A DNA stretch of 64,000 bases from sequence record OR896822.1; one strand, given 5' to 3'. Of this stretch, positions 1 through 64,000 are shown one piece after another. The position numbers and the translations under genes were made by a program. How positions within the stretch are numbered: the stretch's first letter is position 1; each line of letters begins with the position of its first letter. The notes under the pieces are model-generated. The model saw only the letters and a program-made list of their open reading frames with translations. It did not search any database and was not told the origin of the DNA. This DNA is from Salmonella phage vB_SenS-3.

Positions 1-90
1 TTGAGAGAATGTGCCAGGCAACTCCCTGTTATCTAGCACATATTTATTATATCTTGTTGTAATTACGGAATAATCACCTTCCTGCTCAAT

Positions 91-121
91 TGATACAAAC
101 GCCCGTAAAGCATATACGGGC
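91..121 (-). terminator. putative rho-independent terminator downstream of DNA polymerase gene
   Basis: 7-bp inverted repeat GCCCGTA/TACGGGC followed by T-rich run on minus strand, just after pol stop at 131. Confidence 0.4.
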
Positions 122-130
122 AATTTGAAA

Positions 131-2698
131 TCAAGCACCTAAAATCCTTTTCACATTATCCAGATCTTTACATACAGCAATAAACTTATCATCCTTGTAC
201 TTGCTGTGGTCTGGATGCTCTTTATCCATTGCAGCTAACTTCTTATACTCGAAATCTGCATCGAGTAATACACCCTTAACATAACGAGTATATTCATCAT
301 CATCAATACAAGCGATTGATGGGTGCTGTTTCTTCATCTTACCACAAGAGTAGTCGCGAGAACCACCTTTCTCAGAATCAGAATCAATACCGATTGGGCA
401 ACCAGGGATACTAATACCACGATCCTTCTGGATGTTACGAATCAGAATCTCGTTATACTGATCGATCAGATCTTCACGTACAATGGCAACCACGGAGTCG
501 TGAACCAACATGACGATCTTCATCTCTTTTCCTAGACCCAGTGACAGGATTTCTTCATCAGCATCAATAGCACCTAACAACAGGCTATCAGAAGATGCAG
601 ACTGAATGATTGCGTTAAATCCAGAACGGATTTCTTCACCTTGAACACCACGATCTTCGGAATGGATGTTGTGCAGACGACGCTTACGACCAAAGTGACT
701 ATAGATGAATCCAAAGTTCTTGATCTGATCGTGGCACTTATCAATCCAACGCTTAAGCTGAGGGAACTGACCGAAGTAAGTTTCGATATAGTCCTTAGCA
801 TCTGCAACGGTACATTCAACAAACGGTTCGCCTGTCTTAGCAGCCTGTTCCAGAAGAGCTTCGTTAACAGAATGAGCTACTTTCGCTGGGCCAGAACCAT
901 ACAGAATACCGAAGGTAATTGCCTTAGCAGCCTGACGCAGAGCTGGGAACAGCTTTTTAACATCACGTGGTTCACAGGTCAGTTTAAATACCATGTGTGC
1001 GATGTTTGAGTGGAAGTCAGGGTATTTATCCGGCTCATTCTTCATGTTGATAAATACTTGTTGCATGTTTCTGTCACCAGACAGTACAGCAGCGTAATAA
1101 ACTTCCGCAGTTGTTAAGTCCCATGCGATTACACGATATCCAGGGGGAGCTACTACACAACCCTTGATAATAGATTCATCACGTGGTAACTGTTGCAGGT
1201 TTAGCTTACCAGAAGAACTCAGACGACCAGAAGTAGTCATGTGTTCGTGGAAACCGGTACGAATGCAACCATCTGCATCGATGCTCAGAAGAATCTTCTC
1301 AACATAAGTAGAGATCAGCTTAGTCAGCTTACGAATCTCTAGCAGAGTTTTAGCAATCGGGTGCTGAGTAGCCAGTTCATTCAGAGCTTCTGCATTTGTA
1401 GAATCTGCACCTGTATCCGTCAGTTTACCAGTTGGAGTCAAACCAACATAATCAAACAGAAGAACACGGAGTTGCTTAACAGAGTTCGGGTTAAACGCCT
1501 CGTTCTGATTCTTCTCCAGCTGAACGACTTCTGGATAAGTATACAGCTTCTCACGAGCCATATTTAATCGATGTGTCAACTGATACTGAGCTTCTTTCAA
1601 GCGATCAACGGAAATCGGTACACCACGATCTTCAACACGTTGCAGGAATACACAACCAGGCATCAGAACTTCGTAGTATAGACTGCAAAGCTTTTCGTTC
1701 TTCTCAATTTTTGGTAAGAAGAAGTTATGCAGACGCAGAGTAGCATCGGTATCTTTTGCAGCATATGGCCACATAATATCAAAAGGAATCAGATCATAGC
1801 TGAAATCCTCTTTTTTGATCTTATGTGCCTTGCAATAATCATCCTTGAACTTATCCAGTTCAAAGTCATAATCGCCCATGTCAGTATACTTCATAGCCAG
1901 AGATTTCAAGCCGTGAGTACCACGACGTTCATCAAGAACATAGTGTTGCAACATGGTATCATGAAGTCTACGCTCTTTATGTGCTTTCTCGAAGGAAAGT
2001 CTTAGATGATAGGAGTAAAAGTGCATATCGAACTTCAAGTTATGAAAAACGATCTGATGATTCTTGCTATCCAGAATTTTCTGGAGATAATGTACAGCTA
2101 CTTCGGTAATGCTGTCAGAGTCAATATAGACACCCTGATACTCTTGGTGAGACATAGAAACACCAAGAAGATAACCATCACGAGCATACAGAGCTGAGGT
2201 TTCGGAGTCGAATGCGATAGGTCCGATAACCATGTTATACACCATCTTGATGTATTCTTCAGCTTCGTCTGGATCAGTAATAGGACGATAATCACCAGCT
2301 TTTGCAATCTTCTCACGACCATTAATAATGTCGTGAATACTTTCAACAGTAGCATCGAAAACTGGTTTCATTTCAGGTTTAAAGTGTAGCTGAGCTGGAC
2401 TAATACTTGCAATCCAGTTGGCATAGCCACCATGCTCTACACGTTTACCAGTATAATCACCGATACCTTTCTTACCTGCGAAGTACAGGAAAGGTTCAGC
2501 ACCGACTAGCACAACAAAATCGTAATCGTTCGGATCGAACGGGTTATCTGGAGTTCCGATTGTAATATGCTTTTTCAGCAAACGACCAGATAACTTCTCG
2601 TTACACATATGGAATACATCAACTTCCTCACCATAAAGCTGGAAGTGTTTATCATAACGAGTGTTATTTAGAGCTTTATCAACTACTGCAATTTTCAA
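131..2698 (-). CDS. DNA polymerase, family A (Pol I-like) with 3'-5' exonuclease domain
   Basis: 855 aa ORF; exo motif FDSETSALY; motif B RQAAKAITFGILYGSG; motif C VMLVHDSV. Confidence 0.9.
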   Translation of the reverse strand: MKIAVVDKALNNTRYDKHFQLYGEEVDVFHMCNEKLSGRLLKKHITIGTPDNPFDPNDYDFVVLVGAEPFLYFAGKKGIGDYTGKRVEHGGYANWIASISPAQLHFKPEMKPVFDATVESIHDIINGREKIAKAGDYRPITDPDEAEEYIKMVYNMVIGPIAFDSETSALYARDGYLLGVSMSHQEYQGVYIDSDSITEVAVHYLQKILDSKNHQIVFHNLKFDMHFYSYHLRLSFEKAHKERRLHDTMLQHYVLDERRGTHGLKSLAMKYTDMGDYDFELDKFKDDYCKAHKIKKEDFSYDLIPFDIMWPYAAKDTDATLRLHNFFLPKIEKNEKLCSLYYEVLMPGCVFLQRVEDRGVPISVDRLKEAQYQLTHRLNMAREKLYTYPEVVQLEKNQNEAFNPNSVKQLRVLLFDYVGLTPTGKLTDTGADSTNAEALNELATQHPIAKTLLEIRKLTKLISTYVEKILLSIDADGCIRTGFHEHMTTSGRLSSSGKLNLQQLPRDESIIKGCVVAPPGYRVIAWDLTTAEVYYAAVLSGDRNMQQVFINMKNEPDKYPDFHSNIAHMVFKLTCEPRDVKKLFPALRQAAKAITFGILYGSGPAKVAHSVNEALLEQAAKTGEPFVECTVADAKDYIETYFGQFPQLKRWIDKCHDQIKNFGFIYSHFGRKRRLHNIHSEDRGVQGEEIRSGFNAIIQSASSDSLLLGAIDADEEILSLGLGKEMKIVMLVHDSVVAIVREDLIDQYNEILIRNIQKDRGISIPGCPIGIDSDSEKGGSRDYSCGKMKKQHPSIACIDDDEYTRYVKGVLLDADFEYKKLAAMDKEHPDHSKYKDDKFIAVCKDLDNVKRILGA

Positions 2699-2760
2699 AT
2701 TTAGTCTCCTTTTGGTAAGTAAGTATAACTTCAGTGTTTCTTCTCTAACTTACCAATATA

Positions 2761-3651
2761 TTATACCAAATCTTTGAGCGATTCGGCAACTAAAATTTCA
2801 ATACGTTGAGCCAACATATCGATCTCTTCTTTATTTAAATCACCTGGGTCTTTGCCTTCTGGAAGAAGGAAGTTACCAACTATAGGTGTTAAACGTGTTT
2901 TTGTACGAATTAGCTTCGCTAGTGCTTGGGCAGCTTTATTACCAGAGGCATCATTATCTAGCAAGATAACAACTACTCTTACTCCAGCAATAATGTAAGG
3001 ACTAAACTTATCCGCAATGTTATCAGATGTAAACTGATGTGTACCAAAGCAGCAAGAAGCATAATCTACACCATTGTCTTCTAGATTTAACATATCAAAG
3101 ATACCTTCAACTAGAACAAGAACTGGTGTATTATATCGTACAGGGAAAATCGGTGGTGAAACTTGTTTTGGTTTTACTAAGTATTTAGGAGGGGCAGAAC
3201 TGTTTATAGAACGTCCCAGGAATAGGATATTGCGTCCAACAGCATCTGTTATTGGGAATACAATTCTGCCTTCCCAGTCTGCTTGATGTTGGAAAGCAAA
3301 ATATTTCTTCAAGGTCTTAGAACTGATACCTCGGAAATCACCTTCGAAAAGGTAAGCAGATTCAGGAATTGCAAGATTCGTAGATCCATTCCTAATCTCT
3401 GAAATCTTTTTACGTACTTGTGACAATCTTGGGGACTGTCTGTACTGAGTCTCATTAAAATAATGGTAAATGCTCGGTATTCCTCTACCGAAGCCACAGC
3501 TCAAGCAATGCATAATACCTGATTCAGGATCAATACGCAAGCTTGGGTGTTTATCATCATGATCTGGATTGAGACAACAGATGAGGATGTCCCCACCTGT
3601 GTCTTTGTATTCAATGCCTTTCAGATCAAGTAGTTCTGTTATTCTACTCAT
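2761..3651 (-). CDS. DNA primase (DnaG-like, zinc finger + TOPRIM)
   Basis: 296 aa; CxxC zinc-binding region (HCLSCGFGRG); TOPRIM motifs LVEGIFD and VVVILLDNDASG. Confidence 0.8.
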   Translation of the reverse strand: MSRITELLDLKGIEYKDTGGDILICCLNPDHDDKHPSLRIDPESGIMHCLSCGFGRGIPSIYHYFNETQYRQSPRLSQVRKKISEIRNGSTNLAIPESAYLFEGDFRGISSKTLKKYFAFQHQADWEGRIVFPITDAVGRNILFLGRSINSSAPPKYLVKPKQVSPPIFPVRYNTPVLVLVEGIFDMLNLEDNGVDYASCCFGTHQFTSDNIADKFSPYIIAGVRVVVILLDNDASGNKAAQALAKLIRTKTRLTPIVGNFLLPEGKDPGDLNKEEIDMLAQRIEILVAESLKDLV

Positions 3652-5120
3652 ATATCGCTGGCCTGTTCACCTGTTGAATTTTCAGCTTTGTCTTTCTTAG
3701 CACGTTTAGGTTGAGCTGGTTTATCCTTTTCAATAGGAATAACGAACTCAGCTTCCATTTGCGCAATATCTTCCATTGCTAGGTTGGTAGTGTTATCCAT
3801 TCGCAGAGTTTCCCAGTTCATCTTAGGCATAAACTTCACACTATCAGAGGAACGAGTCTTAACGAAGTCAAACATAATAGCACCTTGACCATTATCAGCT
3901 TTTGCAGCATTAAGATTAGCAGCCATATCTGCGGAATCAAGAATCCCTTTAGACATACGCGTTCTACCATCTTGGTCAATCTGATAAGGAGCAACACCAG
4001 CCACGTTATGTTTCTGGCAGATAGATTTGAAAGACGAACTAACAACCATCTGTTCTTTCCAGTCATACATGTCAATGGTCTTTGAATCTGGAAGTCTTGT
4101 TTGGTTAATATAGTCTAGAAGAGCTACAGTAACCTTATCACCATACTTAGCAACTAGTTTATTTAATTCTACGTCAACCGTCGTAATAGACAGTTCAGGA
4201 TCGTAAACGATGATCATAGGAGTGTGAAGTTCATAGCTTTCAAGGAGTTTACTTTCCATATCATAGAAGTCACTCATTTTAGCCATAGTGTACTGCTTAA
4301 CGAAACTATCGAAAAGCTCTTCACCACCATTAAACATTCTAGCCCTAGTTCTGGCTAATCTCAACAGAGCAGCACCTTCAAGAGTGTTATTACGCATTGC
4401 TAATGCAGATACTCCAGCTAACATAGCCAGATTACGTCTAAACACTTCGTGCTCTTTCATCTCAATTGAGAAATATGGAGCAATGTCTCCATTCAAATAT
4501 TGCTGAACCTGTATGTTTGAACAGATAATGGATTTACCAGTACCACGCCAACCACCAAGCAGTAACGTTTCTGTGCGAGCTAAACCAATTTGAGCGTCGA
4601 ACTCATTACAAATACCAAGAGCGATCAAGTTCAGTTTGGTATCTTCTTCTCTCTGGAAAATACGCATTGTGTCCGCGTTGAATACCTTTCCAGTATTCGT
4701 TACTTTCTCTTCTAATTTTAAGTGAAGGGAGGCAACTCGATTGAGAATTTCTCCCTGATCCAGCATTGTTAAATCTTGAAGCACGTCTGTTTCTAGAAGT
4801 TTCAGGAATAGATCCTGTGTATATTCAGCTTCTAGGACTTCAAGTGCCTGTTCCATGCTCACTTCTGGAATTTGAGTGTTAGCTAAGACGACAAGAGCTT
4901 GAGAAAGGCGGGCGTTCCTATTGGCCTCAAGCATCAGTGCGTCAATGGACGGCATTGCGTTATATTTCTTATAATAATTCTGGACGGCTTGGTAAATTGA
5001 GGAGAAAGCGTCATTAAAATGATCTTTATGCAGTTTTGAGAATGTTTCCAATGCTATTTGCTTCTGTTCAGAAGCGAGAAGCATCTTCAACACTACAGCT
5101 TGCACGTTAAACAAGGTCAT
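3648..5120 (-). CDS. replicative DNA helicase (DnaB-like)
   Basis: Walker A GGWRGTGKS; overlaps primase start by 4 nt; ATG at 5120 preceded by AAGGAG chosen over upstream ATG at 5171, which sits inside a terminator hairpin. Confidence 0.8.
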   Translation of the reverse strand: MTLFNVQAVVLKMLLASEQKQIALETFSKLHKDHFNDAFSSIYQAVQNYYKKYNAMPSIDALMLEANRNARLSQALVVLANTQIPEVSMEQALEVLEAEYTQDLFLKLLETDVLQDLTMLDQGEILNRVASLHLKLEEKVTNTGKVFNADTMRIFQREEDTKLNLIALGICNEFDAQIGLARTETLLLGGWRGTGKSIICSNIQVQQYLNGDIAPYFSIEMKEHEVFRRNLAMLAGVSALAMRNNTLEGAALLRLARTRARMFNGGEELFDSFVKQYTMAKMSDFYDMESKLLESYELHTPMIIVYDPELSITTVDVELNKLVAKYGDKVTVALLDYINQTRLPDSKTIDMYDWKEQMVVSSSFKSICQKHNVAGVAPYQIDQDGRTRMSKGILDSADMAANLNAAKADNGQGAIMFDFVKTRSSDSVKFMPKMNWETLRMDNTTNLAMEDIAQMEAEFVIPIEKDKPAQPKRAKKDKAENSTGEQASDI

Positions 5121-5155
5121 TCTCCTTTGCACGCTTTCGTGCCTTCTAAATGCAA

Positions 5156-5186
5156 AAAGGGGAAGGAGCATAGCCCCCTCCCCTTA
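5156..5186 (-). terminator. putative terminator between 5203..5970 gene and helicase gene
   Basis: AAGGGGA/TCCCCTT inverted repeat followed on minus strand by TTTTTGC. Confidence 0.4.
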
Positions 5187-5202
5187 GGTTTAATTTACCA
5201 GA

Positions 5203-5970
5203 TTATTCAGCAGCCGCAGCTTTTGCATCCAGTTTAGCACGCTTAGCGGCACCATCATAGTCCTTAGCAACCAGACCACGACGAGACAGCATAGATTTAA
5301 CACCGCGCTCAGACTTACCAGTTTTCTCAGCGATCTCAGCAACAGTCATGTTAGCCAGATCCAGACCTTCTAACAGATCTTCACGAGTTTTAGCACTTGA
5401 AGTTTCCTGTACCGGCATAGCAGCGATACGACCTTCACGAAGCAGGCTCAGAGCTTTACCACGGATCTGCTTAATATTGCGACCGAAGTGAGCAGCGATA
5501 GCTTCAATAGTAGCACCAGCAACAACCTGATTAACGAAATCAGTTTCTTCGTCAGGAGTGAAGGAACGAACAGCAGCAGTTTTTTCAGTTGGCTTAACAG
5601 AAGCAGTCATTTCCAGACTCAGGATCTTACCCTGTACCTGCTTAGCACCGAACTGACCACCAGCTACAGCAGCAGCGATTTCAGCGTAAGTATACTGACC
5701 AGCATGAGCGTTCAGGAAATCAACCAGTTCAGCTTCCTGTTCAGGAGTCCACGGGGATTTCTGTACTTCGTTAGCTTTCTGTACTTCGAAACCTTCTTTA
5801 CGCAGCTTAGAGCCAACAGAGCGAGCGGTAACGTCTTTACCAGTCTCGGTAGCCAGTTCAGCAGCGATAGCAGCTACTTGTTCTTGAGAGATTACAGCAA
5901 CACCCAGAGCAGTGGCTTTTGCTTTCAGAGACTCGGTTACACCTTCTACGTTCCAGTTCAGTTTAGACAT
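5203..5970 (-). CDS. putative DNA-binding protein with four tandem HTH-like repeats
   Basis: 255 aa, Ala-rich; four repeats of the pattern xEIAxxxGxxxxxxxGKxLSL; RBS present. Confidence 0.6.
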   Translation of the reverse strand: MSKLNWNVEGVTESLKAKATALGVAVISQEQVAAIAAELATETGKDVTARSVGSKLRKEGFEVQKANEVQKSPWTPEQEAELVDFLNAHAGQYTYAEIAAAVAGGQFGAKQVQGKILSLEMTASVKPTEKTAAVRSFTPDEETDFVNQVVAGATIEAIAAHFGRNIKQIRGKALSLLREGRIAAMPVQETSSAKTREDLLEGLDLANMTVAEIAEKTGKSERGVKSMLSRRGLVAKDYDGAAKRAKLDAKAAAAE

Positions 5971-6745
5971 TATTATTTTTCTCCAATAGTTCTTTAATCG
6001 ACAGGATTTCTATCCCATTCGTTTCGGCTTTCTTATAAGATGAGGAAGAACGTTTTGATTCATCCTCACAGATTAGGTATTTGACGTCTTTGGTAACGGA
6101 CTTCTTGACCGTATATCCTAGACTTTCTAAATAGTTTGTTGCATCCGTTCGATTTGCAAAATCTTGCAAAGATCCGGTAATACAGATCGTGATTCCATTT
6201 GGCTGGGCAACTAAATCATCCGTAATGATGATATCAGCTTTAGTACCTCGAATACCAGTTGAGAATTTCCATGGTAATTCAATAACATCCTTGCCTTGTG
6301 GGGAATTTAGCCAGGTTTTGTAATTTTCTCCAGCCTTGCCGTCAGCCTTCACATCGTGGAAGCTAGTGCAATTTTGGGACAGTTTCTTTGCTGCAACCTC
6401 TCCAATAAGAGGAATTCCTAAAGAACCGAGAACCGAACCAAAGTCAATGTCTCCGCGAACCTTAGTATTTAACTCGCTAATCAACTTAGCGGCAACCTTG
6501 CTACCAACAGCTCCGACCAAATCTTCTTCGGTCAGGTAAAACAGTTCTGAGATCTTAGTCAGTTCCAGCTTCTCAATAGTTTTCGGGCCAAAGCCCTTTA
6601 ACTTCATTTTTGTGCAGAAGTTCTCGATTAACTTACTTGATTGCGCTGGACAGTTGGACTTATTCCTACAGAATAATTGCCCGTTGACAAGATCTAGCTT
6701 AGAACCACAAGAGGGACATTGTGTTGGAATTTCGATTTTCATCAA
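5963..6745 (-). CDS. ligB: NAD-dependent DNA ligase, C-terminal part (Zn finger, HhH, BRCT)
   Basis: 260 aa; C4 zinc finger CPSCGSKLDLVNGQLFCRNKSNCPAQ; HhH-like GFGPKTIEKL; C-terminal BRCT-like region. Confidence 0.8.
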   Translation of the reverse strand: MMKIEIPTQCPSCGSKLDLVNGQLFCRNKSNCPAQSSKLIENFCTKMKLKGFGPKTIEKLELTKISELFYLTEEDLVGAVGSKVAAKLISELNTKVRGDIDFGSVLGSLGIPLIGEVAAKKLSQNCTSFHDVKADGKAGENYKTWLNSPQGKDVIELPWKFSTGIRGTKADIIITDDLVAQPNGITICITGSLQDFANRTDATNYLESLGYTVKKSVTKDVKYLICEDESKRSSSSYKKAETNGIEILSIKELLEKNNNV

Positions 6746-6771
6746 ATTTCTTCCTTATCAATTTATATAAA

Positions 6772-6800
6772 TATTATAGCAAGTATTTAAGCATTTAGCA
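6772..6800 (-). promoter_or_regulatory. sigma70-type promoter in the ligA-ligB gap
   Basis: minus-strand -35 TTGCTA, 17 bp spacer, -10 TATAAT, then conserved leader ATTTATATAAATTGATAAGG. Confidence 0.6.
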
Positions 6801-6944
6801 ACTACAATTTTAACTAACTTTGCTTACCCTCGCCATAACTTTCTATCCCTCAACTGAATGATAATAGTATATACCTAAGCGGCGAAAATGTCAATAACCA
6901 CTTTATAATTCCGACATGGTAAACGGGTAGCAAAGGGTTACGAA

Positions 6945-7919
6945 TTAGTCGTATACTCGCTCTACTATACAAGGGATTACACCACCAGCACGAATCACTC
7001 GAATCTGGCAACCGATCTCTAAATCGAGAGCGTTAATATAATCAACGTTATTAAGAGTTGCTTTAACGATTGTGGCATCATCAATAATCACCGGCTCGAA
7101 ATAACCAACTGGAGTTACTTTACCAGAAGCCCCTACTTGCCATTCAACTTTAACAAGTGTGGTAATTTCGCCTTCTTCATCCTCTTTAATAGCAAATGCA
7201 CCGCGAGGAAATTTATTAGTCCAACCTTCACGGAAGAATTTGTTGTTATCATTAATACGAACAACTTTACCATCCGTCGGAATCCACTTAAAGAAGGAAC
7301 GAACATTAACAACTGTCAAGAAGTTCTCATTCTCTAGCCAAAGCATATCTTTTAAATAGGCTTCTGTAATACCGACTGTTTCCGCTGAACACTGGATACC
7401 ATATGCAACGAAGATTAAACCACCTTCACCAATACGTTGCATGAAATCATCACTATCTTTCAGGTTAATAGCACCAGAAGCATAGTTACGTTTGTTCTCT
7501 ACTTCTTTAGTAATGAGAACTTCACCAGTGATTTGAGTTGGTACTTTTTGGGAAATAGTTTTGGGGATGTTCAGCATTTTAACATTATGCGTTACATCAT
7601 TCCCTAGAATACCGTTACCACGAGTTAACGCTTGAACAAACTCACCATTAATATATAATAGAGAAATCGCACAACCATCTAACTTATCAGTTTCAACCTG
7701 ACCAAGTGGGTTGAATGGAGCTTTATCACCACGATCGTAATAGACTTTCTGCAAAGAATACATACGATACAAATGAGGGATATCACCTTTCGGTCCGATT
7801 TCTTCCTCTAGTGGGAATCTTTTAATCAGACGATCATATTCTTCATCGGAAATAAGACTCATTCCCTGGTAGTACGCTTCTTGACAACGTTTAATAAAGT
7901 CTTTTACATTATTCATCAT
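6945..7919 (-). CDS. ligA: NAD-dependent DNA ligase, N-terminal part (adenylation + OB domain)
   Basis: 324 aa; adenylation motif KLDG (TDKLDGCAISLLY); separate ORF from the Zn-finger/BRCT part. Confidence 0.85.
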   Translation of the reverse strand: MMNNVKDFIKRCQEAYYQGMSLISDEEYDRLIKRFPLEEEIGPKGDIPHLYRMYSLQKVYYDRGDKAPFNPLGQVETDKLDGCAISLLYINGEFVQALTRGNGILGNDVTHNVKMLNIPKTISQKVPTQITGEVLITKEVENKRNYASGAINLKDSDDFMQRIGEGGLIFVAYGIQCSAETVGITEAYLKDMLWLENENFLTVVNVRSFFKWIPTDGKVVRINDNNKFFREGWTNKFPRGAFAIKEDEEGEITTLVKVEWQVGASGKVTPVGYFEPVIIDDATIVKATLNNVDYINALDLEIGCQIRVIRAGGVIPCIVERVYD

Positions 7920-8109
7920 CTGCGATTTCCATTTTGAGTTCTTTATTATACTGAGCAGCCATACCAGCTAAATCAGCAGCTTCTTTTAACCACGCATCTT
8001 TGTACGCTTTCTGGTTTGGAGTGCCAGTATTGTCCTGATAATTGATCTTTGCTATGGAAAGCAAATTAAGTTTTGCTTGAATCTTTGGAAGTGTTATTGT
8101 CATTGCCAT
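7909..8109 (-). CDS. hypothetical protein
   Basis: start set at internal ATG after RBS GAGAGGA in the conserved leader; overlaps ligA start by 11 nt. Confidence 0.5.
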   Translation of the reverse strand: MAMTITLPKIQAKLNLLSIAKINYQDNTGTPNQKAYKDAWLKEAADLAGMAAQYNKELKMEIADDE

Positions 8110-8138
8110 AATTGATCCTCTCATCAATTTATATAAAT

Positions 8139-8167
8139 ATTATATATGAAAACTGAGTCGAAAGCAA
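8139..8167 (-). promoter_or_regulatory. sigma70-type promoter
   Basis: minus-strand -35 TTGCTT, 17 bp, -10 TATAAT plus conserved ATATTTATATAAATTGATGAG leader. Confidence 0.6.
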
Positions 8168-8194
8168 GTACATTTATAAAGAAAAAGCCAAGAA

Positions 8195-8503
8195 CTAGGC
8201 ATTCTTGGCTTTGAGTTCTTCAGCTCGTTTCTGTACTTCATGCAAGACCTCGGATTCACTGAGGATTTGCGTAAAAGCGTAGAATAGCTGTGACGTAGTT
8301 TCTAGGGTATAAGGAAAAGAGAAGCCGGATTTCGTTGGAAACCACTCTCCAGTAATATCTTGGAGCCAGTAACGAATTCCCATGTATAGATTCCCACGAA
8401 ATTCAGATACGGTTAGTCTTACTTGTTCTCCCTCCTTCTCCCAAAGCATGATGGACTGGTCGTCAACGTGTCCTTCATAGTTTTGATTTACCTGATCGCT
8501 CAT
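8195..8503 (-). CDS. hypothetical protein
   Basis: 102 aa ORF, coding-like composition, co-oriented with neighbours. Confidence 0.55.
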   Translation of the reverse strand: MSDQVNQNYEGHVDDQSIMLWEKEGEQVRLTVSEFRGNLYMGIRYWLQDITGEWFPTKSGFSFPYTLETTSQLFYAFTQILSESEVLHEVQKRAEELKAKNA

Positions 8504-8519
8504 TTACATATCCCAAATA

Positions 8520-8543
8520 CACAAAAAGCCCCATATAGGGGCT
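8520..8543 (-). terminator. putative rho-independent terminator
   Basis: AGCCCC/GGGGCT hairpin with T-run on minus strand, immediately downstream of gene 8554..8850. Confidence 0.5.
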
Positions 8544-8553
8544 AATTGGTTTC

Positions 8554-8850
8554 TTATCGGCCTACTGGAGAAGCACGATCTAACTCTGACTGGAGGCTCG
8601 TCACACGGCGAACTTTCGCAACAGGAATGAAACGGAAGCTATCATTAGTACGAGAGAAAACGAGGATTTCATCTTCTTTCGGCTTACGGATGCGCTCACG
8701 TTTAATACGCTCAGCCAGGTATTTATCCTGAGCTGGATCAAATTCCATCGTACCCTGAAGGTACGTGGTTCCTTTCTGACGAAGTTTTTCGTAATGAAGA
8801 TAAAACTCACCAAATTTTTCGCATTGAGCAATAATTTCAGCTTTATTCAT
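8554..8850 (-). CDS. hypothetical protein
   Basis: 98 aa ORF; followed by terminator hairpin. Confidence 0.55.
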   Translation of the reverse strand: MNKAEIIAQCEKFGEFYLHYEKLRQKGTTYLQGTMEFDPAQDKYLAERIKRERIRKPKEDEILVFSRTNDSFRFIPVAKVRRVTSLQSELDRASPVGR

Positions 8851-8886
8851 AACTGTATTCCTTGTGTTGGTGGATTTATCTAAGAA

Positions 8887-9297
8887 TTACTTAGTGATAG
8901 CTCGGATAGCTTCTGCCAGATGAGCAGCTGCTTTACCGGTCAGCTTGTCGATGATTGCGTAGTCCAGGAAGTCCGGGGCTAAGCCAGCATCAGAGAATGC
9001 AGAGCGAAGATCGGAGTGAGCCTGAGCTTTGGAAGTACGAGAACCACCAGAAGCTTTTTCTCCAGTAGATGCGCTTGATTTAGAAGTAGAGCCAGCAGCT
9101 TTCTTGATATACAGACCTGCTTTGGTCAGCTTCATACGAAAACCGTTCGGAGTTACACCATTTTCCTGAGCAATTTCGCTAACAATTTCCATGCTAACGC
9201 CCGGACGCTCATCCTCTGGGAATTGCTCCATACGAGCAACGTAGTCGGAAGACATTTTTTCGAACAGTTCATCAGTCCACTGAGTTGGAGTAGTCAT
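8887..9297 (-). CDS. hypothetical protein
   Basis: 136 aa ORF downstream of minus-strand promoter at 9356..9384. Confidence 0.55.
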   Translation of the reverse strand: MTTPTQWTDELFEKMSSDYVARMEQFPEDERPGVSMEIVSEIAQENGVTPNGFRMKLTKAGLYIKKAAGSTSKSSASTGEKASGGSRTSKAQAHSDLRSAFSDAGLAPDFLDYAIIDKLTGKAAAHLAEAIRAITK

Positions 9298-9355
9298 ATT
9301 TTTCGATTTCCTTAATTAAGAATTAAACAGAATAGTTCTTTCAAACTATGAGAAT

Positions 9356-9384
9356 ATTATATCAATAATTACAGGATTAAGCAA
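9356..9384 (-). promoter_or_regulatory. sigma70-type promoter
   Basis: minus-strand -35 TTGCTT, 17 bp, -10 TATAAT. Confidence 0.55.
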
Positions 9385-9404
9385 CTGAAATTTTTCAGTA
9401 ACTG

Positions 9405-9650
9405 CTACACATCTAGTTCAACGATCTCCCAATCGTCAGCCAGGGCTTCGTCTAGGGAGAGTTCTACCTCTTGCTTATACGCTCGCTTTACATCCTCAGC
9501 CGTATCGTTAGGTAATGGCACAAACCTTTTAACAGTATCGGCATCAACGTTAAACTCGAAAAGCATAGTAAATGTTTTACTATTTTCCCAGCAATCTCGC
9601 TGGAGATATTTTACGTCTCCAGCTTTTAACAGATCAGTTAGTTTACTCAC
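9405..9650 (-). CDS. hypothetical protein
   Basis: 81 aa acidic ORF; overlaps upstream gene end by 8 nt. Confidence 0.55.
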   Translation of the reverse strand: MSKLTDLLKAGDVKYLQRDCWENSKTFTMLFEFNVDADTVKRFVPLPNDTAEDVKRAYKQEVELSLDEALADDWEIVELDV

Positions 9651-10347
9651 GGCGTTTTCCTTTCTCTTTATCGAGTTTTAGGGCAGCTTTAACAGCTTCA
9701 TTAACCAACGTGATAACTTCTTCACGACTCCATTTAAAGCCCAGAGCCTTAACATCAACTCCCAGCTTTTCCAGATGTTTAACAGAGGCTAATTCGTAGT
9801 GCATATAGTGAACGTTCTGTTGTTTACCTTCTGATAACAACCAAACACGATAGCAACCAACTGGATTAGTCATTGCTTTCTTGATTTCACCAATACACTG
9901 ATAGCCAGGAACCCAAACAAGTTCACCAACTTCAAATTCTTCTGCCATCGCATCATCAGGAATCAGCGGTGGATTCAATGGATCAACAATATCGTTTAAA
10001 CGAAGCAAAGCACCATAACGTTCCAGAACAGATTTAATCATCGCTACAGAACGATAATTACGATCTGCGATTTCTTCAAAAGAATCACCAGAAAGATACT
10101 GTTCAATTACGTTTGCAAGCTCAACACCTTCAATCAGTGTTCCACGCTTCTTCTTTTTCATTTCCGCAACCTGAACCTGACGATCTCTCCATTCTTCAAT
10201 CATTCGTTCCATAGTTGGGTTAGAAGAAACACCGAGCATTTCACATGCTGCTTTCTTAGTACCACCATTCTCTAGATGTTCAATAACCTTTTTAAAGGTT
10301 TCATCAGGGATTTCATGGATAAGTTTCTTTCTACGAGAACCAGCCAT
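9643..10347 (-). CDS. hypothetical protein with N-terminal HTH-like segment
   Basis: 234 aa; N-terminal TKKAACEMLGVSSNPTMERMIEEW resembles a helix-turn-helix. Confidence 0.6.
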   Translation of the reverse strand: MAGSRRKKLIHEIPDETFKKVIEHLENGGTKKAACEMLGVSSNPTMERMIEEWRDRQVQVAEMKKKKRGTLIEGVELANVIEQYLSGDSFEEIADRNYRSVAMIKSVLERYGALLRLNDIVDPLNPPLIPDDAMAEEFEVGELVWVPGYQCIGEIKKAMTNPVGCYRVWLLSEGKQQNVHYMHYELASVKHLEKLGVDVKALGFKWSREEVITLVNEAVKAALKLDKEKGKRRE

Positions 10348-10378
10348 ATTTAAACTCCTCTCTCAAATTTATGAATCT

Positions 10379-10407
10379 ATTATACAGAAAAATTTTCCTG
10401 AAAGCAA
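10379..10407 (-). promoter_or_regulatory. sigma70-type promoter
   Basis: minus-strand -35 TTGCTT, 17 bp, -10 TATAAT, conserved ATTCATAAATTTGAGAGG leader. Confidence 0.6.
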
Positions 10408-10415
10408 ATAAATTT

Positions 10416-10874
10416 TTAAGCTGGATATAGCTCGGCTTTGAAAGCAGCTCTAACTTCTATGGCCTCTTCTAACGAATTGCATTGTTGGTACTTACGAGTA
10501 TTTCCTTTTTGCATAAGTACACAGTATTTTTCACCGCGCATATAGATATTAGATTCTCCTAACTTATTGTCCTTTCTCACATCTATATTATGCATTTGAT
10601 CAGATCTATTGGAATCTTCTAGATTCTCTATGAAATTACAATCCTTAATTCTGTTATTATGGTCTATCTCTTCAGGAATATATCCTTTATGATACAGAAA
10701 GACTAACTGATGTTCTCCCCATTTCTTGCCTTTGAAACCAATCCTGATATACCCTTTGTGCTTCCCACCCGCAAACTGCCCTATTAACCTCTTTTGGTTA
10801 GTTTTCCTCCATTTGAGGTGGCCAGTTTCTGAATCATATTCAAAGGCTTCTCTAACCTCTTCTTGAGTTATCAT
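10416..10874 (-). CDS. HNH homing endonuclease with AP2-like DNA-binding domain
   Basis: 152 aa; HNH motif EIDHNNRIKDCNFIENLEDSNRSDQMHN; C-terminal AP2-like region. Confidence 0.75.
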   Translation of the reverse strand: MITQEEVREAFEYDSETGHLKWRKTNQKRLIGQFAGGKHKGYIRIGFKGKKWGEHQLVFLYHKGYIPEEIDHNNRIKDCNFIENLEDSNRSDQMHNIDVRKDNKLGESNIYMRGEKYCVLMQKGNTRKYQQCNSLEEAIEVRAAFKAELYPA

Positions 10875-11103
10875 CTTCTTTAATTAATTCTCCTAATTCC
10901 TTATAAACACGTTCTAACTCAAAAGGGATACGTAAGGATATTCGTACCTTACGTTGTTTTAACAGCCATATAGATACGTTCGGAATACCAGCCAATCTGG
11001 GAGGGACCACTCGGCATAGTTTCTCCGCAGTATCGTAAACAGAAGTTTTCCGTTCTTTTACTGAAAACTTCCTTGTTTCCCACTTTTTATTCTTCGCTGT
11101 CAT
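10852..11103 (-). CDS. hypothetical protein
   Basis: ORF overlapping 3' end of helicase gene; start trimmed to internal ATG; basic protein. Confidence 0.4.
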   Translation of the reverse strand: MTAKNKKWETRKFSVKERKTSVYDTAEKLCRVVPPRLAGIPNVSIWLLKQRKVRISLRIPFELERVYKELGELIKEDDNSRRG

Positions 11104-13876
11104 TTCTAGCCCCCAATTCAGCAAGAGCTTCCTCATGCATCTGACGTTCTTCATCTGTCATAAACTTAACTGGAATCGGCATACATTCGATCTTACAGTA
11201 AGTTCTGTACCAGTCCACAATCTTTTCCGTATCCAGATCTTTACCGATACCCATCATGCCAAGATACATACGAGCATATTTTGGGTTAGCGCTCTGACCT
11301 GTCTTAAGGAAGAAATCCTTCTTCTTATTCTTAAGAGCTTCGATAAACGGTTTGATTGTTACGTTTGAACACTTTTTAATATCTTCCCAGAACATGTCGT
11401 GCATCTTATGGAAGAATGCAGCTCTATCGTTTGGTTTATCCTTGATATACTGTTCAACGTGTTCCACTGTTACATCTTTAATAGAATCCAGATGATAATA
11501 GCGAACCAGAAGTAACTTGGCTTCATAGGCATCTGCATGACGTGGTGCACAATATTCAGGAGTTGAGTGCAAAATAGCTTTGATTCGCTCTTCTGTATAC
11601 TCTTTGCCTGCACCTTCGATAGTCCCCCAGCTTTCACTGAAGATATCAATAGTTGCACCTTGATCGAGAAGATAATAACGCAAAGTACTGGTATAGTTTC
11701 TAGATTCCAGCTCACGACGGCGTGCGTACAGTTGCTGAGCTAACTCAATCCAACCCTCGTCAATATTATATTGCTCGGAACCAGCAGAGAATCCACTCGT
11801 AGATTTATCAATAAAATAATAAATGTTCTGAGCACCACGGTCGCGCCTGATTGCTTGAAAACGCATGTTTGGCGCTTGGTTTGAGGTTCTAGTGATTACG
11901 AATACGTTATCAAAATAGTTAAAGTCAACACCACTCGTTACAGATGGACTACATAACAAACAATCAATCTGTTGATCAATTAGCTCATTAGTTGTATAAT
12001 CCAGAATACGTCGGATATCTACATCAGACGTAGAGTTTGAGTGAATTTCTTTAACTAACGCACCAGTATTACGACGTAATGCCATTCCCTTCTCATTCAG
12101 TTCATCCGGGCCACAGTCAGATACTAGGATTGATTTCTCCCCCATCTCTAAAGATGTTTGAAGTGCAACCCAAATACTGGATTCATCAGGGAACTCATAT
12201 GCATGAGCTTTTGCCAGCATTTTACGGTGATGATTATAGAACGCGACCGGTTTATCAAAATCAATCAAAGAACCATAGGCTTCAATCGTTTCTGCACTGA
12301 TATCACCATCAGATAAGATAACCGTTTTTGCAGTAATAAGAATATCGCGAAGAACCTGAATACATTCACGACGGTTTTTAACAACCGGGGCGAATAACAG
12401 ATCATTCATTACTGCGTCACATTCATCAATAAAGATCGTATCAATCTGACCCACAAAGCTCTTGAACTTATGGATAGAGTGAATAGTTGAAGACATACGA
12501 TCAATAGCACCACGTTTGAAGTTCAGCATATCAACTGACTTATCATACTGACCAGCACCGAATTTCTTCGCGTTTGAAGATACAAGTGCCCTAGTATTTG
12601 TGATTGCAATAAAGTTTCCTGGAAGAACACCTGCATCTAGCCACTTAGTTACTGCTGTGGTTTTACCTGTACCAAGACTTGCCTTAACAAATGTTAAATG
12701 TCCTTTTGGGGGTACAATGTTAATCTTCAAGTATGGAACTTCTGGCGGTGAATCTGTGTCCAGACGCTTTAGTGGTACACCTTTTAAGTTGGGTGGAATC
12801 TCACGTTTGGAGTTATTCACAAAGGCTTTTAGAGCCTGCTTACGACCGTTATTAAAGTAATCTTGAATATTACGACTATTATCTTTAGTTGCAATATATT
12901 CAGATAAAGCTGGTTTAATCTCACGTTCTAACCACGTAAAGTCAACACCATCTTCTAACGCTCTGTGATAAAGTTTTGGGATAATACGCAGGTACACCCC
13001 ATCCTCAGCTTCTTCTAGTTCGCTGATGGTTTCTTCCACTTTATCAGATGCAGCTTTCTTGCCTTTAATTTGGTCAAGTAAGGAGTAGAATTCTTCTTTA
13101 AACTCACCTCTAGTTGTTTCAAAGTCAACTAGGTTATTGGGTAGATTCACTTTCGAACCCTTAACATACACAAGACGTGGTTTATTCTCCGCTTTAAACG
13201 GATCGACTATACCATCATCAAACAAGGGATCTGCGAAATAGTGAAGCTGAACAGAAGAATAATAAGCTAAGTCAGCAATATCAAAGCCATACTTTTGCTT
13301 ACTACTGTCATTGATAGATGTAAATAAGAACTTTAACTGTCCCTGCGTTACCTTGACATTAGATTCTAGCATTAAGTGCATTCGGATACCTGGTTTTAAT
13401 CCAGCCGAAGACGATGCATGGGCAATAAACCCTGCATCAAGAGGAAACATATCCTCACTAATACTATTCAACATCTTAATAATATGACGTGCCATGCCAA
13501 CAAGATTAAACTTGTCATAGCCACCAGTATCTACAATACCATCCACGTCCATAGCGATAATATGACTAGGATTGGATACGTTAAAGTTTCCTCTGGTACG
13601 ACGCACATTATCTTTTGGAGCTAGACATTTACCACGAATAGCTACAATATGCGGGTCTTTGGTAAGACGACGCATGATAGATAACATTTCAGCAAGGTTT
13701 TGCGGGTCAAGTTCTTCAAGTACATCAAATTTGAAGGGCATGGAAGCTGGTTTACCTTCTGGATGCTCTTTAGAGAATCGCTTTGCAAAGGTATAATCTT
13801 CCACTTTGATCTCTTTCCAGATGCCAGTGGCTTTATCTCTGGAAAATCCTGCGTGACCTTGTAGGATTGAGAACAC
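11087..13876 (-). CDS. large P-loop NTPase / superfamily helicase (putative replication origin-binding or primase-helicase type)
   Basis: Walker A SLGTGKTTAV mid-protein; six-frame ORF extends to 13999, but a GTG at 13876 follows RBS AGGAG and the upstream N-terminus looks non-coding. Confidence 0.75.
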   Translation of the reverse strand: MFSILQGHAGFSRDKATGIWKEIKVEDYTFAKRFSKEHPEGKPASMPFKFDVLEELDPQNLAEMLSIMRRLTKDPHIVAIRGKCLAPKDNVRRTRGNFNVSNPSHIIAMDVDGIVDTGGYDKFNLVGMARHIIKMLNSISEDMFPLDAGFIAHASSSAGLKPGIRMHLMLESNVKVTQGQLKFLFTSINDSSKQKYGFDIADLAYYSSVQLHYFADPLFDDGIVDPFKAENKPRLVYVKGSKVNLPNNLVDFETTRGEFKEEFYSLLDQIKGKKAASDKVEETISELEEAEDGVYLRIIPKLYHRALEDGVDFTWLEREIKPALSEYIATKDNSRNIQDYFNNGRKQALKAFVNNSKREIPPNLKGVPLKRLDTDSPPEVPYLKINIVPPKGHLTFVKASLGTGKTTAVTKWLDAGVLPGNFIAITNTRALVSSNAKKFGAGQYDKSVDMLNFKRGAIDRMSSTIHSIHKFKSFVGQIDTIFIDECDAVMNDLLFAPVVKNRRECIQVLRDILITAKTVILSDGDISAETIEAYGSLIDFDKPVAFYNHHRKMLAKAHAYEFPDESSIWVALQTSLEMGEKSILVSDCGPDELNEKGMALRRNTGALVKEIHSNSTSDVDIRRILDYTTNELIDQQIDCLLCSPSVTSGVDFNYFDNVFVITRTSNQAPNMRFQAIRRDRGAQNIYYFIDKSTSGFSAGSEQYNIDEGWIELAQQLYARRRELESRNYTSTLRYYLLDQGATIDIFSESWGTIEGAGKEYTEERIKAILHSTPEYCAPRHADAYEAKLLLVRYYHLDSIKDVTVEHVEQYIKDKPNDRAAFFHKMHDMFWEDIKKCSNVTIKPFIEALKNKKKDFFLKTGQSANPKYARMYLGMMGIGKDLDTEKIVDWYRTYCKIECMPIPVKFMTDEERQMHEEALAELGARNDSEE

Positions 13877-14372
13877 AACAATACTCCTATGTTGGTTATT
13901 CGAATATCTTTCTTTAGGACTATTCAAAAGAATAGAACAACTATTACTACCATTTACACAAACATTAATCATCATCAAGCAGTATGAATAAGTTATCATA
14001 CCTCAGTGCTGCGCTCTCTTAACTCTTATCCAGATCAGAACCTAGGTCATTGGCCGCTAAGCCGATTCTGATTGCCCTCACTATCCTATTGGTAGGTGGC
14101 TACTGGACGTGTCACCATTCGCTGCTCTTTTCGTTCGCACCCCCATATAAAGCTCTGCCTATATAACGAGCTAAATATGCACGGTTTGGATTTACCTTTC
14201 CGAATTCAGGGTACGCAGATCACTTAATTGATAATTAACTAATGCAGTATAAACACTAGTAATAGTTAAAACAACCCTTAATGGGGCAGCCTAACTGTTC
14301 CGTATTGCGGACTGTAAACAAGAAAAATTAGCAAAATCAATTTTTACTAATGTCTCTCAATTCAATATAAAT

Positions 14373-14401
14373 ATTATATCAAGATTTTGAGCATCCTGCA
14401 A
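14373..14401 (-). promoter_or_regulatory. sigma70-type promoter reading into the ORF-free region 13877..14372
   Basis: minus-strand -35 TTGCAG, 17 bp, -10 TATAAT, conserved ATTTATATTGAATTGAGAG leader. Confidence 0.55.
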
Positions 14402-14440
14402 GTAAAATTTTTCCGAAGGTGCTATCAGTGTCCTTGAGCA

Positions 14441-14468
14441 CAGAGAAAACCGAGTCAAAATGACTCGG
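14441..14468 (-). terminator. putative terminator downstream of gene 14493..14816
   Basis: 9-bp perfect hairpin ACCGAGTCA/TGACTCGGT followed by TTTCTCT on minus strand. Confidence 0.5.
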
Positions 14469-14492
14469 TAATCAGGATTGAGCTAATGAAAA

Positions 14493-14816
14493 TCAATCAT
14501 CATTTAGGCCTGGGACATAGATTCCAATGCGATTTAATTGACCTTTAGCTTCTTCGAGAATATCTTCGGTGTACTCCCAAATATCATCTTCTACTTGCAA
14601 AAGATAAGGGGATTCACCAGTTTCGGGCTCACGTGTAATGGCTAAGCCACGTGGATGGAATATAGAGAAGTTGAGGGCAACAATCAAGCCCATGCTGGAC
14701 AATTCATTCCAGTCAGCTTCCCAGCCATCATCTTCATCTTCGTCCACAAATACACCTACACTAGGGTCTGTTACAGAAGTAAACGGAAATGTTACACTAA
14801 CCTTGTCAACCCCCAA
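14493..14816 (-). CDS. hypothetical protein, paralog of 14898..15326
   Basis: 107 aa; shares DW-EL-MGL-ALN ... TGE-P ... PGL pattern with the adjacent ORF. Confidence 0.6.
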   Translation of the reverse strand: MGVDKVSVTFPFTSVTDPSVGVFVDEDEDDGWEADWNELSSMGLIVALNFSIFHPRGLAITREPETGESPYLLQVEDDIWEYTEDILEEAKGQLNRIGIYVPGLNDD

Positions 14817-14897
14817 CCAACGTGCAAGGAGCCCCTCAGCACGCTATACCAAACTAGGATCTATCTGACGCCAAAATACTTGTTCCATTCTGCCTCC

Positions 14898-15326
14898 TTA
14901 AGCAGTTAAACCTGGGATCATATACCCGAAACGACGAAGTTTCTGAATCCCCTCATTTACTTCCTCGGGCGAATATGACCAGCCCTCACGTTCATTTACC
15001 TGGAAAGCAGGAGCTTCACCAGTGCGATAGTTTACAATAAGACGGTGATTTGCAGGCATAAACAGCTTATGGTTCAAGGCAAAAACCAGACCCATTTCAT
15101 CGAGTTCTTTCCAGTCTACAATTTCTTCTACTCCCCCACCTAAATCCACGCTAACTCCAATACACGGAGCTTCCTCTAGTGGGCCTTTAAAAGACAGGAA
15201 GATATCGTTATTCTCACACCAAATCTTAAGCAGATTGATGGTTTCATTGTACATACCATTAGGGAGAGAACGCCAGAAGTTGAGGAGCATAGGATTTACC
15301 TCTTTCATGAAAATATTATTGAACAT
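14898..15326 (-). CDS. hypothetical protein, paralog of 14493..14816
   Basis: 142 aa; C-terminal region alignable to neighbouring 107 aa ORF. Confidence 0.6.
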   Translation of the reverse strand: MFNNIFMKEVNPMLLNFWRSLPNGMYNETINLLKIWCENNDIFLSFKGPLEEAPCIGVSVDLGGGVEEIVDWKELDEMGLVFALNHKLFMPANHRLIVNYRTGEAPAFQVNEREGWSYSPEEVNEGIQKLRRFGYMIPGLTA

Positions 15327-15328
15327 GC

Positions 15329-15868
15329 TTATACCTTAAGTTTCTGAAGAGCCTTACACATTTCAAGATCTGGACTAAATTCCAGCATATAGCTTATAGC
15401 ATTTAAATCTTGAAGGTTTATTCCAGTCCTGCCATTTACAATAACAGTAGGAAATTGGTACATCATAGCACCAGCATCATCTAGGACGCACCAATGCTTG
15501 AGCTTATGTTTTTCTACGAAACGTAAGACAGAATTACCTCGAGATAAACCACCTCCAGTAAAATCTGTTGTACCAAGAAAACGATCGATCAAACCGAGTC
15601 CGGTCATAATCTGAACGTTCTCCATTTCATTTCGTACAGAAAACCATGAAGATACCCCAACAATCATTATTGGGGATGGCTTAAGAAAGTTCTGAAAAGC
15701 CTGGAGTAATGGCTTGTAAACCCAATCACCACCAAAGAATAGCTTTTCACTATCTGGAGCATGATGGTGAGAGATGCTCGAATTGAGCACCCCATCAATA
15801 TCCGGGAAAATCACAGGAGTATTACTTATTTCCACCAGTAGCATCCCACGTCCAGACTTTAACTTCAT
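15329..15868 (-). CDS. HAD-superfamily hydrolase-like protein (putative phosphatase/nucleotidase)
   Basis: 179 aa; N-terminal IFPDIDGVL resembles HAD motif I (DxDG); VLDDAG near C-terminus. Confidence 0.5.
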   Translation of the reverse strand: MKLKSGRGMLLVEISNTPVIFPDIDGVLNSSISHHHAPDSEKLFFGGDWVYKPLLQAFQNFLKPSPIMIVGVSSWFSVRNEMENVQIMTGLGLIDRFLGTTDFTGGGLSRGNSVLRFVEKHKLKHWCVLDDAGAMMYQFPTVIVNGRTGINLQDLNAISYMLEFSPDLEMCKALQKLKV

Positions 15869-16007
15869 CAGTAAAAGGAACTGGAACCTTCAATTCACCT
15901 TTACCCCACATAACAGATAGGAACAGAGAATAAATGGTAATCATACCGATTAGGTTGACAAACCATACTAGACCTTTCCAGATACCCTTAAAAATCTTCT
16001 TCACCAT
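15822..16007 (-). CDS. small membrane protein
   Basis: start set at ATG after RBS AGGAGGG; one hydrophobic helix (LVWFVNLIGMITIYSLFLSVMW). Confidence 0.4.
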   Translation of the reverse strand: MVKKIFKGIWKGLVWFVNLIGMITIYSLFLSVMWGKGELKVPVPFTDEVKVWTWDATGGNK

Positions 16008-16170
16008 ATTCTCCCTCCTTAATAAGGAACTCTTTCCATTCTGCTGTATCCTCATAGATAACGCAGAAATCATCACTCTTCCATGAGAAGTCATCAGTAG
16101 CAAATTCGAAACGGTAGCACCAACTACCGTCTGGCCATACTAAAAGATCACACATGCTTTTCTGGGACAT
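15988..16170 (-). CDS. hypothetical protein
   Basis: start trimmed to ATG after RBS GGAGGG; acidic C-terminus. Confidence 0.4.
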   Translation of the reverse strand: MSQKSMCDLLVWPDGSWCYRFEFATDDFSWKSDDFCVIYEDTAEWKEFLIKEGEYGEEDF

Positions 16171-16999
16171 AAATATTTCCCTCCATAAAAGCTTCAACTT
16201 GATCAATAAAGTGTTTATTACCAAAAACTTCGGCAGCTCCAGCACGCCATACAGTAACACCACGTTTCTCATATTCAAGCTGTTCATCATAGCGAACTTG
16301 AGGGTTAACAACCATCATCTTAGTTCCACGACATACAGCAGGGAATAGTTCCCAGTTGAAGTCAATCACTTGGTTGCTACAACCTACTACAATAACCATA
16401 TCATTGCTAGTAAGTGTATCAAACAGGTTAATCTGACCCATATACCACGGAGCCGTCTCACCAAAGAATGTTACGTTTGGTTTTACCCATTCGTAATCTT
16501 CAGGAACAATTGCAGTGTATCCAACATCTTCGATGATTTGATTGCGACCCCGACGATAGATCACCTCTTTCAAGTACCCGTGAGCGTGAATGATTTCATC
16601 ACGAGGGATACCAGCACGTTCCAGAAGGTCATCAACGTTAGTAGTGAAGTTCTTCACGCTATCCGCACCATAACGCTGGAACCATTCTGCAATTCGCAGA
16701 TGGGCAATGTTAGGCTCAACAGTCTGTAATTCCTGACGACGCATGTTGTAGAACTCATGAGTCTTGAGATACAGATCGTTACCCTCTTCATCAATGCCAG
16801 GGAAACGAGCACTGAAGTAGTTAGGATCATCTTCACCACAGAAGCGACGGAAGCCAGCTTCAAAGTTAGGCAAGCTACATACTTCCTCTAGATCGTACTC
16901 ATCCCACAAAGATTTTCCACTAGCAGTATCAGTACGGAAAGCACGAACACCACTATCAACACTTAAACCAGCACCACTAACAATGATTAGTCTACGCAT
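16148..16999 (-). CDS. Sir2-family (sirtuin-like) NAD-dependent protein
   Basis: 283 aa; sirtuin-like motifs SGAGLSVDSGVRAFR, TTNVDDL, IHAHG, VTFFGE. Confidence 0.75.
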   Translation of the reverse strand: MRRLIIVSGAGLSVDSGVRAFRTDTASGKSLWDEYDLEEVCSLPNFEAGFRRFCGEDDPNYFSARFPGIDEEGNDLYLKTHEFYNMRRQELQTVEPNIAHLRIAEWFQRYGADSVKNFTTNVDDLLERAGIPRDEIIHAHGYLKEVIYRRGRNQIIEDVGYTAIVPEDYEWVKPNVTFFGETAPWYMGQINLFDTLTSNDMVIVVGCSNQVIDFNWELFPAVCRGTKMMVVNPQVRYDEQLEYEKRGVTVWRAGAAEVFGNKHFIDQVEAFMEGNIYVPEKHV

Positions 17000-17193
17000 T
17001 ATACGATTCCTTGCTTGAATCCTTCGATGATATTTTGGAGCAGAATTGCTTCTTCTGGGCGAACCTTCTCTTGCTTAATAAGCATATCCAAACCAGCAAT
17101 ACAGGTAGCTACTCCAGCATTATACCCAGCATTCCACTGCTCCATAAGCATATTTTCTAAATTACTTTTTAGATTCTGATTCAAGAAGTCCAT
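16999..17193 (-). CDS. hypothetical protein
   Basis: start set at internal ATG (MDFLNQ...) with RBS GGAGG; upstream part of the six-frame ORF looks non-coding. Confidence 0.45.
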   Translation of the reverse strand: MDFLNQNLKSNLENMLMEQWNAGYNAGVATCIAGLDMLIKQEKVRPEEAILLQNIIEGFKQGIV

Positions 17194-17365
17194 AAAGTTT
17201 TTCCTCCAATTCCATAATACGATTTTCGTAAGAAGCACGCAGCTTCTCGATGGACAAAGCACGAACTGTAACTTCATCTGAATTGATCGCTAGCTGAGCT
17301 AGATCTTCTGTTTCCATACGTCCGTTGTAAATTAAGCGATATTTAAGATGTTTTACGTTTTTCAT
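17162..17365 (-). CDS. hypothetical protein
   Basis: 67 aa ORF with coiled-coil-like composition. Confidence 0.5.
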   Translation of the reverse strand: MKNVKHLKYRLIYNGRMETEDLAQLAINSDEVTVRALSIEKLRASYENRIMELEEKLYGLLESESKK

Positions 17366-17374
17366 TCTTGTTCC

Positions 17375-17656
17375 TTAGTTCTGTACTGTAAATTCATTCT
17401 TATCACAGTGAGCATAATAATACCCATACATACGATAAATTTTCACAGCCTTAGTAGACCCCTTCGATTCTTCATAATCAATCCAGAGCCACTTGTCTTT
17501 ACCTACATAATGTACCCGAAACTTCTTAACTTTCTTATCATTCCATGTTGCAACAACACGACGATAATCAAATCCGCCCAACCAATCTAGAGCCTTACGT
17601 TCTTCACTAGGCTCTCCAAGATGGGAAACATCTACTTTCGGAAGCAATTCGCTCAT
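17375..17656 (-). CDS. hypothetical protein
   Basis: 93 aa ORF directly downstream of minus-strand promoter 17684..17712. Confidence 0.55.
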   Translation of the reverse strand: MSELLPKVDVSHLGEPSEERKALDWLGGFDYRRVVATWNDKKVKKFRVHYVGKDKWLWIDYEESKGSTKAVKIYRMYGYYYAHCDKNEFTVQN

Positions 17657-17683
17657 AGCTTTCTCCTCTCAAATTTATAAATC

Positions 17684-17712
17684 AATTATACATAAGTTTT
17701 AGCTCGAAAGCA
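17684..17712 (-). promoter_or_regulatory. sigma70-type promoter
   Basis: minus-strand -35 TTGCTT, 17 bp, -10 TATAAT, conserved leader TGATTTATAAATTTGAGAGG. Confidence 0.6.
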
Positions 17713-17746
17713 AATAAAATAAAAGCCAGGTCGACTAGCAACCTGG
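17711..17746 (-). terminator. putative terminator downstream of nrdD
   Basis: GCCAGG/CCTGGC stem with T-rich tract on minus strand, just after nrdD stop. Confidence 0.45.
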
Positions 17747-17754
17747 CTGATTCA

Positions 17755-19629
17755 TTATTTAGCGCGAATGTCTTGATGTTTCACTCGACCCATAACCTCA
17801 TGTTGTTTACCTGGGTTAAACGGACGAGCACCTGGATTTCCAAGATATCCACAAACTCGACGAGTTACCTCAAGAGTCTCAGGATCATGATTGCCACAAA
17901 TTGGGCATTTGAAACCATCCTCAGAAGCTATAGTTTCACCCAAGAACCCACATTCCCCACAAGAGTCTACTGGAGTATTAATACCGAAGTAATGAACTTT
18001 ACTTGCAGCATAGTTAATAACCCATTCCAGTGCATCAGGGAATCGTTTCATATCAGGCAATTCCACATAGGAAATGCACCCACCAGAAGCAATTGGGGTA
18101 AAGTTAGACTCATAATCGAACTTCACGTTCGGAGCAACCTTACGCTCCACATCAAGGTGATGAGAGTTAGTGTAATATCCTTTAACCAGAATATCTTCAT
18201 GCTCTGGGAAATACTCACGATCTAGACGACAGAAGCGATCACATAGAGATTCAGATGGTGTAGCATACAGACTATACCCTAATTGAGTCTCTTCCTTCTT
18301 CTGATCAGCACGATCACGCATGTATTGTAGCACACGTTGAACGAACTTGATACAGGATTCAGACATTGTATCTACATCTTTACCAAACATGAACTGTAAC
18401 ATTTCGTGGCAGCCAATATATCCTAGAGATACAGAAGCACGCTTGTAGAAATGATCAAATACATATTCATCTGGCCCCAGACGTAATCCAAAGGCTCCTG
18501 ACATATAGAGGATGGGCGCAGCTTTAGCTTGAATGTACTTTAAGCGATCAACCCTCCACTCCAATGCTTTTAACGCGGTATCCACACGCAGCTCAAGCAG
18601 ATCGAAGAATAGATCAATATTACCTTCCGCTTCGATAGCAATTCGAGGTAGGTTTACAGAAACAACGCCTAAGTTGTTACGACCAGAAGTTTCACCATCT
18701 TCCGCAGCAGCCAGGAATGAACGACAGCCCATAGAGACTTTGTAGTCTCCCGTAACTTCTACAACCTTATCATAACTGATGTAGTCAGGATACATACGTT
18801 CAGCAGTACATTTCATAGCTAACTTCTTGATATCATAGTTAACATCACCAGGTTTCATGTTTACGCCATCACGCAAAACAAATACCAGTTTAGGGAAGAT
18901 AGCTGTACGTTTATTGATACCCAAACCATCCATACGCACTTCTAGGATTGCTTTCTGTACAAGACGTGCTTCCCAAGAAGTTCCTAGACCAAACCCAAAG
19001 GTAATAAACGGACTTTGACCATTAGAGTTGAACATCGTATTGATTTCATACTCCAGGCCCTGACAGGCATCGTAAACTTCTTTCTCAGTCATTTCCGTAG
19101 CCATTACAGATGCTTTAGCTTCATCCTTAGTCCAACGCTTTGCAAACGCATGATTCTTATCATAAGACTTACGAACATAAGGAGCCAATACTTCATCTAA
19201 TCGGTCTACAGAAGTACCCCCATATTGATGTGAACTAACCTGAGTGATAATCTGAGCTGTGATAGCAGCCGCAGTAGTAATAGAGTTTGGTGTACTGATT
19301 TCAGCATTACCAACCTTCATACCATTCTTCAACATATCTTCCAAAGCAACCAGGCAACAGTTAGTCATACCTAACGCAGCGTAATCAGCATCATGGAAGT
19401 GAATATCACCAATCATGTGAGCATTTCGAATCTGGATTGGCATTTCTTCCAGAATCAGATGTTTACTCAATTCCCCTGCAAGCATGTCCCTTTGTGTAGG
19501 GAAACGTTCGCTTGGTTTGTTCGCATTATTAAAGAGTAGCTCTTCATCTGCTGATCCTTCGATAATTTCTTTGCAGTTTCGAATTAAGGACTGCACTCCT
19601 TTATACTTTAGTTCTTCATTGCGATTCAT
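17755..19629 (-). CDS. nrdD: anaerobic ribonucleoside-triphosphate reductase (class III RNR)
   Basis: 624 aa; C-terminal glycyl-radical motif RRVCGYLGNP and Cys-rich zinc ribbon CGECGF...CPICG. Confidence 0.9.
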   Translation of the reverse strand: MNRNEELKYKGVQSLIRNCKEIIEGSADEELLFNNANKPSERFPTQRDMLAGELSKHLILEEMPIQIRNAHMIGDIHFHDADYAALGMTNCCLVALEDMLKNGMKVGNAEISTPNSITTAAAITAQIITQVSSHQYGGTSVDRLDEVLAPYVRKSYDKNHAFAKRWTKDEAKASVMATEMTEKEVYDACQGLEYEINTMFNSNGQSPFITFGFGLGTSWEARLVQKAILEVRMDGLGINKRTAIFPKLVFVLRDGVNMKPGDVNYDIKKLAMKCTAERMYPDYISYDKVVEVTGDYKVSMGCRSFLAAAEDGETSGRNNLGVVSVNLPRIAIEAEGNIDLFFDLLELRVDTALKALEWRVDRLKYIQAKAAPILYMSGAFGLRLGPDEYVFDHFYKRASVSLGYIGCHEMLQFMFGKDVDTMSESCIKFVQRVLQYMRDRADQKKEETQLGYSLYATPSESLCDRFCRLDREYFPEHEDILVKGYYTNSHHLDVERKVAPNVKFDYESNFTPIASGGCISYVELPDMKRFPDALEWVINYAASKVHYFGINTPVDSCGECGFLGETIASEDGFKCPICGNHDPETLEVTRRVCGYLGNPGARPFNPGKQHEVMGRVKHQDIRAK

Positions 19630-19879
19630 TACACCCTCCTTCTCTAATTAAGACTACTATTATAACTCATTCGAAGGCGGATGTCAACAATATTTTACCA
19701 TAAAGTTCTGTAACATGATCTGAGTCAAAAAATTTTATTTGCCAACCTCTATTAAAAATAGTATAATCACACGCCCGTGTACGCGATATAAAATGATTAT
19801 CTAGTACCATACATCTCCCAATAAAAGCAAGTAAATTTTTTATTTAAAAGCAATATCATGGGTTTATTTAAAATTATAC

Positions 19880-19908
19880 TTGCTTTTTGCTGTAAACCTT
19901 GTTATAAT
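19880..19908 (+). promoter_or_regulatory. sigma70-type early promoter
   Basis: -35 TTGCTT, 17 bp, -10 TATAAT upstream of phoH. Confidence 0.6.
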
Positions 19909-19984
19909 ATATTTGTAAGTTGATAAACAAGATCTCTTTGTTGATCCTCTGTTAGAAGCGAAGTACACTATAGGAGTGTTATTT

Positions 19985-20737
19985 ATGGGAAAAGCACGTC
20001 AAAAAAGAGAGAACCGCAATGGTTCAAGAAAGCGTGGCAACAAGTATGATAGTAACGTAATTCAAGCAGATTTCTCTGGTGATTACGCCAATCCAGTTGC
20101 TAAATCCCTAGTTGGTAAAAACCGTGAGCAAAAATCATATATCAATATGATCAAGAACAACACAGTGACTGTTGGTATTGGTGAACCAGGTACTGGTAAA
20201 ACCTTTATTCCGTCCGTTCTTGCAGCTCAGGAACTCGTAGACATTCACTCAGATATTGAGCAAGTGATCCTCGTGCGTCCGAACGAACCTCTAGGTAAAT
20301 CTCTTGGTATGCTCCCAGGTGATCTGGCAGAAAAGCTAGAGCCTTGGTTGGAACCAATAGCCGATGGCATGAAATGGGCAATCGGTGATCACGCCTACAA
20401 AGGATATGTCGAACGTCAGAAAATTAAATTCCTGGCTATCGAACATGCCCGTGGCCGAACTTTCAACAACTCCTATGTAATTGTCGATGAAGCTCAGAAT
20501 ATCTCCGTTGAAGCAATGATCTGTCTCCTGACTCGTGTAGGACAAGATTGTCGTTTAATTATCTGTGGGGATATAGCGCAGAAAGACATCAAGGGTGATT
20601 CAGGTCTAGCACTTCTTATGGAAGTCTATGAGAAGTATGAAAACTCTCCTTTCTCTATGATCGAACTGATCGACAACGTTCGCTCACCAGAGTCTAAAGC
20701 ATTCTACGATATCTTTAAGGATATGGGGAAGGTGTAA
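19985..20737 (+). CDS. phoH: PhoH-like ATPase
   Basis: Walker A GEPGTGKT; ATG at 19985 preceded by RBS TAGGAG (listed ORF starts at GTG 19976). Confidence 0.85.
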   Translation: MGKARQKRENRNGSRKRGNKYDSNVIQADFSGDYANPVAKSLVGKNREQKSYINMIKNNTVTVGIGEPGTGKTFIPSVLAAQELVDIHSDIEQVILVRPNEPLGKSLGMLPGDLAEKLEPWLEPIADGMKWAIGDHAYKGYVERQKIKFLAIEHARGRTFNNSYVIVDEAQNISVEAMICLLTRVGQDCRLIICGDIAQKDIKGDSGLALLMEVYEKYENSPFSMIELIDNVRSPESKAFYDIFKDMGKV

Positions 20738-20738
20738 T

Positions 20739-20981
20739 ATGGGAAACGTCGTACATCTGCACCGCAAAACTAAGATTCACCGTACTTCACTGAGTGCTGC
20801 TAATATGATTACACGTAAGGAAGGGGAAGAAAGTCCTAAGACTACCCTAGCGTGGAAAATTGTAGCCTCTAATCCAAATCGGCCTTTTAATTATAACGAA
20901 TTGAGTACTTCTATAGACATTCTTATGGCTAAGGAAATACGACAGAAACTAACTGATATGACCGATAAACTTAAATGGTAA
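20739..20981 (+). CDS. hypothetical protein
   Basis: 80 aa ORF immediately after phoH. Confidence 0.5.
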   Translation: MGNVVHLHRKTKIHRTSLSAANMITRKEGEESPKTTLAWKIVASNPNRPFNYNELSTSIDILMAKEIRQKLTDMTDKLKW

Positions 20982-20989
20982 GACAGACG

Positions 20990-21022
20990 AGCCTGGGTAT
21001 GAAAATATCCGGGCTCTTTTTA
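20990..21022 (+). terminator. putative rho-independent terminator
   Basis: GAGCC...GGCTC hairpin followed by TTTTT. Confidence 0.5.
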
Positions 21023-21037
21023 TCTGTAAAATTGTAC

Positions 21038-21066
21038 TTGCAAAATGACCCAAAACAAAGTAGAAT
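21038..21066 (+). promoter_or_regulatory. sigma70-type promoter upstream of nrdA
   Basis: -35 TTGCAA, 17 bp, -10 TAGAAT. Confidence 0.5.
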
Positions 21067-21104
21067 ATTTCCTAAATCCTGATAACTACAAAAAGGAAAG
21101 CCAA

Positions 21105-23435
21105 ATGAGCCATCGCATCGAAAAAGTAATTAAACGTGACGGTACTGTTCAGGACTTTGCTCCTGAAAAACTCAATGATTGGGCTGCATGGGCATGTAAA
21201 GATACTGACGTAAGTTGGTCTGCCGTAGTTATGGCTGCCCTGAAAAATCTACCCAAAGGTGTTGTAGACTCCGATACACTCCAAGATGTGTTAATTAAAG
21301 CCGCTGAAGGTCTTATCAAAGACAACCCAGCATATGATACTGTAGCAAAGGAATTACGTCTTGCGCAGATGCGTAAACGCCTATATGATTCCTTTGAACC
21401 TCCTTCTCTGCGTTTCTTCCACGATCATATGATTCGTGTTGGCGCCTGGGAAGACATGAGTGCATGGATTAGCGATGATCAGTTTGATGCTCTGAATCAA
21501 GTTATTGATCATGATCGCGATCGTTTATTCACCAGTGGTGGACTGAAACAGTTCTTCGACAAGTATTCCCGTCGTAATATTGCAACTGGTGAAATTTATG
21601 AAACCCCGCAGTTTGCCTACATGGGTATGGCAATGGCGATGTTATCTCAACCTAACTGGACAATTCTCGATGCAATCGACCTCTACAACGCAATGTCACT
21701 CCATAAAATCAACGTGCCGACTCCACCTCTCGTGGGTCTTAGGAGCAGCGACCGCGGTTTTGCTTCTTGTTGTCTTGTTGATAGTACTGATACCCTCGAT
21801 TCAATCGACACAGCCGAGCACATCGTCTTCAAAATGGTCGCAGCCAGAGCGGGAATCGGGTATCATCTTGAAAGCCGATCAATTGCTGATCCGGTGCGAA
21901 ATGGGGCATTCCCGCATTCCGGAAAACTGCCATATTATCGACACATTGACCGATCAGTAAAAGCTAACACTCAGCAAACCCGTGGTGGTTCTGCTACTGT
22001 GTCTTACCCATACTTCGATCCTGAAATCATTCAGTTGATGCAGGTTAAGCAGCAACGTGCTACAGACGAGAATAAAATCGATAAGATGGATTACTCTCTG
22101 AGCTTTAACAACCTTCTGTTAAAACGTTACCTGAAAAATGAAGATATTACGCTAATGTCCTACTTCTACGCACCAGAAGTTCATGAAGCGTTTTATGGCG
22201 AAGATGAGGCTAAGTTTGAAGAAATCTACGTGGCAGCGGAGAAACGTGTGGCATCTCTTACAAAGATCGACCACGAAGGAAAAACAATTCCAGCAGCTCC
22301 TAGAATCTCTGCAAAAGAAATCCTAGATACTTGGTTACGTATCCGTATGGAAACAGGGCGTATGTATGCTCATCACATTGGTGAATCTAACCGTCATGGT
22401 AACTTCCTTGACCCGATTCGTATGACCAACCTTTGTGTTGAAATTACTCAGCCAACCCGTCCATTCCATCACATTACGGAGCTGTATAAGACCCAAGATC
22501 AGTTAGACGATATGCGTCCAGAAGATATTGGTGAAGTATCTCTGTGTAACTTAGGTGGTGTTGTACTAGGTCGTATGGAATCTCTGGCTGAATGGGAGAA
22601 AACTTGCTACATTCTTCTGAAATTCGTTGATACAATCATCGAGATTCAGGATTACCCATTCCCAACTATGGAGTACACGGCTAAGAAACGTCGTAACGTT
22701 GGTATTGGTCTGATGAACGCAGCAGGTGCAATGGCAGCAGAAGGTTTGGCTTACGAAGGTGTTGAAGCCCGTAACTGGATTCACCGTGAAGCTGAAAAGC
22801 TGTCCTACTTCCTACATAAAGCCTCTGTACGTCTGGCTAAAGAACAAGGTGCATGTGACTGGTTTAATCGTACTAAGCCTTCGCAAGGAACTCTGGTAAT
22901 CGACACGTACAAGAAAACTGTTGATGAACTGGTAACTGTAGGTCTAGAAATGGATTGGGAATCTCTGCGTGCAGATATTCTGAAATATGGTATGCGCAAC
23001 TCTGTTCTGACTGCTCAGATGCCAGGTGAAAGTTCCTCTGTACTGCTAGGTGTTACTAACTCTATCGAACCGCCCCGTAAGATCGTATCTATCAAGGGTA
23101 GTGCAGTGAATAAAGTAATTGCAATTGCTCCAGGTGCAACTGATTGGGATACATTAATGAGCTATAAACTGGCTTATGATGTAGATCGTATCGAGTGGAT
23201 CAAATGGGTAGCAACCATGCAGAAATTATTCAGCCAGTCTATCAGTACGAATATGTACTATGACTACACCAAGTTCGAGAATGAAATCATTCCCGGCCCA
23301 GTAGTAGTTCGTGACTTTATGACTGCTGTTAAGTACGGTTGGAAAACTTGGTACTACGCTAACTTCAACACTGAAAATGGTGGTGGAGCTGGTGAAGAAG
23401 CAGCAGGTTGTGCATCAGGTGGTTGTAACCTATAA
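21105..23435 (+). CDS. nrdA: ribonucleoside-diphosphate reductase large subunit (class Ia)
   Basis: N-terminal ATP-cone-like region; catalytic-site motif NLCVEI; start set at ATG 21105 after RBS AAGGAAAG. Confidence 0.9.
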   Translation: MSHRIEKVIKRDGTVQDFAPEKLNDWAAWACKDTDVSWSAVVMAALKNLPKGVVDSDTLQDVLIKAAEGLIKDNPAYDTVAKELRLAQMRKRLYDSFEPPSLRFFHDHMIRVGAWEDMSAWISDDQFDALNQVIDHDRDRLFTSGGLKQFFDKYSRRNIATGEIYETPQFAYMGMAMAMLSQPNWTILDAIDLYNAMSLHKINVPTPPLVGLRSSDRGFASCCLVDSTDTLDSIDTAEHIVFKMVAARAGIGYHLESRSIADPVRNGAFPHSGKLPYYRHIDRSVKANTQQTRGGSATVSYPYFDPEIIQLMQVKQQRATDENKIDKMDYSLSFNNLLLKRYLKNEDITLMSYFYAPEVHEAFYGEDEAKFEEIYVAAEKRVASLTKIDHEGKTIPAAPRISAKEILDTWLRIRMETGRMYAHHIGESNRHGNFLDPIRMTNLCVEITQPTRPFHHITELYKTQDQLDDMRPEDIGEVSLCNLGGVVLGRMESLAEWEKTCYILLKFVDTIIEIQDYPFPTMEYTAKKRRNVGIGLMNAAGAMAAEGLAYEGVEARNWIHREAEKLSYFLHKASVRLAKEQGACDWFNRTKPSQGTLVIDTYKKTVDELVTVGLEMDWESLRADILKYGMRNSVLTAQMPGESSSVLLGVTNSIEPPRKIVSIKGSAVNKVIAIAPGATDWDTLMSYKLAYDVDRIEWIKWVATMQKLFSQSISTNMYYDYTKFENEIIPGPVVVRDFMTAVKYGWKTWYYANFNTENGGGAGEEAAGCASGGCNL

Positions 23436-23444
23436 TAAAAACAA

Positions 23445-23470
23445 GGAGATCTTCGGGTCTCCTTTTTTCT
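23445..23470 (+). terminator. rho-independent terminator after nrdA
   Basis: GGAGATC-TTCG-GGTCTCC hairpin followed by TTTTTTCTTT. Confidence 0.6.
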
Positions 23471-23482
23471 TTGAAATTTTAC

Positions 23483-23511
23483 TTGCTAATCTCTACCAGA
23501 TTTGCTATAAT
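23483..23511 (+). promoter_or_regulatory. sigma70-type early promoter
   Basis: -35 TTGCTA, 17 bp, -10 TATAAT. Confidence 0.6.
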
Positions 23512-23542
23512 ATTCCTGAAATAGTGAGAAAGAGGAAAATCA

Positions 23543-24688
23543 ATGACTACTTTACTAAACCTGAATTGGGATCATACTAACGCTGACCTTTTCCTGGGCG
23601 ATTCTCTTGGTATCGCAGATTACGTTCGTGTAGCACATCCTGAACTTGAGCGTCTAGCACTTCTGCAACGTTCTCAATTTTGGACTGAAACTGAAATCAG
23701 TCTGGAAGCTGATAAGAAACAATGGCCAAACCTCCCGCGTGATATCCAGGAAATTACTCTCCTGAACTTAGCATGGCAAACTCAAACAGATTCTTTCATT
23801 AGTCGTGCTCCTGAGGCAGCTATTATGCCACTTGTAAGCCGTCCTGAATTGGAAGGTATGCTCAAGCAGTGGAGCTACTTCGAAGATCTACATAGCCGTG
23901 CGTATAGTAACATTATTCGTAACGTTCTGACTGACCCAGCAGAATTTATTGATTCTGTAACTAAAAACCAAGAAGCATTTGCACGTATCGCAGATTCTGT
24001 TGAACTGTTTGATGAATTGTATCTGTTAGGTCAGTATTTCCTTGCAGTACGTGATCATCGTGGTGATAATACTTATCCAGAAACTGAGTTCCCTGAAGTT
24101 AAACGTGAAACTCAGGCTAAACTGTTAGACGCTTACTTTGCAATCTACGGTCTGGAAGCAATGCAGTTCTACGCATCCTTTGCATGTACCTTTGCTCTAG
24201 CAGAGAACGATATTCTGCAAGGTATTGCTAAGAACCTGCAATTAATCGCTAAAGATGAAGCTCTACATACTCAAATGTCTAAAGCTATCATCCAGATTAT
24301 GTTCCAGCAGTTTGATAAAGATCTGGTAGATGAAGCATTAGCTAAAGCACCAGCACAACTCCTAAAAACTCTGAAAACTGAGATTGAATGGGGCCACTTT
24401 ATCTTTAAAGGCCGCAGTCTGATTGGTTTGAACGCAGAATTGCTTGAAGAATACCTTTACTTTGTAGGACGTAACGCATTTATGCACATTGGTGTAGAAT
24501 GGCCAAGCCACTTACCTGTAATTACTAAGAACCCTATTCCGTGGATTATGAACTGGTTGGATACTACATCTTTACAACCTGCTCCACAAGAGATTCAGAT
24601 TGGTGCAGCGTACCGTGTAGGTCAAGTAACTGAAACCTCTGCTGATACTCTGAAAGATCTTGGCAACGAATTTGAGGATATGTTCTAA
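23543..24688 (+). CDS. nrdB: ribonucleoside-diphosphate reductase small subunit
   Basis: 381 aa; di-iron ligand motifs (ExxH) and tyrosyl-radical region. Confidence 0.9.
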   Translation: MTTLLNLNWDHTNADLFLGDSLGIADYVRVAHPELERLALLQRSQFWTETEISLEADKKQWPNLPRDIQEITLLNLAWQTQTDSFISRAPEAAIMPLVSRPELEGMLKQWSYFEDLHSRAYSNIIRNVLTDPAEFIDSVTKNQEAFARIADSVELFDELYLLGQYFLAVRDHRGDNTYPETEFPEVKRETQAKLLDAYFAIYGLEAMQFYASFACTFALAENDILQGIAKNLQLIAKDEALHTQMSKAIIQIMFQQFDKDLVDEALAKAPAQLLKTLKTEIEWGHFIFKGRSLIGLNAELLEEYLYFVGRNAFMHIGVEWPSHLPVITKNPIPWIMNWLDTTSLQPAPQEIQIGAAYRVGQVTETSADTLKDLGNEFEDMF

Positions 24689-25218
24689 TGATAGCAGCAA
24701 TCTATGCAACTGGGCCGAATGGGGAGTTCGGCCTCAATGGTAAGCTCCCCTGGGGTTCTTTCAAAGAAGAACTAGATATCTTCTATGCTACATTGGATTC
24801 TCTGGCACCTGACAATATTATTGTAGGAGCAGGAACTTGGTTAGCATTCCCTGAGACTCTGCAAAAAAGAATACTAGGAGATTCTGACCTATTTATTTAT
24901 GCAAATAGACCACTACCGAACTCTATAAGATCAGCTACACGCATAAGCAACATTGGATACCGTCTGCCTGATTTTCTCAAGGAAGAGGTAACTGTAGTAT
25001 TAGGGGGAGCAACTCTGCTTCTTGAAATGTATGTCAAAAATCATCTAGATATGGCGTATATCTCTACTGTTACTTCAGCCACACCATTATCTGCTGATGT
25101 ACATCTGCATCATCATATTACTTTAACTAATTCAATGGCAACTAGAATGGACTATGTGGCAGGACAGAATGCAGATAAAACGCTTTCATTCTTACAAGAA
25201 TTGGTGATATTTAAATGA
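24688..25218 (+). CDS. folA: dihydrofolate reductase
   Basis: 176 aa; N-terminal [18 protein letters not shown] matches the DHFR signature; start overlaps nrdB stop. Confidence 0.85.
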
Positions 25219-26069
25219 AGCAATATATTGAAACTGGAAAACGTATTCTTGAAGAGGGTGTATGGGTAACGAATCCTAGAACAGGGGTTCGTTGCCTAAC
25301 CATTATTGATGCAGACTTTACCTTTAACGTAGGAGCAGGAGAACTGCCGCTAGTAACTACTCGTAAAGCATTTGCTAAACAAGCAATAATGGAAATGATC
25401 GGATATCTACGTGGGTACGACTCAGCAGCACAATTCCGCGCTATTGGTGTTAATACATGGAATGCTAATGCAAATGAAAATATTGCCTGGCTAGGTAATC
25501 CATTCCGTAAAGGCGAGGATGATATGGGACGAGTCTATGGTGTTCAAGGACGTCATTGGACTAATTCTGATGGTATGGTATTTGATCAGTTAGCCAAAGT
25601 CTACCATAATTTGAAAAGAGGGATTGACGATCGTGGAGAAATTTTAACTTTTTGGAACCCTGGGGAATTTCGTAAAGGATGCCTACGTCCGTGTATGCAT
25701 ACCCATCAATTCTCTATTTTAGGTGATACACTATACCTAAACTCTTTCCAGAGGTCTAATGATTTCTTGCTGGGCCAAGTATTTAATATGGTGCAATGCT
25801 ATGCACTTCTAGCTATTATGGCACAGATTACAGGTCTTAAGCCAGGTATTGCTCGTCAAAAGATTATTAATCTTCATATCTATGAAGATCAGTATAATGT
25901 TCTGATGGAGCACAAGCAATTCGATCGTGAACCTTTTGCACCTCCTACTTTAGAAATCAATCCAAATATTAGAACTTTGGATGATGTATTAACGTGGGTA
26001 AGTAAGGATGATTTTACTGTTCGTGGCTATGAACACCATCCTGCTATTGCATATCCATTTACGGTGTAA
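25215..26069 (+). CDS. thyA: thymidylate synthase
   Basis: 284 aa; ThyA-family active-site region LRPCMH and conserved FQ/RSND segments; overlaps DHFR stop by 4 nt. Confidence 0.85.
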
Positions 26070-26072
26070 CAT

Positions 26073-26426
26073 ATGTTAATTATACTATTATTTGTCATAT
26101 TCTTTCTAAAACATTTTATGGCCGATTATCCACTCCAAACACCATATATGCTAAGAAAGACGCATAAAATAGGGTGGAAACTTCCATTATTAACCCATTC
26201 GCTAGTACATGCTGGATTAACATTTGCAATTCTAATCCTATTCACATCACCAGGAATGTCTATAGCTTTAGCTATTATGGAATTAATTCTACACTTTATT
26301 ATAGATTATTGGAAAGCACAACGCTGTAAATACGCTATAAGCGATGCTAAGTTTTGGATAGCTTTAGGATTTGATCAGTTACTGCATTATCTGACATACG
26401 CCCTAATAATCTTGATTATAATCTAA
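26073..26426 (+). CDS. small membrane protein
   Basis: 117 aa with about three hydrophobic helices. Confidence 0.55.
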   Translation: MLIILLFVIFFLKHFMADYPLQTPYMLRKTHKIGWKLPLLTHSLVHAGLTFAILILFTSPGMSIALAIMELILHFIIDYWKAQRCKYAISDAKFWIALGFDQLLHYLTYALIILIII

Positions 26427-26430
26427 TTCA

Positions 26431-26456
26431 AATAGCCCTTCGGGGCTATTATATTT
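26431..26456 (+). terminator. rho-independent terminator
   Basis: AATAGCCC-TTCG-GGGCTATT hairpin followed by AT-rich run. Confidence 0.55.
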
Positions 26457-26465
26457 AAATTTCAT

Positions 26466-26494
26466 TTGCTTACTGAGTGAAATTCAAATATAAT
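26466..26494 (+). promoter_or_regulatory. sigma70-type early promoter
   Basis: -35 TTGCTT, 17 bp, -10 TATAAT. Confidence 0.55.
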
Positions 26495-26524
26495 ATACTT
26501 CTAATTTGACAGAAGGATTTAATA

Positions 26525-27103
26525 ATGACAGCCATAGTAGCATTTAAATATAAAGATAAAGTATACTTAGCTGGTGATCGTATGGGTTCTAATGGCTATA
26601 CGAAACTGCTGGTTAAAAATCCGAAAGTATTCAAAATCTCTGATGATTTGTACTTCGGATACACTAGTTCCTTCTACATGGGACAATTACTAGAGCATAG
26701 CTTTACTGTACCACCACGTTTAGCAGATATTTCCGATGATAAATATTTATATACGGAAATAGTACCTAAATTACGTGATATGTTTAACCAGAAAGATTTT
26801 GGCGAAAAGAAAAATGAAAAATATGCTGAACCTAATCTGGGACAATTTATTATGCTCTACAAAGGAAGAATCTTTATTTTCCAATCTAATGCTTCTATTC
26901 TAGAAGTTGAATATGCCGGTGTAGGCTGTGGAGGAGAAGATGTACTTTCCAGTATTCGTACAGGTTTAGCTATTGCGGATTGTCGAGCCACAGATTTAGA
27001 TGTAGATGATATATTTGAAATCATTGATCTGGCTTTTACGCATTGTGCAGATTATATGTGTGGTGTATCTTCCCAACATGATGTTTTAGTAATTGGAGAA
27101 TAA
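26525..27103 (+). CDS. hypothetical protein
   Basis: 192 aa ORF with RBS. Confidence 0.55.
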   Translation: MTAIVAFKYKDKVYLAGDRMGSNGYTKLLVKNPKVFKISDDLYFGYTSSFYMGQLLEHSFTVPPRLADISDDKYLYTEIVPKLRDMFNQKDFGEKKNEKYAEPNLGQFIMLYKGRIFIFQSNASILEVEYAGVGCGGEDVLSSIRTGLAIADCRATDLDVDDIFEIIDLAFTHCADYMCGVSSQHDVLVIGE

Positions 27104-27105
27104 AT

Positions 27106-27375
27106 ATGTCTATTCTTTTATCTGCTTTAGAAGCAAAACAAAATACTATTGCTAGCATTAAAAAGGAAGTAATTGACCTAGAATCACTTATTGCCGTAGA
27201 GATTGACAAAGCTATTAAAGATAAAGAATTTAACTGTCACATCCAGGGATTAACTGAATACTCAGAAAACGCTAGAAATAGCGTCATGCAAAAACTTAGC
27301 AAACTAGGTTATGTTGTAGAAGCTAAGTATGAACAGCGTGAAGGTTTTTGGCTTGAAATTGATTGGAGCAAATAA
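27106..27375 (+). CDS. hypothetical protein
   Basis: 89 aa ORF. Confidence 0.5.
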   Translation: MSILLSALEAKQNTIASIKKEVIDLESLIAVEIDKAIKDKEFNCHIQGLTEYSENARNSVMQKLSKLGYVVEAKYEQREGFWLEIDWSK

Positions 27376-27851
27376 TGTCGGTTTTCCACATATATACAGA
27401 TGGTGCATGTAAGGGCAATCCTGGTTTAGGTGCGTGGGGATTCGTTGTCTATAATGATAATGATGATCGTATTGGCTCTAAATCTGGCTTCAGCCATAAA
27501 ACTACTAATAACGAAATGGAACTTACTGCAATTGTTGAAGTTCTTCGTTGGTCTACTAAGAAAGATAATCGTCCAGTAATTATCTACACTGATTCTGCTT
27601 ACTGCAAAAATGGTATGGAAAGCTGGATGTGGTCTTGGCAGAAGAAAGGATGGAAGAAAGGAGATGGTGAAACTCCTCTTAATCTAGAACTCTGGCAAGA
27701 AGCGTTTAAACTAACTCAACAGTATATTAATTTCCATGATACTAACCCAACCTTTGTTAAGGTTAAAGGTCACTCAGGTATTCGTGGTAATGAAGAAGTT
27801 GATGCTCTATGCAATACTGTAATTACTGAGCAAGAACTTGCTGAGATGTAA
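27363..27851 (+). CDS. rnhA: ribonuclease H (RNase HI-like)
   Basis: 162 aa; N-terminal HIYTDGACKGNPGLGAWG and HSG...NEEVD motifs typical of RNase HI. Confidence 0.85.
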   Translation: MEQIMSVFHIYTDGACKGNPGLGAWGFVVYNDNDDRIGSKSGFSHKTTNNEMELTAIVEVLRWSTKKDNRPVIIYTDSAYCKNGMESWMWSWQKKGWKKGDGETPLNLELWQEAFKLTQQYINFHDTNPTFVKVKGHSGIRGNEEVDALCNTVITEQELAEM

Positions 27852-27871
27852 TAAATAAATTAAAAATTCAC

Positions 27872-27900
27872 TTGCTTAAAGCCCTCGAATTTATTATAAT
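27872..27900 (+). promoter_or_regulatory. sigma70-type early promoter
   Basis: -35 TTGCTT, 17 bp, -10 TATAAT. Confidence 0.6.
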
Positions 27901-27927
27901 ATTCGTATTGAAAGTGAGGAGGGCTTT

Positions 27928-28206
27928 ATGCGAATTTACAACTCAAATTCATTAGGATTTAAACCTTTGAGAAAACGCGCACAATCTCCGCGTCAGATCA
28001 GAAAGGCAAATATTGGTGAGCCAGAAACTAGGCTTCCACCACCTCCGGAGCAACGTCTAGTTTACTTAGACGAAGAATTAGCCGAAAGGGAACGTAAAGC
28101 TCAAGAAGAAATTGAGCGTAAGAAACTGTGTACTGCTCCTGCATATAATAAGGGTGGTTATCAGTACGTTTCCAGTGAGGAACAAGCTAAGATGATCGGC
28201 AGATAA
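27928..28206 (+). CDS. hypothetical protein
   Basis: 92 aa ORF with RBS GAGGAGG. Confidence 0.5.
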   Translation: MRIYNSNSLGFKPLRKRAQSPRQIRKANIGEPETRLPPPPEQRLVYLDEELAERERKAQEEIERKKLCTAPAYNKGGYQYVSSEEQAKMIGR

Positions 28207-28222
28207 TTTTTAAAAAATTCAT

Positions 28223-28251
28223 TTGCTAAACGCTTCAAAATTTCGTATAAT
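28223..28251 (+). promoter_or_regulatory. sigma70-type early promoter
   Basis: -35 TTGCTA, 17 bp, -10 TATAAT, conserved leader. Confidence 0.6.
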
Positions 28252-28289
28252 ATATCTCATAAATTGATCAACAAAAAGGAAAACAAATA

Positions 28290-28805
28290 ATGGCTAAGCA
28301 GAAAAACGCAAAAACTCAGGCAGCTCCGGCAGTTAAAACTTTCGCTCAGACCGAAGCCAATCGTAAGGCTCGTCTGGAACGTCATCTGCGTAAGCATCCT
28401 ACTGATGCTCAGGCTCAGACTGCCCTGAAGTCTGCGGCTCCGGTTCGCCAGAAGCCGAAGGCCAAGAACTCTACTCGCGCAACTGCTAAGCAGGTTGTGT
28501 TCATCAAGGGTGAAGGTCATAAGTCTGTACCGGTAACTCTGAGCTTTAACGGTGGTGCTGAGATGTTCGCCCGCAACGGTATGGCTCTGAAAGACTACGA
28601 AAAAGCAGTCAATCAGAAGCGTAAGCCAATGGCTGACGTAATGCGTGAATCGCGTGGACAGTTTGGCTCCGTTAAACCGAATATCTTCGGTGTAGAGTAC
28701 AGCCGTGACAACGTTCGCGCTCTGTGCTACGGTATCGGTATTAAGTTTACTGGTGCTTCTGATCGTAAATCCGCTAAACCTACTCGTAAGCGTAAAGCGA
28801 AGTAA
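28290..28805 (+). CDS. highly basic hypothetical protein
   Basis: 171 aa, Lys/Arg/Ala-rich; opposite-strand ORF 28257..28829 judged spurious. Confidence 0.55.
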   Translation: MAKQKNAKTQAAPAVKTFAQTEANRKARLERHLRKHPTDAQAQTALKSAAPVRQKPKAKNSTRATAKQVVFIKGEGHKSVPVTLSFNGGAEMFARNGMALKDYEKAVNQKRKPMADVMRESRGQFGSVKPNIFGVEYSRDNVRALCYGIGIKFTGASDRKSAKPTRKRKAK

Positions 28806-28866
28806 TGATTGATGGGGCGAAAGCCCCATATACTAACTCTTTCTCTGACTAATCAAGGATATTTTT

Positions 28867-29082
28867 ATGTTCTCTAAGAAACCACGTTCCGTTACTGAAA
28901 TCGTTGCTTCCTTTACCACTATTACTGATGAACTTCAAGCTCGTATTGAAGCTGACCAGAAAACTGCTGCTGATATTCAGAAACAGCAGGAAGAACTCGC
29001 TCTGAAACTGGCTGAAACCAATAAGAGTGAAAAATCTGCTCAAACTATTAAGGAAAATATCCTTAAACTGCTGGGCAAGTAA
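28867..29082 (+). CDS. hypothetical protein
   Basis: 71 aa ORF. Confidence 0.5.
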   Translation: MFSKKPRSVTEIVASFTTITDELQARIEADQKTAADIQKQQEELALKLAETNKSEKSAQTIKENILKLLGK

Positions 29083-29091
29083 TTTAAATCA

Positions 29092-29114
29092 GGGGGCGAA
29101 AGCCCCTCTTATTT
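29092..29114 (+). terminator. rho-independent terminator
   Basis: GGGGC-GAAA-GCCCC hairpin followed by TCTTATTT. Confidence 0.5.
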
Positions 29115-29123
29115 GGAGAAACT

Positions 29124-29336
29124 ATGCGTAACTTCGTTGCAAAGAATGATTTTAACCGTGCTAGCACTCACAAGTCTGCTAGAGACTACACTCGTCTTTC
29201 TAAACATGAGCTTCTAGAAGAAATCATGGAAGAAAACTGGGATGTTAGTGAAAATGGAACAGACCTGTTTGAAGAAGAGGAACTTCCTCTGAAAGACCCC
29301 AAACAGTGGGAGTCTATTAAAGAGACAGCTCTTTAA
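29124..29336 (+). CDS. hypothetical protein
   Basis: 70 aa acidic ORF. Confidence 0.5.
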   Translation: MRNFVAKNDFNRASTHKSARDYTRLSKHELLEEIMEENWDVSENGTDLFEEEELPLKDPKQWESIKETAL

Positions 29337-29366
29337 TAGTTTTCTACAACAATAAAGGACATAATT

Positions 29367-30068
29367 ATGAAATTCAAGCCCTTTGGTATGCTGGACATTG
29401 AATCTCTAGGTACTCCAGGAAATTGCGGTACTACTCATATTGCAATGCCTTCTTTCGCTTTTGTAGCGATGCACGGAATTGATAAAGATCCTGATCTGGT
29501 ATTCGTTACTCTAGACGTTCAAGATCAGCTTAATGCGGGTGCTAAGGTAACTGCCTCTACTATTGCATTCTGGATGGATCAAGCTAAAAACAGTCCATCT
29601 GCGCTCCATATTATGGAGGCTCTAAATGGTCGTAATCCTAAACTGATTGCCTTCCGTGATGGTAAGCATCACTGCACTAATGACGTAGGCTCTAATTATG
29701 CTGCCTTCTCTATGGCTCAGAACATTATGGAATTGTCTCTAGGAGATAATGCTCTGTATTATGGCAATGGCCCAGAGTTTGATATGACAATCTACTCTGC
29801 AAATACGTTCCATGCCGGAACCCATGAAGAAATAGTTCCGTGGAAATTCTGGAACTTAGGTAACGTTCGATCTTTCCGTAATCAGTGGATGCAAGCTGGT
29901 TATAGCTATAAAGATCTAGAAGCCGAAGGTGCTAGCTGGGCAAAAGCTAAAATGGAAAAGATGGACACCATTCGTTATGGAATCTATCCTGTGAAGCATG
30001 ATCCAGCATTCGATGCTTTAGTTGAAAGTTATTGTGTAGCCGTCATGATCGAAAAAATCAAAATTTGA
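29367..30068 (+). CDS. hypothetical protein (possible DEDD-type exonuclease-like fold)
   Basis: 233 aa; N-terminal LDIESLG weakly resembles exonuclease motif I; assignment tentative. Confidence 0.5.
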   Translation: MKFKPFGMLDIESLGTPGNCGTTHIAMPSFAFVAMHGIDKDPDLVFVTLDVQDQLNAGAKVTASTIAFWMDQAKNSPSALHIMEALNGRNPKLIAFRDGKHHCTNDVGSNYAAFSMAQNIMELSLGDNALYYGNGPEFDMTIYSANTFHAGTHEEIVPWKFWNLGNVRSFRNQWMQAGYSYKDLEAEGASWAKAKMEKMDTIRYGIYPVKHDPAFDALVESYCVAVMIEKIKI

Positions 30069-30069
30069 T

Positions 30070-30098
30070 TTGCTTTCAGCTCCAAAATTCTGTATAAT
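30070..30098 (+). promoter_or_regulatory. sigma70-type early promoter
   Basis: -35 TTGCTT, 17 bp, -10 TATAAT, conserved leader. Confidence 0.6.
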
Positions 30099-30138
30099 AT
30101 ATTCATAAATTTGAGAGAACAACAAAAGGAAAATAATT

Positions 30139-30321
30139 ATGCCAGTATCTAAAAACGTCCGTAAAAATGGTAAAGTAGCAAAACGTAACCTGGGTCTGCG
30201 TCGTATGGCTGAGCGTCAGTCCGGCATCCAGAAAATCTTTAATGTGCTGAATCGCGCCAACCCGAATATTGATAACAGTTCTGATACTGTTCTGCGCACT
30301 CTGCTGGCAATCGGTCTGTAA
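30139..30321 (+). CDS. hypothetical basic protein
   Basis: 60 aa ORF downstream of promoter. Confidence 0.45.
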   Translation: MPVSKNVRKNGKVAKRNLGLRRMAERQSGIQKIFNVLNRANPNIDNSSDTVLRTLLAIGL

Positions 30322-30374
30322 TAGACCATTTTTAAAACAAATTCAAATCTCAAACTTCATATAAGGAAGAAATA

Positions 30375-31013
30375 ATGACTACTCGTATCTCTAAAACTCG
30401 TGCTCTGGCAACTATCAAGTCTCTAGAAGCTAAAATCCGTAAAGCTACTGAACAACAGCTTTTGATTGCTGTTGGTGAAGGTAAGGATAAGAACCAAGTT
30501 GTAGTTGGCGCTGCAATCGAAGTAGATGCTCTGTCTACTCGTATTAAGACTGATTTCCAGTCTCTGTTGGATATGATGTCCCAGCGTGATCATCTGAAAG
30601 CAGCGCTGATCAAGAGCAATGCTGAAACTGTTGTAGAGATCGGTTCCCGATCTATGACTGTTGCGGAAGCAATCGAAGCTAAGCGTTCTATGGAACTCAA
30701 AGCTCAGTTGCTGGCTAACATGCGTAAGCAGTTCCATGCTGCTACTGTTAAGTTTAACACTCAGAAGGCTCAGTTTGATAACAAGTATGAGCGTTTGCAG
30801 GATACCATGGCTACCCGCGACAAGAAGACTTCTGAGGATGAAGTTAAGATGCAGCTTAACCTGCTGGAACTCAAGAACACTCCGTTCCTGATCGATCCGC
30901 TGGAGCTGGAAAAGCTGATCAAGCAACACGACGAAGAATACCAGGATTTTGCAACCAACGTTGACTTTGTTATGTCTGAGTCCAACGCCTCTACTTTTAT
31001 CGAAGTAGAGTAA
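30375..31013 (+). CDS. hypothetical protein
   Basis: 212 aa, coiled-coil-like composition. Confidence 0.55.
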   Translation: MTTRISKTRALATIKSLEAKIRKATEQQLLIAVGEGKDKNQVVVGAAIEVDALSTRIKTDFQSLLDMMSQRDHLKAALIKSNAETVVEIGSRSMTVAEAIEAKRSMELKAQLLANMRKQFHAATVKFNTQKAQFDNKYERLQDTMATRDKKTSEDEVKMQLNLLELKNTPFLIDPLELEKLIKQHDEEYQDFATNVDFVMSESNASTFIEVE

Positions 31014-31403
31014 TGATTTAAAAGACTAGTAAATCGGTAGACGAAAGCCCAAGCATCTTACCTCGCAGCAGCGGTTGAAATACGAGGTTAAATAAGACCG
31101 CTGACCATACTATAAAGTATAATCTATTGGAGATTATCTTAATTTATTTTTCGGCAGATGTTGCATCTGTCAAAATAAAACAAGACGTCGTTGGTAGTAC
31201 CAACACAACTTCAAAGATCAACGCTCAAGTATGAAAGCTGAAAAGTTAAAAGCACTCAAACTTCTAACCTTCTAAAGCTAAAAGATGCAAAGTATTCGTT
31301 GATGATTCAAACCCTAGATCAAAGGTACATGGCTCATAAGATATGGCCTGTGGCGCCTCTAGGCTATTTATCGGTTTACTAGTTTCACAATTTAAAAATG
31401 TAT

Positions 31404-31432
31404 TTGCTAATTAGTTTAGTTTTCTGTATAAT
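31404..31432 (+). promoter_or_regulatory. sigma70-type early promoter
   Basis: -35 TTGCTA, 17 bp, -10 TATAAT. Confidence 0.6.
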
Positions 31433-31462
31433 ATATTTTTAAATTGATGAGACGAGGCTATT

Positions 31463-31780
31463 ATGATTTTTCATATTCTTATTGATGATGTGCGTAACCT
31501 TCATGGAATGGACATTATAATTCGAACCCCCGAAGCCGCTGTTGAGTTTCTGAATAAAACCGATACCACAGGTCATTTCGTTTATATGGATAACGATCTG
31601 GCTGTAGATGATATGGAAGGTTATCAAATTCTTCGTTTACTCCTAGAATTTGGTCAGAGACCCAAGAAAGTGGTACTAGTAACCTCGAACCCAGTAGCTA
31701 AAGAGACCATGCGTAATGATCTCTTAGACGAAGGGTATCAAGAAAGCCCTAATCGTATTGAGTACGATTGGCCGGAGTAA
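31463..31780 (+). CDS. CheY-like receiver (REC) domain protein
   Basis: 105 aa; ILIDD acidic pair, YMDNDL putative phosphoacceptor region, VVLVTSNP and downstream Lys follow CheY spacing. Confidence 0.5.
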   Translation: MIFHILIDDVRNLHGMDIIIRTPEAAVEFLNKTDTTGHFVYMDNDLAVDDMEGYQILRLLLEFGQRPKKVVLVTSNPVAKETMRNDLLDEGYQESPNRIEYDWPE

Positions 31781-31785
31781 ATAAA

Positions 31786-32235
31786 ATGAAGGCAGCTTTG
31801 CTTTTAATAGCTGCCCTAACCTATAGCTTCAATAGTCATGCTACCTACGACGCTAAACAGATTGATTGCATTGCAAAAAATGTCTATTTTGAGAGCCGAG
31901 GTGAGGGCACGAAGGGAATGGTTGCAGTTGCACAGGTCACCAAAAACCGTGTTAACTCTGGTACATTCCCGGATTCTTACTGTAAAGTAGTATATCAGTC
32001 TAACCAGTTCTCTTGGGTATCTAAGAGACCAAAAGTTGATAAAACCGATGCGGCTTGGCAAACTGCTAAGAATGTAGCTAGAGTGATATACTACGTTGAT
32101 TTACCCCATGATCCAACATATGGAGCGTTATACTTCCATAGTGGTAAAGAAAAGCCGTACTGGACGAAAACGTTCAAGAAAACAACTAAAATTCAAGGCC
32201 ACACGTTCTATAAGCCTGTGACTAAGAAAATTTAA
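31786..32235 (+). CDS. secreted SleB-like cell wall hydrolase domain protein
   Basis: signal peptide MKAALLLIAALTYSFNSHA; Hydrolase_2-like NVYFESRGEG...VAQVTKNR; ATG 31786 with RBS GGAG. Confidence 0.65.
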   Translation: MKAALLLIAALTYSFNSHATYDAKQIDCIAKNVYFESRGEGTKGMVAVAQVTKNRVNSGTFPDSYCKVVYQSNQFSWVSKRPKVDKTDAAWQTAKNVARVIYYVDLPHDPTYGALYFHSGKEKPYWTKTFKKTTKIQGHTFYKPVTKKI

Positions 32236-32243
32236 AAATTCAA

Positions 32244-32272
32244 TTGCTTTAAGCCTTAAAATTCTGTATAAT
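32244..32272 (+). promoter_or_regulatory. sigma70-type early promoter
   Basis: -35 TTGCTT, 17 bp, -10 TATAAT. Confidence 0.6.
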
Positions 32273-32304
32273 AACTGTATAAATTGATGAGAGGAAAGCG
32301 AACA

Positions 32305-32475
32305 ATGAAAACCTTAGTAATTATTGGTGTTAATACTCATGGTATTCGTACTACGAAAACAGTTAAAACTACTAACATTGCTGAAATTACTACAAATCCT
32401 AAGAAGTTTGATTTCGCCAAAGTCTCAGCAGTTATGACAGAACAATCTTTTAACCAAGCACTGGGAATTAAATAA
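32305..32475 (+). CDS. hypothetical protein
   Basis: start set at ATG after RBS GAGAGGAAAG within the conserved leader. Confidence 0.45.
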   Translation: MKTLVIIGVNTHGIRTTKTVKTTNIAEITTNPKKFDFAKVSAVMTEQSFNQALGIK

Positions 32476-32918
32476 TGGAAGAGAATATTCTAGATGTTTT
32501 GCGTAGGGCTTTGCAGGAATCCAAGTTTGATGGTTCTGATAAAGAAGTAGCTAAAAGCTACCAGACCATAATCGGAGATCTTCAGCGTGTTGATAAAGAC
32601 TTCATTACTTCTGAACAGTTTATATCTTATCTAAAAGCTCAACTGAAAAGCATTAATCAGACGAAAGCTAAACTTCACAGTCAAGATCTTGATAATTATA
32701 GCTTGCAGTCTGCTCAGTATGAATATATACTGAACAAATGGTTACAGCAGTATTTGCCTCCTCAGCTATCTGATTCTGAGATTCGCAAATACTTCGCAGA
32801 ATTAGTTAAGCTGAATCCTGGGATTACAAAGGGTATGCTGATGAAAGCGATTAAGGAAGAGTTTCCTGGTCGTTACGACGGTGGCATTGCTGCTCAGGTT
32901 GCTGGCGAATTTAATTAA
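32475..32918 (+). CDS. GatB/YqeY-like domain protein
   Basis: 147 aa; N- and C-terminal segments resemble the YqeY family. Confidence 0.55.
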   Translation: MEENILDVLRRALQESKFDGSDKEVAKSYQTIIGDLQRVDKDFITSEQFISYLKAQLKSINQTKAKLHSQDLDNYSLQSAQYEYILNKWLQQYLPPQLSDSEIRKYFAELVKLNPGITKGMLMKAIKEEFPGRYDGGIAAQVAGEFN

Positions 32919-32927
32919 AAATTAATT

Positions 32928-32956
32928 TGCTAAACGCTTCAAAATTCTGTATAATA
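32928..32956 (+). promoter_or_regulatory. sigma70-type early promoter directly abutting the HNH endonuclease ORF
   Basis: -35 TTGCTA, 17 bp, -10 TATAAT; ATG of 32962 lies 6 nt after the -10 with no RBS. Confidence 0.6.
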
Positions 32957-32961
32957 TATTC

Positions 32962-33444
32962 ATGAAAAGGAAAGAATACCCTACTAAAGAAATACTTGAA
33001 AAATATTTTGTAGCTGATCCTGATAATGGGATACTATATAGGAAAACAAAGAAAGGTTTGAAAGAGTGTTGTGCCAATAATAAGAAATCACATCCAGATG
33101 TGGGATTTCAGGGCGACACCTATCAACTGCATGTCTTATTATTTATTATGTACTATGGATATATGCCTGAAGAAGTAGATCATAAGGATACTAATCCTAG
33201 AAATAATAGGAAAAATAATCTAAGGGACGCCTCTAGATCGCAAAATAATGCGAATAGAAACCAACAATGCAATAATACTTCTTGGTACAAAGGAGTAAGT
33301 TGGGAAGGCTCTTCCTTGAGATACCAAGTAAGACATGAAGGAAAAAATTACAGTAAAAGAGGGTTTAAAACTGCGGAAGAGGCTTTCGAGGCCTCTAAGA
33401 TATTAAGAGAATCCTTACATAAAGAATTTACTAACTTTGGTTAG
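32962..33444 (+). CDS. HNH homing endonuclease with AP2 domain
   Basis: 160 aa; HNH core EEVDHKDTNPRNNRKNNL...N; AP2-like WYKGVSWEGSSLRYQVRHEGKNYSKRGFKTAEEA. Confidence 0.75.
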   Translation: MKRKEYPTKEILEKYFVADPDNGILYRKTKKGLKECCANNKKSHPDVGFQGDTYQLHVLLFIMYYGYMPEEVDHKDTNPRNNRKNNLRDASRSQNNANRNQQCNNTSWYKGVSWEGSSLRYQVRHEGKNYSKRGFKTAEEAFEASKILRESLHKEFTNFG

Positions 33445-34074
33445 TAATAGTGGGGTGCCGAAACCACTTATGTAACAACACTGCCGTCCTAGTATAATAG
33501 GTATTATTAGGGCTTCACCGCCTGAAGATGTGGGTTCGAGTCCCACGGTCGGAAAGAGTTGGATAACTGGTGCTTCTAATGGCGAAGCAATCGCAGGCAG
33601 TTGCGCACTGCCAAAACCACGCGGTAGTTGGTTCCAGGCTAACCAACCACTCTTGAAAAGTATATACTACGGTTTTGCTTGTTCAGGAAGCTTCGCATCG
33701 AAAATCGGAGGTGCGATTTTATCAGACCGCGTGGAGGACGTCTCTCCGTTAAGTGACGAAAAGTGGGACGATTCAGGTAGAGCTGGATATGGAACACCTA
33801 TACATATGCGGAGTGCGCACAAAGCATATTGCGGTGGTACTAAACGAAATTAGGAGTCATGACCTGCACAAGTTTAGTATGTCATAACCGATGTACATTC
33901 AGTACAAAAACCACTGAAGCTAAGATAGATAGTCACCTTGACTTAAACTGGAAGATATTGTCTGACGGAAGGGCTGCAGAGCTTAATCTGAGGGGGCTGA
34001 CCCTACCTACCGTCGGGTATCTTTAAGAGTTCTTACGAGAACTCTTAAAGATACCTAAACATTAAGGAATACTG

Positions 34075-34584
34075 ATGAATCTAGGAACTACTTGTATATT
34101 TGATCACAGAGAAATGTGTTGCCCACATATTCTGTATGTAGTTCACTTTGCAGAACGTCTTACTCTGGATGAAGCTCGTGAGAAAATGGGTGGAATTACT
34201 GGATATGATTTCCGTGAAGGTGAATACTTTAGCATTGCTCTTGATTACATTGACAATACCCGTCTCTATCATCTAGTGCAGCTAGGGGAAGAAACTGATG
34301 AAGTGAAAATGGCGAAAGATACTCTACGTCGTTATCGTCCTCAGATTCTAGAACGTACACTTCGTGGAGAACGTAGTGACCCATTGTTCTTGAAGTGCTA
34401 TGACGCAGATGTTAATGAGTATCTAGGACAGCAACGGTTTTACACTGAAATCAAAGAGTTTGTTCGTGAAAAATACGACGCTCTACTAATTGATTCCAGA
34501 GCACGACGTGCAGCTAAAAATGCTGAGAAATCTGCTAAAGCAGCACTAGAAAGCCAAACCAAACTGAACGAAATCGTTAAGTGA
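34075..34584 (+). CDS. hypothetical protein
   Basis: 169 aa ORF ending 8 nt before tRNA-Arg. Confidence 0.55.
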   Translation: MNLGTTCIFDHREMCCPHILYVVHFAERLTLDEAREKMGGITGYDFREGEYFSIALDYIDNTRLYHLVQLGEETDEVKMAKDTLRRYRPQILERTLRGERSDPLFLKCYDADVNEYLGQQRFYTEIKEFVREKYDALLIDSRARRAAKNAEKSAKAALESQTKLNEIVK

Positions 34585-34592
34585 TCTAATTT

Positions 34593-34667
34593 CGGGGTGT
34601 AGTCTAAGGGATAGGCAGGAGTCTTCTAAATTCCTTTATGCAGGTTCGAATCCTGTCACCTCGGCCA
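34593..34667 (+). tRNA. tRNA-Arg (anticodon TCT)
   Basis: hand-folded cloverleaf: acceptor CGGGGTG/CACCTCG, anticodon loop CTTCTAA, T-loop TTCGAAT, CCA encoded. Confidence 0.75.
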
Positions 34668-34693
34668 ATCTTATTACCTGTTAGGAAAATAAA

Positions 34694-34894
34694 ATGAAAA
34701 CACGATATATAGTAAAAGTAGTAGGTGAACATTCGCAAGTAAATACCACGGATGTTACAGCACTAGCATTTGAGGTAGTCTCCGGTATAGTCATATTTCA
34801 TAATGGGGATATCAAAGCTCCTGAATTTGCTGTGGATGCTGGCCTGTTTATTTCTGCAACTAAAGTAACTGTAGTAGCTAACTCTTCTAAATAA
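34694..34894 (+). CDS. hypothetical protein
   Basis: 66 aa ORF with RBS AGGAAA. Confidence 0.45.
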   Translation: MKTRYIVKVVGEHSQVNTTDVTALAFEVVSGIVIFHNGDIKAPEFAVDAGLFISATKVTVVANSSK

Positions 34895-34905
34895 TAAGGA
34901 AATAT

Positions 34906-35850
34906 ATGTTTACTAAAAACACTAAAGAACTGACTTCTGAGCAAAAAGTAATTCGTACTATTAAACGTTGGGGTGTTGGTGCTGCTATTAGTCTTGGTGC
35001 TCTTATTCTGGCTCTCAATTCCTATACAGTTGTTCAGGATGGTACTGTTAAGACCCAAACCTTCCTGGGTAAAGTTAGCCCTAATCCTGTATTGCCAGGC
35101 TTCCATATTGTTAACCCATTTGCTTCTTTTGATACTTTTAGTACGAAAGATATTTCCATGAAACTGGATAAACTTCAGGTTCCTAGCCAGGATAAGTTTA
35201 AGTCCACTGTTGACATTACCGTTATGTTGCAGTTTGATGGTGCTAAAGCTCCTATGAACCGTGTTAACGCAGGTACTCAGGATCAAGCTCTGAACAAGTA
35301 CGTTGAAGAGAAGATGCTGTCTACGATTCGTGAGTTTGGTAAGTCTGTACCAAAAGCACAAGATCTGTTCGACGCTAAGATTCAGGCTCAACTGCAAACC
35401 GCTATTCAGCAAGAAGTAGAAGAGTATGCGCGTCCTTATGGTTACACCGTTAAGCAAGTATTCCTTCAGGATATTACTCTGCCACCGGTAATCATGGAAC
35501 AGGTACAGAACACCAAAGTTCGTGAAGAACAAGTTAACGCTGCAAAAGCTGAACTGGCTCGTGTTGAACAAGAAGCACAGCAGAAAGTTAAGCAAGCTGA
35601 GGCGGATCGTTCCGCTCGTGAAAACATGGCAGTAGCTAACGAACGTGACGCAGATGCTAAACTGTACGCAGCTAAGAAAGAAGCTGAAGCTAACGCCGCT
35701 CTGCAACGTACCATTACTCCTGAAATGATTCGTTGGAAGCAGCTGGAAGTTGAAATGCTTCGTGCTGAAAAATACCAAGGTGGTGTACCACAGACTGTTG
35801 TCGGTACTGGCTACGATGGTCAAATGATCATGGATATGCGTAACAAGTAA
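34906..35850 (+). CDS. SPFH/band-7 (prohibitin/HflC-like) membrane protein
   Basis: 314 aa; N-terminal TM helix, SPFH-like core, C-terminal Ala/Glu-rich coiled coil. Confidence 0.7.
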   Translation: MFTKNTKELTSEQKVIRTIKRWGVGAAISLGALILALNSYTVVQDGTVKTQTFLGKVSPNPVLPGFHIVNPFASFDTFSTKDISMKLDKLQVPSQDKFKSTVDITVMLQFDGAKAPMNRVNAGTQDQALNKYVEEKMLSTIREFGKSVPKAQDLFDAKIQAQLQTAIQQEVEEYARPYGYTVKQVFLQDITLPPVIMEQVQNTKVREEQVNAAKAELARVEQEAQQKVKQAEADRSARENMAVANERDADAKLYAAKKEAEANAALQRTITPEMIRWKQLEVEMLRAEKYQGGVPQTVVGTGYDGQMIMDMRNK

Positions 35851-35873
35851 TAGTTACACGTAATCTTCGAACC

Positions 35874-35908
35874 AAGCCCGCGTTTCCTTCGAGAGCGCGG
35901 GCTTTTCT
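35874..35908 (+). terminator. rho-independent terminator after SPFH gene
   Basis: AAGCCCGCG...CGCGGGCTT hairpin followed by TTCTGT. Confidence 0.55.
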
Positions 35909-36054
35909 GTATTTAAGGCAAAAGAAAAAGCCCATAAGTTATTCAACTAAGGTCTTTAGTATTTAATTCTTTAGAATCATATACTATTATTGCAGCAACA
36001 ACGTGCTAACCTTAAGTGCCCTGCGATTTTCCTCTAAAAAGTTAAAAAATTCGA

Positions 36055-36083
36055 TTGCTTGAATGCTAAATTCTCTGTATAAT
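36055..36083 (+). promoter_or_regulatory. sigma70-type early promoter
   Basis: -35 TTGCTT, 17 bp, -10 TATAAT, conserved leader TATAAATTTGAGAGAGGAATCAAAT. Confidence 0.6.
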
Positions 36084-36113
36084 ATATTTATAAATTTGAG
36101 AGAGGAATCAAAT

Positions 36114-37169
36114 ATGATTAAGACTGGTCTAGTAATTGGTAAGTTCGCACCATTAACGCGTGGTCATATTAACCTAATAAACACAGCAGCAACTATGTGT
36201 GAACGAGTTATTGTTGTAGTTAGTCATGATAATCGTTGGCTGGATAAGCAGAACACACGTGATAAGGAAGTATTACAGTTAAAGAATCGACTTCGTTGGT
36301 TAGAACAAACTTACGCGGATATTGAGCACATTTCGGTAGAGTACATTATTGAAGATGATATTCCTGAATATCCGAATGGTTGGCCGGAATATGCTAGAAT
36401 CCTTAATGAAAATTACGGACATTTGCCTGAGATCACCGTTTTCTCTAGCGAACTAGACTATGATGCAGAATATAAGAAATATCTGCCGAAGTTTGGTCAT
36501 TATATTGTAGATTCTGATCGGACTCGTGTTCCAATCTCAGCTACAATGATTCGTAATGATCTTATGAAGTATTGGGAGTTTCTTCCTAGCGTAGTTCGTA
36601 AAGATTACGTGCGTAAGGTTGTAATCATTGGGACTGAAAGCTCGGGAAAGACTACTTTAACAAAATACCTTGCGAAGCTATACAACACTTCGTGGGTAGA
36701 AGAATATGGTCGAACGTATTGTGAAGTTGATCTAGTTGGTAACGAAAATCTGCTTACCAGCGAAGATTATAGTAAAATTGCGTTCAGACACAAAGAGCTA
36801 GAGTTTGAAGCAGAACGTACTGCAAATAAGATCATGTTTGTGGATACAAATGCTTTTATTACTGAGTTCTACCACAGACTTTATGAACATAGTAAGAATC
36901 CTGTGGTTACAGCAATTGCAAAAGAAGAACATTATGATTTAGTAATTGTTCTAGCGCCTACTGTCAAGTGGGTAGATGATGGTTTACGTATTAACTCCGA
37001 TCGTTCAATTACTTCTGAACTATTCGAGCAGATGAAGAAAGAATTTCCAAATCAGTTCCCTGAAGGGCGTACTGTTTACATCGACTCTCCGGACTACAAA
37101 GTTCGTATGGACGAAGCAGTAAACGCAGTAGACTGGCTGATTCATCACTTTAACGTTGGAGAGTTTTAA
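36114..37169 (+). CDS. nadR: NadR-like bifunctional NMN adenylyltransferase / ribosylnicotinamide kinase
   Basis: N-terminal GKFAPLTRGHINLI (nucleotidyltransferase HxGH-type); C-terminal Walker A GTESSGKTT; ATG 36114 after conserved leader RBS. Confidence 0.8.
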   Translation: MIKTGLVIGKFAPLTRGHINLINTAATMCERVIVVVSHDNRWLDKQNTRDKEVLQLKNRLRWLEQTYADIEHISVEYIIEDDIPEYPNGWPEYARILNENYGHLPEITVFSSELDYDAEYKKYLPKFGHYIVDSDRTRVPISATMIRNDLMKYWEFLPSVVRKDYVRKVVIIGTESSGKTTLTKYLAKLYNTSWVEEYGRTYCEVDLVGNENLLTSEDYSKIAFRHKELEFEAERTANKIMFVDTNAFITEFYHRLYEHSKNPVVTAIAKEEHYDLVIVLAPTVKWVDDGLRINSDRSITSELFEQMKKEFPNQFPEGRTVYIDSPDYKVRMDEAVNAVDWLIHHFNVGEF

Positions 37170-37170
37170 T

Positions 37171-37827
37171 ATGACTAACTATCTCGTAAATGACTTTAAA
37201 AACTGGAAACCTCTGGAATATCTGTGGCTGTTCATAGCGGTTGTCTTCATTAGTTTAGCAAACTATAATGGTACAGCTCTAGATTGGGCTACTGCAATAA
37301 CCAATGTGGTTTGTGTTATTCTGGTTGCAAAAGGACGTATTTCCAACTATATTTGGGGCTTAGTGGGTGTTCTTACATATGGTATTACAGCTTTAAACGC
37401 AGATCTTTATGGTAACGCTGCACTAAACCTGCTATACTACGTTCCTATGCAGTTTTATGGAATGTACTTATGGCATAAAAATAAGCCAAGTAATCTGCCA
37501 GATGTTCCAACTAAGGTTCTGACTAAAGCCCAAGCTCTGCTGACTCTAGGGATTCTAGCAGTAGCCACGTTAGGGTATGGTAGTTTCTTAGCTACTACGG
37601 CTGATCCATTTCCAATGTTGGATGCATTTACTGCTGTAGGTAGTGTGATCGCTATGTGGCTTATGGTTAAGCAATATGCCGAGCAGTGGCTGATCTGGAT
37701 TGCTATTAACATTGGTACTGTGTACATTTGGCTTGTAACTGCTCAATCTACAGGTGCATCTTATGCAATCCTAGCAATGTGGCTAGTATTCTTAGGTAAC
37801 TCTATTATAGGAGCCTATAAAGGATAA
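37171..37827 (+). CDS. pnuC: PnuC-like nicotinamide riboside transporter
   Basis: polytopic membrane protein with W/G-rich helices; adjacent and co-oriented with nadR; ATG 37171 after RBS GGAGAG. Confidence 0.7.
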   Translation: MTNYLVNDFKNWKPLEYLWLFIAVVFISLANYNGTALDWATAITNVVCVILVAKGRISNYIWGLVGVLTYGITALNADLYGNAALNLLYYVPMQFYGMYLWHKNKPSNLPDVPTKVLTKAQALLTLGILAVATLGYGSFLATTADPFPMLDAFTAVGSVIAMWLMVKQYAEQWLIWIAINIGTVYIWLVTAQSTGASYAILAMWLVFLGNSIIGAYKG

Positions 37828-37854
37828 TTTGTACGCGTTAACAAATAAAGTAGT

Positions 37855-37878
37855 TATAGCCCTCGCTTAGAGGGCTAT
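37855..37878 (+). terminator. putative terminator hairpin after pnuC
   Basis: ATAGCCCTC-GCTTA-GAGGGCTAT perfect 9-bp hairpin; weak T-run. Confidence 0.45.
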
Positions 37879-37895
37879 TATACAGAAATTTTCAC

Positions 37896-37924
37896 TTGCT
37901 TAATATAGAAAATTTCTGTATAAT
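37896..37924 (+). promoter_or_regulatory. sigma70-type early promoter
   Basis: -35 TTGCTT, 17 bp, -10 TATAAT; leader identical to the nadR promoter leader. Confidence 0.6.
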
Positions 37925-37954
37925 ATATTTATAAATTTGAGAGAGGAATCAAAT

Positions 37955-38251
37955 ATGAAACGCATTGTACTTGCATTGACTCTAGTATCTACTTCTGTAT
38001 TTGCTGCTCCACAACAGGAACTTTGTCAAGTTCAAGTTTGTAATAAGCTAGAACGATTTACTCTAGACATTTGGTCCCACATTAAAGATAATATGGGTGA
38101 ACAGTGTTTTGATATTGTTCTGCCAAAAGAACAAGCTGTTCCTGGGGCTGTTCTCAGCTCAGAATCACGTTGGTGGCAAGGTTCTTCTATCAACCCAACT
38201 AAGAAGTCAGTGACACGTATCAAACAAGTATATCAGTGCAACGTTCAGTAA
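37955..38251 (+). CDS. secreted hypothetical protein
   Basis: signal peptide MKRIVLALTLVSTSVFAAP; paired cysteines. Confidence 0.5.
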   Translation: MKRIVLALTLVSTSVFAAPQQELCQVQVCNKLERFTLDIWSHIKDNMGEQCFDIVLPKEQAVPGAVLSSESRWWQGSSINPTKKSVTRIKQVYQCNVQ

Positions 38252-38259
38252 AATTTCAC

Positions 38260-38288
38260 TTGCTTAATGCCTAAATTTTCTGTATAAT
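38260..38288 (+). promoter_or_regulatory. sigma70-type early promoter
   Basis: -35 TTGCTT, 17 bp, -10 TATAAT. Confidence 0.6.
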
Positions 38289-38321
38289 ATATTCATAAAT
38301 TTGGAAGATTAGGAACTATTT

Positions 38322-38831
38322 ATGTTAGACTATGAGTCTATACTTTATAGATTCCGTTTAGAAGATGGTGTACTGGTGTGGAATCCGCTCTCCGGAAACT
38401 CCAGAGAGGAGAAGATATTTAATACTAAGTTTGCCAATAAACCTGCGGGATCTTTGCACAAAAGCTCTGGGTATATCAGAGTTAACGTTGATCACCAAGA
38501 TTACTTAGCTCATATCATAGTATTTATACTATATTATGGGTATAGGCCGGAAATGGTTGATCATAAAGACTGCAATAAGTTAAATATACATCCTTTAAAT
38601 TTAAGAGCAGCGGATAGTACCACTAATACTCATAATGCTAGTAAATCTTCTAGGAATACTAGCGGATTTAAGGGAGTATCCTACCACAAAGCATCTGGTC
38701 AGTGGCAGGGTAGAATAATGTTTAAAGGTAAGTCATACTCCGCAGGGCTGCACAGTACTCCTGAAGCAGCAAATGAAGCTCTAATTCAACTGAGAGAGAA
38801 ACTTCATGGGGAATATGCCCGAAATAATTAA
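38322..38831 (+). CDS. HNH homing endonuclease with AP2 domain
   Basis: 169 aa; HNH core PEMVDHKDCNKLNIHPLNL; AP2-like GFKGVSYHKASGQWQGRIMFKGKSY; stop abuts tRNA-Ser. Confidence 0.75.
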   Translation: MLDYESILYRFRLEDGVLVWNPLSGNSREEKIFNTKFANKPAGSLHKSSGYIRVNVDHQDYLAHIIVFILYYGYRPEMVDHKDCNKLNIHPLNLRAADSTTNTHNASKSSRNTSGFKGVSYHKASGQWQGRIMFKGKSYSAGLHSTPEAANEALIQLREKLHGEYARNN

Positions 38832-38920
38832 GGAAGAATAGCATAACGGTATTGCAGCAGATTGCTAATCTGTCGGTTTGAAACATAGCCTTGTGGGTTC
38901 GATTCCCACTTCTTCCGCCA
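38832..38920 (+). tRNA. tRNA-Ser (anticodon GCT), long variable arm
   Basis: acceptor GGAAGAA/TTCTTCC perfect; anticodon loop TTGCTAA; T-arm GTGGG-TTCGATT-CCCAC; CCA encoded. Confidence 0.8.
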
Positions 38921-38925
38921 AATTT

Positions 38926-39003
38926 GGTTCTCAAGCTCATTTGGTATGAGCCGTCGCCTCATAAGCGAAAGGTAGGTAGGTTCGAATCCTCCGGGAGCCA
39001 CCA
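38926..39003 (+). tRNA. tRNA with CAT anticodon (Met or Ile2)
   Basis: acceptor GGTTCTC/GGGAGCC with G-U pairs; D-stem GCTC/GAGC; anticodon loop CTCATAA; CCA encoded. Confidence 0.7.
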
Positions 39004-39152
39004 GATAACTAGGAGACTTTATGTCACGCTTTCACGAAATTAAGCAAGAACTAGAAGAATGTATGTGTACTGAATGTTGGGGTTCTGGCACTTAATGTTC
39101 CAGTGACTGGATTCCCTGATTGGCTGCAAGGTTACGAACTCTAACAAAATTT

Positions 39153-39238
39153 GGATCTGTGGTGGAATTGGCAATACACACCATGCTTAAAACGTGGCGC
39201 TTAAATGATTGAGGGTTCGAGCCCCTCCAGATCCACCA
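39153..39238 (+). tRNA. tRNA-Leu (anticodon TAA), long variable arm
   Basis: acceptor GGATCTG/CAGATCC perfect; anticodon stem CCATG/CGTGG, loop CTTAAAA; T-arm GAGGG-TTCGAGC-CCCTC; CCA encoded. Confidence 0.8.
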
Positions 39239-39399
39239 AATTAAGGAAGTAAAAATGAAATCTATTAAGAAAGCTATTCGTGAACTTATCCGTTGTCGCT
39301 TCCATAGCATCAAGGCTTCAACTAATGGTACTACTTACGATCGCTACGATCGCTATGATCCTAAGTTTGGCTTACATTCTAAATAACTGGAGAAAACAA

Positions 39400-39606
39400 A
39401 TGGCTAATCCTGAAATTACGGCACAACGTTTTATGCTGAAAGGAATTATTGCTGAAGCAGGCGTGACACAAGAAGTGGAAGATTTCCATAAGCAGTTCCT
39501 AAATATTCTCACTCAAGCCAAAGAGCTAGGAGAGAAAGAACATGGCGCGGCTATTATGGCAATCACATTGGTTGGGCTTGATCTGGCAGAAGAATCAGGA
39601 GTTTAA
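39400..39606 (+). CDS. hypothetical protein
   Basis: start set at internal ATG (MANPEITAQ...) with RBS; upstream part of the listed ORF overlaps tRNA-Leu. Confidence 0.4.
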   Translation: MANPEITAQRFMLKGIIAEAGVTQEVEDFHKQFLNILTQAKELGEKEHGAAIMAITLVGLDLAEESGV

Positions 39607-39636
39607 CTTCTCCAAGCAGAAATTTTAAAAATGTAC

Positions 39637-39666
39637 TTGCTTTTTACTTAAGATTTCTGCTATAAT
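39637..39666 (+). promoter_or_regulatory. sigma70-type early promoter
   Basis: -35 TTGCTT, 18 bp, -10 TATAAT. Confidence 0.55.
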
Positions 39667-39695
39667 AGTTATATAAGTTGATGAGAGGAATCAGA

Positions 39696-39971
39696 ATGTT
39701 AAAACGTTTTGCAGCAACTGGTATTGAAAGCTCAGTATGTAAATCCTGGGGTGGTTGGGAAGGTGAGATCGAGTGGCTTTATTTCTACAATGTAGAACTT
39801 CTTCCAGAGATCAAAGCTCAATGTATTAAGGCTGGTATGGCTCCTGATGCTACGGCTGATGTTGAAATCAGCATGAATAAGCTAGAGGGTCGAGTAGTCA
39901 CTGTTACTGATGAAGGTGAAGAGGTATTCGAACTTCCATTCACTTTGAAAGTCACTCCTTCATTTGATTAA
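39696..39971 (+). CDS. hypothetical protein
   Basis: start at ATG after conserved leader RBS GAGAGGAATCAGA. Confidence 0.5.
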   Translation: MLKRFAATGIESSVCKSWGGWEGEIEWLYFYNVELLPEIKAQCIKAGMAPDATADVEISMNKLEGRVVTVTDEGEEVFELPFTLKVTPSFD

Positions 39972-40008
39972 CTGATACAGCACTTGAGCAAGTTCTTTAA
40001 AATTTGAC

Positions 40009-40038
40009 TTGCTCAAGTGCCTTAAAACTTGATATAAT
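40009..40038 (+). promoter_or_regulatory. sigma70-type promoter heading a tRNA transcription unit
   Basis: -35 TTGCTC, 18 bp, -10 TATAAT; about 120 nt leader then tRNA-Tyr. Confidence 0.55.
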
Positions 40039-40162
40039 AGTTACCTAATTTGGAAACATATCTGAATGAGAAGTAATTAAGCGAGTTGCTTTGAGGGATA
40101 AAGTCAGGATAGCCGGAAATATTCCACCTTGAGTTTAACCGACTTACTTTTCATTCAAATAT

Positions 40163-40243
40163 GGGGGATTGGCTCAGTGGCGACGGCGCCTGGCTGTAGA
40201 CCGGGTATATCACGCGGAGGTTCGAGTCCTCCATCCCCCACCA
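40163..40243 (+). tRNA. tRNA-Tyr (anticodon GTA), long variable arm
   Basis: acceptor GGGGGAT/ATCCCCC perfect; anticodon stem CCTGG/CCGGG, loop CTGTAGA; T-arm GGAGG-TTCGAGT-CCTCC; CCA encoded. Confidence 0.75.
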
Positions 40244-40251
40244 AAATTAAT

Positions 40252-40326
40252 GCACCTATCGTCTAATGGTTAGGACATCAGGATTTCAATCTGAGAATTG
40301 AACTCCGATTCTCCGTGGGTGTGCCA
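40252..40326 (+). tRNA. tRNA-Glu (anticodon TTC)
   Basis: acceptor GCACCTA/TGGGTGT; D-stem GTCT/GGAC; anticodon stem TCAGG/TCTGA, loop ATTTCAA; atypical T-arm; CCA encoded. Confidence 0.6.
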
Positions 40327-40335
40327 ATTAATAAT

Positions 40336-40406
40336 TGGGGTACGCATAGGTTGCTAGTGGGCCTCCAAAACCCATGAAAAGGTTTCGAATACCTTTACCC
40401 CTGCCA
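40336..40406 (+). tRNA. tRNA-Trp (anticodon CCA), atypical
   Basis: T-arm AAGGT-TTCGAAT-ACCTT perfect; acceptor 6 bp with U1/U72 mismatch; anticodon loop CTCCAAA; CCA encoded. Confidence 0.55.
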
Positions 40407-40412
40407 ATATTT

Positions 40413-40487
40413 GCACCTTTAGCTGAGATGGATTAGCGCTTGCCTGAAGAGCTTGAGAGGTTCGTTCAATTCGAACAGGGTGCACCA
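40413..40487 (+). tRNA. tRNA, probable Phe (anticodon GAA); anticodon stem imperfect
   Basis: acceptor GCACCTT/AGGGTGC; T-arm GTTCG-TTCAATT-CGAAC perfect; loop CTGAAGA fits Phe but stem has two U-U mismatches; CCA encoded. Confidence 0.55.
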
Positions 40488-40504
40488 ATTTGAAGGAGAT
40501 GCTG

Positions 40505-40777
40505 ATGCATCCTGAAAACTTCTTTATATACTGTACTAGTCCTTTGCTTAAACGCCGGATTAATAAAGTATATCACTACAGAGCTAGTCAACAGCCTTAT
40601 GTTTATGATTCTAGTGGAGATCATATTCCACTTGAGCAACTAGGGACTGATTATATGGTTTTGAAGCACTTTAATGAGGCGAAGATCTCTAGCGTTCATA
40701 ACCGACAAAACTCTAAAACGTGGTGGCATAAGAAGCGTAAGAAAGGCATCAAATTTCTTAAAAATGTAGTTGCTTAA
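40505..40777 (+). CDS. hypothetical basic protein
   Basis: ATG 40505 six nt after RBS AAGGAG, immediately downstream of the tRNA cluster. Confidence 0.45.
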   Translation: MHPENFFIYCTSPLLKRRINKVYHYRASQQPYVYDSSGDHIPLEQLGTDYMVLKHFNEAKISSVHNRQNSKTWWHKKRKKGIKFLKNVVA

Positions 40778-40798
40778 ATCCTTAAAGTTCTGTATAAT
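40770..40798 (+). promoter_or_regulatory. sigma70-type early promoter
   Basis: -35 TTGCTT, 17 bp, -10 TATAAT; -35 overlaps stop region of 40505..40777. Confidence 0.6.
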
Positions 40799-40826
40799 TA
40801 TTACATAAATTGAACTGGAGAACTAG

Positions 40827-41015
40827 ATGAAAGCACCTAAACCGAAATTAGTTAAGTTCGACTGCTGTGATACTGAAATCTTATTTACTAAGTTTGGTGA
40901 ATTTAAGATGTGTGAATGTGGAACATGTGGTTACGATCATGGTGATGGATATTATTGCAGAACCCTAGGGCCTTCTGAACTAATCCACTTCTCATGGCCG
41001 GAAAGTAAAGAATAA
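40827..41015 (+). CDS. small Cys-rich (zinc-ribbon-like) protein
   Basis: 62 aa; CC...CEC..CGYDH..YC cysteine pattern. Confidence 0.45.
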   Translation: MKAPKPKLVKFDCCDTEILFTKFGEFKMCECGTCGYDHGDGYYCRTLGPSELIHFSWPESKE

Positions 41016-41083
41016 TACGACCGTTGGCTGAATGGCTTAGGCGGAGGCCTGCAAAACCTCCTTATGTGAGTTCGAATCTCATG
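41008..41083 (+). tRNA. tRNA-Cys (anticodon GCA)
   Basis: acceptor CGACCGT/GCGGTCG; anticodon loop CTGCAAA; T-arm GTGAG-TTCGAAT-CTCAT; CCA encoded; 5' end overlaps stop of 40827..41015. Confidence 0.7.
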
Positions 41084-41235
41084 CGGTCGTCCAATTTGCT
41101 GAAAGAATTGTTAAATCAATTCAGGCACGCGTAGGAACACTGCCTCAGTAATTGAAAGATGAGGCACGGTTTGGAGAGGTATGCCGCTACACGCTACGGT
41201 GCTAACTCCGTCTAGGTGAAAATCCTAGTCAGCAA

Positions 41236-41318
41236 TATAAATTTAGGGTCGTTAGCCAAGCGGTTTGGCGGTGGACTGTTAATCCATGTCGAAAGACAAC
41301 GTAGGTTCGAATCCTACA
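41236..41318 (+). tRNA. tRNA with GTT anticodon (Asn-like) and 13-nt variable arm
   Basis: acceptor GGGTCGT/ACGGCCC; anticodon stem GTGGA/TCCAT, loop CTGTTAA; T-arm GTAGG-TTCGAAT-CCTAC perfect; CCA encoded. Confidence 0.6.
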
Positions 41319-41431
41319 CGGCCCGCCATATTCTATGTAGGATTAAGTAAACCGGTAGCCAACCAGCTATCATTACTGATATCGAATTCAGTCACAGATA
41401 CCATTTTTCACTAACAACTGAGGAAATAGAT

Positions 41432-41617
41432 ATGACAACTCGTGCAATTGCTCGACTAGAAGCTGATCGTGATAATCTGATTAATAATATTAAGGTTCGT
41501 GGTAATATTATTAAGGCTCTGAAAGCTGAACTTCTTGAAGAACTTCAAGGTCAAGTAGAGCGTCGTGAAGCTCTAAAAGAGGTTGAGGAAGCTATCGAAA
41601 AACTCAAGGCTGAATAA
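41432..41617 (+). CDS. hypothetical coiled-coil protein
   Basis: 61 aa ORF with RBS GAGGAAA. Confidence 0.45.
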   Translation: MTTRAIARLEADRDNLINNIKVRGNIIKALKAELLEELQGQVERREALKEVEEAIEKLKAE

Positions 41618-41620
41618 ATT

Positions 41621-42202
41621 ATGCACGGAATATCCTTACCCATTCCAGGGTTTGAGGAGTACTTAGTAAGTTTGGATGGGTTAGTATTTAGTATCAAATC
41701 AAACAAAATACTAACCCCAATAACCAGTAATTACGGATACTTATCTATACGTCTCCATAAAAATGGTCAACAGAGAAATACCGGTGTACATAGGATTTTA
41801 GCATGTGCATTTAAGAAATTACCAAGTCTAGACTCTGAACTAGAAGTTGACCATATTAACACAGACATTACTTATTGGGGTCTTAATAACTTACAAGTGC
41901 TCACAAAAGAGCAGCATCTAGAAAAGACTTTAAAAGATAAAGGATTTAGTAAACTAAACCATGATAATTGTTGTAAGGATTGTGGTAAAGCTATTTCTTT
42001 AAAAGCTGAAAAATGTCAGGAGTGCTCTTCACATAAACCAAAAGATATCTCTATAACTAAAGAAATAATCGAGGTTACAGTAAGAGAGCTAGGCTGGTCA
42101 GGTGCAGGGAGAAAGTTAAATTATTCAGATAATGGGTTGCGTAAAAGATACACTTCTTTAGGAGGCAATCCTAAAGAACTTAAAAAGTTAAAGGTACTAT
42201 AG
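41621..42202 (+). CDS. HNH homing endonuclease (NUMOD-like N-terminus)
   Basis: 193 aa; motifs HRILACAF...VDHINTD...NNLQ; Cys-rich C-terminal region; stop codon overlaps 5' end of tRNA-Asp. Confidence 0.7.
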   Translation: MHGISLPIPGFEEYLVSLDGLVFSIKSNKILTPITSNYGYLSIRLHKNGQQRNTGVHRILACAFKKLPSLDSELEVDHINTDITYWGLNNLQVLTKEQHLEKTLKDKGFSKLNHDNCCKDCGKAISLKAEKCQECSSHKPKDISITKEIIEVTVRELGWSGAGRKLNYSDNGLRKRYTSLGGNPKELKKLKVL

Positions 42203-42267
42203 TCTAACGGTTAGGATACTCCCCTGTCACGGGAGAGGTAGGGTTTCGATTACCCTTAGTACCGCCA
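42193..42267 (+). tRNA. tRNA-Asp (anticodon GTC)
   Basis: acceptor GGTACTA/TAGTACC perfect; anticodon stem CTCCC/GGGAG, loop CTGTCAC; T-arm AGGGT-TTCGATT-ACCCT; CCA encoded. Confidence 0.85.
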
Positions 42268-42273
42268 AATTAT

Positions 42274-42350
42274 ACATCCATAGCTCAACTGGTCAGAGCT
42301 ACCGCCTCTTAAGCGGAGGGTTGAAGGTTCAAGTCCTTCTGGGAGTACCA
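42274..42350 (+). tRNA. tRNA-Lys (anticodon CTT)
   Basis: D-stem GCTC/GAGC; anticodon loop CTCTTAA; T-arm GAAGG-TTCAAGT-CCTTC; acceptor with one A-A mismatch; CCA encoded. Confidence 0.65.
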
Positions 42351-42553
42351 AACAAATAGAGTAAAGGCTACAGTAGGTGCACCCTTACGGACTGCTACAC
42401 CGGACTCTATTCATTAACAAACATTCTAGCGTGGTGGAGAGGGGACACCAGCTGTGCGAGGGTAGAAGCTTGTTCGATTCAAGTGAAAGAATGGTTCTCG
42501 TAAATCCGCAGCAGTGATAGTAGGTTCAAGTCCTACCTAGATTGACTTATTAT

Positions 42554-42627
42554 GCGTTCGTAGTTAAAAGGTATAATTTTTGGTTGCCAACCAGAAGTTG
42601 AGGGTTCGATTCCCTCCGACCGCACCA
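42554..42627 (+). tRNA. tRNA-Gly (anticodon GCC)
   Basis: T-arm GAGGG-TTCGATT-CCCTC; acceptor GCGTTCG/CGACCGC (one mismatch); anticodon stem TTTGG/CCAGA, loop TTGCCAA; CCA encoded. Confidence 0.65.
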
Positions 42628-42878
42628 AATTTAGGTTTCTGCTTCCTAGAGAACGGACTCCTAGATAAACAAGGCGATGAGTTTCCGGCCGGTTCTAGTC
42701 GCTGAAAATCCTCCCGACCAGGTAGGTGTAGGTAAACGAAAGTTTACTTATTGAGTAGGTTCCGATAGATCGGCGGATCTATTCTGGCATTTAAGAGAAG
42801 TCTCGCAAACTTCTTTGTCAGCAGAGCGTTTGAAGCGTGAGGTGGCCTACACAATAAGTAAATTTATTAAAAACTCAT

Positions 42879-42907
42879 TTGCTATTTCACTTAATTCTCT
42901 TTATAAT
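42879..42907 (+). promoter_or_regulatory. sigma70-type promoter heading a tRNA transcription unit
   Basis: -35 TTGCTA, 17 bp, -10 TATAAT; tRNA-Pro begins about 33 nt downstream. Confidence 0.6.
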
Positions 42908-42939
42908 ATATCTTATAAAGTGAGTTAACAAAGAATATT

Positions 42940-43017
42940 CTCCGTGTAGCTCAGTTTGGCCAGAGCGTTCCGTTTGGGGCGGTAGGGTCGGGGGTTCAAA
43001 TCCTCCCACGGAGACCA
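42940..43017 (+). tRNA. tRNA-Pro (anticodon TGG)
   Basis: acceptor CTCCGTG/CACGGAG perfect; D-stem GCTC/GAGC; anticodon loop TTTGGGG; T-arm GGGGG-TTCAAAT-CCTCC; CCA encoded. Confidence 0.8.
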
Positions 43018-43023
43018 AACAAT

Positions 43024-43101
43024 TGCGGGTTAGATCTCTGGTAGAGATCGCTAGTCTCATAAGCTAGAAAGAGGTAGGTTAGATTCCTACACCCGCTTCC
43101 A
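43024..43101 (+). tRNA. tRNA with CAT anticodon (Met or Ile2), U1/U72 mismatch
   Basis: D-stem GATC/GATC; anticodon stem CTAGT/GCTAG, loop CTCATAA; T-arm GTAGG-TTAGATT-CCTAC; CCA encoded. Confidence 0.7.
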
Positions 43102-43120
43102 ATTTAATAGAGGATACGAA

Positions 43121-43285
43121 ATGAAATTATTTCGATTGGTAGTAAGTGATAGACGGTCTAGCAAAGATCGTTCGAAGTATACCTTAGCCCATTATGGGAA
43201 AGATGAAAATGAAGTAATGGCTGAATTTGGTATTAATCATCGCTACTTAGAAGTTTACTCTATTAAGGAAGTTTATCCGTATTAA
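43121..43285 (+). CDS. small hypothetical protein (54 aa) between tRNAs
   Basis: ATG-initiated ORF found by eye (not in the six-frame list, under 60 aa); ends at the nucleotide before tRNA-Lys. Confidence 0.3.
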   Translation: MKLFRLVVSDRRSSKDRSKYTLAHYGKDENEVMAEFGINHRYLEVYSIKEVYPY

Positions 43286-43363
43286 GGGTCGTTAGCTCAA
43301 TTGGTTAGTAGCACTTGCCTTTTAAGCAATAGGTTGAAGGTTCGAGTCCTTCACGACCCACCA
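43286..43363 (+). tRNA. tRNA-Lys (anticodon TTT)
   Basis: acceptor GGGTCGT/ACGACCC perfect; anticodon loop CTTTTAA; T-arm GAAGG-TTCGAGT-CCTTC; CCA encoded. Confidence 0.8.
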
Positions 43364-43372
43364 AATTACTTT

Positions 43373-43446
43373 GCTCGGTTAGTTTAATGGGAGAACCCCG
43401 TCTTTACACGGCGGTTGCGATAGTTCGATTCTATCACCGAGTACCA
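43373..43446 (+). tRNA. tRNA-Val (anticodon TAC)
   Basis: acceptor GCTCGGT/ACCGAGT; anticodon stem CCGTC/GGCGG, loop TTTACAC; T-arm GATAG-TTCGATT-CTATC; CCA encoded. Confidence 0.75.
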
Positions 43447-43471
43447 ATTAACTCAAAATAAGGAATTGCAA

Positions 43472-43825
43472 ATGCAATTATCAAGCAAGATTCAAGGCTA
43501 TTTTGGTCATGTAACAATGGAGTTCGCTATCTCTAAAGGTTGGGATTTCGAGCAAGATCTAGCTGAGTTCTACAAAGATATTGATCTGAACGTACCATAC
43601 ATGGGACTCTCCACTGGTCAAGAGATCACAGAAGGCGATGTGTTCAAGGCAAGTCAAGGTGAGGTAACACCTAGTTTTGCCAAGTTCTGGTTAGGACTTA
43701 CTTTGAAGGAAGATGCACCAGAGGATGGTGTGGTTATGCAGAGTATGCACTCTGGAAGCTCTGATTACCTTTTCGTTAGCGACGTTAAGGAACTACAAGA
43801 AATCGCTAAAAATGTACTTGCTTGA
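43472..43825 (+). CDS. hypothetical protein
   Basis: ATG 43472 after RBS AAGGAA (listed ORF starts at TTG 43466); acidic protein. Confidence 0.5.
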   Translation: MQLSSKIQGYFGHVTMEFAISKGWDFEQDLAEFYKDIDLNVPYMGLSTGQEITEGDVFKASQGEVTPSFAKFWLGLTLKEDAPEDGVVMQSMHSGSSDYLFVSDVKELQEIAKNVLA

Positions 43826-43846
43826 TGCTTAATTTCTTGTTATAAT
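43818..43846 (+). promoter_or_regulatory. sigma70-type promoter overlapping the 3' end of CDS 43472..43825
   Basis: -35 TTGCTT, 17 bp, -10 TATAAT; leader then forms an 8-bp hairpin GATGAGGA/TCCTCATC. Confidence 0.55.
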
Positions 43847-44108
43847 ATTTATATAAATTGATGAGGAGAAATCCTCATCAAAGTTCACTAAGGTATTAGC
43901 TCGACCTAGGGCTGGCTGCCAAAAAGCACAATTGCAATTAGACCCCTAATGGCGGGGGATACTTTGCAATAAGTTCTAGATTAGTCCACTAGATTCAGTG
44001 GCAACTGAATAGTGTATCGGGTTTGTGAAGAGCGGTTATCCTCTACTGGCTAATGTCTGAGGGTAATACGCACACCGAGCTAATAGCCTTAGTAAACTTA
44101 AAGATTTT

Positions 44109-44187
44109 GGGGAATGGGTCTGCTTGGAGTGGACACCTCGCTTGCACCGAGGATATCAGAAGAGTTCGAATCTCTTATTCTCCACCA
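44109..44187 (+). tRNA. tRNA-Ala (anticodon TGC), copy 1
   Basis: acceptor with G3-U70 wobble pair (Ala identity element); anticodon stem CCTCG/CGAGG, loop CTTGCAC; CCA encoded. Confidence 0.65.
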
Positions 44188-44192
44188 AATTC

Positions 44193-44268
44193 GGGGTCAT
44201 AGGTTATTTGGTTAAACTTACTGCCTTGCAAGCAGTGGAACTCAGTTCAATTCTGAGTGACTCCACCA
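44193..44268 (+). tRNA. tRNA-Ala (anticodon TGC), copy 2
   Basis: acceptor GGGGTCA/TGACTCC with G3-U70; anticodon stem ACTGC/GCAGT, loop CTTGCAA; T-arm CTCAG-TTCAATT-CTGAG; CCA encoded. Confidence 0.75.
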
Positions 44269-44287
44269 AACAAATTAAGGAAATAAT

Positions 44288-44506
44288 ATGGTATTCTTAG
44301 CAGCCTCTGTAGTTCTTGCAGCTTTAGCACTAGCTATCTATTTTAGAACTATTAAAGATTTAGCTAAAGAAAAGAAAACTTTCTTTACTGATTATTCTTG
44401 GGGCGCTCCATATAACGTCCGCTTTATCAGCTTAGAAGCTATGCTGATAATGGTATTCAGTGGCATAGGTTCCATTGTTGCAGGGTTACTATTTATTTCT
44501 AACTAA
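44288..44506 (+). CDS. small membrane protein
   Basis: 72 aa with two hydrophobic helices. Confidence 0.45.
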   Translation: MVFLAASVVLAALALAIYFRTIKDLAKEKKTFFTDYSWGAPYNVRFISLEAMLIMVFSGIGSIVAGLLFISN

Positions 44507-44513
44507 ATAAAAT

Positions 44514-44594
44514 GGGGATGTGGCGAAATTGGCAGACGCGCTAGATTTAGGTTCTAGTCTTCGGGTGTGGGTTCGAGTCCCTCCATCCCTACCA
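44514..44594 (+). tRNA. tRNA-Leu (anticodon TAG), long variable arm
   Basis: acceptor GGGGATG/CATCCCT; anticodon stem CTAGA/TCTAG perfect, loop TTTAGGT; T-loop TTCGAGT; CCA encoded. Confidence 0.7.
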
Positions 44595-44768
44595 AACATT
44601 GGATTAACTCATGATGAAAACTCCTATAACTGATATCTGGTTAGCTGTTAATACATCAACTAAAGAGTATGTGTTTATAGAGTATGGTCAGAGGTATGAC
44701 CAAAAGATGTATAATCTCATACTTCCAGTATCTGCTAATGAAGTTTATGATTTAATCCTGAGATCTAC

Positions 44769-44861
44769 GGAAGAGCAAATCGATTAGGTGACGAAAACCG
44801 CTTGGAAAGTGGCTGACTTGTTAAAGCAGGCTTGAGAATTCGAATCTCTCTTCTTCCGCCA
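44769..44861 (+). tRNA. tRNA-Ser (anticodon GGA), long variable arm
   Basis: acceptor GGAAGAG/TTCTTCC; anticodon loop TTGGAAA; T-loop TTCGAAT; CCA encoded; 93 nt. Confidence 0.6.
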
Positions 44862-44882
44862 AACAACTAATAGGGAATATAA

Positions 44883-45125
44883 ATGAAAGTCAAGATTATG
44901 ATGTTGGATTTAGCTAATGATAAGTTTTTCTTGCGTCATACATTCCCTAGTAAGCAAGCTTTAGAGTTTCATATCAAGTACGCAATAGGCATGAAACTTC
45001 CTGAGCGAGAAATATTTGATAAAGCATGTGATACTGGAGTTATTTATGTATGGCAAACAACCTATCATGATAATCCAGAAGATCTTCGAAAAGAAGTAGA
45101 ACAAATACTAGAAGATAGGACGTAG
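44883..45125 (+). CDS. hypothetical protein
   Basis: 80 aa ORF; 3' end overlaps the start of tRNA-Ser(TGA). Confidence 0.5.
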   Translation: MKVKIMMLDLANDKFFLRHTFPSKQALEFHIKYAIGMKLPEREIFDKACDTGVIYVWQTTYHDNPEDLRKEVEQILEDRT

Positions 45126-45199
45126 TGGTATGTAACCGGTCTTGAAAACCGGCCCGCTGTAGTGATACGGTGATGGTTCGACTCCATTATCTTCTGCCA
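45109..45199 (+). tRNA. tRNA-Ser (anticodon TGA), long variable arm
   Basis: acceptor AGAAGAT/ATCTTCT perfect; anticodon stem CCGGT/ACCGG perfect, loop CTTGAAA; T-arm GATGG-TTCGACT-CCATT; CCA encoded. Confidence 0.75.
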
Positions 45200-45524
45200 A
45201 ATCTTGAAGTATGCCGGAATCGGTAGACGGGGCTTCCTAAAGGGCGTAAGGGGAACATCCACTCCTCATAAGATACCCGAAAACGAGGCTGAGATAACTG
45301 GTCTATCTCGTGAAGGTTCGAGTCCTTCTGCTTCTTGATATTCATCAATGGCTCAAAGTGTAACGGTGCTATTTGATGCTCTTAGTAAGACTTTCCCGAC
45401 ATGCGTTCGGGAGTAAGCTGCTAAGGCTAGAGTAGAAGAGTTTCGGAGAGCCGCCACAATTGAAGTCTTTAGAATGGGTATCGCCCTTTAGCCCCTCCGA
45501 AAGGGATAACTAGAGATTTCAATT

Positions 45525-45601
45525 GTGGTTATATCATAATTGGTTAATGATCCTGATTGTGAATCAGGCCTATGTGGATTCGAATTCCACTAACCACCCC
45601 A
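45525..45601 (+). tRNA. tRNA-His (anticodon GTG)
   Basis: acceptor GTGGTTA/TAACCAC perfect; D-stem TCAT/ATGA; anticodon stem CCTGA/TCAGG, loop TTGTGAA; T-arm GTGGA-TTCGAAT-TCCAC; CCA encoded. Confidence 0.85.
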
Positions 45602-45607
45602 AATATT

Positions 45608-45682
45608 GCGTCCTTATTTCAATGGAAAGAATGTAAAGCTACGAACTTTACGATCGGGGTTCGATTCCCTGAGGATGCACCA
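45608..45682 (+). tRNA. tRNA-Arg (anticodon ACG)
   Basis: acceptor GCGTCCT/AGGATGC; anticodon stem TAAAG/CTTTA perfect, loop CTACGAA; T-loop TTCGATT; CCA encoded. Confidence 0.75.
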
Positions 45683-45706
45683 ATTAACTTATACAGGAAC
45701 TAAAAT

Positions 45707-45907
45707 ATGGCTGATTTCTGCAAAGAATGCTCTATCGATATGTGGGGCAAAGATACTGGTGATCTTTCTGGTCTGATTACAGAAGCCGAAGTTAAAGAAG
45801 GCTATGGTGCTGTTGTAATCTGTGAAGGTTGTGGTATTATTCGTGTTGACCATAATGGTAAACGTCTAGAAGAACCAGATCCAATTGCCACGGTTCCTGT
45901 AGAATAA
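45707..45907 (+). CDS. small Cys-rich protein
   Basis: 66 aa; CKEC...CEGC cysteine pairs (zinc-ribbon-like). Confidence 0.45.
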   Translation: MADFCKECSIDMWGKDTGDLSGLITEAEVKEGYGAVVICEGCGIIRVDHNGKRLEEPDPIATVPVE

Positions 45908-45914
45908 AAATTAT

Positions 45915-45990
45915 TGGGATGTAGATCAATTGGCAGATCGTCGGCCTCTGACTCCGAAGGTTCCACGTTCGATCCGTGGCATCCCAGCCA
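45915..45990 (+). tRNA. tRNA-Gln (anticodon CTG)
   Basis: acceptor TGGGATG/CATCCCA perfect; D-stem GATC/GATC; anticodon loop CTCTGAC; T-arm CCACG-TTCGATC-CGTGG; CCA encoded. Confidence 0.7.
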
Positions 45991-45996
45991 AACAAT

Positions 45997-46072
45997 TGGA
46001 GAGTAGTGTAACGGTTAGCACAACGGCCTTTGACTCCGTTAATGGTAGGTTCGATTCCTCCTTCTCCAGCCA
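45997..46072 (+). tRNA. tRNA-Gln (anticodon TTG)
   Basis: acceptor TGGAGAG/TTCTCCA; anticodon stem ACGGC/TCCGT, loop CTTTGAC; T-loop TTCGATT; CCA encoded. Confidence 0.65.
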
Positions 46073-46078
46073 ATTTAT

Positions 46079-46153
46079 GCGTGATTAGTTCAGTGGCTAG
46101 AATAACTGGCTTCCAACCAGTAGACACGAGTTCGACTCTCGTATCCCGCACCA
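46079..46153 (+). tRNA. tRNA-Gly (anticodon TCC)
   Basis: anticodon stem ACTGG/CCAGT perfect, loop CTTCCAA; T-arm ACGAG-TTCGACT-CTCGT perfect; CCA encoded. Confidence 0.75.
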
Positions 46154-46169
46154 AATATAAGGAAACGTT

Positions 46170-46391
46170 ATGGACGTTTTTGAGTTTCGTAATAAAAACC
46201 CCAATAGACGAGTTTTAATTATTGGTGAAACATATAGAGCTTATGAGCAAGAAGATGGTTCGGTTTTATTAAATGATGAAAAACAAGGCTATAGCTTTCA
46301 TCCAGAAGAAACATATGAAGAATTTCGTACTAAGTTTCTTTTACCAGACTGGCTAGCAATAGCTGAGCAAAGAGAATCCAAAGATGGCTGA
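46170..46391 (+). CDS. hypothetical protein
   Basis: 73 aa ORF with RBS AAGGAAA. Confidence 0.45.
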   Translation: MDVFEFRNKNPNRRVLIIGETYRAYEQEDGSVLLNDEKQGYSFHPEETYEEFRTKFLLPDWLAIAEQRESKDG

Positions 46392-46535
46392 TAATCTAAA
46401 GCTAAAAGTAGATAAACGAATGAAGTGCGTTGAGGTTGAGTTGGGTGAAGAACGTTTAAAACTCTCCTTCGAATTCTTACAGCAGTTGGCTATGACAGTA
46501 ATGTCTGATAAGTCTCCTGTATTTGAAAAAGAAAT

Positions 46536-46558
46536 CCCGTTGAAATAACGGGTTTATT
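46536..46558 (+). terminator. putative terminator hairpin just upstream of tRNA-Thr
   Basis: CCCGTT-GAAATA-AACGGG hairpin followed by TTTATT. Confidence 0.45.
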
Positions 46559-46632
46559 GCTCCTAAAGCATTGCTGGCGATGCAGTTGCCTTGTAAGCAT
46601 CTGAACCGGGTTCGATTCCTGGTGGGAGCACC
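46559..46632 (+). tRNA. tRNA-Thr (anticodon TGT)
   Basis: acceptor GCTCCTA/TGGGAGC; D-stem GCAT/ATGC; anticodon loop CTTGTAA; T-arm CCGGG-TTCGATT-CCTGG; CCA encoded. Confidence 0.75.
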
Positions 46633-46647
46633 AAATTTAAAAATTCA

Positions 46648-46677
46648 TTTGCCTTCTCTCTTATTTCTTGTTATAAT
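46648..46677 (+). promoter_or_regulatory. sigma70-type early promoter
   Basis: -35 TTGCCT, 18 bp, -10 TATAAT, conserved leader. Confidence 0.55.
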
Positions 46678-46707
46678 ATTTATATAAATTAATGAGAGGG
46701 AAACCAA

Positions 46708-47001
46708 ATGAAACGTTATCTTTCTGTCGTATTCCAAACGGGTGGTCAACGCTACACTTATGAATTTCCTGAGTCCTGGAAAATTAAAGAAGGTGATCAA
46801 GTTGTTGTATTAACACCTCGTGAAGGCTTCAAAGTAGTAACGGTTAAACAAGTATTTCCAAAAGATCACGAACCATCTAAGTCTATTCAGTACAAGATGA
46901 TTCATGGTCTAGTTCGTAAAGTACCACGAACTGAGGTAGAAGTAGATAAGACTGGTGAAGCTAAATACCAGTATACTTCTTACTTAGACGAGTTGTTATA
47001 A
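46708..47001 (+). CDS. hypothetical protein
   Basis: 97 aa ORF with conserved leader RBS. Confidence 0.5.
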   Translation: MKRYLSVVFQTGGQRYTYEFPESWKIKEGDQVVVLTPREGFKVVTVKQVFPKDHEPSKSIQYKMIHGLVRKVPRTEVEVDKTGEAKYQYTSYLDELL

Positions 47002-47207
47002 TGAGAATTACTTTCACAGAAAAGATTATGGGCAATGGTGTTATGATCATTACCGCATGGGATGGTAATCAGTGGTGTAGTGTTTCAGGTATTAAGCCTG
47101 AAGAACAAACACTAGAAAATATCTCAAAGATTAAGCGAAGAATGGCAGAACGTGCACGACTTCCAGGTGCTCCTAGAAATGGTAAACGTTCTGCAATTAA
47201 ATGTTAA
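47001..47207 (+). CDS. hypothetical protein
   Basis: 68 aa ORF; start overlaps previous stop (ATGA). Confidence 0.45.
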   Translation: MRITFTEKIMGNGVMIITAWDGNQWCSVSGIKPEEQTLENISKIKRRMAERARLPGAPRNGKRSAIKC

Positions 47208-47208
47208 T

Positions 47209-47285
47209 GCTTCGGTAGCTTAGCGATCTAAAGCACTCGGCTGATAACCGAGAGATCGGGGGTTTAAATCCCTCCCGGAGTACCA
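47209..47285 (+). tRNA. tRNA-Ile (anticodon GAT)
   Basis: acceptor GCTTCGG/CCGGAGT with G-U pairs; D-stem GCTT/AAGC; anticodon stem CTCGG/CCGAG perfect, loop CTGATAA; CCA encoded. Confidence 0.75.
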
Positions 47286-47381
47286 AATTTAGGAAGTAAG
47301 ACTATGCGTCCAGGAAAGTTTAAAAAAGCTAATTGGTCTAAAGAGTATAAAGAATACTTACTTAGTCTAGTAAAACATAAT

Positions 47382-47454
47382 AGTTAGTTGGCAGAGAGGT
47401 TATGCACCTCCTTCATACGGAGCGCCTACAGTGGTTCAAATCCACTACTAACTA
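47382..47454 (+). tRNA. tRNA with CAT anticodon (Met or Ile2)
   Basis: acceptor AGTTAGT/ACTAACT perfect; anticodon loop TTCATAC; T-arm AGTGG-TTCAAAT-CCACT perfect; CCA not encoded. Confidence 0.65.
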
Positions 47455-47821
47455 CTAAACAGAGGATCAGATCATTGTACCAGATCCTGCTGAGAAGAGA
47501 GTCCACATTCTATAAATGGCCGGGCGTGACAGCAGGAAGTAGACTGCAACTCCATGCTATACAGGAGTATAAATGTAGAAGCTAGGGCTTTAGATAGCCA
47601 TTGTCTTAGCGTGAGCAATCACGTAGTTGCAACAGACCAGGGGATAGCAACGTTAAAATCAAAGCTCCTGTGCTTATTAAACTGAATGGGACTATCAATC
47701 CACAAGCCGGACTACGAGCGATTATCGGGTATTCACTTAATAAGCAAGCCTGCCTTCCAGTTTTTATCTTGCTTCTGGGTTAACAAAAAGCTGAGCCAAA
47801 TTCTAGCATCAGGGAGATCTA

Positions 47822-48190
47822 ATGAAAGCATATCAAAGTCTTAAGTCTGGCGTAATTAACCTTGTTCATAACAATCAGATCATTCAACTATATTCTAAAG
47901 ATGGTGAACTTAAACAGAAAGTTCTAGTCGAAGATCTAGAAGGTATCACACCTCACTTTGACCCTGAGGCCTTTCGCATTGTAGATGTGGAAGTGATTCC
48001 TCAAGTCGAGGGTGGTCAGCACCTAAATGTCAACGTGTTAAGCCGTGATCAGCTTTTGGATGCACAGAAACATCCTGAAAAATATCCTCAGTTGACCATC
48101 CGTGTCTCTGGATATGCTGTTCGATTTAACGCATTGACGCGTGAACAACAGAACGACGTTATTAGTCGTACATTTACTCAGGCGATATAA
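47822..48190 (+). CDS. grcA: GrcA/YfiD-like autonomous glycyl radical cofactor protein
   Basis: C-terminal [12 protein letters not shown]...[37 protein letters not shown] closely matches E. coli GrcA and the PFL C-terminal glycyl-radical domain. Confidence 0.8.
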
Positions 48191-48271
48191 TGGGGTTTGG
48201 ATATGATTTCTCCCAGCTACGCAAGGTAGTCGAGCAAACTCCATTTATCTCCCAAGTTTTAGGAGAAATGT

Positions 48272-48571
48272 GTGGATCGAGCATTAAGACGCCATCACCG
48301 GCAACGTGTGAAAAACAATCGCAAAAAGTATTGGACAGTCTTCCCACATGAAGAAAGTCCTAAGCGGTTAGGCATTATCACTACCACTCCTTGCATCTGT
48401 TCTTGTTGGATGTGTGGGAATCCTCGCAAATACTATAAGAATAGTAAAGCAGGTATGAAAATCTCGGAGATTAAAAAGATGGATGCAATGATTATGGGCA
48501 TCACCTTTACAGGCGGTATCTCTGATGAATTCGACGGTTTTGTAACTCAGGATATTGTCGAAATTATCTAA
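48272..48571 (+). CDS. hypothetical protein
   Basis: 99 aa ORF, basic N-terminus. Confidence 0.45.
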   Translation: MDRALRRHHRQRVKNNRKKYWTVFPHEESPKRLGIITTTPCICSCWMCGNPRKYYKNSKAGMKISEIKKMDAMIMGITFTGGISDEFDGFVTQDIVEII

Positions 48572-48582
48572 TTAATAATAAA

Positions 48583-48616
48583 CCCCAGCTATTGAATAGG
48601 TAGTCTGGGGTTTTCT
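48583..48616 (+). terminator. rho-independent terminator
   Basis: CCCCAG...CTGGGG hairpin followed by TTTTCTTG. Confidence 0.55.
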
Positions 48617-48638
48617 TGTAGTATGTAGGATTTTCGAA

Positions 48639-48824
48639 ATGAAAATTTTTAAAGTGAACTATAGCGGCCTGTGGTTAGGTGGTACAGCTATTGTCGTTGC
48701 AGAAACTGCAGAAGAAGCAATCGAACTGGCTAGAAACCATAGAAGTTCTATAGAATTCGAGGATGTGACAGTAGAAGAACTCCCGAGCAGTGGGGTAGTA
48801 TACAACGACAACGGAGATTACTGA
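48639..48824 (+). CDS. hypothetical protein
   Basis: 61 aa ORF. Confidence 0.4.
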   Translation: MKIFKVNYSGLWLGGTAIVVAETAEEAIELARNHRSSIEFEDVTVEELPSSGVVYNDNGDY

Positions 48825-48882
48825 TGTTATATTTTGAAGTTCGCCCACATTAAGTTAATTTAAAAGACTTAATGGAGGTAAT

Positions 48883-49278
48883 ATGAGCCGTACATATCGT
48901 AAACAATCTGGTGATCGTCACTGGCGTGATGCACATCGTTCTACTTATAATTTTCATAGCACTAATATCCGTATTCCGTATATCTACACGGATAGGGATG
49001 GTAGGCAGTGGAAGTATTATCAAGTTCGATCCAATGAAGCATGGGCTAAAACTTGGGATGAAATTGAGAAGGAGATTCAGGAAAATATCATCCGTAACGA
49101 GAAGAAAGATGGGCACTGGTGGGATTCTGTTAGTAGGAATGTTAAGTGGCATTCTAACAAAATGGTTCGTCAGGGAAACCGTCGCGAACTTCATCGTGTG
49201 ATGAAAGATCCAGAAAATTACGACTATAATCGCGATCATGATCTGCGTAAGCGTGGGTTATGGTGGTGCTACGACTAA
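48883..49278 (+). CDS. hypothetical protein
   Basis: 131 aa, Arg/Trp-rich; RBS GGAGG. Confidence 0.5.
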   Translation: MSRTYRKQSGDRHWRDAHRSTYNFHSTNIRIPYIYTDRDGRQWKYYQVRSNEAWAKTWDEIEKEIQENIIRNEKKDGHWWDSVSRNVKWHSNKMVRQGNRRELHRVMKDPENYDYNRDHDLRKRGLWWCYD

Positions 49279-49295
49279 TTTCATAAATAATTCAT

Positions 49296-49324
49296 TTGCT
49301 AAAACCCTCTCCTTTTGATATAAT
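49296..49324 (+). promoter_or_regulatory. sigma70-type early promoter
   Basis: -35 TTGCTA, 17 bp, -10 TATAAT, conserved leader. Confidence 0.6.
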
Positions 49325-49354
49325 ATTTATATAAATTGATGAGAGGGCTTTGAA

Positions 49355-49627
49355 ATGAAAGAAGCAGAAATTAATGAAATGGCTAGAATATTCATCGTTT
49401 CCTATATGCAAGGCAGTTGCAATAGTTTATTCGAGTCTGCTATAGTATTTCAGGAAATGTTAGCCGAGAAAGGCGTACATATGGAAGATACTGAAATTGA
49501 AGATCTTCTAATGGAAACTTGTAGTAGTGCTGAAGTCTTCCAGTGTGGTAACTGTAATTGGTGGTGTCCAGAGCATGATCGTTCTGAAGAAGGTTCCTAC
49601 TGTTCCGATTGTGAAGGAGAAGAATAA
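49355..49627 (+). CDS. hypothetical Cys-rich protein
   Basis: 90 aa; CGNCNWWC and CSDC motifs. Confidence 0.5.
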   Translation: MKEAEINEMARIFIVSYMQGSCNSLFESAIVFQEMLAEKGVHMEDTEIEDLLMETCSSAEVFQCGNCNWWCPEHDRSEEGSYCSDCEGEE

Positions 49628-49926
49628 TGAATAAGTTTATTATTGCTCTAGTAATTTCAGCAGTTAGTTTCGGTTCTCTGGCATCTACCAAAGTTTCTAT
49701 GAAAAATGGTAATGTTAAAGTTCAGCAGAATGGCATTACCACCGAATATGGTAAAGTACGTGATGTAAAAGAACGTAATGGCAAAGTAGAAATATATACT
49801 AATAAAAACTTCTCTACTCCGGCTGTTACTGTTAGTAAACGTGGTGAAATCACTACTCAACGTACTAATAGTTCTGATTCTTTTACTTGCCGTTATGACT
49901 GCGGCTTTGAAGGTGAAGATGAGTAA
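49627..49926 (+). CDS. secreted hypothetical protein
   Basis: 99 aa with N-terminal signal peptide. Confidence 0.5.
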   Translation: MNKFIIALVISAVSFGSLASTKVSMKNGNVKVQQNGITTEYGKVRDVKERNGKVEIYTNKNFSTPAVTVSKRGEITTQRTNSSDSFTCRYDCGFEGEDE

Positions 49927-50338
49927 TTTAGACCCTAGAATTAAACATGCAGTTGAAGAAATCCAAGATCAAATCGATGAGGATTTCACTGTTTGGTCAA
50001 GATTTGGTAATGGTGAAGGTTGTCAGCTTTATAGCATGAAAATGGGTATCTCGATTGAACTTAGTATCAATCCCGAGGGTAACGTAGAAGCCCAACCCAT
50101 GTTCAGTGTTCCAGGCTTCTCTGGATTTGTTATGGGCATGAAACTATGTCTACCAAATAAACATCTTTACCGCGTTATCTGTCAGCTAGAAACAATTAAA
50201 CATTTCTTACCAGAAGATAACATTAATGACTACTATCATGAAGTTGTAGCAGCTTACATGATGAAAGAACGCAAACGTCGGAGAGCAGAACGTGAAAGAG
50301 CTAAATCTCAACAGTCTAGTACAGATTCCAGCAACTGA
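49919..50338 (+). CDS. hypothetical protein
   Basis: start set at ATG overlapping previous stop (GATGAGTAA); upstream extension of the listed ORF unlikely. Confidence 0.5.
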   Translation: MSNLDPRIKHAVEEIQDQIDEDFTVWSRFGNGEGCQLYSMKMGISIELSINPEGNVEAQPMFSVPGFSGFVMGMKLCLPNKHLYRVICQLETIKHFLPEDNINDYYHEVVAAYMMKERKRRRAERERAKSQQSSTDSSN

Positions 50339-50588
50339 TGCTGTACTAGACTTCCCCAAGCAGGAACATATTAAGTTCTGGACTAACTATGCAGAACAGT
50401 ACGAAGAAACTTCTAGTGCAATAACATTCGCGGATAAACGAATAGCTGAGTATACAGATCCTAGAGTTAAAAATGGTATGATTACCTTACCACTTTGGGA
50501 TGTAATGGAAAAGTTTGGTAAAGATTTGTGCCCAGGTTGTATACCATTGTTTGTTACTATTCTAATTGACGAAAAGGATCTTAAATGA
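50292..50588 (+). CDS. hypothetical protein
   Basis: 98 aa ORF; 5' overlap with the previous gene makes the start uncertain. Confidence 0.4.
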   Translation: MKELNLNSLVQIPATDAVLDFPKQEHIKFWTNYAEQYEETSSAITFADKRIAEYTDPRVKNGMITLPLWDVMEKFGKDLCPGCIPLFVTILIDEKDLK

Positions 50589-50869
50589 TTATCTCTCCAT
50601 TTGCTTTGTGGTTTGTTATTGGTGCAGTTGTCGCGATTTACAGTCTGATTGATGATCTGTATATCTCTAAAAATAAAGATGTTATTCTTTATGTTATAAA
50701 CAAATATCGTCCGCCAGAATTAACAGAATTTGACGATGAAAAGATGTTCAAATTCATTATGTCAGGTATGCTTATTATGGATACCTTGTTCGGGCCAGTA
50801 GCTACTTATTTCTTCTTCCGTAAAACTCGTAAGATGAAAAAGTTCCGTGCTGAAATGCAGAGCAAGTAA
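50585..50869 (+). CDS. small membrane protein
   Basis: 94 aa with two hydrophobic helices. Confidence 0.45.
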   Translation: MIISPFALWFVIGAVVAIYSLIDDLYISKNKDVILYVINKYRPPELTEFDDEKMFKFIMSGMLIMDTLFGPVATYFFFRKTRKMKKFRAEMQSK

Positions 50870-50985
50870 AGAACTCGCGTAGGACCGAGTTGCGTCACCT
50901 GCAACTGTTACGGATAAGGGAGTCGTGCCCCTTAGTGCGGTAAGTGGTGAGTTGGTCGCTGACCTCAACTTTAACTGGAGATATC

Positions 50986-51333
50986 ATGAGCTTTATTTTA
51001 TTCATTGTAGCAGCATGGTTTATTATTGGTTTAGGCTATGCTATTGCAGTTATTCGTCATCTGGATGAATATTCTGCTGAATGGTTTATTAAGTACCTAC
51101 GTTTAGACGATCAAGAACACGAGTTCGACAGTGCTGAGGAAAGACAGGCTGTCCAGTCAATGACTCCCAAAGAATGCTTGCTTTACATGCGTGTAATTGG
51201 TTTCTTTGGACTGTTGGTAGCGGGGCCGCTAGGTCTTACTATTGCTCCCTACAAAGAAGTTGTTGACGACATTAAACTATGGAGAACCGCTGGATCGCTA
51301 CGTCGTGCTAGAGAATTAAGTAAACAAGAGTGA
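50986..51333 (+). CDS. small membrane protein
   Basis: ATG 50986 after RBS GGAG (listed ORF starts at GTG 50944); two hydrophobic helices. Confidence 0.45.
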   Translation: MSFILFIVAAWFIIGLGYAIAVIRHLDEYSAEWFIKYLRLDDQEHEFDSAEERQAVQSMTPKECLLYMRVIGFFGLLVAGPLGLTIAPYKEVVDDIKLWRTAGSLRRARELSKQE

Positions 51334-51368
51334 TGATAATCACCTCCTAGCAAGAATAATAATGACAA

Positions 51369-51402
51369 AGCCCAGCCTGCAATTTTGCGACTGGGCTATT
51401 TT
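51369..51402 (+). terminator. rho-independent terminator
   Basis: AGCCCAG...CTGGGCT hairpin followed by ATTTTTG. Confidence 0.55.
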
Positions 51403-51418
51403 TGTAATAAAATTTCAG

Positions 51419-51447
51419 TTGCTCAGATGCCACAAGTATTGTATAAT
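51419..51447 (+). promoter_or_regulatory. sigma70-type early promoter
   Basis: -35 TTGCTC, 17 bp, -10 TATAAT. Confidence 0.6.
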
Positions 51448-51478
51448 ATGTTTATAGATTGAGGCAAAAGGATAATTT

Positions 51479-52177
51479 ATGAGAATCATTTCAAAGTTCA
51501 ATGATGTATACGATTTGCAGAATAGTTTATTTGATCCAGATCGTGTCTGGGAGCGTAAAACTGAAGAGCTGCTAGTAAAAGTAACTGACGATGTAGAAAA
51601 GAATATCGTTCATAATCGTCAGGTGTTTCGTGAGGGTTCCTTATCCTTCCGTGGTGACTTCGAATACTCAGTAAATCCACTGTTTATTGCAGGTGAAGTT
51701 TACTGGTTACATGAACTGTCCTGCTGGCATCCAGCATTCAGTTTCAAAACGTTCAACATCGATGCTGTGTTCGATAAAATGGAAGAAATGGGATTACATG
51801 CCCGTTCTTACTTACTAGATAAGAATCGTGGTGATGTTCGTGAAACCATGCGAGATATGTTGGTTGAAGCAAAACCTAAAGCAGAACGTATCTTATCTGA
51901 ACTGCGCGTACCAATTGCATATGTGAAAGGTATTAAGAAGAACGATAACGATGATGTTCGTAACTTCGTAATTCAGACAAACATTCGTTTCCATCAGTCA
52001 GGTATTCCGTGGCAGGAAATTGAAAGTAACTTATACCGTTTACACCAAGTTCTCGAACAGTATATTTTCGGTGTACTAGGAACTGGTGAGCCTGATATGA
52101 TTACCGTATCAGATAAAGACAGGTTAGCAGCACATGGATTTGATACAAAAACTTCTTTCAGGAATATGGCAAGGTAA
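51479..52177 (+). CDS. hypothetical protein
   Basis: 232 aa ORF downstream of promoter. Confidence 0.55.
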   Translation: MRIISKFNDVYDLQNSLFDPDRVWERKTEELLVKVTDDVEKNIVHNRQVFREGSLSFRGDFEYSVNPLFIAGEVYWLHELSCWHPAFSFKTFNIDAVFDKMEEMGLHARSYLLDKNRGDVRETMRDMLVEAKPKAERILSELRVPIAYVKGIKKNDNDDVRNFVIQTNIRFHQSGIPWQEIESNLYRLHQVLEQYIFGVLGTGEPDMITVSDKDRLAAHGFDTKTSFRNMAR

Positions 52178-52583
52178 GTGGTATATCCTGGGAGCTGGTC
52201 TTGCGATAGGTATCGGATTCGGTGCTTATCACTTAGTAAATAAGGTTGAAACTCTAGCTGGGGATCTTGCAGTTGCGGCTAAAAAGATCTCCACTCTAGA
52301 GACTTCCCTTAATAAGGTGAAAACTGAAAGTGAACTTCGGGAGACTCGAATGAACCAGTATTTCACAATGAATAATATTTCGCAAGCAGATCTAGACAAA
52401 AAGATTAAGCAGTTAGATAAAGCTCTTAATCGTCAAGATGTTATCGCTGCAAAGCCTGGATTGGTAACATTAATTGCTAAAAAGCAGAATAAAGAGTTCG
52501 AGGAAAGATTAGCGTGTTTAACTGGAAACTTGGAGTACTGCTCGCAGCCGCAATCACAATCACAGGCTGTGCAGAAGAAATAA
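52134..52583 (+). CDS. putative i-spanin (Rz-like)
   Basis: N-terminal TM helix YILGAGLAIGIGFGAY followed by coiled-coil region; overlaps lipoprotein ORF. Confidence 0.5.
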   Translation: MDLIQKLLSGIWQGKWYILGAGLAIGIGFGAYHLVNKVETLAGDLAVAAKKISTLETSLNKVKTESELRETRMNQYFTMNNISQADLDKKIKQLDKALNRQDVIAAKPGLVTLIAKKQNKEFEERLACLTGNLEYCSQPQSQSQAVQKK

Positions 52584-52867
52584 AACCAGAGCCATCCCAT
52601 GAGTTAAAGCAAGCTCATATCGATTGGCCTAAAGGACTTCAGCCTTGTAGTTTTGATTTCAAATTCGAAAAGAAATTAGCTACAAATGGTGAAGATGGCG
52701 TAGTAGTTGTTGTACCTTACAAAGATTGGAATGCAAAAGCAAAATGCGAGGAAGCAGTTTACTCTTACATTTCACGACTGACCGGTATGGTTTGCTTCTA
52801 TCGTCAGGATTTACAAGAAAAACGTTGCTTAGTTTATTATCCACCCATTACAAATAGGAAAGATTAA
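52514..52867 (+). CDS. putative o-spanin (Rz1-like outer membrane lipoprotein)
   Basis: GTG start with RBS AGGAAAG; lipobox-like LAAAITITGC; overlaps the i-spanin candidate out of frame. Confidence 0.5.
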   Translation: MFNWKLGVLLAAAITITGCAEEIKPEPSHELKQAHIDWPKGLQPCSFDFKFEKKLATNGEDGVVVVVPYKDWNAKAKCEEAVYSYISRLTGMVCFYRQDLQEKRCLVYYPPITNRKD

Positions 52868-53619
52868 TGTCAGTATTAGTCGGTTTACATGGTGAGGCTG
52901 GTGCGGGAAAAGATACTGTTGCAAAATTAATGATTGACTGGTGTAATGACACGTTCCCAACGTGTTTATCCCGTCGTTATAGTTTTGCTAAACCCGTTTA
53001 CGAACTTGCATCCGTAATCCTCGGGGTAACTCCAGAGTTTCTGGGAGAGCGCAGGAGAAAAGAGATTGACCAATGGTTTACGATCACACAATCTCAATTG
53101 GAGCGAGCTAGAGACGTATGGTTTAAGTATGGTATCGATAAGTTTGAGGACTTCTCGTACGTTTGGCCGATTTTTGAAGGAAAATACCTTGATCCTCAGC
53201 AGTTAATTGGGCAAGCTGATGATGCGCTGTATAGCGTGTTTATCTCCCCAAGAAAAATGCTACAGCTTGTAGGTACTGAGTTAGGAAGGCAGCTGGTGCA
53301 TGAACGCATTTGGCTCATAATTCTGGAGCAATCCATCGATAAAGACGACCCAGACGTCGCAATCGTTACCGATGTGCGTTTCCCCAATGAGGGAGAGCTA
53401 ATCATGGAAACCAATACTCTAGATATGGATTCCATGCTTATTAAGGTTGAATCTGGTATTACTAATAAGTATCGCATCGAGACAGATCATCCGTCTGAAA
53501 GCGGTATTCCTGAAAAATACATTTCTCATAAATTTGAGAATACCTTCAACGGACTTGATGCACTTCGTACCGATGTGTACCACTTCTGTGACTTAGAGCT
53601 AGAACCACTAGTTGGATAA
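52867..53619 (+). CDS. P-loop nucleotide kinase, likely deoxynucleoside monophosphate kinase
   Basis: N-terminal Walker A GLHGEAGAGKDT. Confidence 0.65.
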   Translation: MSVLVGLHGEAGAGKDTVAKLMIDWCNDTFPTCLSRRYSFAKPVYELASVILGVTPEFLGERRRKEIDQWFTITQSQLERARDVWFKYGIDKFEDFSYVWPIFEGKYLDPQQLIGQADDALYSVFISPRKMLQLVGTELGRQLVHERIWLIILEQSIDKDDPDVAIVTDVRFPNEGELIMETNTLDMDSMLIKVESGITNKYRIETDHPSESGIPEKYISHKFENTFNGLDALRTDVYHFCDLELEPLVG

Positions 53620-53631
53620 TTAAGGATCACT

Positions 53632-54231
53632 ATGACTAATAAGAAAGAAGAAAAGACTAACTTGTTTCACACTGTTCGCCAATCTAACGAATATACCTTT
53701 TTCTTTGATGAAGAATTAGGCTCACCGGATGAGTATCGTGACCTATCCATGATACTTATGCAGGCTGGTGAAGAAGATGAAATTAATCTGATGATTAATG
53801 GGCCTGGTGGTTACGTTGATACTGCTGCACAACTATCTAACCTAATCGCTAACTGTCGTGGAACGGTTATTGGACACCTGCTCGGTCCTAGTGCTTCTGC
53901 TTACTGTACAATCTTCCTGTCTTGCCACGGTTGGGTTGTACATCCACATGCTACGCTTATGGGACATACGTTCTCTGGCGGATTCTGCGAGAAAGGTCAA
54001 GAAATCAAGAAAGCCTATGAATCCTACAACCAGTTTGTAGAAGATATGATGCTAGATATTTACTTTCCGTTCTTCTCTGTCGACGAAATCGAGGATATGG
54101 TAAAAGAGAATAAGAATATCTATCTCAACAGCAAAGAAATCAATAAGCGTATTGAAATTTTGGCGAATTATCGTAAAGAGCAGTGTAGTAAAGCTCAAGC
54201 CCCGCATCCAGAAGAACATGGAGAAGTGTAA
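53632..54231 (+). CDS. ClpP-like serine protease family protein
   Basis: 199 aa; INLMINGPGGYVDTAAQL, GPSASAYCTIFL and HPHATLMGH segments align with the ClpP Ser/His region. Confidence 0.6.
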   Translation: MTNKKEEKTNLFHTVRQSNEYTFFFDEELGSPDEYRDLSMILMQAGEEDEINLMINGPGGYVDTAAQLSNLIANCRGTVIGHLLGPSASAYCTIFLSCHGWVVHPHATLMGHTFSGGFCEKGQEIKKAYESYNQFVEDMMLDIYFPFFSVDEIEDMVKENKNIYLNSKEINKRIEILANYRKEQCSKAQAPHPEEHGEV

Positions 54232-54239
54232 GTAGTTTT

Positions 54240-54270
54240 AAGCCAGAGTTTAACGACTCTGGCTTTTCTT
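54240..54270 (+). terminator. rho-independent terminator
   Basis: AGCCAGAGT-TTAACG-ACTCTGGCT hairpin followed by TTTTCTTTTG. Confidence 0.6.
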
Positions 54271-54333
54271 TTGCCTAAAATTCTTCTTGACAACGACAAA
54301 AAATTGTGCTCCAGAAGTGATCTTAAAAAACAC

Positions 54334-54362
54334 ATTGTAATTTTACTCTAGAATTAGTATAA
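54334..54362 (+). promoter_or_regulatory. sigma70-type promoter upstream of holin (distinct -35)
   Basis: -35 TTGTAA, 17 bp, -10 TATAAT; lacks the conserved early leader. Confidence 0.45.
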
Positions 54363-54387
54363 TGGTAGTGGTTAGAGGAGGTTACAA

Positions 54388-55044
54388 GTGGAAAAGTTTA
54401 TACAACTATTAACGATACTGCTACAAGAAGCGAAAGATCCAGCTTCGCTACTAAAACGTCTGCTAACTATCTTAGTTGCTGTCATTATTTTCTTGTTTAT
54501 AAGTAACACTAGCGAGGTGATGTCATTTTTAAAGACTTTCTCCACGTCTTCGGTTTTACAGGATGTTCAAACCCAAAGGATAGATAACTTTCCTAATGTA
54601 GCACGAGAAAAGAGTATGGTTCTTTTCTCCCAGACTGGTGCGGATGCCGTTTTTGTAGTAAAGTATAAACCAGATGCTATAAATGATTATTCAAACATTA
54701 TTGCATGGGAAAGCAATGCGCAATTGGATAGGGCTGACTTGGCAGATAAAGCAGTAAACAAGACGTCTGAACTTTATAGACGTCACCTGGAAGGCTTTAA
54801 CTATGCTGCGGATTTAAGTGTAAAAGTAAATAAATATACGGGGTCAAATATACCAGCGTTTAAGAACATTACTTTTAATTACGTCTACACTTGTCCATAT
54901 TTCAACCTAAATAATATCTATGCTGGATACATAGGTATTGCATGGAAGGATAAACCCGTAGATACAGCTGATTCGGAACAATTTAATGAGTACTTAGCAA
55001 AGCTCTGTTCCCCACAACGGAGATCATTAGGTAGATCTATATGA
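54388..55044 (+). CDS. putative holin
   Basis: 218 aa; GTG start with RBS AGAGGAGG; N-terminal TM helix LTILVAVIIFLFI; immediately upstream of and overlapping the endolysin gene. Confidence 0.6.
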   Translation: MEKFIQLLTILLQEAKDPASLLKRLLTILVAVIIFLFISNTSEVMSFLKTFSTSSVLQDVQTQRIDNFPNVAREKSMVLFSQTGADAVFVVKYKPDAINDYSNIIAWESNAQLDRADLADKAVNKTSELYRRHLEGFNYAADLSVKVNKYTGSNIPAFKNITFNYVYTCPYFNLNNIYAGYIGIAWKDKPVDTADSEQFNEYLAKLCSPQRRSLGRSI

Positions 55045-55454
55045 GTTTTAAATTTGGTAAAAATAGCGAAAAACAATTAGCAACTGTTAAGCCCGAGCTA
55101 CAGAAGGTAGCTCGTAGGGCTTTAGAATTATCTCCATATGATTTCACAATCGTACAGGGTATTCGTACAGTAGCACAAAGTGCCCAAAACATTGCTAATG
55201 GTACTTCATTTTTGAAAGACCCTAGCAAAAGTAAGCATGTAACTGGAGACGCTATCGATTTTGCACCATATATTAATGGTAAGATTGATTGGAAAGATCT
55301 GGAAGCATTTTGGGCTGTTAAGAAGGCTTTTGAACAAGCTGGTAAGGAACTTGGTGTCAAACTTCGTTTTGGTGCCGACTGGAATAGTTCTGGTGATTAT
55401 CATGATGAGATCGATCGTGGTACTTACGACGGTGGTCACGTAGAATTAGTCTGA
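55041..55454 (+). CDS. endolysin, L-alanyl-D-glutamate peptidase (peptidase M15 family)
   Basis: 137 aa; zinc-ligand motifs HVTGDAIDF and DGGHVEL; start overlaps holin stop. Confidence 0.85.
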   Translation: MSFKFGKNSEKQLATVKPELQKVARRALELSPYDFTIVQGIRTVAQSAQNIANGTSFLKDPSKSKHVTGDAIDFAPYINGKIDWKDLEAFWAVKKAFEQAGKELGVKLRFGADWNSSGDYHDEIDRGTYDGGHVELV

Positions 55455-55463
55455 TAATAAATC

Positions 55464-55488
55464 AAGGCGGGGTAATTCCCGCCTTTTA
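55464..55488 (+). terminator. rho-independent terminator after endolysin
   Basis: AAGGCGGG-GTAATT-CCCGCCTT hairpin followed by TTAAA. Confidence 0.55.
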
Positions 55489-55529
55489 AAGCAAAGGGGG
55501 CTTTAAAAACTTAATGATAGGAGAAAGCC

Positions 55530-55946
55530 ATGTTTGCAGAACTATTCACCATGATATTACTAGGAATATGGAAAATAAGCCTAGTAGTTTTCATCTTAAT
55601 GATAATTCTCACTGTTGTCGCACTAGTTACCCAAAATGATACATTAAAGAAAGTCGTTCATGGGCTAGAGTATATAATTATGGGCACATTCGGCGTTTGC
55701 AAATGCAACTGCCAGAGGAATACGAAATATTGTTGGCTTTGGATGGAGTTAGAGAACTGCATCACAGTAGCCTTGGCTGTCTCATTCGGTATGATTCTTA
55801 TGGCCCTTACTCTAGCATTGATACCACTAATGTTAGCTGGGGGAGTCACGGCTTATTTCACCCTTTTCTCCCCTATACTTATGTATTCAATATACCCAAT
55901 AACTATGTACTTAGTTAGGAAGAGATTCCCACATCAAGCACACTAA
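55530..55946 (+). CDS. membrane protein
   Basis: 138 aa, multiple hydrophobic helices, Cys cluster CKCNCQ. Confidence 0.5.
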   Translation: MFAELFTMILLGIWKISLVVFILMIILTVVALVTQNDTLKKVVHGLEYIIMGTFGVCKCNCQRNTKYCWLWMELENCITVALAVSFGMILMALTLALIPLMLAGGVTAYFTLFSPILMYSIYPITMYLVRKRFPHQAH

Positions 55947-55959
55947 TATAAAAAAGTAG

Positions 55960-55988
55960 TTGACTTTCCGCTGAAATTTTTATATAAT
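55960..55988 (+). promoter_or_regulatory. sigma70-type early promoter
   Basis: -35 TTGACT, 17 bp, -10 TATAAT. Confidence 0.6.
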
Positions 55989-56021
55989 ATTTGTATAAAT
56001 TGAATCAGAGGAGTTTCACAA

Positions 56022-56432
56022 ATGTCAGATCGTTACTATACTCAGATGGCTAACCATTACAATATGGCTCCGTATGAATTGAACATCGCATTACGTGACC
56101 TAGATTCACCAGAGCGTGCAAAACTTGAGAAAAAGGCGGGAATTCGTATGTCTAGCAAGGGCAAGAAACTTACTCGTATTGACTTAAATACCATGCTAAT
56201 GGAAGAGCTTGGCGTGAATATTGAAGGTCAGAAGTTGCCTCTCAATGTTCTTGAAACGATGCTGGATAAAGTCAAGAAGAAAACCTATAAGAAAGTACAA
56301 GTACCGGAAGGCAGGCTAAAAGCCCCTTATCAAGCTGCTGTATCCGAGTGCTTAGGTGCTACCTTAGATCTTAGCACTGCAACTGTCAAGGTAATGAAAG
56401 GCTTTTTGGAGGCCATTAATAAACATGAGTAA
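56022..56432 (+). CDS. hypothetical protein
   Basis: 136 aa ORF with RBS. Confidence 0.5.
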   Translation: MSDRYYTQMANHYNMAPYELNIALRDLDSPERAKLEKKAGIRMSSKGKKLTRIDLNTMLMEELGVNIEGQKLPLNVLETMLDKVKKKTYKKVQVPEGRLKAPYQAAVSECLGATLDLSTATVKVMKGFLEAINKHE

Positions 56433-56715
56433 ATTAATATATCTATTAAAAGGTTCCACTTGCAACCCATGTAAACTTTTCGAGCCTGTATTCGATAAAG
56501 TAGTACAGGGCTACAGTCTAGAAGTTCATAAAGAGACTGATAATACAGAACTTATGCAGAAGTTCGGTGTTAGACAAGTTCCTGTAGTAGTTCTAGCAGA
56601 TCGTCTACCGAATGGTCGTGTGGAAGCCAACCACATTCTGATTGATCGTCAGCTTCGTAAGGAAACTATGCACGATGCAATCAAAAACTTCCTGGAAGAT
56701 AATCCAGAAGATTAA
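56425..56715 (+). CDS. thioredoxin/glutaredoxin-like (CxxC) protein
   Basis: 96 aa; CNPC redox motif near N-terminus. Confidence 0.55.
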   Translation: MSKLIYLLKGSTCNPCKLFEPVFDKVVQGYSLEVHKETDNTELMQKFGVRQVPVVVLADRLPNGRVEANHILIDRQLRKETMHDAIKNFLEDNPED

Positions 56716-56724
56716 TAAATCCAA

Positions 56725-56752
56725 CCCAGATCTTAGCTGATCTGGGTTTTTC
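56725..56752 (+). terminator. rho-independent terminator
   Basis: CCCAGATC-TTAGCT-GATCTGGG hairpin followed by TTTTTCTTT. Confidence 0.6.
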
Positions 56753-56756
56753 TTTA

Positions 56757-56785
56757 TTTGCTAAACGCTTAAAATTTTGATATAA
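56757..56785 (+). promoter_or_regulatory. sigma70-type early promoter
   Basis: -35 TTGCTA, 17 bp, -10 TATAAT. Confidence 0.6.
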
Positions 56786-56817
56786 TATACCTATAAACTT
56801 GAGAAAGGAACCAGATA

Positions 56818-57681
56818 ATGAAAAAAGAATTTAACCTGCATGAAATGTTAGTAGTACCAGACGATGTTAACCTGTTCTTCGTAGGAGATATTCACGGCTG
56901 TAATGATATGCTGGAAGATGCTCTTAAACTAGCAGGATATAAAGAGAAGCGTGACTATGTTGTCTGTGTTGGCGACTTAATTGACCGTGGCCCGCAGAAC
57001 TTACAGGTTCTAGCCAAATTCTTATATAACCCACGCTTCCGCAGCGTTCGTGGCAACCATGATCAGTTTATGATTGCTGGTGACTACGCCAACTGGATGT
57101 ATAATGGTGGAATGTGGGCAATGAATGATCTAGATACCGATACAATTAAAGGTATCGCAGAAGATATGGCAGTTAAAATGCCAGTATTCATGACTGTACT
57201 CCATCGTGGCAAGAAATATGGTGTTGTTCATGGTGGAATACCATTCCAATATAAAGATGCGGGATTCGATGTACATACACCTAATTGGGATGATATTATT
57301 GATCATATCGCTGCAAGTGAAAATGATCCTAATGATCATCCTAGTTATTACATTGAGCCATATCTATGGGATCGTGATGTAATTCAGGAAATTGGTTTTC
57401 ATCTGTCTAAGCAAGGTGCAGAGCACCCCTATTTCCAGCGTTATGCAGGATTTAAAGATGAATTGACGGTGGAAGTACCAGAAGTTGAAAGTGTGGATTT
57501 CGTATTCCACGGCCACACTGGTGTTCCTTACCCGATTCTATATAAGAACCGTGTTTATCTTGATACTGGCGGTGTTTTCAACGGGCAGTTGACGGTTGCG
57601 CAAGTTAATGATGAAGCCGGTAAAATCATGACATTTACCACAGATAAAAATGATAGCTGTGGTGTACAGAGGATTCTATAA
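56818..57681 (+). CDS. Ser/Thr protein phosphatase (calcineurin-like, lambda PPase type)
   Basis: 287 aa; motifs GDIHG, GDLIDRG, RGNHD. Confidence 0.85.
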   Translation: MKKEFNLHEMLVVPDDVNLFFVGDIHGCNDMLEDALKLAGYKEKRDYVVCVGDLIDRGPQNLQVLAKFLYNPRFRSVRGNHDQFMIAGDYANWMYNGGMWAMNDLDTDTIKGIAEDMAVKMPVFMTVLHRGKKYGVVHGGIPFQYKDAGFDVHTPNWDDIIDHIAASENDPNDHPSYYIEPYLWDRDVIQEIGFHLSKQGAEHPYFQRYAGFKDELTVEVPEVESVDFVFHGHTGVPYPILYKNRVYLDTGGVFNGQLTVAQVNDEAGKIMTFTTDKNDSCGVQRIL

Positions 57682-58049
57682 TGGAACGTGAAGAACGTTA
57701 TGTAGTAATAAAGTTGTCTGATATTGAGAAAGCCCTAGAATTAGGGCATATCACTCAAAGCAACTTTACCACTTTGGAACATATCTTATCCAAACTGTGG
57801 TATAGTCGAGCACAACGTGGAAAAGAGGATCTCAAAACCGTTGTGGTAGAGCATGACTGGCCAGAGTATGAAGAAGTCTGGAAAATGCTAGAGAATCGTG
57901 TTGATTTTGAGCAAGCACGACAAGAAGAACTTGACAAAGGATATCAAGAAGCAAAAGAACATCATGAGATTCATGATGAAATATTCAAACTTCGTGGTAT
58001 TAGTAGTTATTGTCAGGGTTGGAATAAATATGCGGAGGAAGTTCTGTAA
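57681..58049 (+). CDS. hypothetical protein
   Basis: 122 aa acidic ORF. Confidence 0.5.
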   Translation: MEREERYVVIKLSDIEKALELGHITQSNFTTLEHILSKLWYSRAQRGKEDLKTVVVEHDWPEYEEVWKMLENRVDFEQARQEELDKGYQEAKEHHEIHDEIFKLRGISSYCQGWNKYAEEVL

Positions 58050-58567
58050 TGAAAGTTTATTTTTGGAGCGACCTACACTTAGGGCATGTTAATATCCCTA
58101 AGTTTCGAACTATGTTCTCTAGTATGGAAGAGCACGACGAATTTATCATGGATACTATTACGTCTATGAAGGATAAACGTACTGTATTTTTCATTTTAGG
58201 GGACGCATTTGTATCTAGAAAGGGTCTGGAGAAGTTTGAAAAACTATTTAGCAATGTTAGGACTACTTTAGTTCTGGGAAACCACGATTTGGAACGAGAA
58301 GGCTTATCTTTTACAGACTTAGTAGGTGTAGTAGATAATGTGCAGTCTTTAGTTAAATATAAGAACTTCTGGCTTTCTCATGCCCCCGTGCACCCAGGAG
58401 AGTTAAGGGGTAAAAAGAATTTACATGGGCATACTCACTTTGAATTAATGGGAGATCCACGTTACATTAACGTTTGTGTTGAGTATGCAAAGTCGCCTGT
58501 ACGATTAGAAGATATTATGAGTGGTAAGTATACTTCTCATGATAAAACTAGCTGGATGTTGGAATGA
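58049..58567 (+). CDS. metallophosphoesterase
   Basis: 172 aa; motifs SDLHLGH, GNHD, GHTH. Confidence 0.7.
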   Translation: MKVYFWSDLHLGHVNIPKFRTMFSSMEEHDEFIMDTITSMKDKRTVFFILGDAFVSRKGLEKFEKLFSNVRTTLVLGNHDLEREGLSFTDLVGVVDNVQSLVKYKNFWLSHAPVHPGELRGKKNLHGHTHFELMGDPRYINVCVEYAKSPVRLEDIMSGKYTSHDKTSWMLE

Positions 58568-59031
58568 TATGGATACAAATTACAGAATATCCTAACTATG
58601 CTGTATCAGAAGATGGTGAAGTTAAGAATATATCACGAGGTAGACTTTTAACTCCCCATATAGATAGAGATGGATATGTTATTTATACACTATATAACAA
58701 GGGTAAACCTAAAAAGTTAAAAGCCCATAGATTAGTCGCGCAATACCATCTAGATTTACCAGATAACTGGGAAAACCTACCTGTTAATCACAAGGATGGG
58801 GATAAGCAGAATAACCATAAATCTAATGTAGAATGGTCTACTATACTGGAAAATAATAGACATACTAGAATTAATGGGTTAACTACAGATGCGCTTACAG
58901 TAGAACAAGTATGGGAAATTAGAAGTCTGCTTATACAAGGCAGATCTAATACCGAAATTGCCAAAATCTATAAAGTAGATCAGTCTACTATCAGTAATAT
59001 AAAGACAGGAAGAACGTGGAATTATGTTTGA
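58564..59031 (+). CDS. HNH homing endonuclease (NUMOD-like N-terminus, C-terminal HTH)
   Basis: 155 aa; HNH_3-like AHRLVAQYH...VNHKDGDKQNNH..N; C-terminal NTEIAKIYKVDQSTISNI HTH. Confidence 0.7.
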   Translation: MIWIQITEYPNYAVSEDGEVKNISRGRLLTPHIDRDGYVIYTLYNKGKPKKLKAHRLVAQYHLDLPDNWENLPVNHKDGDKQNNHKSNVEWSTILENNRHTRINGLTTDALTVEQVWEIRSLLIQGRSNTEIAKIYKVDQSTISNIKTGRTWNYV

Positions 59032-59133
59032 TTTTGATGGCATGGCTCGTGAGATATTTATAGCAATAGGGATAGTAGTTCTTATCTCTTTCTTTACGGG
59101 CCTAGGCTTAGGCCTTTTATTTTAAAACTTCAT

Positions 59134-59162
59134 TTGCTAAAATGCTTAGTTTTCTGTATAAT
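59134..59162 (+). promoter_or_regulatory. sigma70-type early promoter
   Basis: -35 TTGCTA, 17 bp, -10 TATAAT. Confidence 0.6.
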
Positions 59163-59193
59163 TACTTTATAAATTGATGAGAAGGAATCAAAA

Positions 59194-59625
59194 ATGCAAA
59201 AGATTGATAAAGCACTTTTAATCGCAACAGCAGATAAGTTTGAGCAAGTTAAAACTACTTTTAAGGCAGTCTTTCAGTCCTATGTTCAAGACAAATCGAA
59301 CCCGATTTCTGAGCGTTTGATGATGTGGGAATGTTTTACTTGCAATGCTCTGCTAATTTCCGATTATAGGGGAGAAGTATCTGAGGAATTGCAGGAGATC
59401 TTTATTAATGAAGATACTACACGCTATCAGTTAGTGAACTTCCAGGATCTAGCCGAGCAAGTTATTCCAGATGATCTTTGGGACAAGTATTACGGTGATC
59501 CTGAAGAAGATGGTATGGAACCTGAGAAGTGCATCGAACTGATCTGTAAGGATTATCCTGAAATTGCTGAGAAATTTGAGTTAGTATTTGCTTCGGAGTT
59601 CTCAGGTTTCGTTAACGATTGGTAA
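59194..59625 (+). CDS. hypothetical protein
   Basis: 143 aa acidic ORF. Confidence 0.5.
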   Translation: MQKIDKALLIATADKFEQVKTTFKAVFQSYVQDKSNPISERLMMWECFTCNALLISDYRGEVSEELQEIFINEDTTRYQLVNFQDLAEQVIPDDLWDKYYGDPEEDGMEPEKCIELICKDYPEIAEKFELVFASEFSGFVNDW

Positions 59626-59638
59626 ATAAATAATTTAC

Positions 59639-59667
59639 TTGCTAAATGTCCAGAAATCTTATATAAT
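59639..59667 (+). promoter_or_regulatory. sigma70-type early promoter
   Basis: -35 TTGCTA, 17 bp, -10 TATAAT. Confidence 0.6.
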
Positions 59668-59699
59668 ATATTTATAAATTAATGAGAGAGGAAGTTCAA

Positions 59700-59960
59700 A
59701 TGGAAAACATGACTAAAACTGAAATGGCAAACGTATTGGCTATCCTGCTGGACATGCAAGGGTTTGAAGGTCAGCTCATGAAGATGTCTATTCCGGCAAT
59801 GAAAAAGATGTATGATTCTCTGAACAAGAATGCTATGGCATTCAACCTAGCAAAACAGGAAGCACGTTTTGCGAAAGAGCATCAGGCAACTGCCGAACGT
59901 CGTGCAGCATCTTTTGAGCGTGAAGTTAAGCAACTGAAAGGTAAGAAAAATGGAAGCTAA
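59700..59960 (+). CDS. hypothetical protein
   Basis: start set at ATG after leader RBS GAGAGAGGAAG. Confidence 0.5.
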   Translation: MENMTKTEMANVLAILLDMQGFEGQLMKMSIPAMKKMYDSLNKNAMAFNLAKQEARFAKEHQATAERRAASFEREVKQLKGKKNGS

Positions 59961-60092
59961 ACTAGCTATATTAGTAGTATTAGCTTTCCAAGCAATGGTA
60001 TTAGGATTTATTCATGGTAAAGTGTCCCATTTAGAGAATTCAGTGAAGGAATTAAAAGTAGAAATGTGCAAAAATATCCCAGATAATGAAAA

Positions 60093-60389
60093 ATGCAGGA
60101 GCACTTAATGATTATAGAAATTTTAATTGGATTGCTGGTTCTTACTACTTTAGCAGCAATTGGAGGAATCATTGGCATTCTTAATGCTAGTAAAAATATG
60201 GAAGCAATGAAGGCTACCAACAATGCGCTTTGGGAAAAATATATAGCTGCGGAAAAAGATATCGAGGACACACAAAGACGTTCAGATCTTCTTAAAGAAA
60301 AGCTAAAGAATGTTGAAACTCTTGTTGGTAACACTAAACTTCCTATTAAAGTCCTGCGCGCTCAGGTAATCACGGAGATTAAGAAATGA
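60093..60389 (+). CDS. small membrane protein
   Basis: 98 aa; N-terminal TM helix; opposite-strand ORF 60008..60334 judged spurious. Confidence 0.45.
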   Translation: MQEHLMIIEILIGLLVLTTLAAIGGIIGILNASKNMEAMKATNNALWEKYIAAEKDIEDTQRRSDLLKEKLKNVETLVGNTKLPIKVLRAQVITEIKK

Positions 60390-60631
60390 TGTTAATTATC
60401 TTAGCTTTTTATCTGGTTATTGTTGGTGTTCTGGTTACTAAGTATCACACCTGGACTCCGAAGAACGTTGGTAAAGTAGCACTGTTTGTTCTGCCAGTTC
60501 CTATCATCATCGTTGCAATGCTGTTCACGATGTTGGCCGGTAAAGTGACAAAAACTGACGTTAAACGCATTGTAGACGAACTACAGCAATCTTCTGACAT
60601 GATCGAGGATATTCTGAAAGATGAAGCTTAA
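60386..60631 (+). CDS. small membrane protein
   Basis: 81 aa, two hydrophobic helices; overlaps previous stop. Confidence 0.45.
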   Translation: MMLIILAFYLVIVGVLVTKYHTWTPKNVGKVALFVLPVPIIIVAMLFTMLAGKVTKTDVKRIVDELQQSSDMIEDILKDEA

Positions 60632-60953
60632 TTTTAGTGAATTAACCCTGCTGGACGAGTTTCTAGGTTTTGTTACTGAACGTGGGTTTATTAACGTAGA
60701 CCACCAGACACTAGAAGTCCTTCAATCTATCCAGAATAAAACTAAAACAGATCTGGAAGACTTATGGCGACCGCTTTCTGAGTTAACTCCTCTTAATATG
60801 AAAGTGATTATTAAAAATATTGAAACTGGTGAAGAACGTGAGATGGTTCGTAAAGAACTGGCTAATAGTTATTCTCCAGAGTCCCTAGTGATGCATCATG
60901 ACGATGAACCAGAAACACTTTGGACAGCCCATTATATTTGGCGTCTGCCTTGA
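60621..60953 (+). CDS. hypothetical protein
   Basis: 110 aa ORF. Confidence 0.5.
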   Translation: MKLNFSELTLLDEFLGFVTERGFINVDHQTLEVLQSIQNKTKTDLEDLWRPLSELTPLNMKVIIKNIETGEEREMVRKELANSYSPESLVMHHDDEPETLWTAHYIWRLP

Positions 60954-61052
60954 TTGATTTAACAACTGTTACGGCAATCTTAATCTTCGGTTTAGTGGTT
61001 GCAGTTTTCATAATCGTTGAGCAGGCCAAAGTAATACGGAGACTTAAAAACA

Positions 61053-61253
61053 ATGCTAAGACTTCTTAGTTCCAAGCTCTCCCAATCCATTTGGGAGTAT
61101 TTTATAATTCTACCAGCTTTTATGTTAAGTTGTGCAATCATTAACATTATGTATCAAGAAGCTGGTTGGACAGTCCAAGATTTCCACATTTCACAAGTTC
61201 TTCCCTTCATGTATGAAGGCGTTATCGCAGCAATAAATGGAGTTCGTAAATGA
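61053..61253 (+). CDS. small membrane protein
   Basis: 66 aa with a hydrophobic helix. Confidence 0.4.
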   Translation: MLRLLSSKLSQSIWEYFIILPAFMLSCAIINIMYQEAGWTVQDFHISQVLPFMYEGVIAAINGVRK

Positions 61254-61717
61254 CAGCACTGCAAAGATTACAAAATTACTGGTTTGATGGCCAATTTAAT
61301 GATTTATTCATCCAGTTGTTTGTCGAAACGAATGGACGCTTTAACTACCGCTTCTTTAATACCTTCCATGAAACGAAGTTCTCACATACAGAGATTAATG
61401 CGGCGATTCAAGATCTCACCGGTTCTAAGGTAGTTCCTTATCGTGATGTAGATTTTGCACCTGACTGTTTTGGTTTTGAACTGTTCAAGAAAGCATATAA
61501 GTTCGGTAAGTTTGAAAATGCACGACATTGGGTTCATGACTTCTGGTATAATACCGATATCGTTCCTAGCCGTGTACTGATCCTCAACTGGATTGCTAAA
61601 CAACATCCGCCGAAAGCACAATCGGCATTCCTTCCAACTGATACAGGAAACCTTTACCATGACACAAAAGAAAAATCCAGTGCTAGAGCAGATGAAGCAG
61701 TTGGAGAAGCAGATTGA
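61250..61717 (+). CDS. hypothetical protein
   Basis: 155 aa; start overlaps previous stop. Confidence 0.5.
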   Translation: MTALQRLQNYWFDGQFNDLFIQLFVETNGRFNYRFFNTFHETKFSHTEINAAIQDLTGSKVVPYRDVDFAPDCFGFELFKKAYKFGKFENARHWVHDFWYNTDIVPSRVLILNWIAKQHPPKAQSAFLPTDTGNLYHDTKEKSSARADEAVGEAD

Positions 61718-62042
61718 GGAAGGAAGCGTTGATGGGCAGTCAATTGTCAATCATGCTTTCGATCTTACAGTAGGATGTGCTAATCCGCTGGTGGCAGGTG
61801 AAACAACAGATATTCTTGGGCTTTTAATGGCTGTTGGCCAGTTAATTGAGATTACCAAAGAAGAGTTAGACAAGGATGAAGAAGTAACTGTTCATGATGT
61901 TCTTGGTGCTCTAGATCTGATTGTTAATGCTTATGCCTATAAACGCCGCCACTCAATTGATGAATATCTAGTTTCTCGAGAGATTACCGAATCTCTTCTG
62001 GAAACCGCTGATATGGCCTTAAACGGCAAGCAACTTCACTAA
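61659..62042 (+). CDS. hypothetical protein
   Basis: start set at internal ATG (MTQKKNP...) after RBS AGGAAA. Confidence 0.45.
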   Translation: MTQKKNPVLEQMKQLEKQIEEGSVDGQSIVNHAFDLTVGCANPLVAGETTDILGLLMAVGQLIEITKEELDKDEEVTVHDVLGALDLIVNAYAYKRRHSIDEYLVSREITESLLETADMALNGKQLH

Positions 62043-62048
62043 TCCTAG

Positions 62049-62077
62049 AGGCCAGGACTTAATTGTTCTGGCCTTTC
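62049..62077 (+). terminator. putative terminator
   Basis: AGGCCAG...CTGGCCT hairpin followed by TTCG/T-rich. Confidence 0.45.
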
Positions 62078-62605
62078 GTGTATGCTATGAGAGATAAAAT
62101 AAACGAATTACTTTATGAGGAAGCATTACAATTCCCCATAAATAGCTTCACTAAATCAGATGGATCTATTAATAGAACTAAGCTCAAACAACTTCATCCA
62201 GACTTCCAGCAAGACGCACTTAATCTTATCTTTATCAGGAGAGCTGTAGAAGCACATGGTAAGTTCTTTGGATATGAAAGAGTTAAGTATAGAACTATGC
62301 AGCAGCAGGTTGAGATCTATTGCCCAGATCACGATGGTTACTTCTTGCAAACTGCACGGTCTCACTTAGAAGGACATGGTTGCCGATTATGCGCTCATAA
62401 AGTTGTGACACGCTTAACAGAGTATGGAGTGTACACCGTACCAGCACCTTTCCACAAATTTGTAGTTGACGGTGAGCATATAATTTGGTATAATAAAGAT
62501 CAAAAGTTAAAACAGGAGTTAAAGAAAGATGGAGTACGTAGTCTGGTCAAACCCATTAGCTCTACTCTCCCACAAACTGTTCAAGACGACGTGGGGAAGG
62601 CATGA
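62063..62605 (+). CDS. hypothetical protein
   Basis: 180 aa; Cys/His cluster CPDHDG...HGCRLCAH. Confidence 0.5.
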   Translation: MFWPFVYAMRDKINELLYEEALQFPINSFTKSDGSINRTKLKQLHPDFQQDALNLIFIRRAVEAHGKFFGYERVKYRTMQQQVEIYCPDHDGYFLQTARSHLEGHGCRLCAHKVVTRLTEYGVYTVPAPFHKFVVDGEHIIWYNKDQKLKQELKKDGVRSLVKPISSTLPQTVQDDVGKA

Positions 62606-62813
62606 AGTCTTTATAGATACAAATCCTTATCCAAATAGCCCTCCATTAGTTCCTACATTATTTAAGGTAAAAATTGATGGTAAAGAATATTTACTAGATT
62701 CTTTTGGGCATGAGTTTGTAATAGAAGCTGTAGAAAATAATAGTATCTCTATGCGTGAAGTAATTAATAGAGTAGCCACCTTTGATAAGAGTTGGATGTT
62801 AATCTGGGGTTAA
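62529..62813 (+). CDS. hypothetical protein
   Basis: 94 aa ORF overlapping previous gene by 77 nt; start uncertain. Confidence 0.35.
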   Translation: MEYVVWSNPLALLSHKLFKTTWGRHEVFIDTNPYPNSPPLVPTLFKVKIDGKEYLLDSFGHEFVIEAVENNSISMREVINRVATFDKSWMLIWG

Positions 62814-63039
62814 TATGGAAATTATAGTAAGTGTCTTAGTAGTTATGTTATTCATCGTAATACTCGTATCTTTCGCTATTATGCGTAGAACTAGCAGCAG
62901 ATCTAACAAAGTTACGTGGCGAAGTAGCTGGTTTTAAACTACAACGTGAAGCTCTCAAGTTATTCGTGGCTCAAGGTAGCCTAGAACATAAAGCGGAAGA
63001 CTTTATCGTATATCTTAAACATTACATGGGAATCAAATA

Positions 63040-63225
63040 ATGGAAACATTACTTCTTGTATTACTAGGCGGCTCACTCTTAACCATCCTAGGCTTGATAA
63101 TTGTGTGCAGTCGCCTCAATACTAAGAATCTAGAGTTAATCTGTGAGAATGAAATTCTCAATAATGAACTCTTTCAATATAACATCGCAGCTCATAAACT
63201 GTTAGACAAACTGGAGAATATATAA
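63040..63225 (+). CDS. small membrane protein
   Basis: 61 aa, N-terminal TM helix. Confidence 0.4.
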   Translation: METLLLVLLGGSLLTILGLIIVCSRLNTKNLELICENEILNNELFQYNIAAHKLLDKLENI

Positions 63226-63830
63226 TGTTTACACAACAACCTATTCAAGTAGTACCGGATCATGAACTGAACACATGGGATTATAGCTTTAAAGATTTAA
63301 CTGCTACTGTACAATTCAAATCTATGAAGCTAACATTTGCACACAATGACCTTAGAGCATGTAAAGATCTTGAGGGTAAGCTCGAAGATGCTCGCAAGAT
63401 TTTTGGTAAGGCCCGCATCCCGGCGGATAATCTGATTAATGCACTGATCGATGCAGGATACAAACTCGTGAAGACTGAGGTGAACCGCCCGAGTACTACA
63501 ACTATTCCTCGTAATGACCCTTGGCATATTACTGCACTGACTAATTCTGATAAAAGATTAATGTCTGATATGCACAATGTTCCTTGTGGTGGCGTGGTAA
63601 GCAATACGCAATCATATAAGTTTGGGGAGGATTGCAGTCCTTCTGTACAATTGAAACATACTCAAGAAGCTCTTGAATCTGATATGCGAAGCGTAGCACC
63701 AGCGGATACTGGAGTTTCTAGGAACTCATACACCATTCATCTGAGTACACCATCTAGTAGAAATGAGAGCTTTGCTGATGCAGTTATGGAAGCTCTTGTT
63801 GATCTGACTAATAGTAAGGGTTTTAATTAA
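63225..63830 (+). CDS. hypothetical protein
   Basis: 201 aa; start overlaps previous stop. Confidence 0.5.
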   Translation: MFTQQPIQVVPDHELNTWDYSFKDLTATVQFKSMKLTFAHNDLRACKDLEGKLEDARKIFGKARIPADNLINALIDAGYKLVKTEVNRPSTTTIPRNDPWHITALTNSDKRLMSDMHNVPCGGVVSNTQSYKFGEDCSPSVQLKHTQEALESDMRSVAPADTGVSRNSYTIHLSTPSSRNESFADAVMEALVDLTNSKGFN

Positions 63831-64000
63831 TGGAACTAGTTACTGAATTTACTATAGGCCACTGCAAGGTGGCTTTTCTCAATGAAAAGTCTTTTAATAA
63901 CGAAGAAACTATTGGGATCTTTGAAATTAAGGAGGATGAATATGAACGTGTGGAAAGGCTAGCGTATTTATTCTTTGCTGATGGTCATTTAATGAATGAT

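What the first reader, a model, noticed from the sequence alone, without database searches (positions are those of the whole stretch)
47455..47821. About 370 nt ORF-free, GC-enriched region between the last tRNA and grcA
No plausible ORF lies here (the listed 65 aa ORF overlaps tRNA sequence), yet the segment is richer in G+C than flanking genes and has several inverted repeats (for example GGATCAGATC...CAGATCC). It lies downstream of the tRNA cluster without an intervening terminator and could be a processed small RNA, a structured 5' leader regulating grcA, or a riboswitch-like element.
Basis: seen in the sequence. Interest (0 to 1): 0.5.

Follow-up and report, generated by a model that had tools for sequence, protein, structure and literature searches.

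The report
New structured RNA beside phage tRNAs
The gene-free stretch between the last tRNA and grcA in this T5-like phage most likely encodes an intricately folded non-coding RNA of about 325 nt, which recurs in modular forms at the ends of tRNA clusters across the T5 phage family, matches no catalogued RNA family, and has no known function.

Summary
The stretch has no conserved ORF and no terminator-like site. Its G+C excess is small, and a single-sequence fold is no more stable than shuffled sequence. Comparison with relatives shows what it is. The same element follows a tRNA gene in Epseptimavirus, Sugarlandvirus, Pectobacterium and Enterobacter T5-like phages. T5 itself lacks it, with only 13 nt between tRNA-Met and grcA. 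About ten helices are kept through compensatory changes. They include two hairpins with complementary loops, a GNRA-capped hairpin, an H-type pseudoknot with an A-rich linker, and a long stem holding a hairpin with a CYAUCAA loop, followed by an invariant CAAGCCUG. Formal pair counts give 92-98% paired against 30-46% for slid controls. No Rfam 15 family matches, and none of T5's annotated stable RNAs matches. The gene downstream differs between lineages, so this is not a grcA leader or riboswitch. The best reading is a stable non-coding RNA, transcribed with the tRNAs and cut out of their transcript. In context and build it resembles GOLLD and ROOL, but it belongs to neither. Function is unknown; expression was not tested.

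The parts
46649..46677 (+). Sigma-70-like promoter (TTGCCT-17-TATAAT with TG). It is the likely start of the transcription unit that carries tRNA-Ile, tRNA-Met, the element and grcA.
   Evidence: scores it 10 of 12. It sits just after tRNA-Thr, where T5 annotates promoter P11. No terminator-like site follows before grcA.
47382..47455 (+). tRNA-Met(cat). Its 3' end marks the 5' edge of the element.
   Evidence: ARAGORN and Rfam tRNA at 48.6 bits. In every relative the element starts 0-10 nt after a tRNA: Met, Val or Thr.
47456..47779 (+). Body of the non-coding RNA, about 325 nt. The 3' end is inferred.
   Evidence: 148 phage records match at least 80% of its length. It has modular relatives in other genera. 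Covariation is shown.
47464..47487 (+). P1 hairpin, GGAUC/GAUCC with an inner 3-bp stem.
   Evidence: Relatives keep it as AAGUUCA-GGC/GCC-UGAGCUU (GSW6) and AAGAUC-GGC/GCC-GAACUU (L026). RNAalifold predicts it. L001, KKP 3953 and class B carry a larger 5' domain in its place.
47486..47536 (+). P2, CCUGCUG/CAGCAGG. It encloses a module that is nearly invariant in class A (GAGAAGAGAGUCCACAUUCUAUAAAUGGCCGGGCGUGA).
   Evidence: Only one-sided changes to G.U are seen (L026, phiR2-01). Support is weak, and RNAalifold prefers an extended P1 instead.
47549..47568 (+). Hairpin hp1, ACUCC/GGAGU with a 10-nt loop.
   Evidence: Compensatory ACUCU/AGAGU in L026 and ACUCA/UGAGU in DU_PP_V. Helix 1 is 97.2% paired.
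47582..47609 (+). Hairpin hp2, CUAGGGC/GUCUUAG with a 14-nt loop.
   Evidence: Three of its seven pairs change on both sides: AU/GC/GU, GC/AU and AU/GC (helix 3, 99% paired).
47556..47598 (+). Loop-loop pairing between the hp1 loop (GCUAUA, 47556-47561) and the hp2 loop (GAUAGC, 47593-47598). It could form within one molecule or between molecules.
   Evidence: GCUAUC:GAUAGC in classes A and C becomes GCCGUC:GACGGU in class B, so two pairs change on both sides (helix 2, 97.8% paired). The window copy forms 5 of the 6 pairs.
47610..47623 (+). Hairpin hp3, CGUGA-GCAA-UCACG, capped by a GNRA tetraloop.
   Evidence: The loop varies only within GNRA in class A: GCAA, GCGA, GAAA, GUAA; DU_PP_V has GAGA. 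The stem is replaced by GUCUGA/UCAGAC, GUUUGG/CCAGAC or a long hairpin in other classes. In Sugarland a tRNA-like RNA1 homologue sits at this position.
47626..47670 (+). H-type pseudoknot. Stem a is GUUGC 47626-47630 with GCAAC 47647-47651. Stem b is CAGGGG 47638-47643 with CUCCUG 47665-47670. The A-rich linker is GUUAAAAUCAAAG 47652-47664.
   Evidence: Stem a also appears as GUCG/CGAC, GUGG/CCAC and GUGC/GCAC. Stem b also appears as CUGGAA/UUCCAG, CGGGA/UCCCG, CCCAA/UUGGG and GAUC/GAUC. All 6 pairs of stem b change on both sides.
47673..47744 (+). Long stem LS, CUUAUUAAACUGAAU/AUUCACUUAAUAAG. It encloses hairpin hpC and a variable region.
   Evidence: 11 of 14 pairs change on both sides, 94.2% paired. 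Classes B and C keep pairing with entirely different sequences. RNAalifold predicts it independently.
47688..47701 (+). Hairpin hpC with the conserved 7-nt loop CUAUCAA (CYAUCAA across the family).
   Evidence: The loop is conserved in all classes. The stem covaries: GAGA/UCUC, GAAGG/CCUUC, GGAAG/CUUUC, GCGG/CCGC.
47745..47752 (+). CAAGCCUG motif, present in nearly every member examined. It probably pairs long-range with CGGGC at 47521-47525.
   Evidence: Columns invariant or nearly so in alignment A3; the exceptions seen are CAAACCUG in TrudiGerster and CAAGCCUA in My1. RNAalifold pairs 47518-47525 with 47748-47754. Class B keeps (C/U)AGGUUU:AAGCCUG and DU_PP_V keeps GGGCUUG:CAAGCCU. Support is moderate.
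47756..47779 (+). 3' hairpin UCCAG/CUGGG. Its loop contains CUUGCUU, which could pair back to AAGCAAG (47742-47748) as a second H-type pseudoknot.
   Evidence: RNAalifold predicts it. U.G becomes C-G in L026 and L022. Classes B and C have a strong C(UUCG)G-capped hairpin at this position. The pseudoknot is inference only.
47780..47821 (+). grcA leader and ribosome-binding site (AGGGAG 47811-47816). This is not part of the RNA family.
   Evidence: The same GCTGAGCCAAATTCTAACATC-GGGAGATCTA precedes grcA in phages that carry a 64-aa ORF instead of the element, and part of it in T5-type phages.

Best explanation
Window 47456-~47779 (+ strand) is most likely a gene for a highly structured non-coding RNA. 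It belongs to a previously uncatalogued, modular family found at the ends of tRNA clusters in T5-like phages (Demerecviridae).

Shown here:
- The family exists in several genera.
- It has a conserved order of helices: 5' hairpin or domain; two hairpins with complementary loops; a GNRA hairpin; an H-type pseudoknot with an A-rich linker; a long stem holding a CYAUCAA-loop hairpin; CAAGCCUG; and a 3' hairpin.
- These helices are kept by compensatory substitutions.
- Whole modules are gained or lost between phages.
- It is not tied to grcA.

Inferred:
- It is transcribed from the promoter-like site at 46649-46677 together with tRNA-Ile, tRNA-Met and grcA.
- Its 5' end is made when the 3' end of tRNA-Met is matured. 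Its compact fold and 3' hairpin then protect it, so it accumulates as a stable RNA. T5's RNAI, RNAIII, RNA1 and RNAX are annotated as stable RNAs in the same region.

Guessed:
- It acts in trans during infection, in the same field as the tRNA island: support of phage translation, or defence against host nucleases that attack tRNAs. It could do so as a scaffold, a decoy, or a self-assembling particle like GOLLD and ROOL.
For: - Conservation and spread. 278 phage records match the interval, 148 of them over at least 80% of its length. 68 Klebsiella-type records hold a 420-620-nt version. Divergent versions occur in Pectobacterium DU_PP_V and My1, Enterobacter KKP_3711, Salmonella KKP_3831 and phage Eos.
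- Covariation in domain I. 98.1% of cells pair, against 30-40% with slid partners. 6 of 18 pairs change on both sides (4 of 500 shuffles reach this), and the covariation score is 0.253 against 0.154 (0 of 500).
- Covariation in the pseudoknot, long stem and hpC. 92.5% pair, against 38-46% slid. 19 of 29 pairs change on both sides (0 of 500), and the score is 0.498 against 0.150.
- Hand-segmented helices across all classes pair in 87-100% of cells, with unrelated sequences.
- RNAalifold on class A alone recovers P1, hp1, hp2, hp3, stem b, LS and the 3' hairpin.
- A covariance model built only from class A places phage Eos and HS37 as its two best hits at the right positions, with stem b and LS compensated. 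The scores are weak: 16 and 11.9 bits, E = 0.06 and 0.43.
- Hallmarks of folded RNA are present: loop variation confined to GNRA, UUCG-capped terminal hairpins, and an A-rich pseudoknot linker.
- Strand. G.U outnumbers A.C by 26 to 9 in the helices. All neighbouring genes and the promoter-like site are on the + strand.
- Precedent. The T5 RefSeq record annotates eight 'stable RNA with unknown functions' features in the same tRNA region.
- Not coding. The only recurrent ORF has no Shine-Dalgarno sequence. Its ATG is ACG in three members. Its length runs from 6 to 80 aa and it is frameshifted in the window. Its paired amino-acid changes (Q/L with A/V) are the compensatory changes of stem b.
Against: - No expression data were available, so transcript ends and stability are inferred.
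- The single-sequence fold is not more stable than shuffles (z = +0.38).
- Sampling is shallow: about 25 distinct sequences from a few lineages, so many 'changes on both sides' go back to few events.
- The alignment used was fitted to the model's structure, and the helices were segmented by hand.
- The class-A model does not find classes B and C with default filters.
- P2, the long-range helix and the 3' pseudoknot are weakly supported.
- T5 does without the element. About 100 phages keep only its last ~150 nt. Domain I is deleted in Sepoy and KKP_3711. It is therefore dispensable, at least in some hosts.
- Nothing here bears directly on function.
Confidence: 0.75

Rival explanations
1. It is a cis-acting 5' leader of grcA: a riboswitch, a thermosensor, or a processing or stability element. 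On this view it controls translation or decay of the grcA message and has no role as a free RNA.
For: - In class A the element is directly upstream of grcA with no terminator between them.
- About 100 phages that have lost the 5' two-thirds still keep the last ~150 nt next to grcA.
- RNAalifold draws weak pairs between 47498-47504 and the ribosome-binding-site region 47813-47820.
Against: - grcA follows tRNA-Met after 13-23 nt in T5 and relatives, or follows a 64-aa ORF, without the element.
- In classes B and C the element ends in a strong hairpin followed by a promoter and unrelated genes.
- No riboswitch model matches.
- The conserved core lies 70-270 nt from the ribosome-binding site.
Confidence: 0.08
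2. It encodes a small protein: the 43-aa ORF at 47554-47685, which is 58 aa in close relatives and is annotated 'hypothetical protein' in several records.
For: The ORF is open at 58 aa in most class-A copies. It is annotated in GreteKellenberger, vB_SenS-3 and Sugarland.
Against: - There is no Shine-Dalgarno sequence upstream; the preceding bases are GACUGCAACUCC.
- The start codon is ACG in L053, Eos and GlastoCabaret.
- Length is 6, 20, 22, 42, 43, 58, 62, 76 or 80 aa in different members.
- A 1-nt deletion shifts the frame in the window.
- The correlated substitutions match RNA pairing rather than codon positions.
- The start codon lies inside the covarying hairpin hp1.
Confidence: 0.05
3. 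It is a non-functional remnant: the decaying residue of an intron, of a homing-endonuclease cassette, or of repeated recombination in a hot spot. On this view chance hairpins give the appearance of structure.
For: - The site is a hot spot for insertions and deletions, with at least four different fillings between tRNA-Met and grcA.
- Homing endonuclease genes are common in T5 tRNA regions.
- Modules come and go.
- The fold is not unusually stable.
Against: - Pairing is preserved through many double substitutions in about ten helices, across lineages whose sequences are otherwise unalignable. That indicates selection on the fold.
- Single-stranded motifs are conserved across genera: GUAGAAG, CGUUAAAA, CYAUCAA and CAAGCCUG.
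- No exon context exists for an intron, because the upstream tRNA-Met is complete.
Confidence: 0.07
4. It works at the DNA level, for example as an origin, a nick site or a protein-binding array, or it is read from the minus strand.
For: T5 DNA has site-specific nicks, and T5's annotation marks one elsewhere in the region. The minus strand folds about as well.
Against: - G.U pairs outnumber A.C by 26 to 9 on the + strand.
- Pseudoknots, GNRA and UUCG loops are RNA features.
- All flanking genes and the promoter-like site are on the + strand.
Confidence: 0.03

Closest known systems
[quoted passage not shown]
   Same: - Encoded by phages and prophages, often near tRNA islands.
- One studied example lies downstream of a Met-tRNA.
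[quoted passage not shown]
- tRNAs are sometimes embedded in a variable linker.
- Function unknown. All of the above are from PMC12286853.
- The element here follows tRNA-Met. Its 3' half (pseudoknot, long stem, CAAGCCUG) is the universal part and its 5' half varies. Sugarland-type copies carry a tRNA-like RNA1 homologue inside.
   Different: - No match to the Rfam GOLLD model at E up to 10.
- Size is 290-620 nt, against more than 800.
- Hosts are enterobacterial virulent phages.
- Assembly into oligomers was not tested.
ROOL RNA (Rumen-Originating, Ornate, Large)
   Same: A phage or prophage RNA near tRNA islands, with a complex fold, several pseudoknots, no known protein partner and unknown function (PMC12286853).
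   Different: No match to the Rfam ROOL model. The helix order and conserved motifs differ, and most copies are shorter.
Stable RNAs of the phage T5 tRNA region (RNAI, RNAIII, RNA1, RNA2, RNA2H, RNAIV, RNA3, RNAX). Phage T4's species 1 and 2 RNAs are similar (own knowledge).
   Same: RNAs of unknown function encoded among phage tRNA genes, on the same strand and in the same transcription units. The window has homologues of seven of them elsewhere in the cluster.
   Different: None shares sequence with 47456-47821. T5 has only 13 nt at this site. The only link is that T5 RNA1's homologue is inserted into the Sugarland version of the element.
Theta (minimal HDV-like) ribozymes next to phage tRNAs
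   Same: Structured, pseudoknotted RNAs found adjacent to viral tRNA genes (PMC10879173 abstract).
   Different: No HDV-like family matches. The part next to the tRNA is the most variable part here, and the conserved core lies 100-250 nt away. A role in cleaving the tRNA junction is therefore unlikely.

Membership tests
GOLLD RNA | Match to the family's covariance model (Rfam 15) | tested here: not met
   No GOLLD hit at E up to 1 in window 33000-50000. None at E up to 10 in window 47440-47840 or in five relatives including Sugarland.
GOLLD RNA | Phage or prophage location near a tRNA island | tested here: met
   The element sits directly after tRNA-Met at the end of a 28-tRNA cluster, and after a tRNA in all relatives.
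GOLLD RNA | Conserved 3' region, variable 5' region, and sometimes an embedded tRNA | tested here: met
   The pseudoknot, long stem and CAAGCCUG are present in nearly all classes, while the 5' modules differ. A tRNA-like RNA1 homologue is embedded in Sugarland-type copies. This is a resemblance in build, not evidence of homology.
GOLLD RNA | Length above about 800 nt and assembly into a 14-mer cage | tested here: not met
   Length is 290-620 nt. Assembly cannot be tested with these tools.
ROOL RNA | Match to the family's covariance model (Rfam 15) | tested here: not met
   No ROOL hit.
ROOL RNA | Homo-oligomeric nanocage | not testable with these tools
   Needs cryo-EM or native gels. The complementary hp1 and hp2 loops would allow contacts between molecules, but this is speculation.
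T5 stable RNAs (RNAI, RNAIII, RNA1, RNA2, RNA2H, RNAIV, RNA3, RNAX) | Sequence homology to one of the annotated T5 RNAs | tested here: not met
   blastn of all eight against the window finds homologues of seven at other positions and none in 47456-47821. RNAIII gave no hit anywhere in the window.
T5 stable RNAs (RNAI, RNAIII, RNA1, RNA2, RNA2H, RNAIV, RNA3, RNAX) | Accumulates as a stable RNA in infected cells | not testable with these tools
   No transcript data were available.
tRNA / tmRNA | Cloverleaf, or tRNA-like domain with a tag reading frame | tested here: not met
   ARAGORN finds nothing in 47456-47821. There is no Rfam tRNA or tmRNA hit there.
Riboswitch / cis-regulatory leader of grcA | Conserved linkage to the regulated downstream gene | tested here: not met
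   grcA occurs without the element (T5). The element occurs without grcA (classes B and C).
Riboswitch / cis-regulatory leader of grcA | Match to a known riboswitch or leader model | tested here: not met
   The only hit is a chance-level HCV stem-loop on the minus strand (16.6 bits, E = 0.46).
HDV-like / theta ribozymes next to phage tRNAs | Nested double pseudoknot directly at the tRNA 3' junction, with a model match | tested here: not met
   No HDV-like hit. The junction-proximal part is a simple variable hairpin.
Structured non-coding RNA (general) | Base pairs kept by compensatory substitutions above control levels | tested here: met
   0 of 500 shuffles reach the observed covariation score, and slid controls pair in 30-46% of cells against 92-98% observed. 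One search covers all classes.

The most novel reading that the evidence does not exclude
This is a new class of ornate phage RNA and a compact, enterobacterial counterpart of GOLLD and ROOL. It would either self-assemble through its complementary hairpin loops (hp1 GCUAUC with hp2 GAUAGC of another molecule) or bind tRNA. The invariant AUC in the 7-nt CYAUCAA loop is complementary to the anticodon loop of tRNA-Ile(GAU), and the loop also has the outline of an anticodon loop. On this reading the RNA acts as a scaffold or decoy that protects the phage's translation supply from host defences that attack tRNAs.
Probability: 0.15. Interest if true: 0.85.

Novelty: new variant of a known kind. Interest (0 to 1): 0.65.

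Why it matters
Large, intricately folded RNAs beside phage tRNA islands (GOLLD, ROOL, and the T4 and T5 'stable RNAs') have had no known function for decades.

This family offers a workable system for studying that question:
- It sits in easily grown virulent phages of E. coli K-12 and Salmonella. The BASEL phages Bas26 and Bas27 both carry it.
- Natural comparison strains exist. T5 lacks the element. Sepoy and KKP_3711 lack one domain. About 100 phages keep only the 3' domain.
- Its minimal form in phage Eos, about 290 nt, is small enough for structure work.

There is also a practical point. Current genome records annotate this stretch as 'hypothetical protein' or leave it blank, so a covariance model would correct several hundred phage annotations.

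Tried and rejected
- Rfam scans gave nothing relevant. I ran three: 17 kb around the site, the 401-nt interval alone at E up to 10, and five relatives.
- Single-sequence folding showed no excess stability on either strand.
- Pattern scans of public collections:
  - GGAGTNTAAATG... matched mostly ribosome-binding sites plus ATG in unrelated viruses.
  - The core pattern found only T5-like contigs in metagenomes, and nothing in 185,579 species genomes.
  - The pseudoknot-to-hpC pattern gave only known members plus chance hits inside coding sequence.
- A conserved start-stop mini-ORF (AGGAG-N5-AUG-UAG in the core) was rejected. DU_PP_V lacks that spacer and HS37 reads through.
- RNase P RNA was rejected. 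GAGAAGAGAGUCC and GCAACAGA look like M1 conserved regions from memory, but these motifs are not kept in classes B and C and no RNase P model matches.
- tmRNA was rejected (ARAGORN).
- A group I intron was rejected. There is no exon context and the upstream tRNA is complete.
- MAFFT could not align the 3' domain between classes. I therefore segmented helices by hand and used Infernal.
- A covariance model from class A alone found no class B or C copy with default filters, and only weak correct hits with filters off. The mixed alignment it produced was too rough to seed a broader model.
- Literature searches found no description of this element. One 2026 preprint on mining non-coding elements could not be opened.
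Full report
**1. The observation**

The window comes from a T5-like phage of the genus Epseptimavirus. The interval is 99.7% identical to Salmonella phage vB_SenS-3. Positions 47456-47821 lie between tRNA-Met(cat), the last of 28 tRNA calls at 47382-47455, and a 122-aa grcA-like ORF at 47822-48190.

- The quoted inverted repeat is real: GGATC 47464-47468 with GATCC 47483-47487.
- No terminator-like site lies between a strong promoter-like site at 46649-46677 and grcA.
- The G+C excess is small: 0.437 against 0.398 for the window, and 14.7% of equal-sized windows are as high.
- The fold of the single sequence is no more stable than shuffles, with z = +0.38. The minus strand gives +0.09.

Taken alone, then, the sequence gives little reason to call it structured.

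**2. Relatives show a variable site and a recurring element**

The site between tRNA-Met and grcA differs among T5-like phages.

| Filling of the site | Examples |
|---|---|
| 13-23 nt only | T5 and several others; confirmed in T5's RefSeq record |
| 274 nt of A+T-rich DNA encoding a 64-aa ORF | L006, L017, L021, L004 |
| That ORF plus a hairpin plus the last ~150 nt of the window's interval | L030; roughly 100 records that match only query 213-366 |
| The full 366-403-nt ORF-free element (class A) | 148 records at 80% coverage or more |

A 65-nt core of the element also matched Klebsiella Sugarlandvirus phages. There it is part of a 420-620-nt ORF-free stretch after tRNA-Val (class B). Further versions follow tRNA-Thr in Pectobacterium DU_PP_V and My1, Enterobacter KKP_3711 and Salmonella KKP_3831 (class C). 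A minimal form of about 290 nt occurs in phage Eos.

In classes B and C the element ends in a G+C-rich hairpin capped by UUCG. A typical T5-type promoter and unrelated genes follow. The only constant neighbour is therefore a tRNA gene on the 5' side, not grcA.

**3. Anatomy**

Reading the sequences side by side gives a common order of parts.

- **5' hairpin P1** (47464-47487). Some members have a larger 5' domain instead.
- **P2** (47486-47536), enclosing a module found only in class A.
- **hp1** (47549-47568) and **hp2** (47582-47609). Their loops are complementary: GCUAUC with GAUAGC.
- **hp3** (47610-47623), whose loop stays within GNRA: GCAA, GCGA, GAAA, GUAA, GAGA.
- **An H-type pseudoknot** (47626-47670), with stems GUUGC/GCAAC and CAGGGG/CUCCUG and the A-rich linker GUUAAAAUCAAAG.
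- **A long stem LS** (47673-47744), enclosing hairpin hpC with the loop CUAUCAA.
- **The near-invariant CAAGCCUG** (47745-47752).
- **A 3' hairpin** (47756-47779).

The remaining 42 nt are the grcA leader and ribosome-binding site, which phages without the element also have.

Modules are optional.

- Sepoy and KKP_3711 lack hp1 to hp3. KKP_3831 is otherwise like KKP_3711 but has them.
- phiR2-01 and some class-B members share an extra hairpin with the motif GGGCUGA..GAAA..UCACACAACC.
- KKP 3953 has a 160-nt insert at the same point.
- Sugarland-type copies carry, in place of hp3, a 117-nt homologue of T5's 'tRNA-like stable RNA' RNA1.

**4. Is the structure real?**

Hand-segmented helices stay paired in 87-100% of cells across members whose strands share no sequence.

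| Helix | Versions seen |
|---|---|
| Pseudoknot stem b | CAGGAG/CUCCUG, CUGGAA/UUCCAG, CGGGA/UCCCG, CCCAA/UUGGG, GAUC/GAUC |
| Long stem LS | CUUAUUAA/UUAAUAAG, CUUUUCUCUUAAUC/GAUUAAGAGAAAAG, UUGUUAAUUGCA/UGCAAUUAACAG, CAAAUAUUA/UAAUAUUUG, CUUGUCA/UGACAAG |

Formal counts agree.

| Measure | Domain I, MAFFT alignment | Pseudoknot, LS and hpC, Infernal alignment of class A plus three class-B copies |
|---|---|---|
| Cells paired | 98.1% | 92.5% |
| Cells paired with slid partners | 30-40% | 38-46% |
| Pairs changed on both sides | 6 of 18 (4 of 500 shuffles reach this) | 19 of 29 (0 of 500) |
| Covariation score, observed vs shuffled | 0.253 vs 0.154 (0 of 500) | 0.498 vs 0.150 (0 of 500) |

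The loop-loop contact changes from UA/AU to CG/GC between classes.

Three caveats apply. The second alignment was fitted to the structure. The sample is about 25 distinct sequences from a few lineages. Shuffle counts are not probabilities.

Independent support comes from three directions.

- RNAalifold on class A alone recovers P1, hp1, hp2, hp3, stem b, LS and the 3' hairpin. It also proposes a long-range helix between 47518-47525 and 47748-47754.
- A class-A-only covariance model ranks Eos and HS37 first among 37 kb searched, at the correct positions and with compensated stems, though weakly: 16 and 12 bits.
- G.U outnumbers A.C by 26 to 9 on the + strand.

**5. Not coding**

One ORF recurs. 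It starts at the AUG inside the hp1 loop and is annotated as a hypothetical protein in some records.

- It has no Shine-Dalgarno sequence.
- Three members have ACG in place of AUG.
- Its length ranges from 6 to 80 aa, and it is frameshifted in the window.
- Its correlated amino-acid changes are the compensatory changes of pseudoknot stem b.

**6. What is known**

No Rfam 15 family matches: not GOLLD, ROOL, tRNA, tmRNA, RNase P, an HDV-like ribozyme or any riboswitch.

T5's RefSeq record annotates eight stable RNAs of unknown function in the tRNA region. The window has homologues of seven of them elsewhere in the cluster. None matches this interval.

Pattern scans of viral, metagenome and species-representative genome collections found members only in T5-like phages. 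The window holds a single copy, and the T5 tRNA region holds none. Literature searches found no description of the element.

The closest analogues are GOLLD and ROOL. They are phage RNAs near tRNA islands. GOLLD has a conserved 3' region, a variable 5' region and sometimes embedded tRNAs, and one studied example lies downstream of a Met-tRNA (PMC12286853). The resemblance is in context and build. Membership fails the model test.

**7. How it most likely works**

Shown:
- A conserved, covarying, modular RNA fold on the + strand.
- It always follows a tRNA gene.
- It lies inside a unit that runs from the promoter-like site at 46649-46677 to grcA and beyond. T5 annotates promoter P11 just after tRNA-Thr, as here, followed by the same order of genes.

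Inferred:
- The RNA is co-transcribed with tRNA-Ile and tRNA-Met.
- Its 5' end arises from maturation of the tRNA-Met 3' end.
- It persists because of its compact fold and 3' hairpin, as do the stable RNAs annotated in T5.

Guessed:
- It acts in trans in the same field as the tRNA island, either in translation supply or in countering defences directed at tRNAs.
- Two untested leads are recorded. The complementary hp1 and hp2 loops could join molecules together. The invariant AUC in the 7-nt hpC loop is complementary to the anticodon loop of tRNA-Ile(GAU), whose gene lies 170 nt upstream.

**8. Verdict**

It is best described as a new family of ornate phage non-coding RNA, not a grcA leader or riboswitch. 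Its function and its expression remain to be shown.

Noticed in passing
window 45203-45349, 45350-45456, 43894-44028, 42755-42853, 42422-42546, 41331-41403, 33441-33687 and 33929-34059: Homologues of T5's annotated 'stable RNAs with unknown functions' lie among the tRNA genes: RNA1, RNAI, RNA2H, RNAIV, RNA2, RNA3 and RNAX, at 72-92% identity. The G+C-rich, ORF-poor stretch 45200-45520 between tRNA-Ser and tRNA-His is the RNA1-RNAI block.
   Followed up: partly
window 33482-33555: ARAGORN calls a 'tRNA-SeC(tca)' here, and Rfam gives a weak tRNA hit of 33 bits. It lies inside the homologue of T5's 719-nt RNAX (33441-33687). It is probably the tRNA-like part of that RNA rather than a selenocysteine tRNA.
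   Followed up: no
window 40252-40323: Rfam finds a tRNA (35.2 bits, above the gathering score) that ARAGORN did not call, directly after tRNA-Tyr. T5 annotates tRNA-Glu at the corresponding position after tRNA-Tyr.
   Followed up: no
L060 (phage Eos, MN478377) about 654-686: Between two tRNA genes lies AGGTGATTTGCTACCTTTAAGTGCAGCTAGAAA. Its first 21 nt equal the ToxI-specific part of a published ToxI primer (PMC5772629). It may be a single pseudo-ToxI repeat, that is, an RNA decoy against the ToxIN abortive-infection system. The window has no copy.
   Followed up: partly
L037 (Sugarland) 1575-1691; also L068, L069, L070: A homologue of T5's tRNA-like stable RNA1 is inserted inside the Sugarland-type element, in place of hairpin hp3. 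In Salmonella T5-like phages the same RNA1 lies about 2.2 kb upstream as a separate gene.
   Followed up: partly
window 47453-47458: The 3' end of tRNA-Met reads ...AACTA-CTA-AACAG. Most relatives read ...AACTA-CCA-AACAG. The CCA end is therefore not encoded in this phage and a few others (L028, Ob_P, mar003J3).
   Followed up: no
L006, L017, L021, L004 (274-nt gap) and L030 2084-2500: An alternative filling of the same site is a 64-aa ORF (MLTVKIMS...) with its own ribosome-binding site. In L030, and in roughly 100 database phages, it is joined through a P1-like hairpin (ATCAGGCCTTTGTGCCTGAT) to only the long-stem domain and 3' hairpin of the element.
   Followed up: partly
L039 (Sepoy) 1090-1100; L061 (KKP_3711) about 790-800: Natural deletions remove exactly hairpins hp1 to hp3 and leave the pseudoknot and 3' domain intact. 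They would serve as ready-made domain knock-outs.
   Followed up: partly
L057 (phiR2-01) 771-800; L053, L055, L056, L068, L070: An optional hairpin with the conserved motif GGGCUGA(A/G)(G/A)GAAA(C/U)(U/C)UCACACAACC and a covarying stem is inserted just before hp1, in members of two otherwise distant classes.
   Followed up: no

What the first reader, a model, noticed from the sequence alone, without database searches (positions are those of the whole stretch)
47822..48190. GrcA-like spare glycyl-radical domain encoded by the phage
The C-terminal 60 residues are near-identical in pattern to E. coli GrcA/YfiD ([10 protein letters not shown] glycyl-radical loop). GrcA restores oxygen-damaged pyruvate formate-lyase. 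The phage also encodes the glycyl-radical enzyme NrdD, so it may protect or boost anaerobic metabolism (PFL, possibly NrdD) during infection under microaerobic gut conditions.
Basis: partly seen in the sequence, partly recalled or inferred. Interest (0 to 1): 0.75.

Follow-up and report, generated by a model that had tools for sequence, protein, structure and literature searches.

The report
Phage copy of GrcA spare part

Summary
The ORF at 47822-48190 (+) is real and encodes 122 aa. Its C-terminal 60 residues are 80% identical to E. coli GrcA and 78% identical to the PflB C-terminus. They include the exact PFL activase substrate heptapeptide RVSGYAV, with the radical glycine at Gly97.

The window comes from a T5-like Salmonella/E. 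coli phage (Epseptimavirus). An identical protein is deposited for Salmonella phage vaffelhjerte, the T5 orthologue is T5.056 (93%), and about 438 of about 444 close T5-like records carry the gene. It is 52% identical over its full length to T4-like vs.6, which I take to be Y06I. Y06I and YfiD are the two biochemically validated "spare part" proteins for oxygen-cleaved PFL (Wagner 2001, via PMC8683613).

The gene is under strong purifying selection (dN/dS 0.07). It lies in an early operon behind a conserved T5 P11-type promoter and has no FNR box.

NrdD is indeed encoded in the window, but the protein shows no similarity to NrdD's radical domain, so direct NrdD rescue is unsupported. A plausible indirect link is that PFL makes formate, the reductant of this formate-type NrdD. 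No activase is encoded, so host PflA and NrdG would be needed.

What is particular to T5-likes is a strongly diverged N-terminal half. Verdict: interpretation supported, already known, low interest.

The parts
47822..48190 (+). CDS for the 122-aa GrcA-like autonomous glycyl-radical protein (orthologue of T5.056 and T4 vs.6/Y06I)
   Evidence: ORF list. Pfam, NCBIfam and PHROG hits. 100% identical to the vaffelhjerte_121 protein and 93% to T5.056. dN/dS 0.068 against T5.
47811..47816 (+). Shine-Dalgarno sequence AGGGAG, 5 nt upstream of the ATG
   Evidence: Read directly from the sequence.
47822..48001 (+). N-terminal half (residues 1-60). It is T5-clade-specific in sequence and predicted to be beta-rich. 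It corresponds in position to the YfiD 1-60 region needed for cPFL binding and efficient activation.
   Evidence: hhalign gives E=5.8e-4 against T4-like/jumbo-phage N-halves and no detectable match to bacterial GrcA N-halves. dN/dS is 0.11. AF2 strands have pLDDT 83-89. The role of YfiD 1-60 comes from PMC8683613.
48002..48187 (+). C-terminal PFL-type glycyl-radical domain (residues 61-122), equivalent to GrcA 66-127 and PflB 698-759
   Evidence: Foldseek's top hits are 6OWR (YfiD) and 2PFL. dN/dS is 0.023.
48101..48121 (+). RVSGYAV heptapeptide (residues 94-100). The radical glycine Gly97 is encoded at 48110-48112.
   Evidence: Sequence. The column is invariant in 59 homologues. RVSGYAV is a competent PFL-AE substrate (PMC10665898).
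46649..46677 (+). Sigma-70 early promoter (TTGCCT-17-TATAAT with an extended TG), homologous to the annotated T5 promoter P11. It is the likely start of the transcription unit that runs through two small ORFs, tRNA-Ile and tRNA-Met to this gene.
   Evidence: T5 annotation. 97% identity to the T5 P11 region. Promoter scan 10/12. That this gene is co-transcribed from it is inferred.
17755..19629 (-). Phage NrdD (class III, formate-type anaerobic ribonucleotide reductase). This is context: a possible consumer of PFL-derived formate, not a docking target of the GrcA-like protein.
   Evidence: Pfam NRDD E=1e-172. 54% identical to E. coli NrdD, with the Cys175, Met382, Cys384 and Gly681 equivalents kept. 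No similarity to the GrcA-like protein.

Best explanation
The gene encodes a phage version of the autonomous glycyl-radical cofactor GrcA/YfiD. It is made early in infection from a host sigma-70-type phage promoter, independently of the host's oxygen regulator FNR. When oxygen cleaves host pyruvate formate-lyase (PflB, and possibly TdcE) at Gly734, the protein's C-terminal domain replaces the destroyed radical loop and C-terminal helix. Host PflA installs a new radical on Gly97 through the RVSGYAV loop, and PFL activity is restored. This keeps acetyl-CoA/ATP and formate production going in microaerobic, infected cells. Because the phage's own NrdD is of the formate-dependent type, sustained formate supply would also feed anaerobic dNTP synthesis for phage DNA.

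Shown here: the domain identity, the motif, orthology to the T4 gene, conservation, selection, the promoter context, and the absence of a phage activase. Inferred: the rescue activity of this particular orthologue, its activation by host PflA, and the formate link to NrdD.
For: 1. Domain and motif. Pfam Gly_radical. GrcA, GrcA3 and GrcA2 are the top NCBIfam models. The closest solved structures by sequence are GrcA 6OWR and PflB, and by predicted fold 6OWR and 2PFL.
2. All 31 columns that are invariant in 59 homologues, including R94-V95-S96-G97-Y98-A99, are present. RVSGYAV alone is a PFL-AE substrate (PMC10665898).
3. Full-length homology to T4-like vs.6 (52%, E=2e-39). YfiD and Y06I are the two validated PFL spare parts (PMC8683613).
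4. dN/dS is 0.068 overall, 0.11 for the N-half and 0.023 for the C-half.
5. Present in about 438 close T5-like records, against 444 with the DNA polymerase.
6. The T5 P11-type early promoter is conserved upstream, and there is no FNR box within 2 mismatches upstream of the gene.
7. No PflA or NrdG homologue in the window or in the first 45 kb of the near-identical vaffelhjerte genome, which the window overlaps and continues from.
8. The phage NrdD is 54% identical to the formate-dependent E. coli NrdD with the Met382/Cys384/Cys175 equivalents. Formate as reductant comes from PMC4493059, citing Mulliez 1995.
Against: No experiment exists for any T5-like orthologue.

The protein scores below NCBIfam's curated GrcA cutoff (117.8 against 170 bits), because only residues 54-121 match.

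Its N-terminal half is not detectably similar to bacterial GrcA N-halves (hhalign E=0.4). In YfiD that half is what gives measurable binding to cleaved PFL and about 4-fold better activation (PMC8683613).

13 of the 60 C-terminal residues differ from PflB.

The formate-NrdD coupling is reasoning, not data. I found no paper in the held library that tests phage fitness with or without this gene.
Confidence: 0.8

Rival explanations
1. The protein is a spare radical domain for the phage's own NrdD. It would replace NrdD's oxygen-cleaved C-terminus.
For: NrdD is encoded in the same genome, is also a glycyl-radical enzyme, and is oxygen-sensitive. PMC8683613 speculates that spare parts might exist for other glycyl-radical enzymes.
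Against: BLASTP finds no similarity between the two proteins (best E=14). The radical loop here is the PFL-type RVSGYAV, whereas NrdD has RRVCGYLG preceded by a Cys-rich metal site. The C-terminal domain is 78-80% identical to PflB and GrcA. NrdD is activated by NrdG, not PflA (established knowledge).
Confidence: 0.03
2. The protein is a modulator rather than a repair part. With its T5-specific N-terminal half it binds PFL, PflA or another host glycyl-radical enzyme (TdcE, PflD/YbiW-type) to redirect or throttle host fermentation, or it titrates the activase.
For: The N-terminal half is strongly diverged from bacterial GrcA yet is under purifying selection (dN/dS 0.11). It is also the region that determines partner binding in YfiD. 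Expression is decoupled from FNR.
Against: The whole radical domain, including residues with no role other than catalysis inside the PFL barrel, is conserved at dN/dS 0.023 and is invariant across phage and bacterial homologues. A pure decoy would not need this. The T4 homologue restores activity (PMC8683613). The intermediate N-halves of T4-like and jumbo phages link the T5 form to bacterial GrcA, and AF2 predicts similar beta-rich N-halves for both.
Confidence: 0.1
3. The gene is a captured host fragment without function, a relic of recombination with grcA or pflB.
For: T4-like vs.6 shows that exchange with host grcA does occur: its last 185 nt are 98% identical to E. coli grcA.
Against: The window gene is only 74-75% identical to grcA and pflB at the DNA level, and third codon positions are about 50% identical. 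The acquisition is therefore old, yet the ORF is intact, is a near-universal core gene of T5-like phages, and has dN/dS 0.07.
Confidence: 0.02

Closest known systems
Bacteriophage T4 Y06I (gene vs.6), autonomous glycyl-radical cofactor (Wagner et al. 2001, as cited in PMC8683613)
   Same: Phage-encoded and about 120 aa, with the same two-part architecture. Alignable over its full length (52% identity). Identical radical loop. Located among early genes. The phage also encodes NrdD.
   Different: The T4-type C-terminal domain is 60/60 identical to E. coli GrcA and 98% identical at the DNA level, which indicates recent exchange with the host. The T5-type domain is an old, independent lineage roughly equidistant from GrcA and PflB. 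The T5-type N-half is only marginally similar to the T4 type (E=5.8e-4). T4 carries its own NrdG activase, and the T5-like lineage carries none. The equation vs.6 = Y06I is my deduction from vs.6 being the only such gene in T4-type records.
E. coli GrcA/YfiD (PDB 6OWR; NCBIfam TIGR04365)
   Same: Size, domain order, 80% identity over the radical domain, the RVSGYAV loop, and the predicted fold.
   Different: The N-terminal 50 residues do not align, and the score is below the curated equivalog cutoff. Host grcA is FNR-regulated (my knowledge), whereas the phage copy sits behind a constitutive early phage promoter with no FNR box.
C-terminus of pyruvate formate-lyase PflB (residues 698-759; PDB 1H16/2PFL)
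   Same: 47/60 identical residues, the same radical loop and C-terminal helix.
   Different: The phage protein lacks the 690-residue catalytic barrel, so it cannot be a formate-lyase on its own. Database names such as 'pyruvate formate lyase' or '2-ketobutyrate formate-lyase' for this gene are misnomers.

Membership tests
Autonomous glycyl-radical cofactor (GrcA/YfiD/Y06I spare-part proteins) | Small stand-alone protein (about 14 kDa) consisting of a glycyl-radical domain without the glycyl-radical-enzyme catalytic barrel | tested here: met
   122 aa. The Gly_radical domain occupies residues 62-103 of the Pfam model end, and there is no other domain.
Autonomous glycyl-radical cofactor (GrcA/YfiD/Y06I spare-part proteins) | PFL-type radical loop RVSGYAV with the radical glycine, plus the flanking beta-strand and C-terminal helix that duplicate PflB 693-759 | tested here: met
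   The exact heptapeptide lies at residues 94-100. 47/60 residues are identical to PflB and 48/60 to GrcA. The AF2 model matches 6OWR and 2PFL.
Autonomous glycyl-radical cofactor (GrcA/YfiD/Y06I spare-part proteins) | Score above the curated NCBIfam equivalog threshold (TIGR04365, 170 bits) | tested here: not met
   117.8 bits, with only residues 54-121 aligned. The shortfall comes from the diverged N-half. It also scores below the GrcA3 (115.6 against 158) and GrcA2 (89.9 against 145) cutoffs.
Autonomous glycyl-radical cofactor (GrcA/YfiD/Y06I spare-part proteins) | N-terminal ~60-residue region homologous to that of YfiD (needed for cPFL binding and efficient activation) | tested here: inconclusive
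   There is no direct similarity to bacterial N-halves (E=0.4). Similarity to T4-like/jumbo phage N-halves is marginal (E=5.8e-4), and those in turn match bacterial ones (E=1.5e-6, prob 90%). Length and predicted beta-rich topology are similar.
Autonomous glycyl-radical cofactor (GrcA/YfiD/Y06I spare-part proteins) | Radical installation by PFL activase and restoration of activity to oxygen-cleaved PFL | not testable with these tools
   This is biochemistry. It has been shown only for YfiD and T4 Y06I (PMC8683613).
PHROG 1209 (phage GrcA-like proteins, function field empty) | Full-length match to the phage family profile | tested here: met
   E=1.1e-46, residues 1-122 against profile positions 1-121 of 121.
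Pyruvate formate-lyase / formate C-acetyltransferase (as the gene is often annotated) | About 760-aa ten-stranded barrel with the catalytic Cys418/Cys419 | tested here: not met
   Only profile positions 683-743 of 744 are matched, at 84 bits against a cutoff of 994. The protein is 122 aa.

The most novel reading that the evidence does not exclude
The T5-clade N-terminal half, which is conserved within the clade but unrecognisable against bacterial GrcA, may have been retuned. The phage protein might engage PFL or PflA differently from host GrcA, for example docking pre-emptively or onto Salmonella/E. coli PflB and TdcE alike. Its real selective value might be to secure formate for the activase-less, formate-dependent phage NrdD. 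That would make GrcA plus NrdD a two-gene phage module for anaerobic DNA precursor supply that depends on host PflA and NrdG.
Probability: 0.12. Interest if true: 0.45.

Novelty: already known. Interest (0 to 1): 0.2.

Why it matters
Phage-encoded GrcA is a textbook-level example of an auxiliary metabolic gene that repairs a host enzyme. It was demonstrated for T4 in 2001 and is widely, if inconsistently, annotated in T5-like genomes, so finding it here adds no new kind of biology.

Three practical points remain:
- Public names for this gene are inconsistent and often wrong. They include 'pyruvate formate lyase', 'acetyltransferase-related' and 'ribonucleotide reductase subunit', and they could be harmonised.
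- No T5-like orthologue, with its diverged N-half, has been tested.
- The fitness role of phage GrcA in the low-oxygen gut, and its possible coupling to formate-dependent NrdD, is still untested. T5-like phages, which are used in Salmonella and E. coli biocontrol, would be a convenient system for testing it.

Tried and rejected
- Direct NrdD rescue. BLASTP of the protein against the phage NrdD found nothing, so this was rejected.
- A phage-encoded activase. I ran tblastn of E. coli NrdG and PflA against the window plus the first 45 kb of the near-identical vaffelhjerte genome, and a CxxxCxxC motif scan. Neither found an activase. The only motif hit next to the gene is a 99-aa ORF of unknown function (phrog_4499), too small for a radical-SAM enzyme. 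A 22-residue NrdG hit (E=0.41) in the ORF after nrdD has no Pfam support.
- Oxygen regulation through FNR. There is no TTGAT-N4-ATCAA site within 2 mismatches in the 366 nt upstream, and window-wide counts equal chance.
- A structured RNA or tRNA in the 366-nt spacer upstream. There was no Rfam hit and the fold z-score was 0.38.
- Recent capture from the host. The window gene is only about 75% identical to grcA and pflB DNA, so this is rejected here. It does hold for T4-like vs.6.
- A folded N-half as a phage-specific feature. The AF2 control on E. coli GrcA gives the same confident beta-rich N-half, so the prediction does not discriminate.
- Literature on T5-like GrcA. Searches found nothing specific, and Wagner 2001 itself is not held.

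Full report
**Observation**

An AGGGAG Shine-Dalgarno sequence lies 5 nt upstream.

- Pfam finds a Gly_radical domain at residues 62-103 (66 bits against a cutoff of 22).
- The best NCBIfam models are GrcA, GrcA3 and GrcA2, followed by the extreme C-terminus of formate C-acetyltransferase.
- The best solved relatives are E. coli GrcA (6OWR, E=3e-29) and PflB (E=2e-26).
- BLASTP against E. coli K-12 GrcA gives 55/74 identities, E=1e-37.
- Over the last 60 residues the protein is 48/60 identical to GrcA and 47/60 to PflB.
- The heptapeptide RVSGYAV occupies residues 94-100, with Gly97 encoded at 48110-48112.

**Where the window comes from**

The protein is 100% identical to gene 121 of Salmonella phage vaffelhjerte (Demerecviridae, Epseptimavirus) and 93% identical to T5.056 of phage T5. 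Those records annotate it as 'pyruvate formate lyase' and 'putative acetyltransferase-related protein' respectively.

The window is collinear with vaffelhjerte. It holds the T5-type early region: DNA polymerase, NrdD, PhoH, NrdA/B, DHFR, ThyA and a cluster of 26 tRNA genes. The gene sits at the end of that cluster.

Among phage records, 438 carry the gene at 80% protein identity or more. That compares with 444 for the DNA polymerase and 390 for NrdD, plus divergent NrdD variants. It is therefore a core gene of T5-like phages.

**Relation to the known phage case**

In all, 1583 phage records have a homologue. The largest group is T4-like, where the gene is vs.6 and is often annotated 'autonomous glycyl radical cofactor GrcA'.

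T4-type records contain a single such gene. vs.6 must therefore be the T4 protein Y06I that Knappe's group showed, together with YfiD, to reconstitute oxygen-fragmented PFL. Andorfer et al. 2021 state that these are the only two validated spare parts and that activation is by PFL-AE (PMC8683613). I could not read Wagner 2001 itself.

The window protein aligns with RB5 vs.6 over its whole length (52% identity, E=2e-39).

**Anatomy**

*C-terminal half (residues 61-122).* This half carries every column that is invariant across 59 phage and bacterial homologues. An AF2 model (pLDDT 76.8) gives helix, beta-hairpin and helix here. Foldseek places it on 6OWR and then on PFL structures.

*N-terminal half.* This is the distinctive part.
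- It does not align with bacterial GrcA, which is why the protein misses the curated GrcA cutoff (117.8 against 170 bits).
- Local profile-profile comparison of N-halves alone shows that T4-like/jumbo phages match bacterial GrcA clearly (prob 90%, E=1.5e-6).
- T5-like against T4-like/jumbo is marginal (E=5.8e-4), and T5-like against bacterial is undetectable (E=0.4).

Homology of the T5-type N-half is therefore only transitive. This matters because YfiD residues 1-60, although disordered in the free protein, are needed for measurable binding to cleaved PFL and for about 4-fold better radical installation (PMC8683613).

AF2 predicts a confident beta-rich N-half for the phage protein. It does the same for E. 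coli GrcA in a control run, so this is not a distinguishing feature.

**Selection and history**

Against T5.056, dS is 0.61 and dN/dS is 0.068. The N-half gives 0.11 and the C-half 0.023. Both halves are maintained by selection.

At the DNA level the radical domain is about 75% identical to both grcA and pflB, with third positions about 50% identical. This points to an old acquisition that is equidistant from the two host genes.

By contrast, the last 185 nt of RB5 vs.6 are 98% identical to E. coli K-12 grcA. The similarity starts exactly at the IEGGQ domain boundary and ends at the stop codon. That indicates a recent domain exchange in the T4 lineage.

**Expression context**

In T5, the annotated promoter P11 and a terminator after T5.055 bracket a unit containing T5.058, tRNA-Ile, T5.057, tRNA-Met, T5.056 and T5.055.

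The P11 region is 97% conserved at window 46625-46715. It contains TTGCCT-17-TATAAT with an extended TG at 46649-46677.

There is no FNR-type box within 2 mismatches between the tRNA-Met and the gene. The phage copy therefore appears to be expressed as an early gene regardless of oxygen. Co-transcription from this promoter is an inference.

**Mechanism**

The most likely mechanism is the established GrcA one. Oxygen cleaves host PflB at Gly734. The phage protein supplies a fresh radical domain. Host PflA abstracts hydrogen from Gly97 in the RVSGYAV loop, a heptapeptide that is by itself a competent PFL-AE substrate (PMC10665898). PFL activity then resumes.

The phage must use host PflA. Neither a PflA nor an NrdG homologue is found in the window or in the first 45 kb of the near-identical vaffelhjerte genome, which the window overlaps and continues from. 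T4-like phages do encode NrdG.

**The NrdD idea**

NrdD is present at 17755-19629 (-), but the GrcA-like protein shares no detectable similarity with it. The radical loops also belong to different classes. Direct repair of NrdD is therefore unsupported.

An indirect link is plausible. The phage NrdD is 54% identical to E. coli NrdD and keeps the Cys175, Met382, Cys384 and Gly681 equivalents, which marks the formate-using type. Formate is the reductant of such enzymes (PMC4493059 citing Mulliez 1995 and Wei 2014), and PFL is the cell's formate source. Keeping PFL alive would keep phage anaerobic dNTP synthesis supplied. This is inference. I found no paper that tests it.

**Verdict**

However, this is a known kind of gene, biochemically validated in T4 and present and annotated in hundreds of T5-like genomes, including an identical deposited protein.

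What is unresolved is limited to the function of the diverged N-half, the fitness value during infection, and the possible formate coupling. Novelty: already known. Interest: low (0.2).

Noticed in passing
window 47456-47821: A 366-nt non-coding spacer separates tRNA-Met from the GrcA-like gene, where T5 has only 13 nt. It is conserved (89-99%) in Epseptimavirus genomes, and only its last ~154 nt occur in other T5-likes. It has no Rfam hit and no excess folding (z=0.38). A weak promoter-like site lies at 47780-47809.
   Followed up: partly
L003 4179-4363 (phage RB5 vs.6) versus L004 (E. coli K-12 grcA): The C-terminal 185 nt of the T4-like vs.6 gene are 98% identical to host grcA DNA. The similarity begins exactly at the IEGGQ domain boundary and ends at the stop codon, while the N-half is unrelated at the DNA level. 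This is a mosaic that implies recent phage-host exchange of the radical domain.
   Followed up: partly
window 17755-19629 (-) and the whole window; L007 1-45000: This T5-like lineage encodes NrdD but no recognisable NrdG (or PflA) activase, unlike T4-like, FelixO1-like and ICP1-like phages. Both of its glycyl-radical proteins would therefore depend on host activases.
   Followed up: partly
window 48272-48571 (+): The ORF immediately downstream (99 aa, GTG start; the T5.055 homologue by synteny, not aligned) has a basic N-terminus and a Cys cluster, CICSCWMCGNPRK, which fits CxxxCxxC. It matches only phrog_4499 (unknown function) and has no Pfam hit. It is too small for a radical-SAM enzyme.
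   Followed up: partly
window 45335-45348: A perfect FNR/CRP-type palindrome, TTGATATTCATCAA, lies in an intergenic stretch directly after a T-arm-like GGTTCGAGTCC. ARAGORN and Rfam call no tRNA there. About 0.1-0.2 such sites are expected by chance (my estimate), so this may be nothing.
   Followed up: partly
window 41621-42202 (+): A 193-aa ORF with NUMOD4 and HNH_3 motifs, a homing endonuclease, is inserted in the tRNA cluster. This segment (about 41619-42276) has no counterpart in phage vaffelhjerte.
   Followed up: partly
window 16148-16999 (-), 15329-15868 (-), 26525-27103 (+): A SIR2-family protein, a HAD_SAK_2 ('Swiss Army Knife' RNA-repair type HAD) protein and a proteasome-family protein are encoded near the nucleotide-metabolism genes.
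   Followed up: no
public records listed: The same gene is named very inconsistently in public records. Names include pyruvate formate lyase, 2-ketobutyrate formate-lyase, putative acetyltransferase-related protein, ribonucleotide reductase subunit (a 67-aa truncated call), glycyl radical cofactor, and hypothetical protein.
   Followed up: yes
models: AlphaFold2 predicts a confident beta-sheet for the N-terminal ~55 residues of both the phage protein and E. coli GrcA. NMR found YfiD 1-60 disordered in the free protein (PMC8683613). This is possibly a fold adopted only on binding cleaved PFL.
   Followed up: partly
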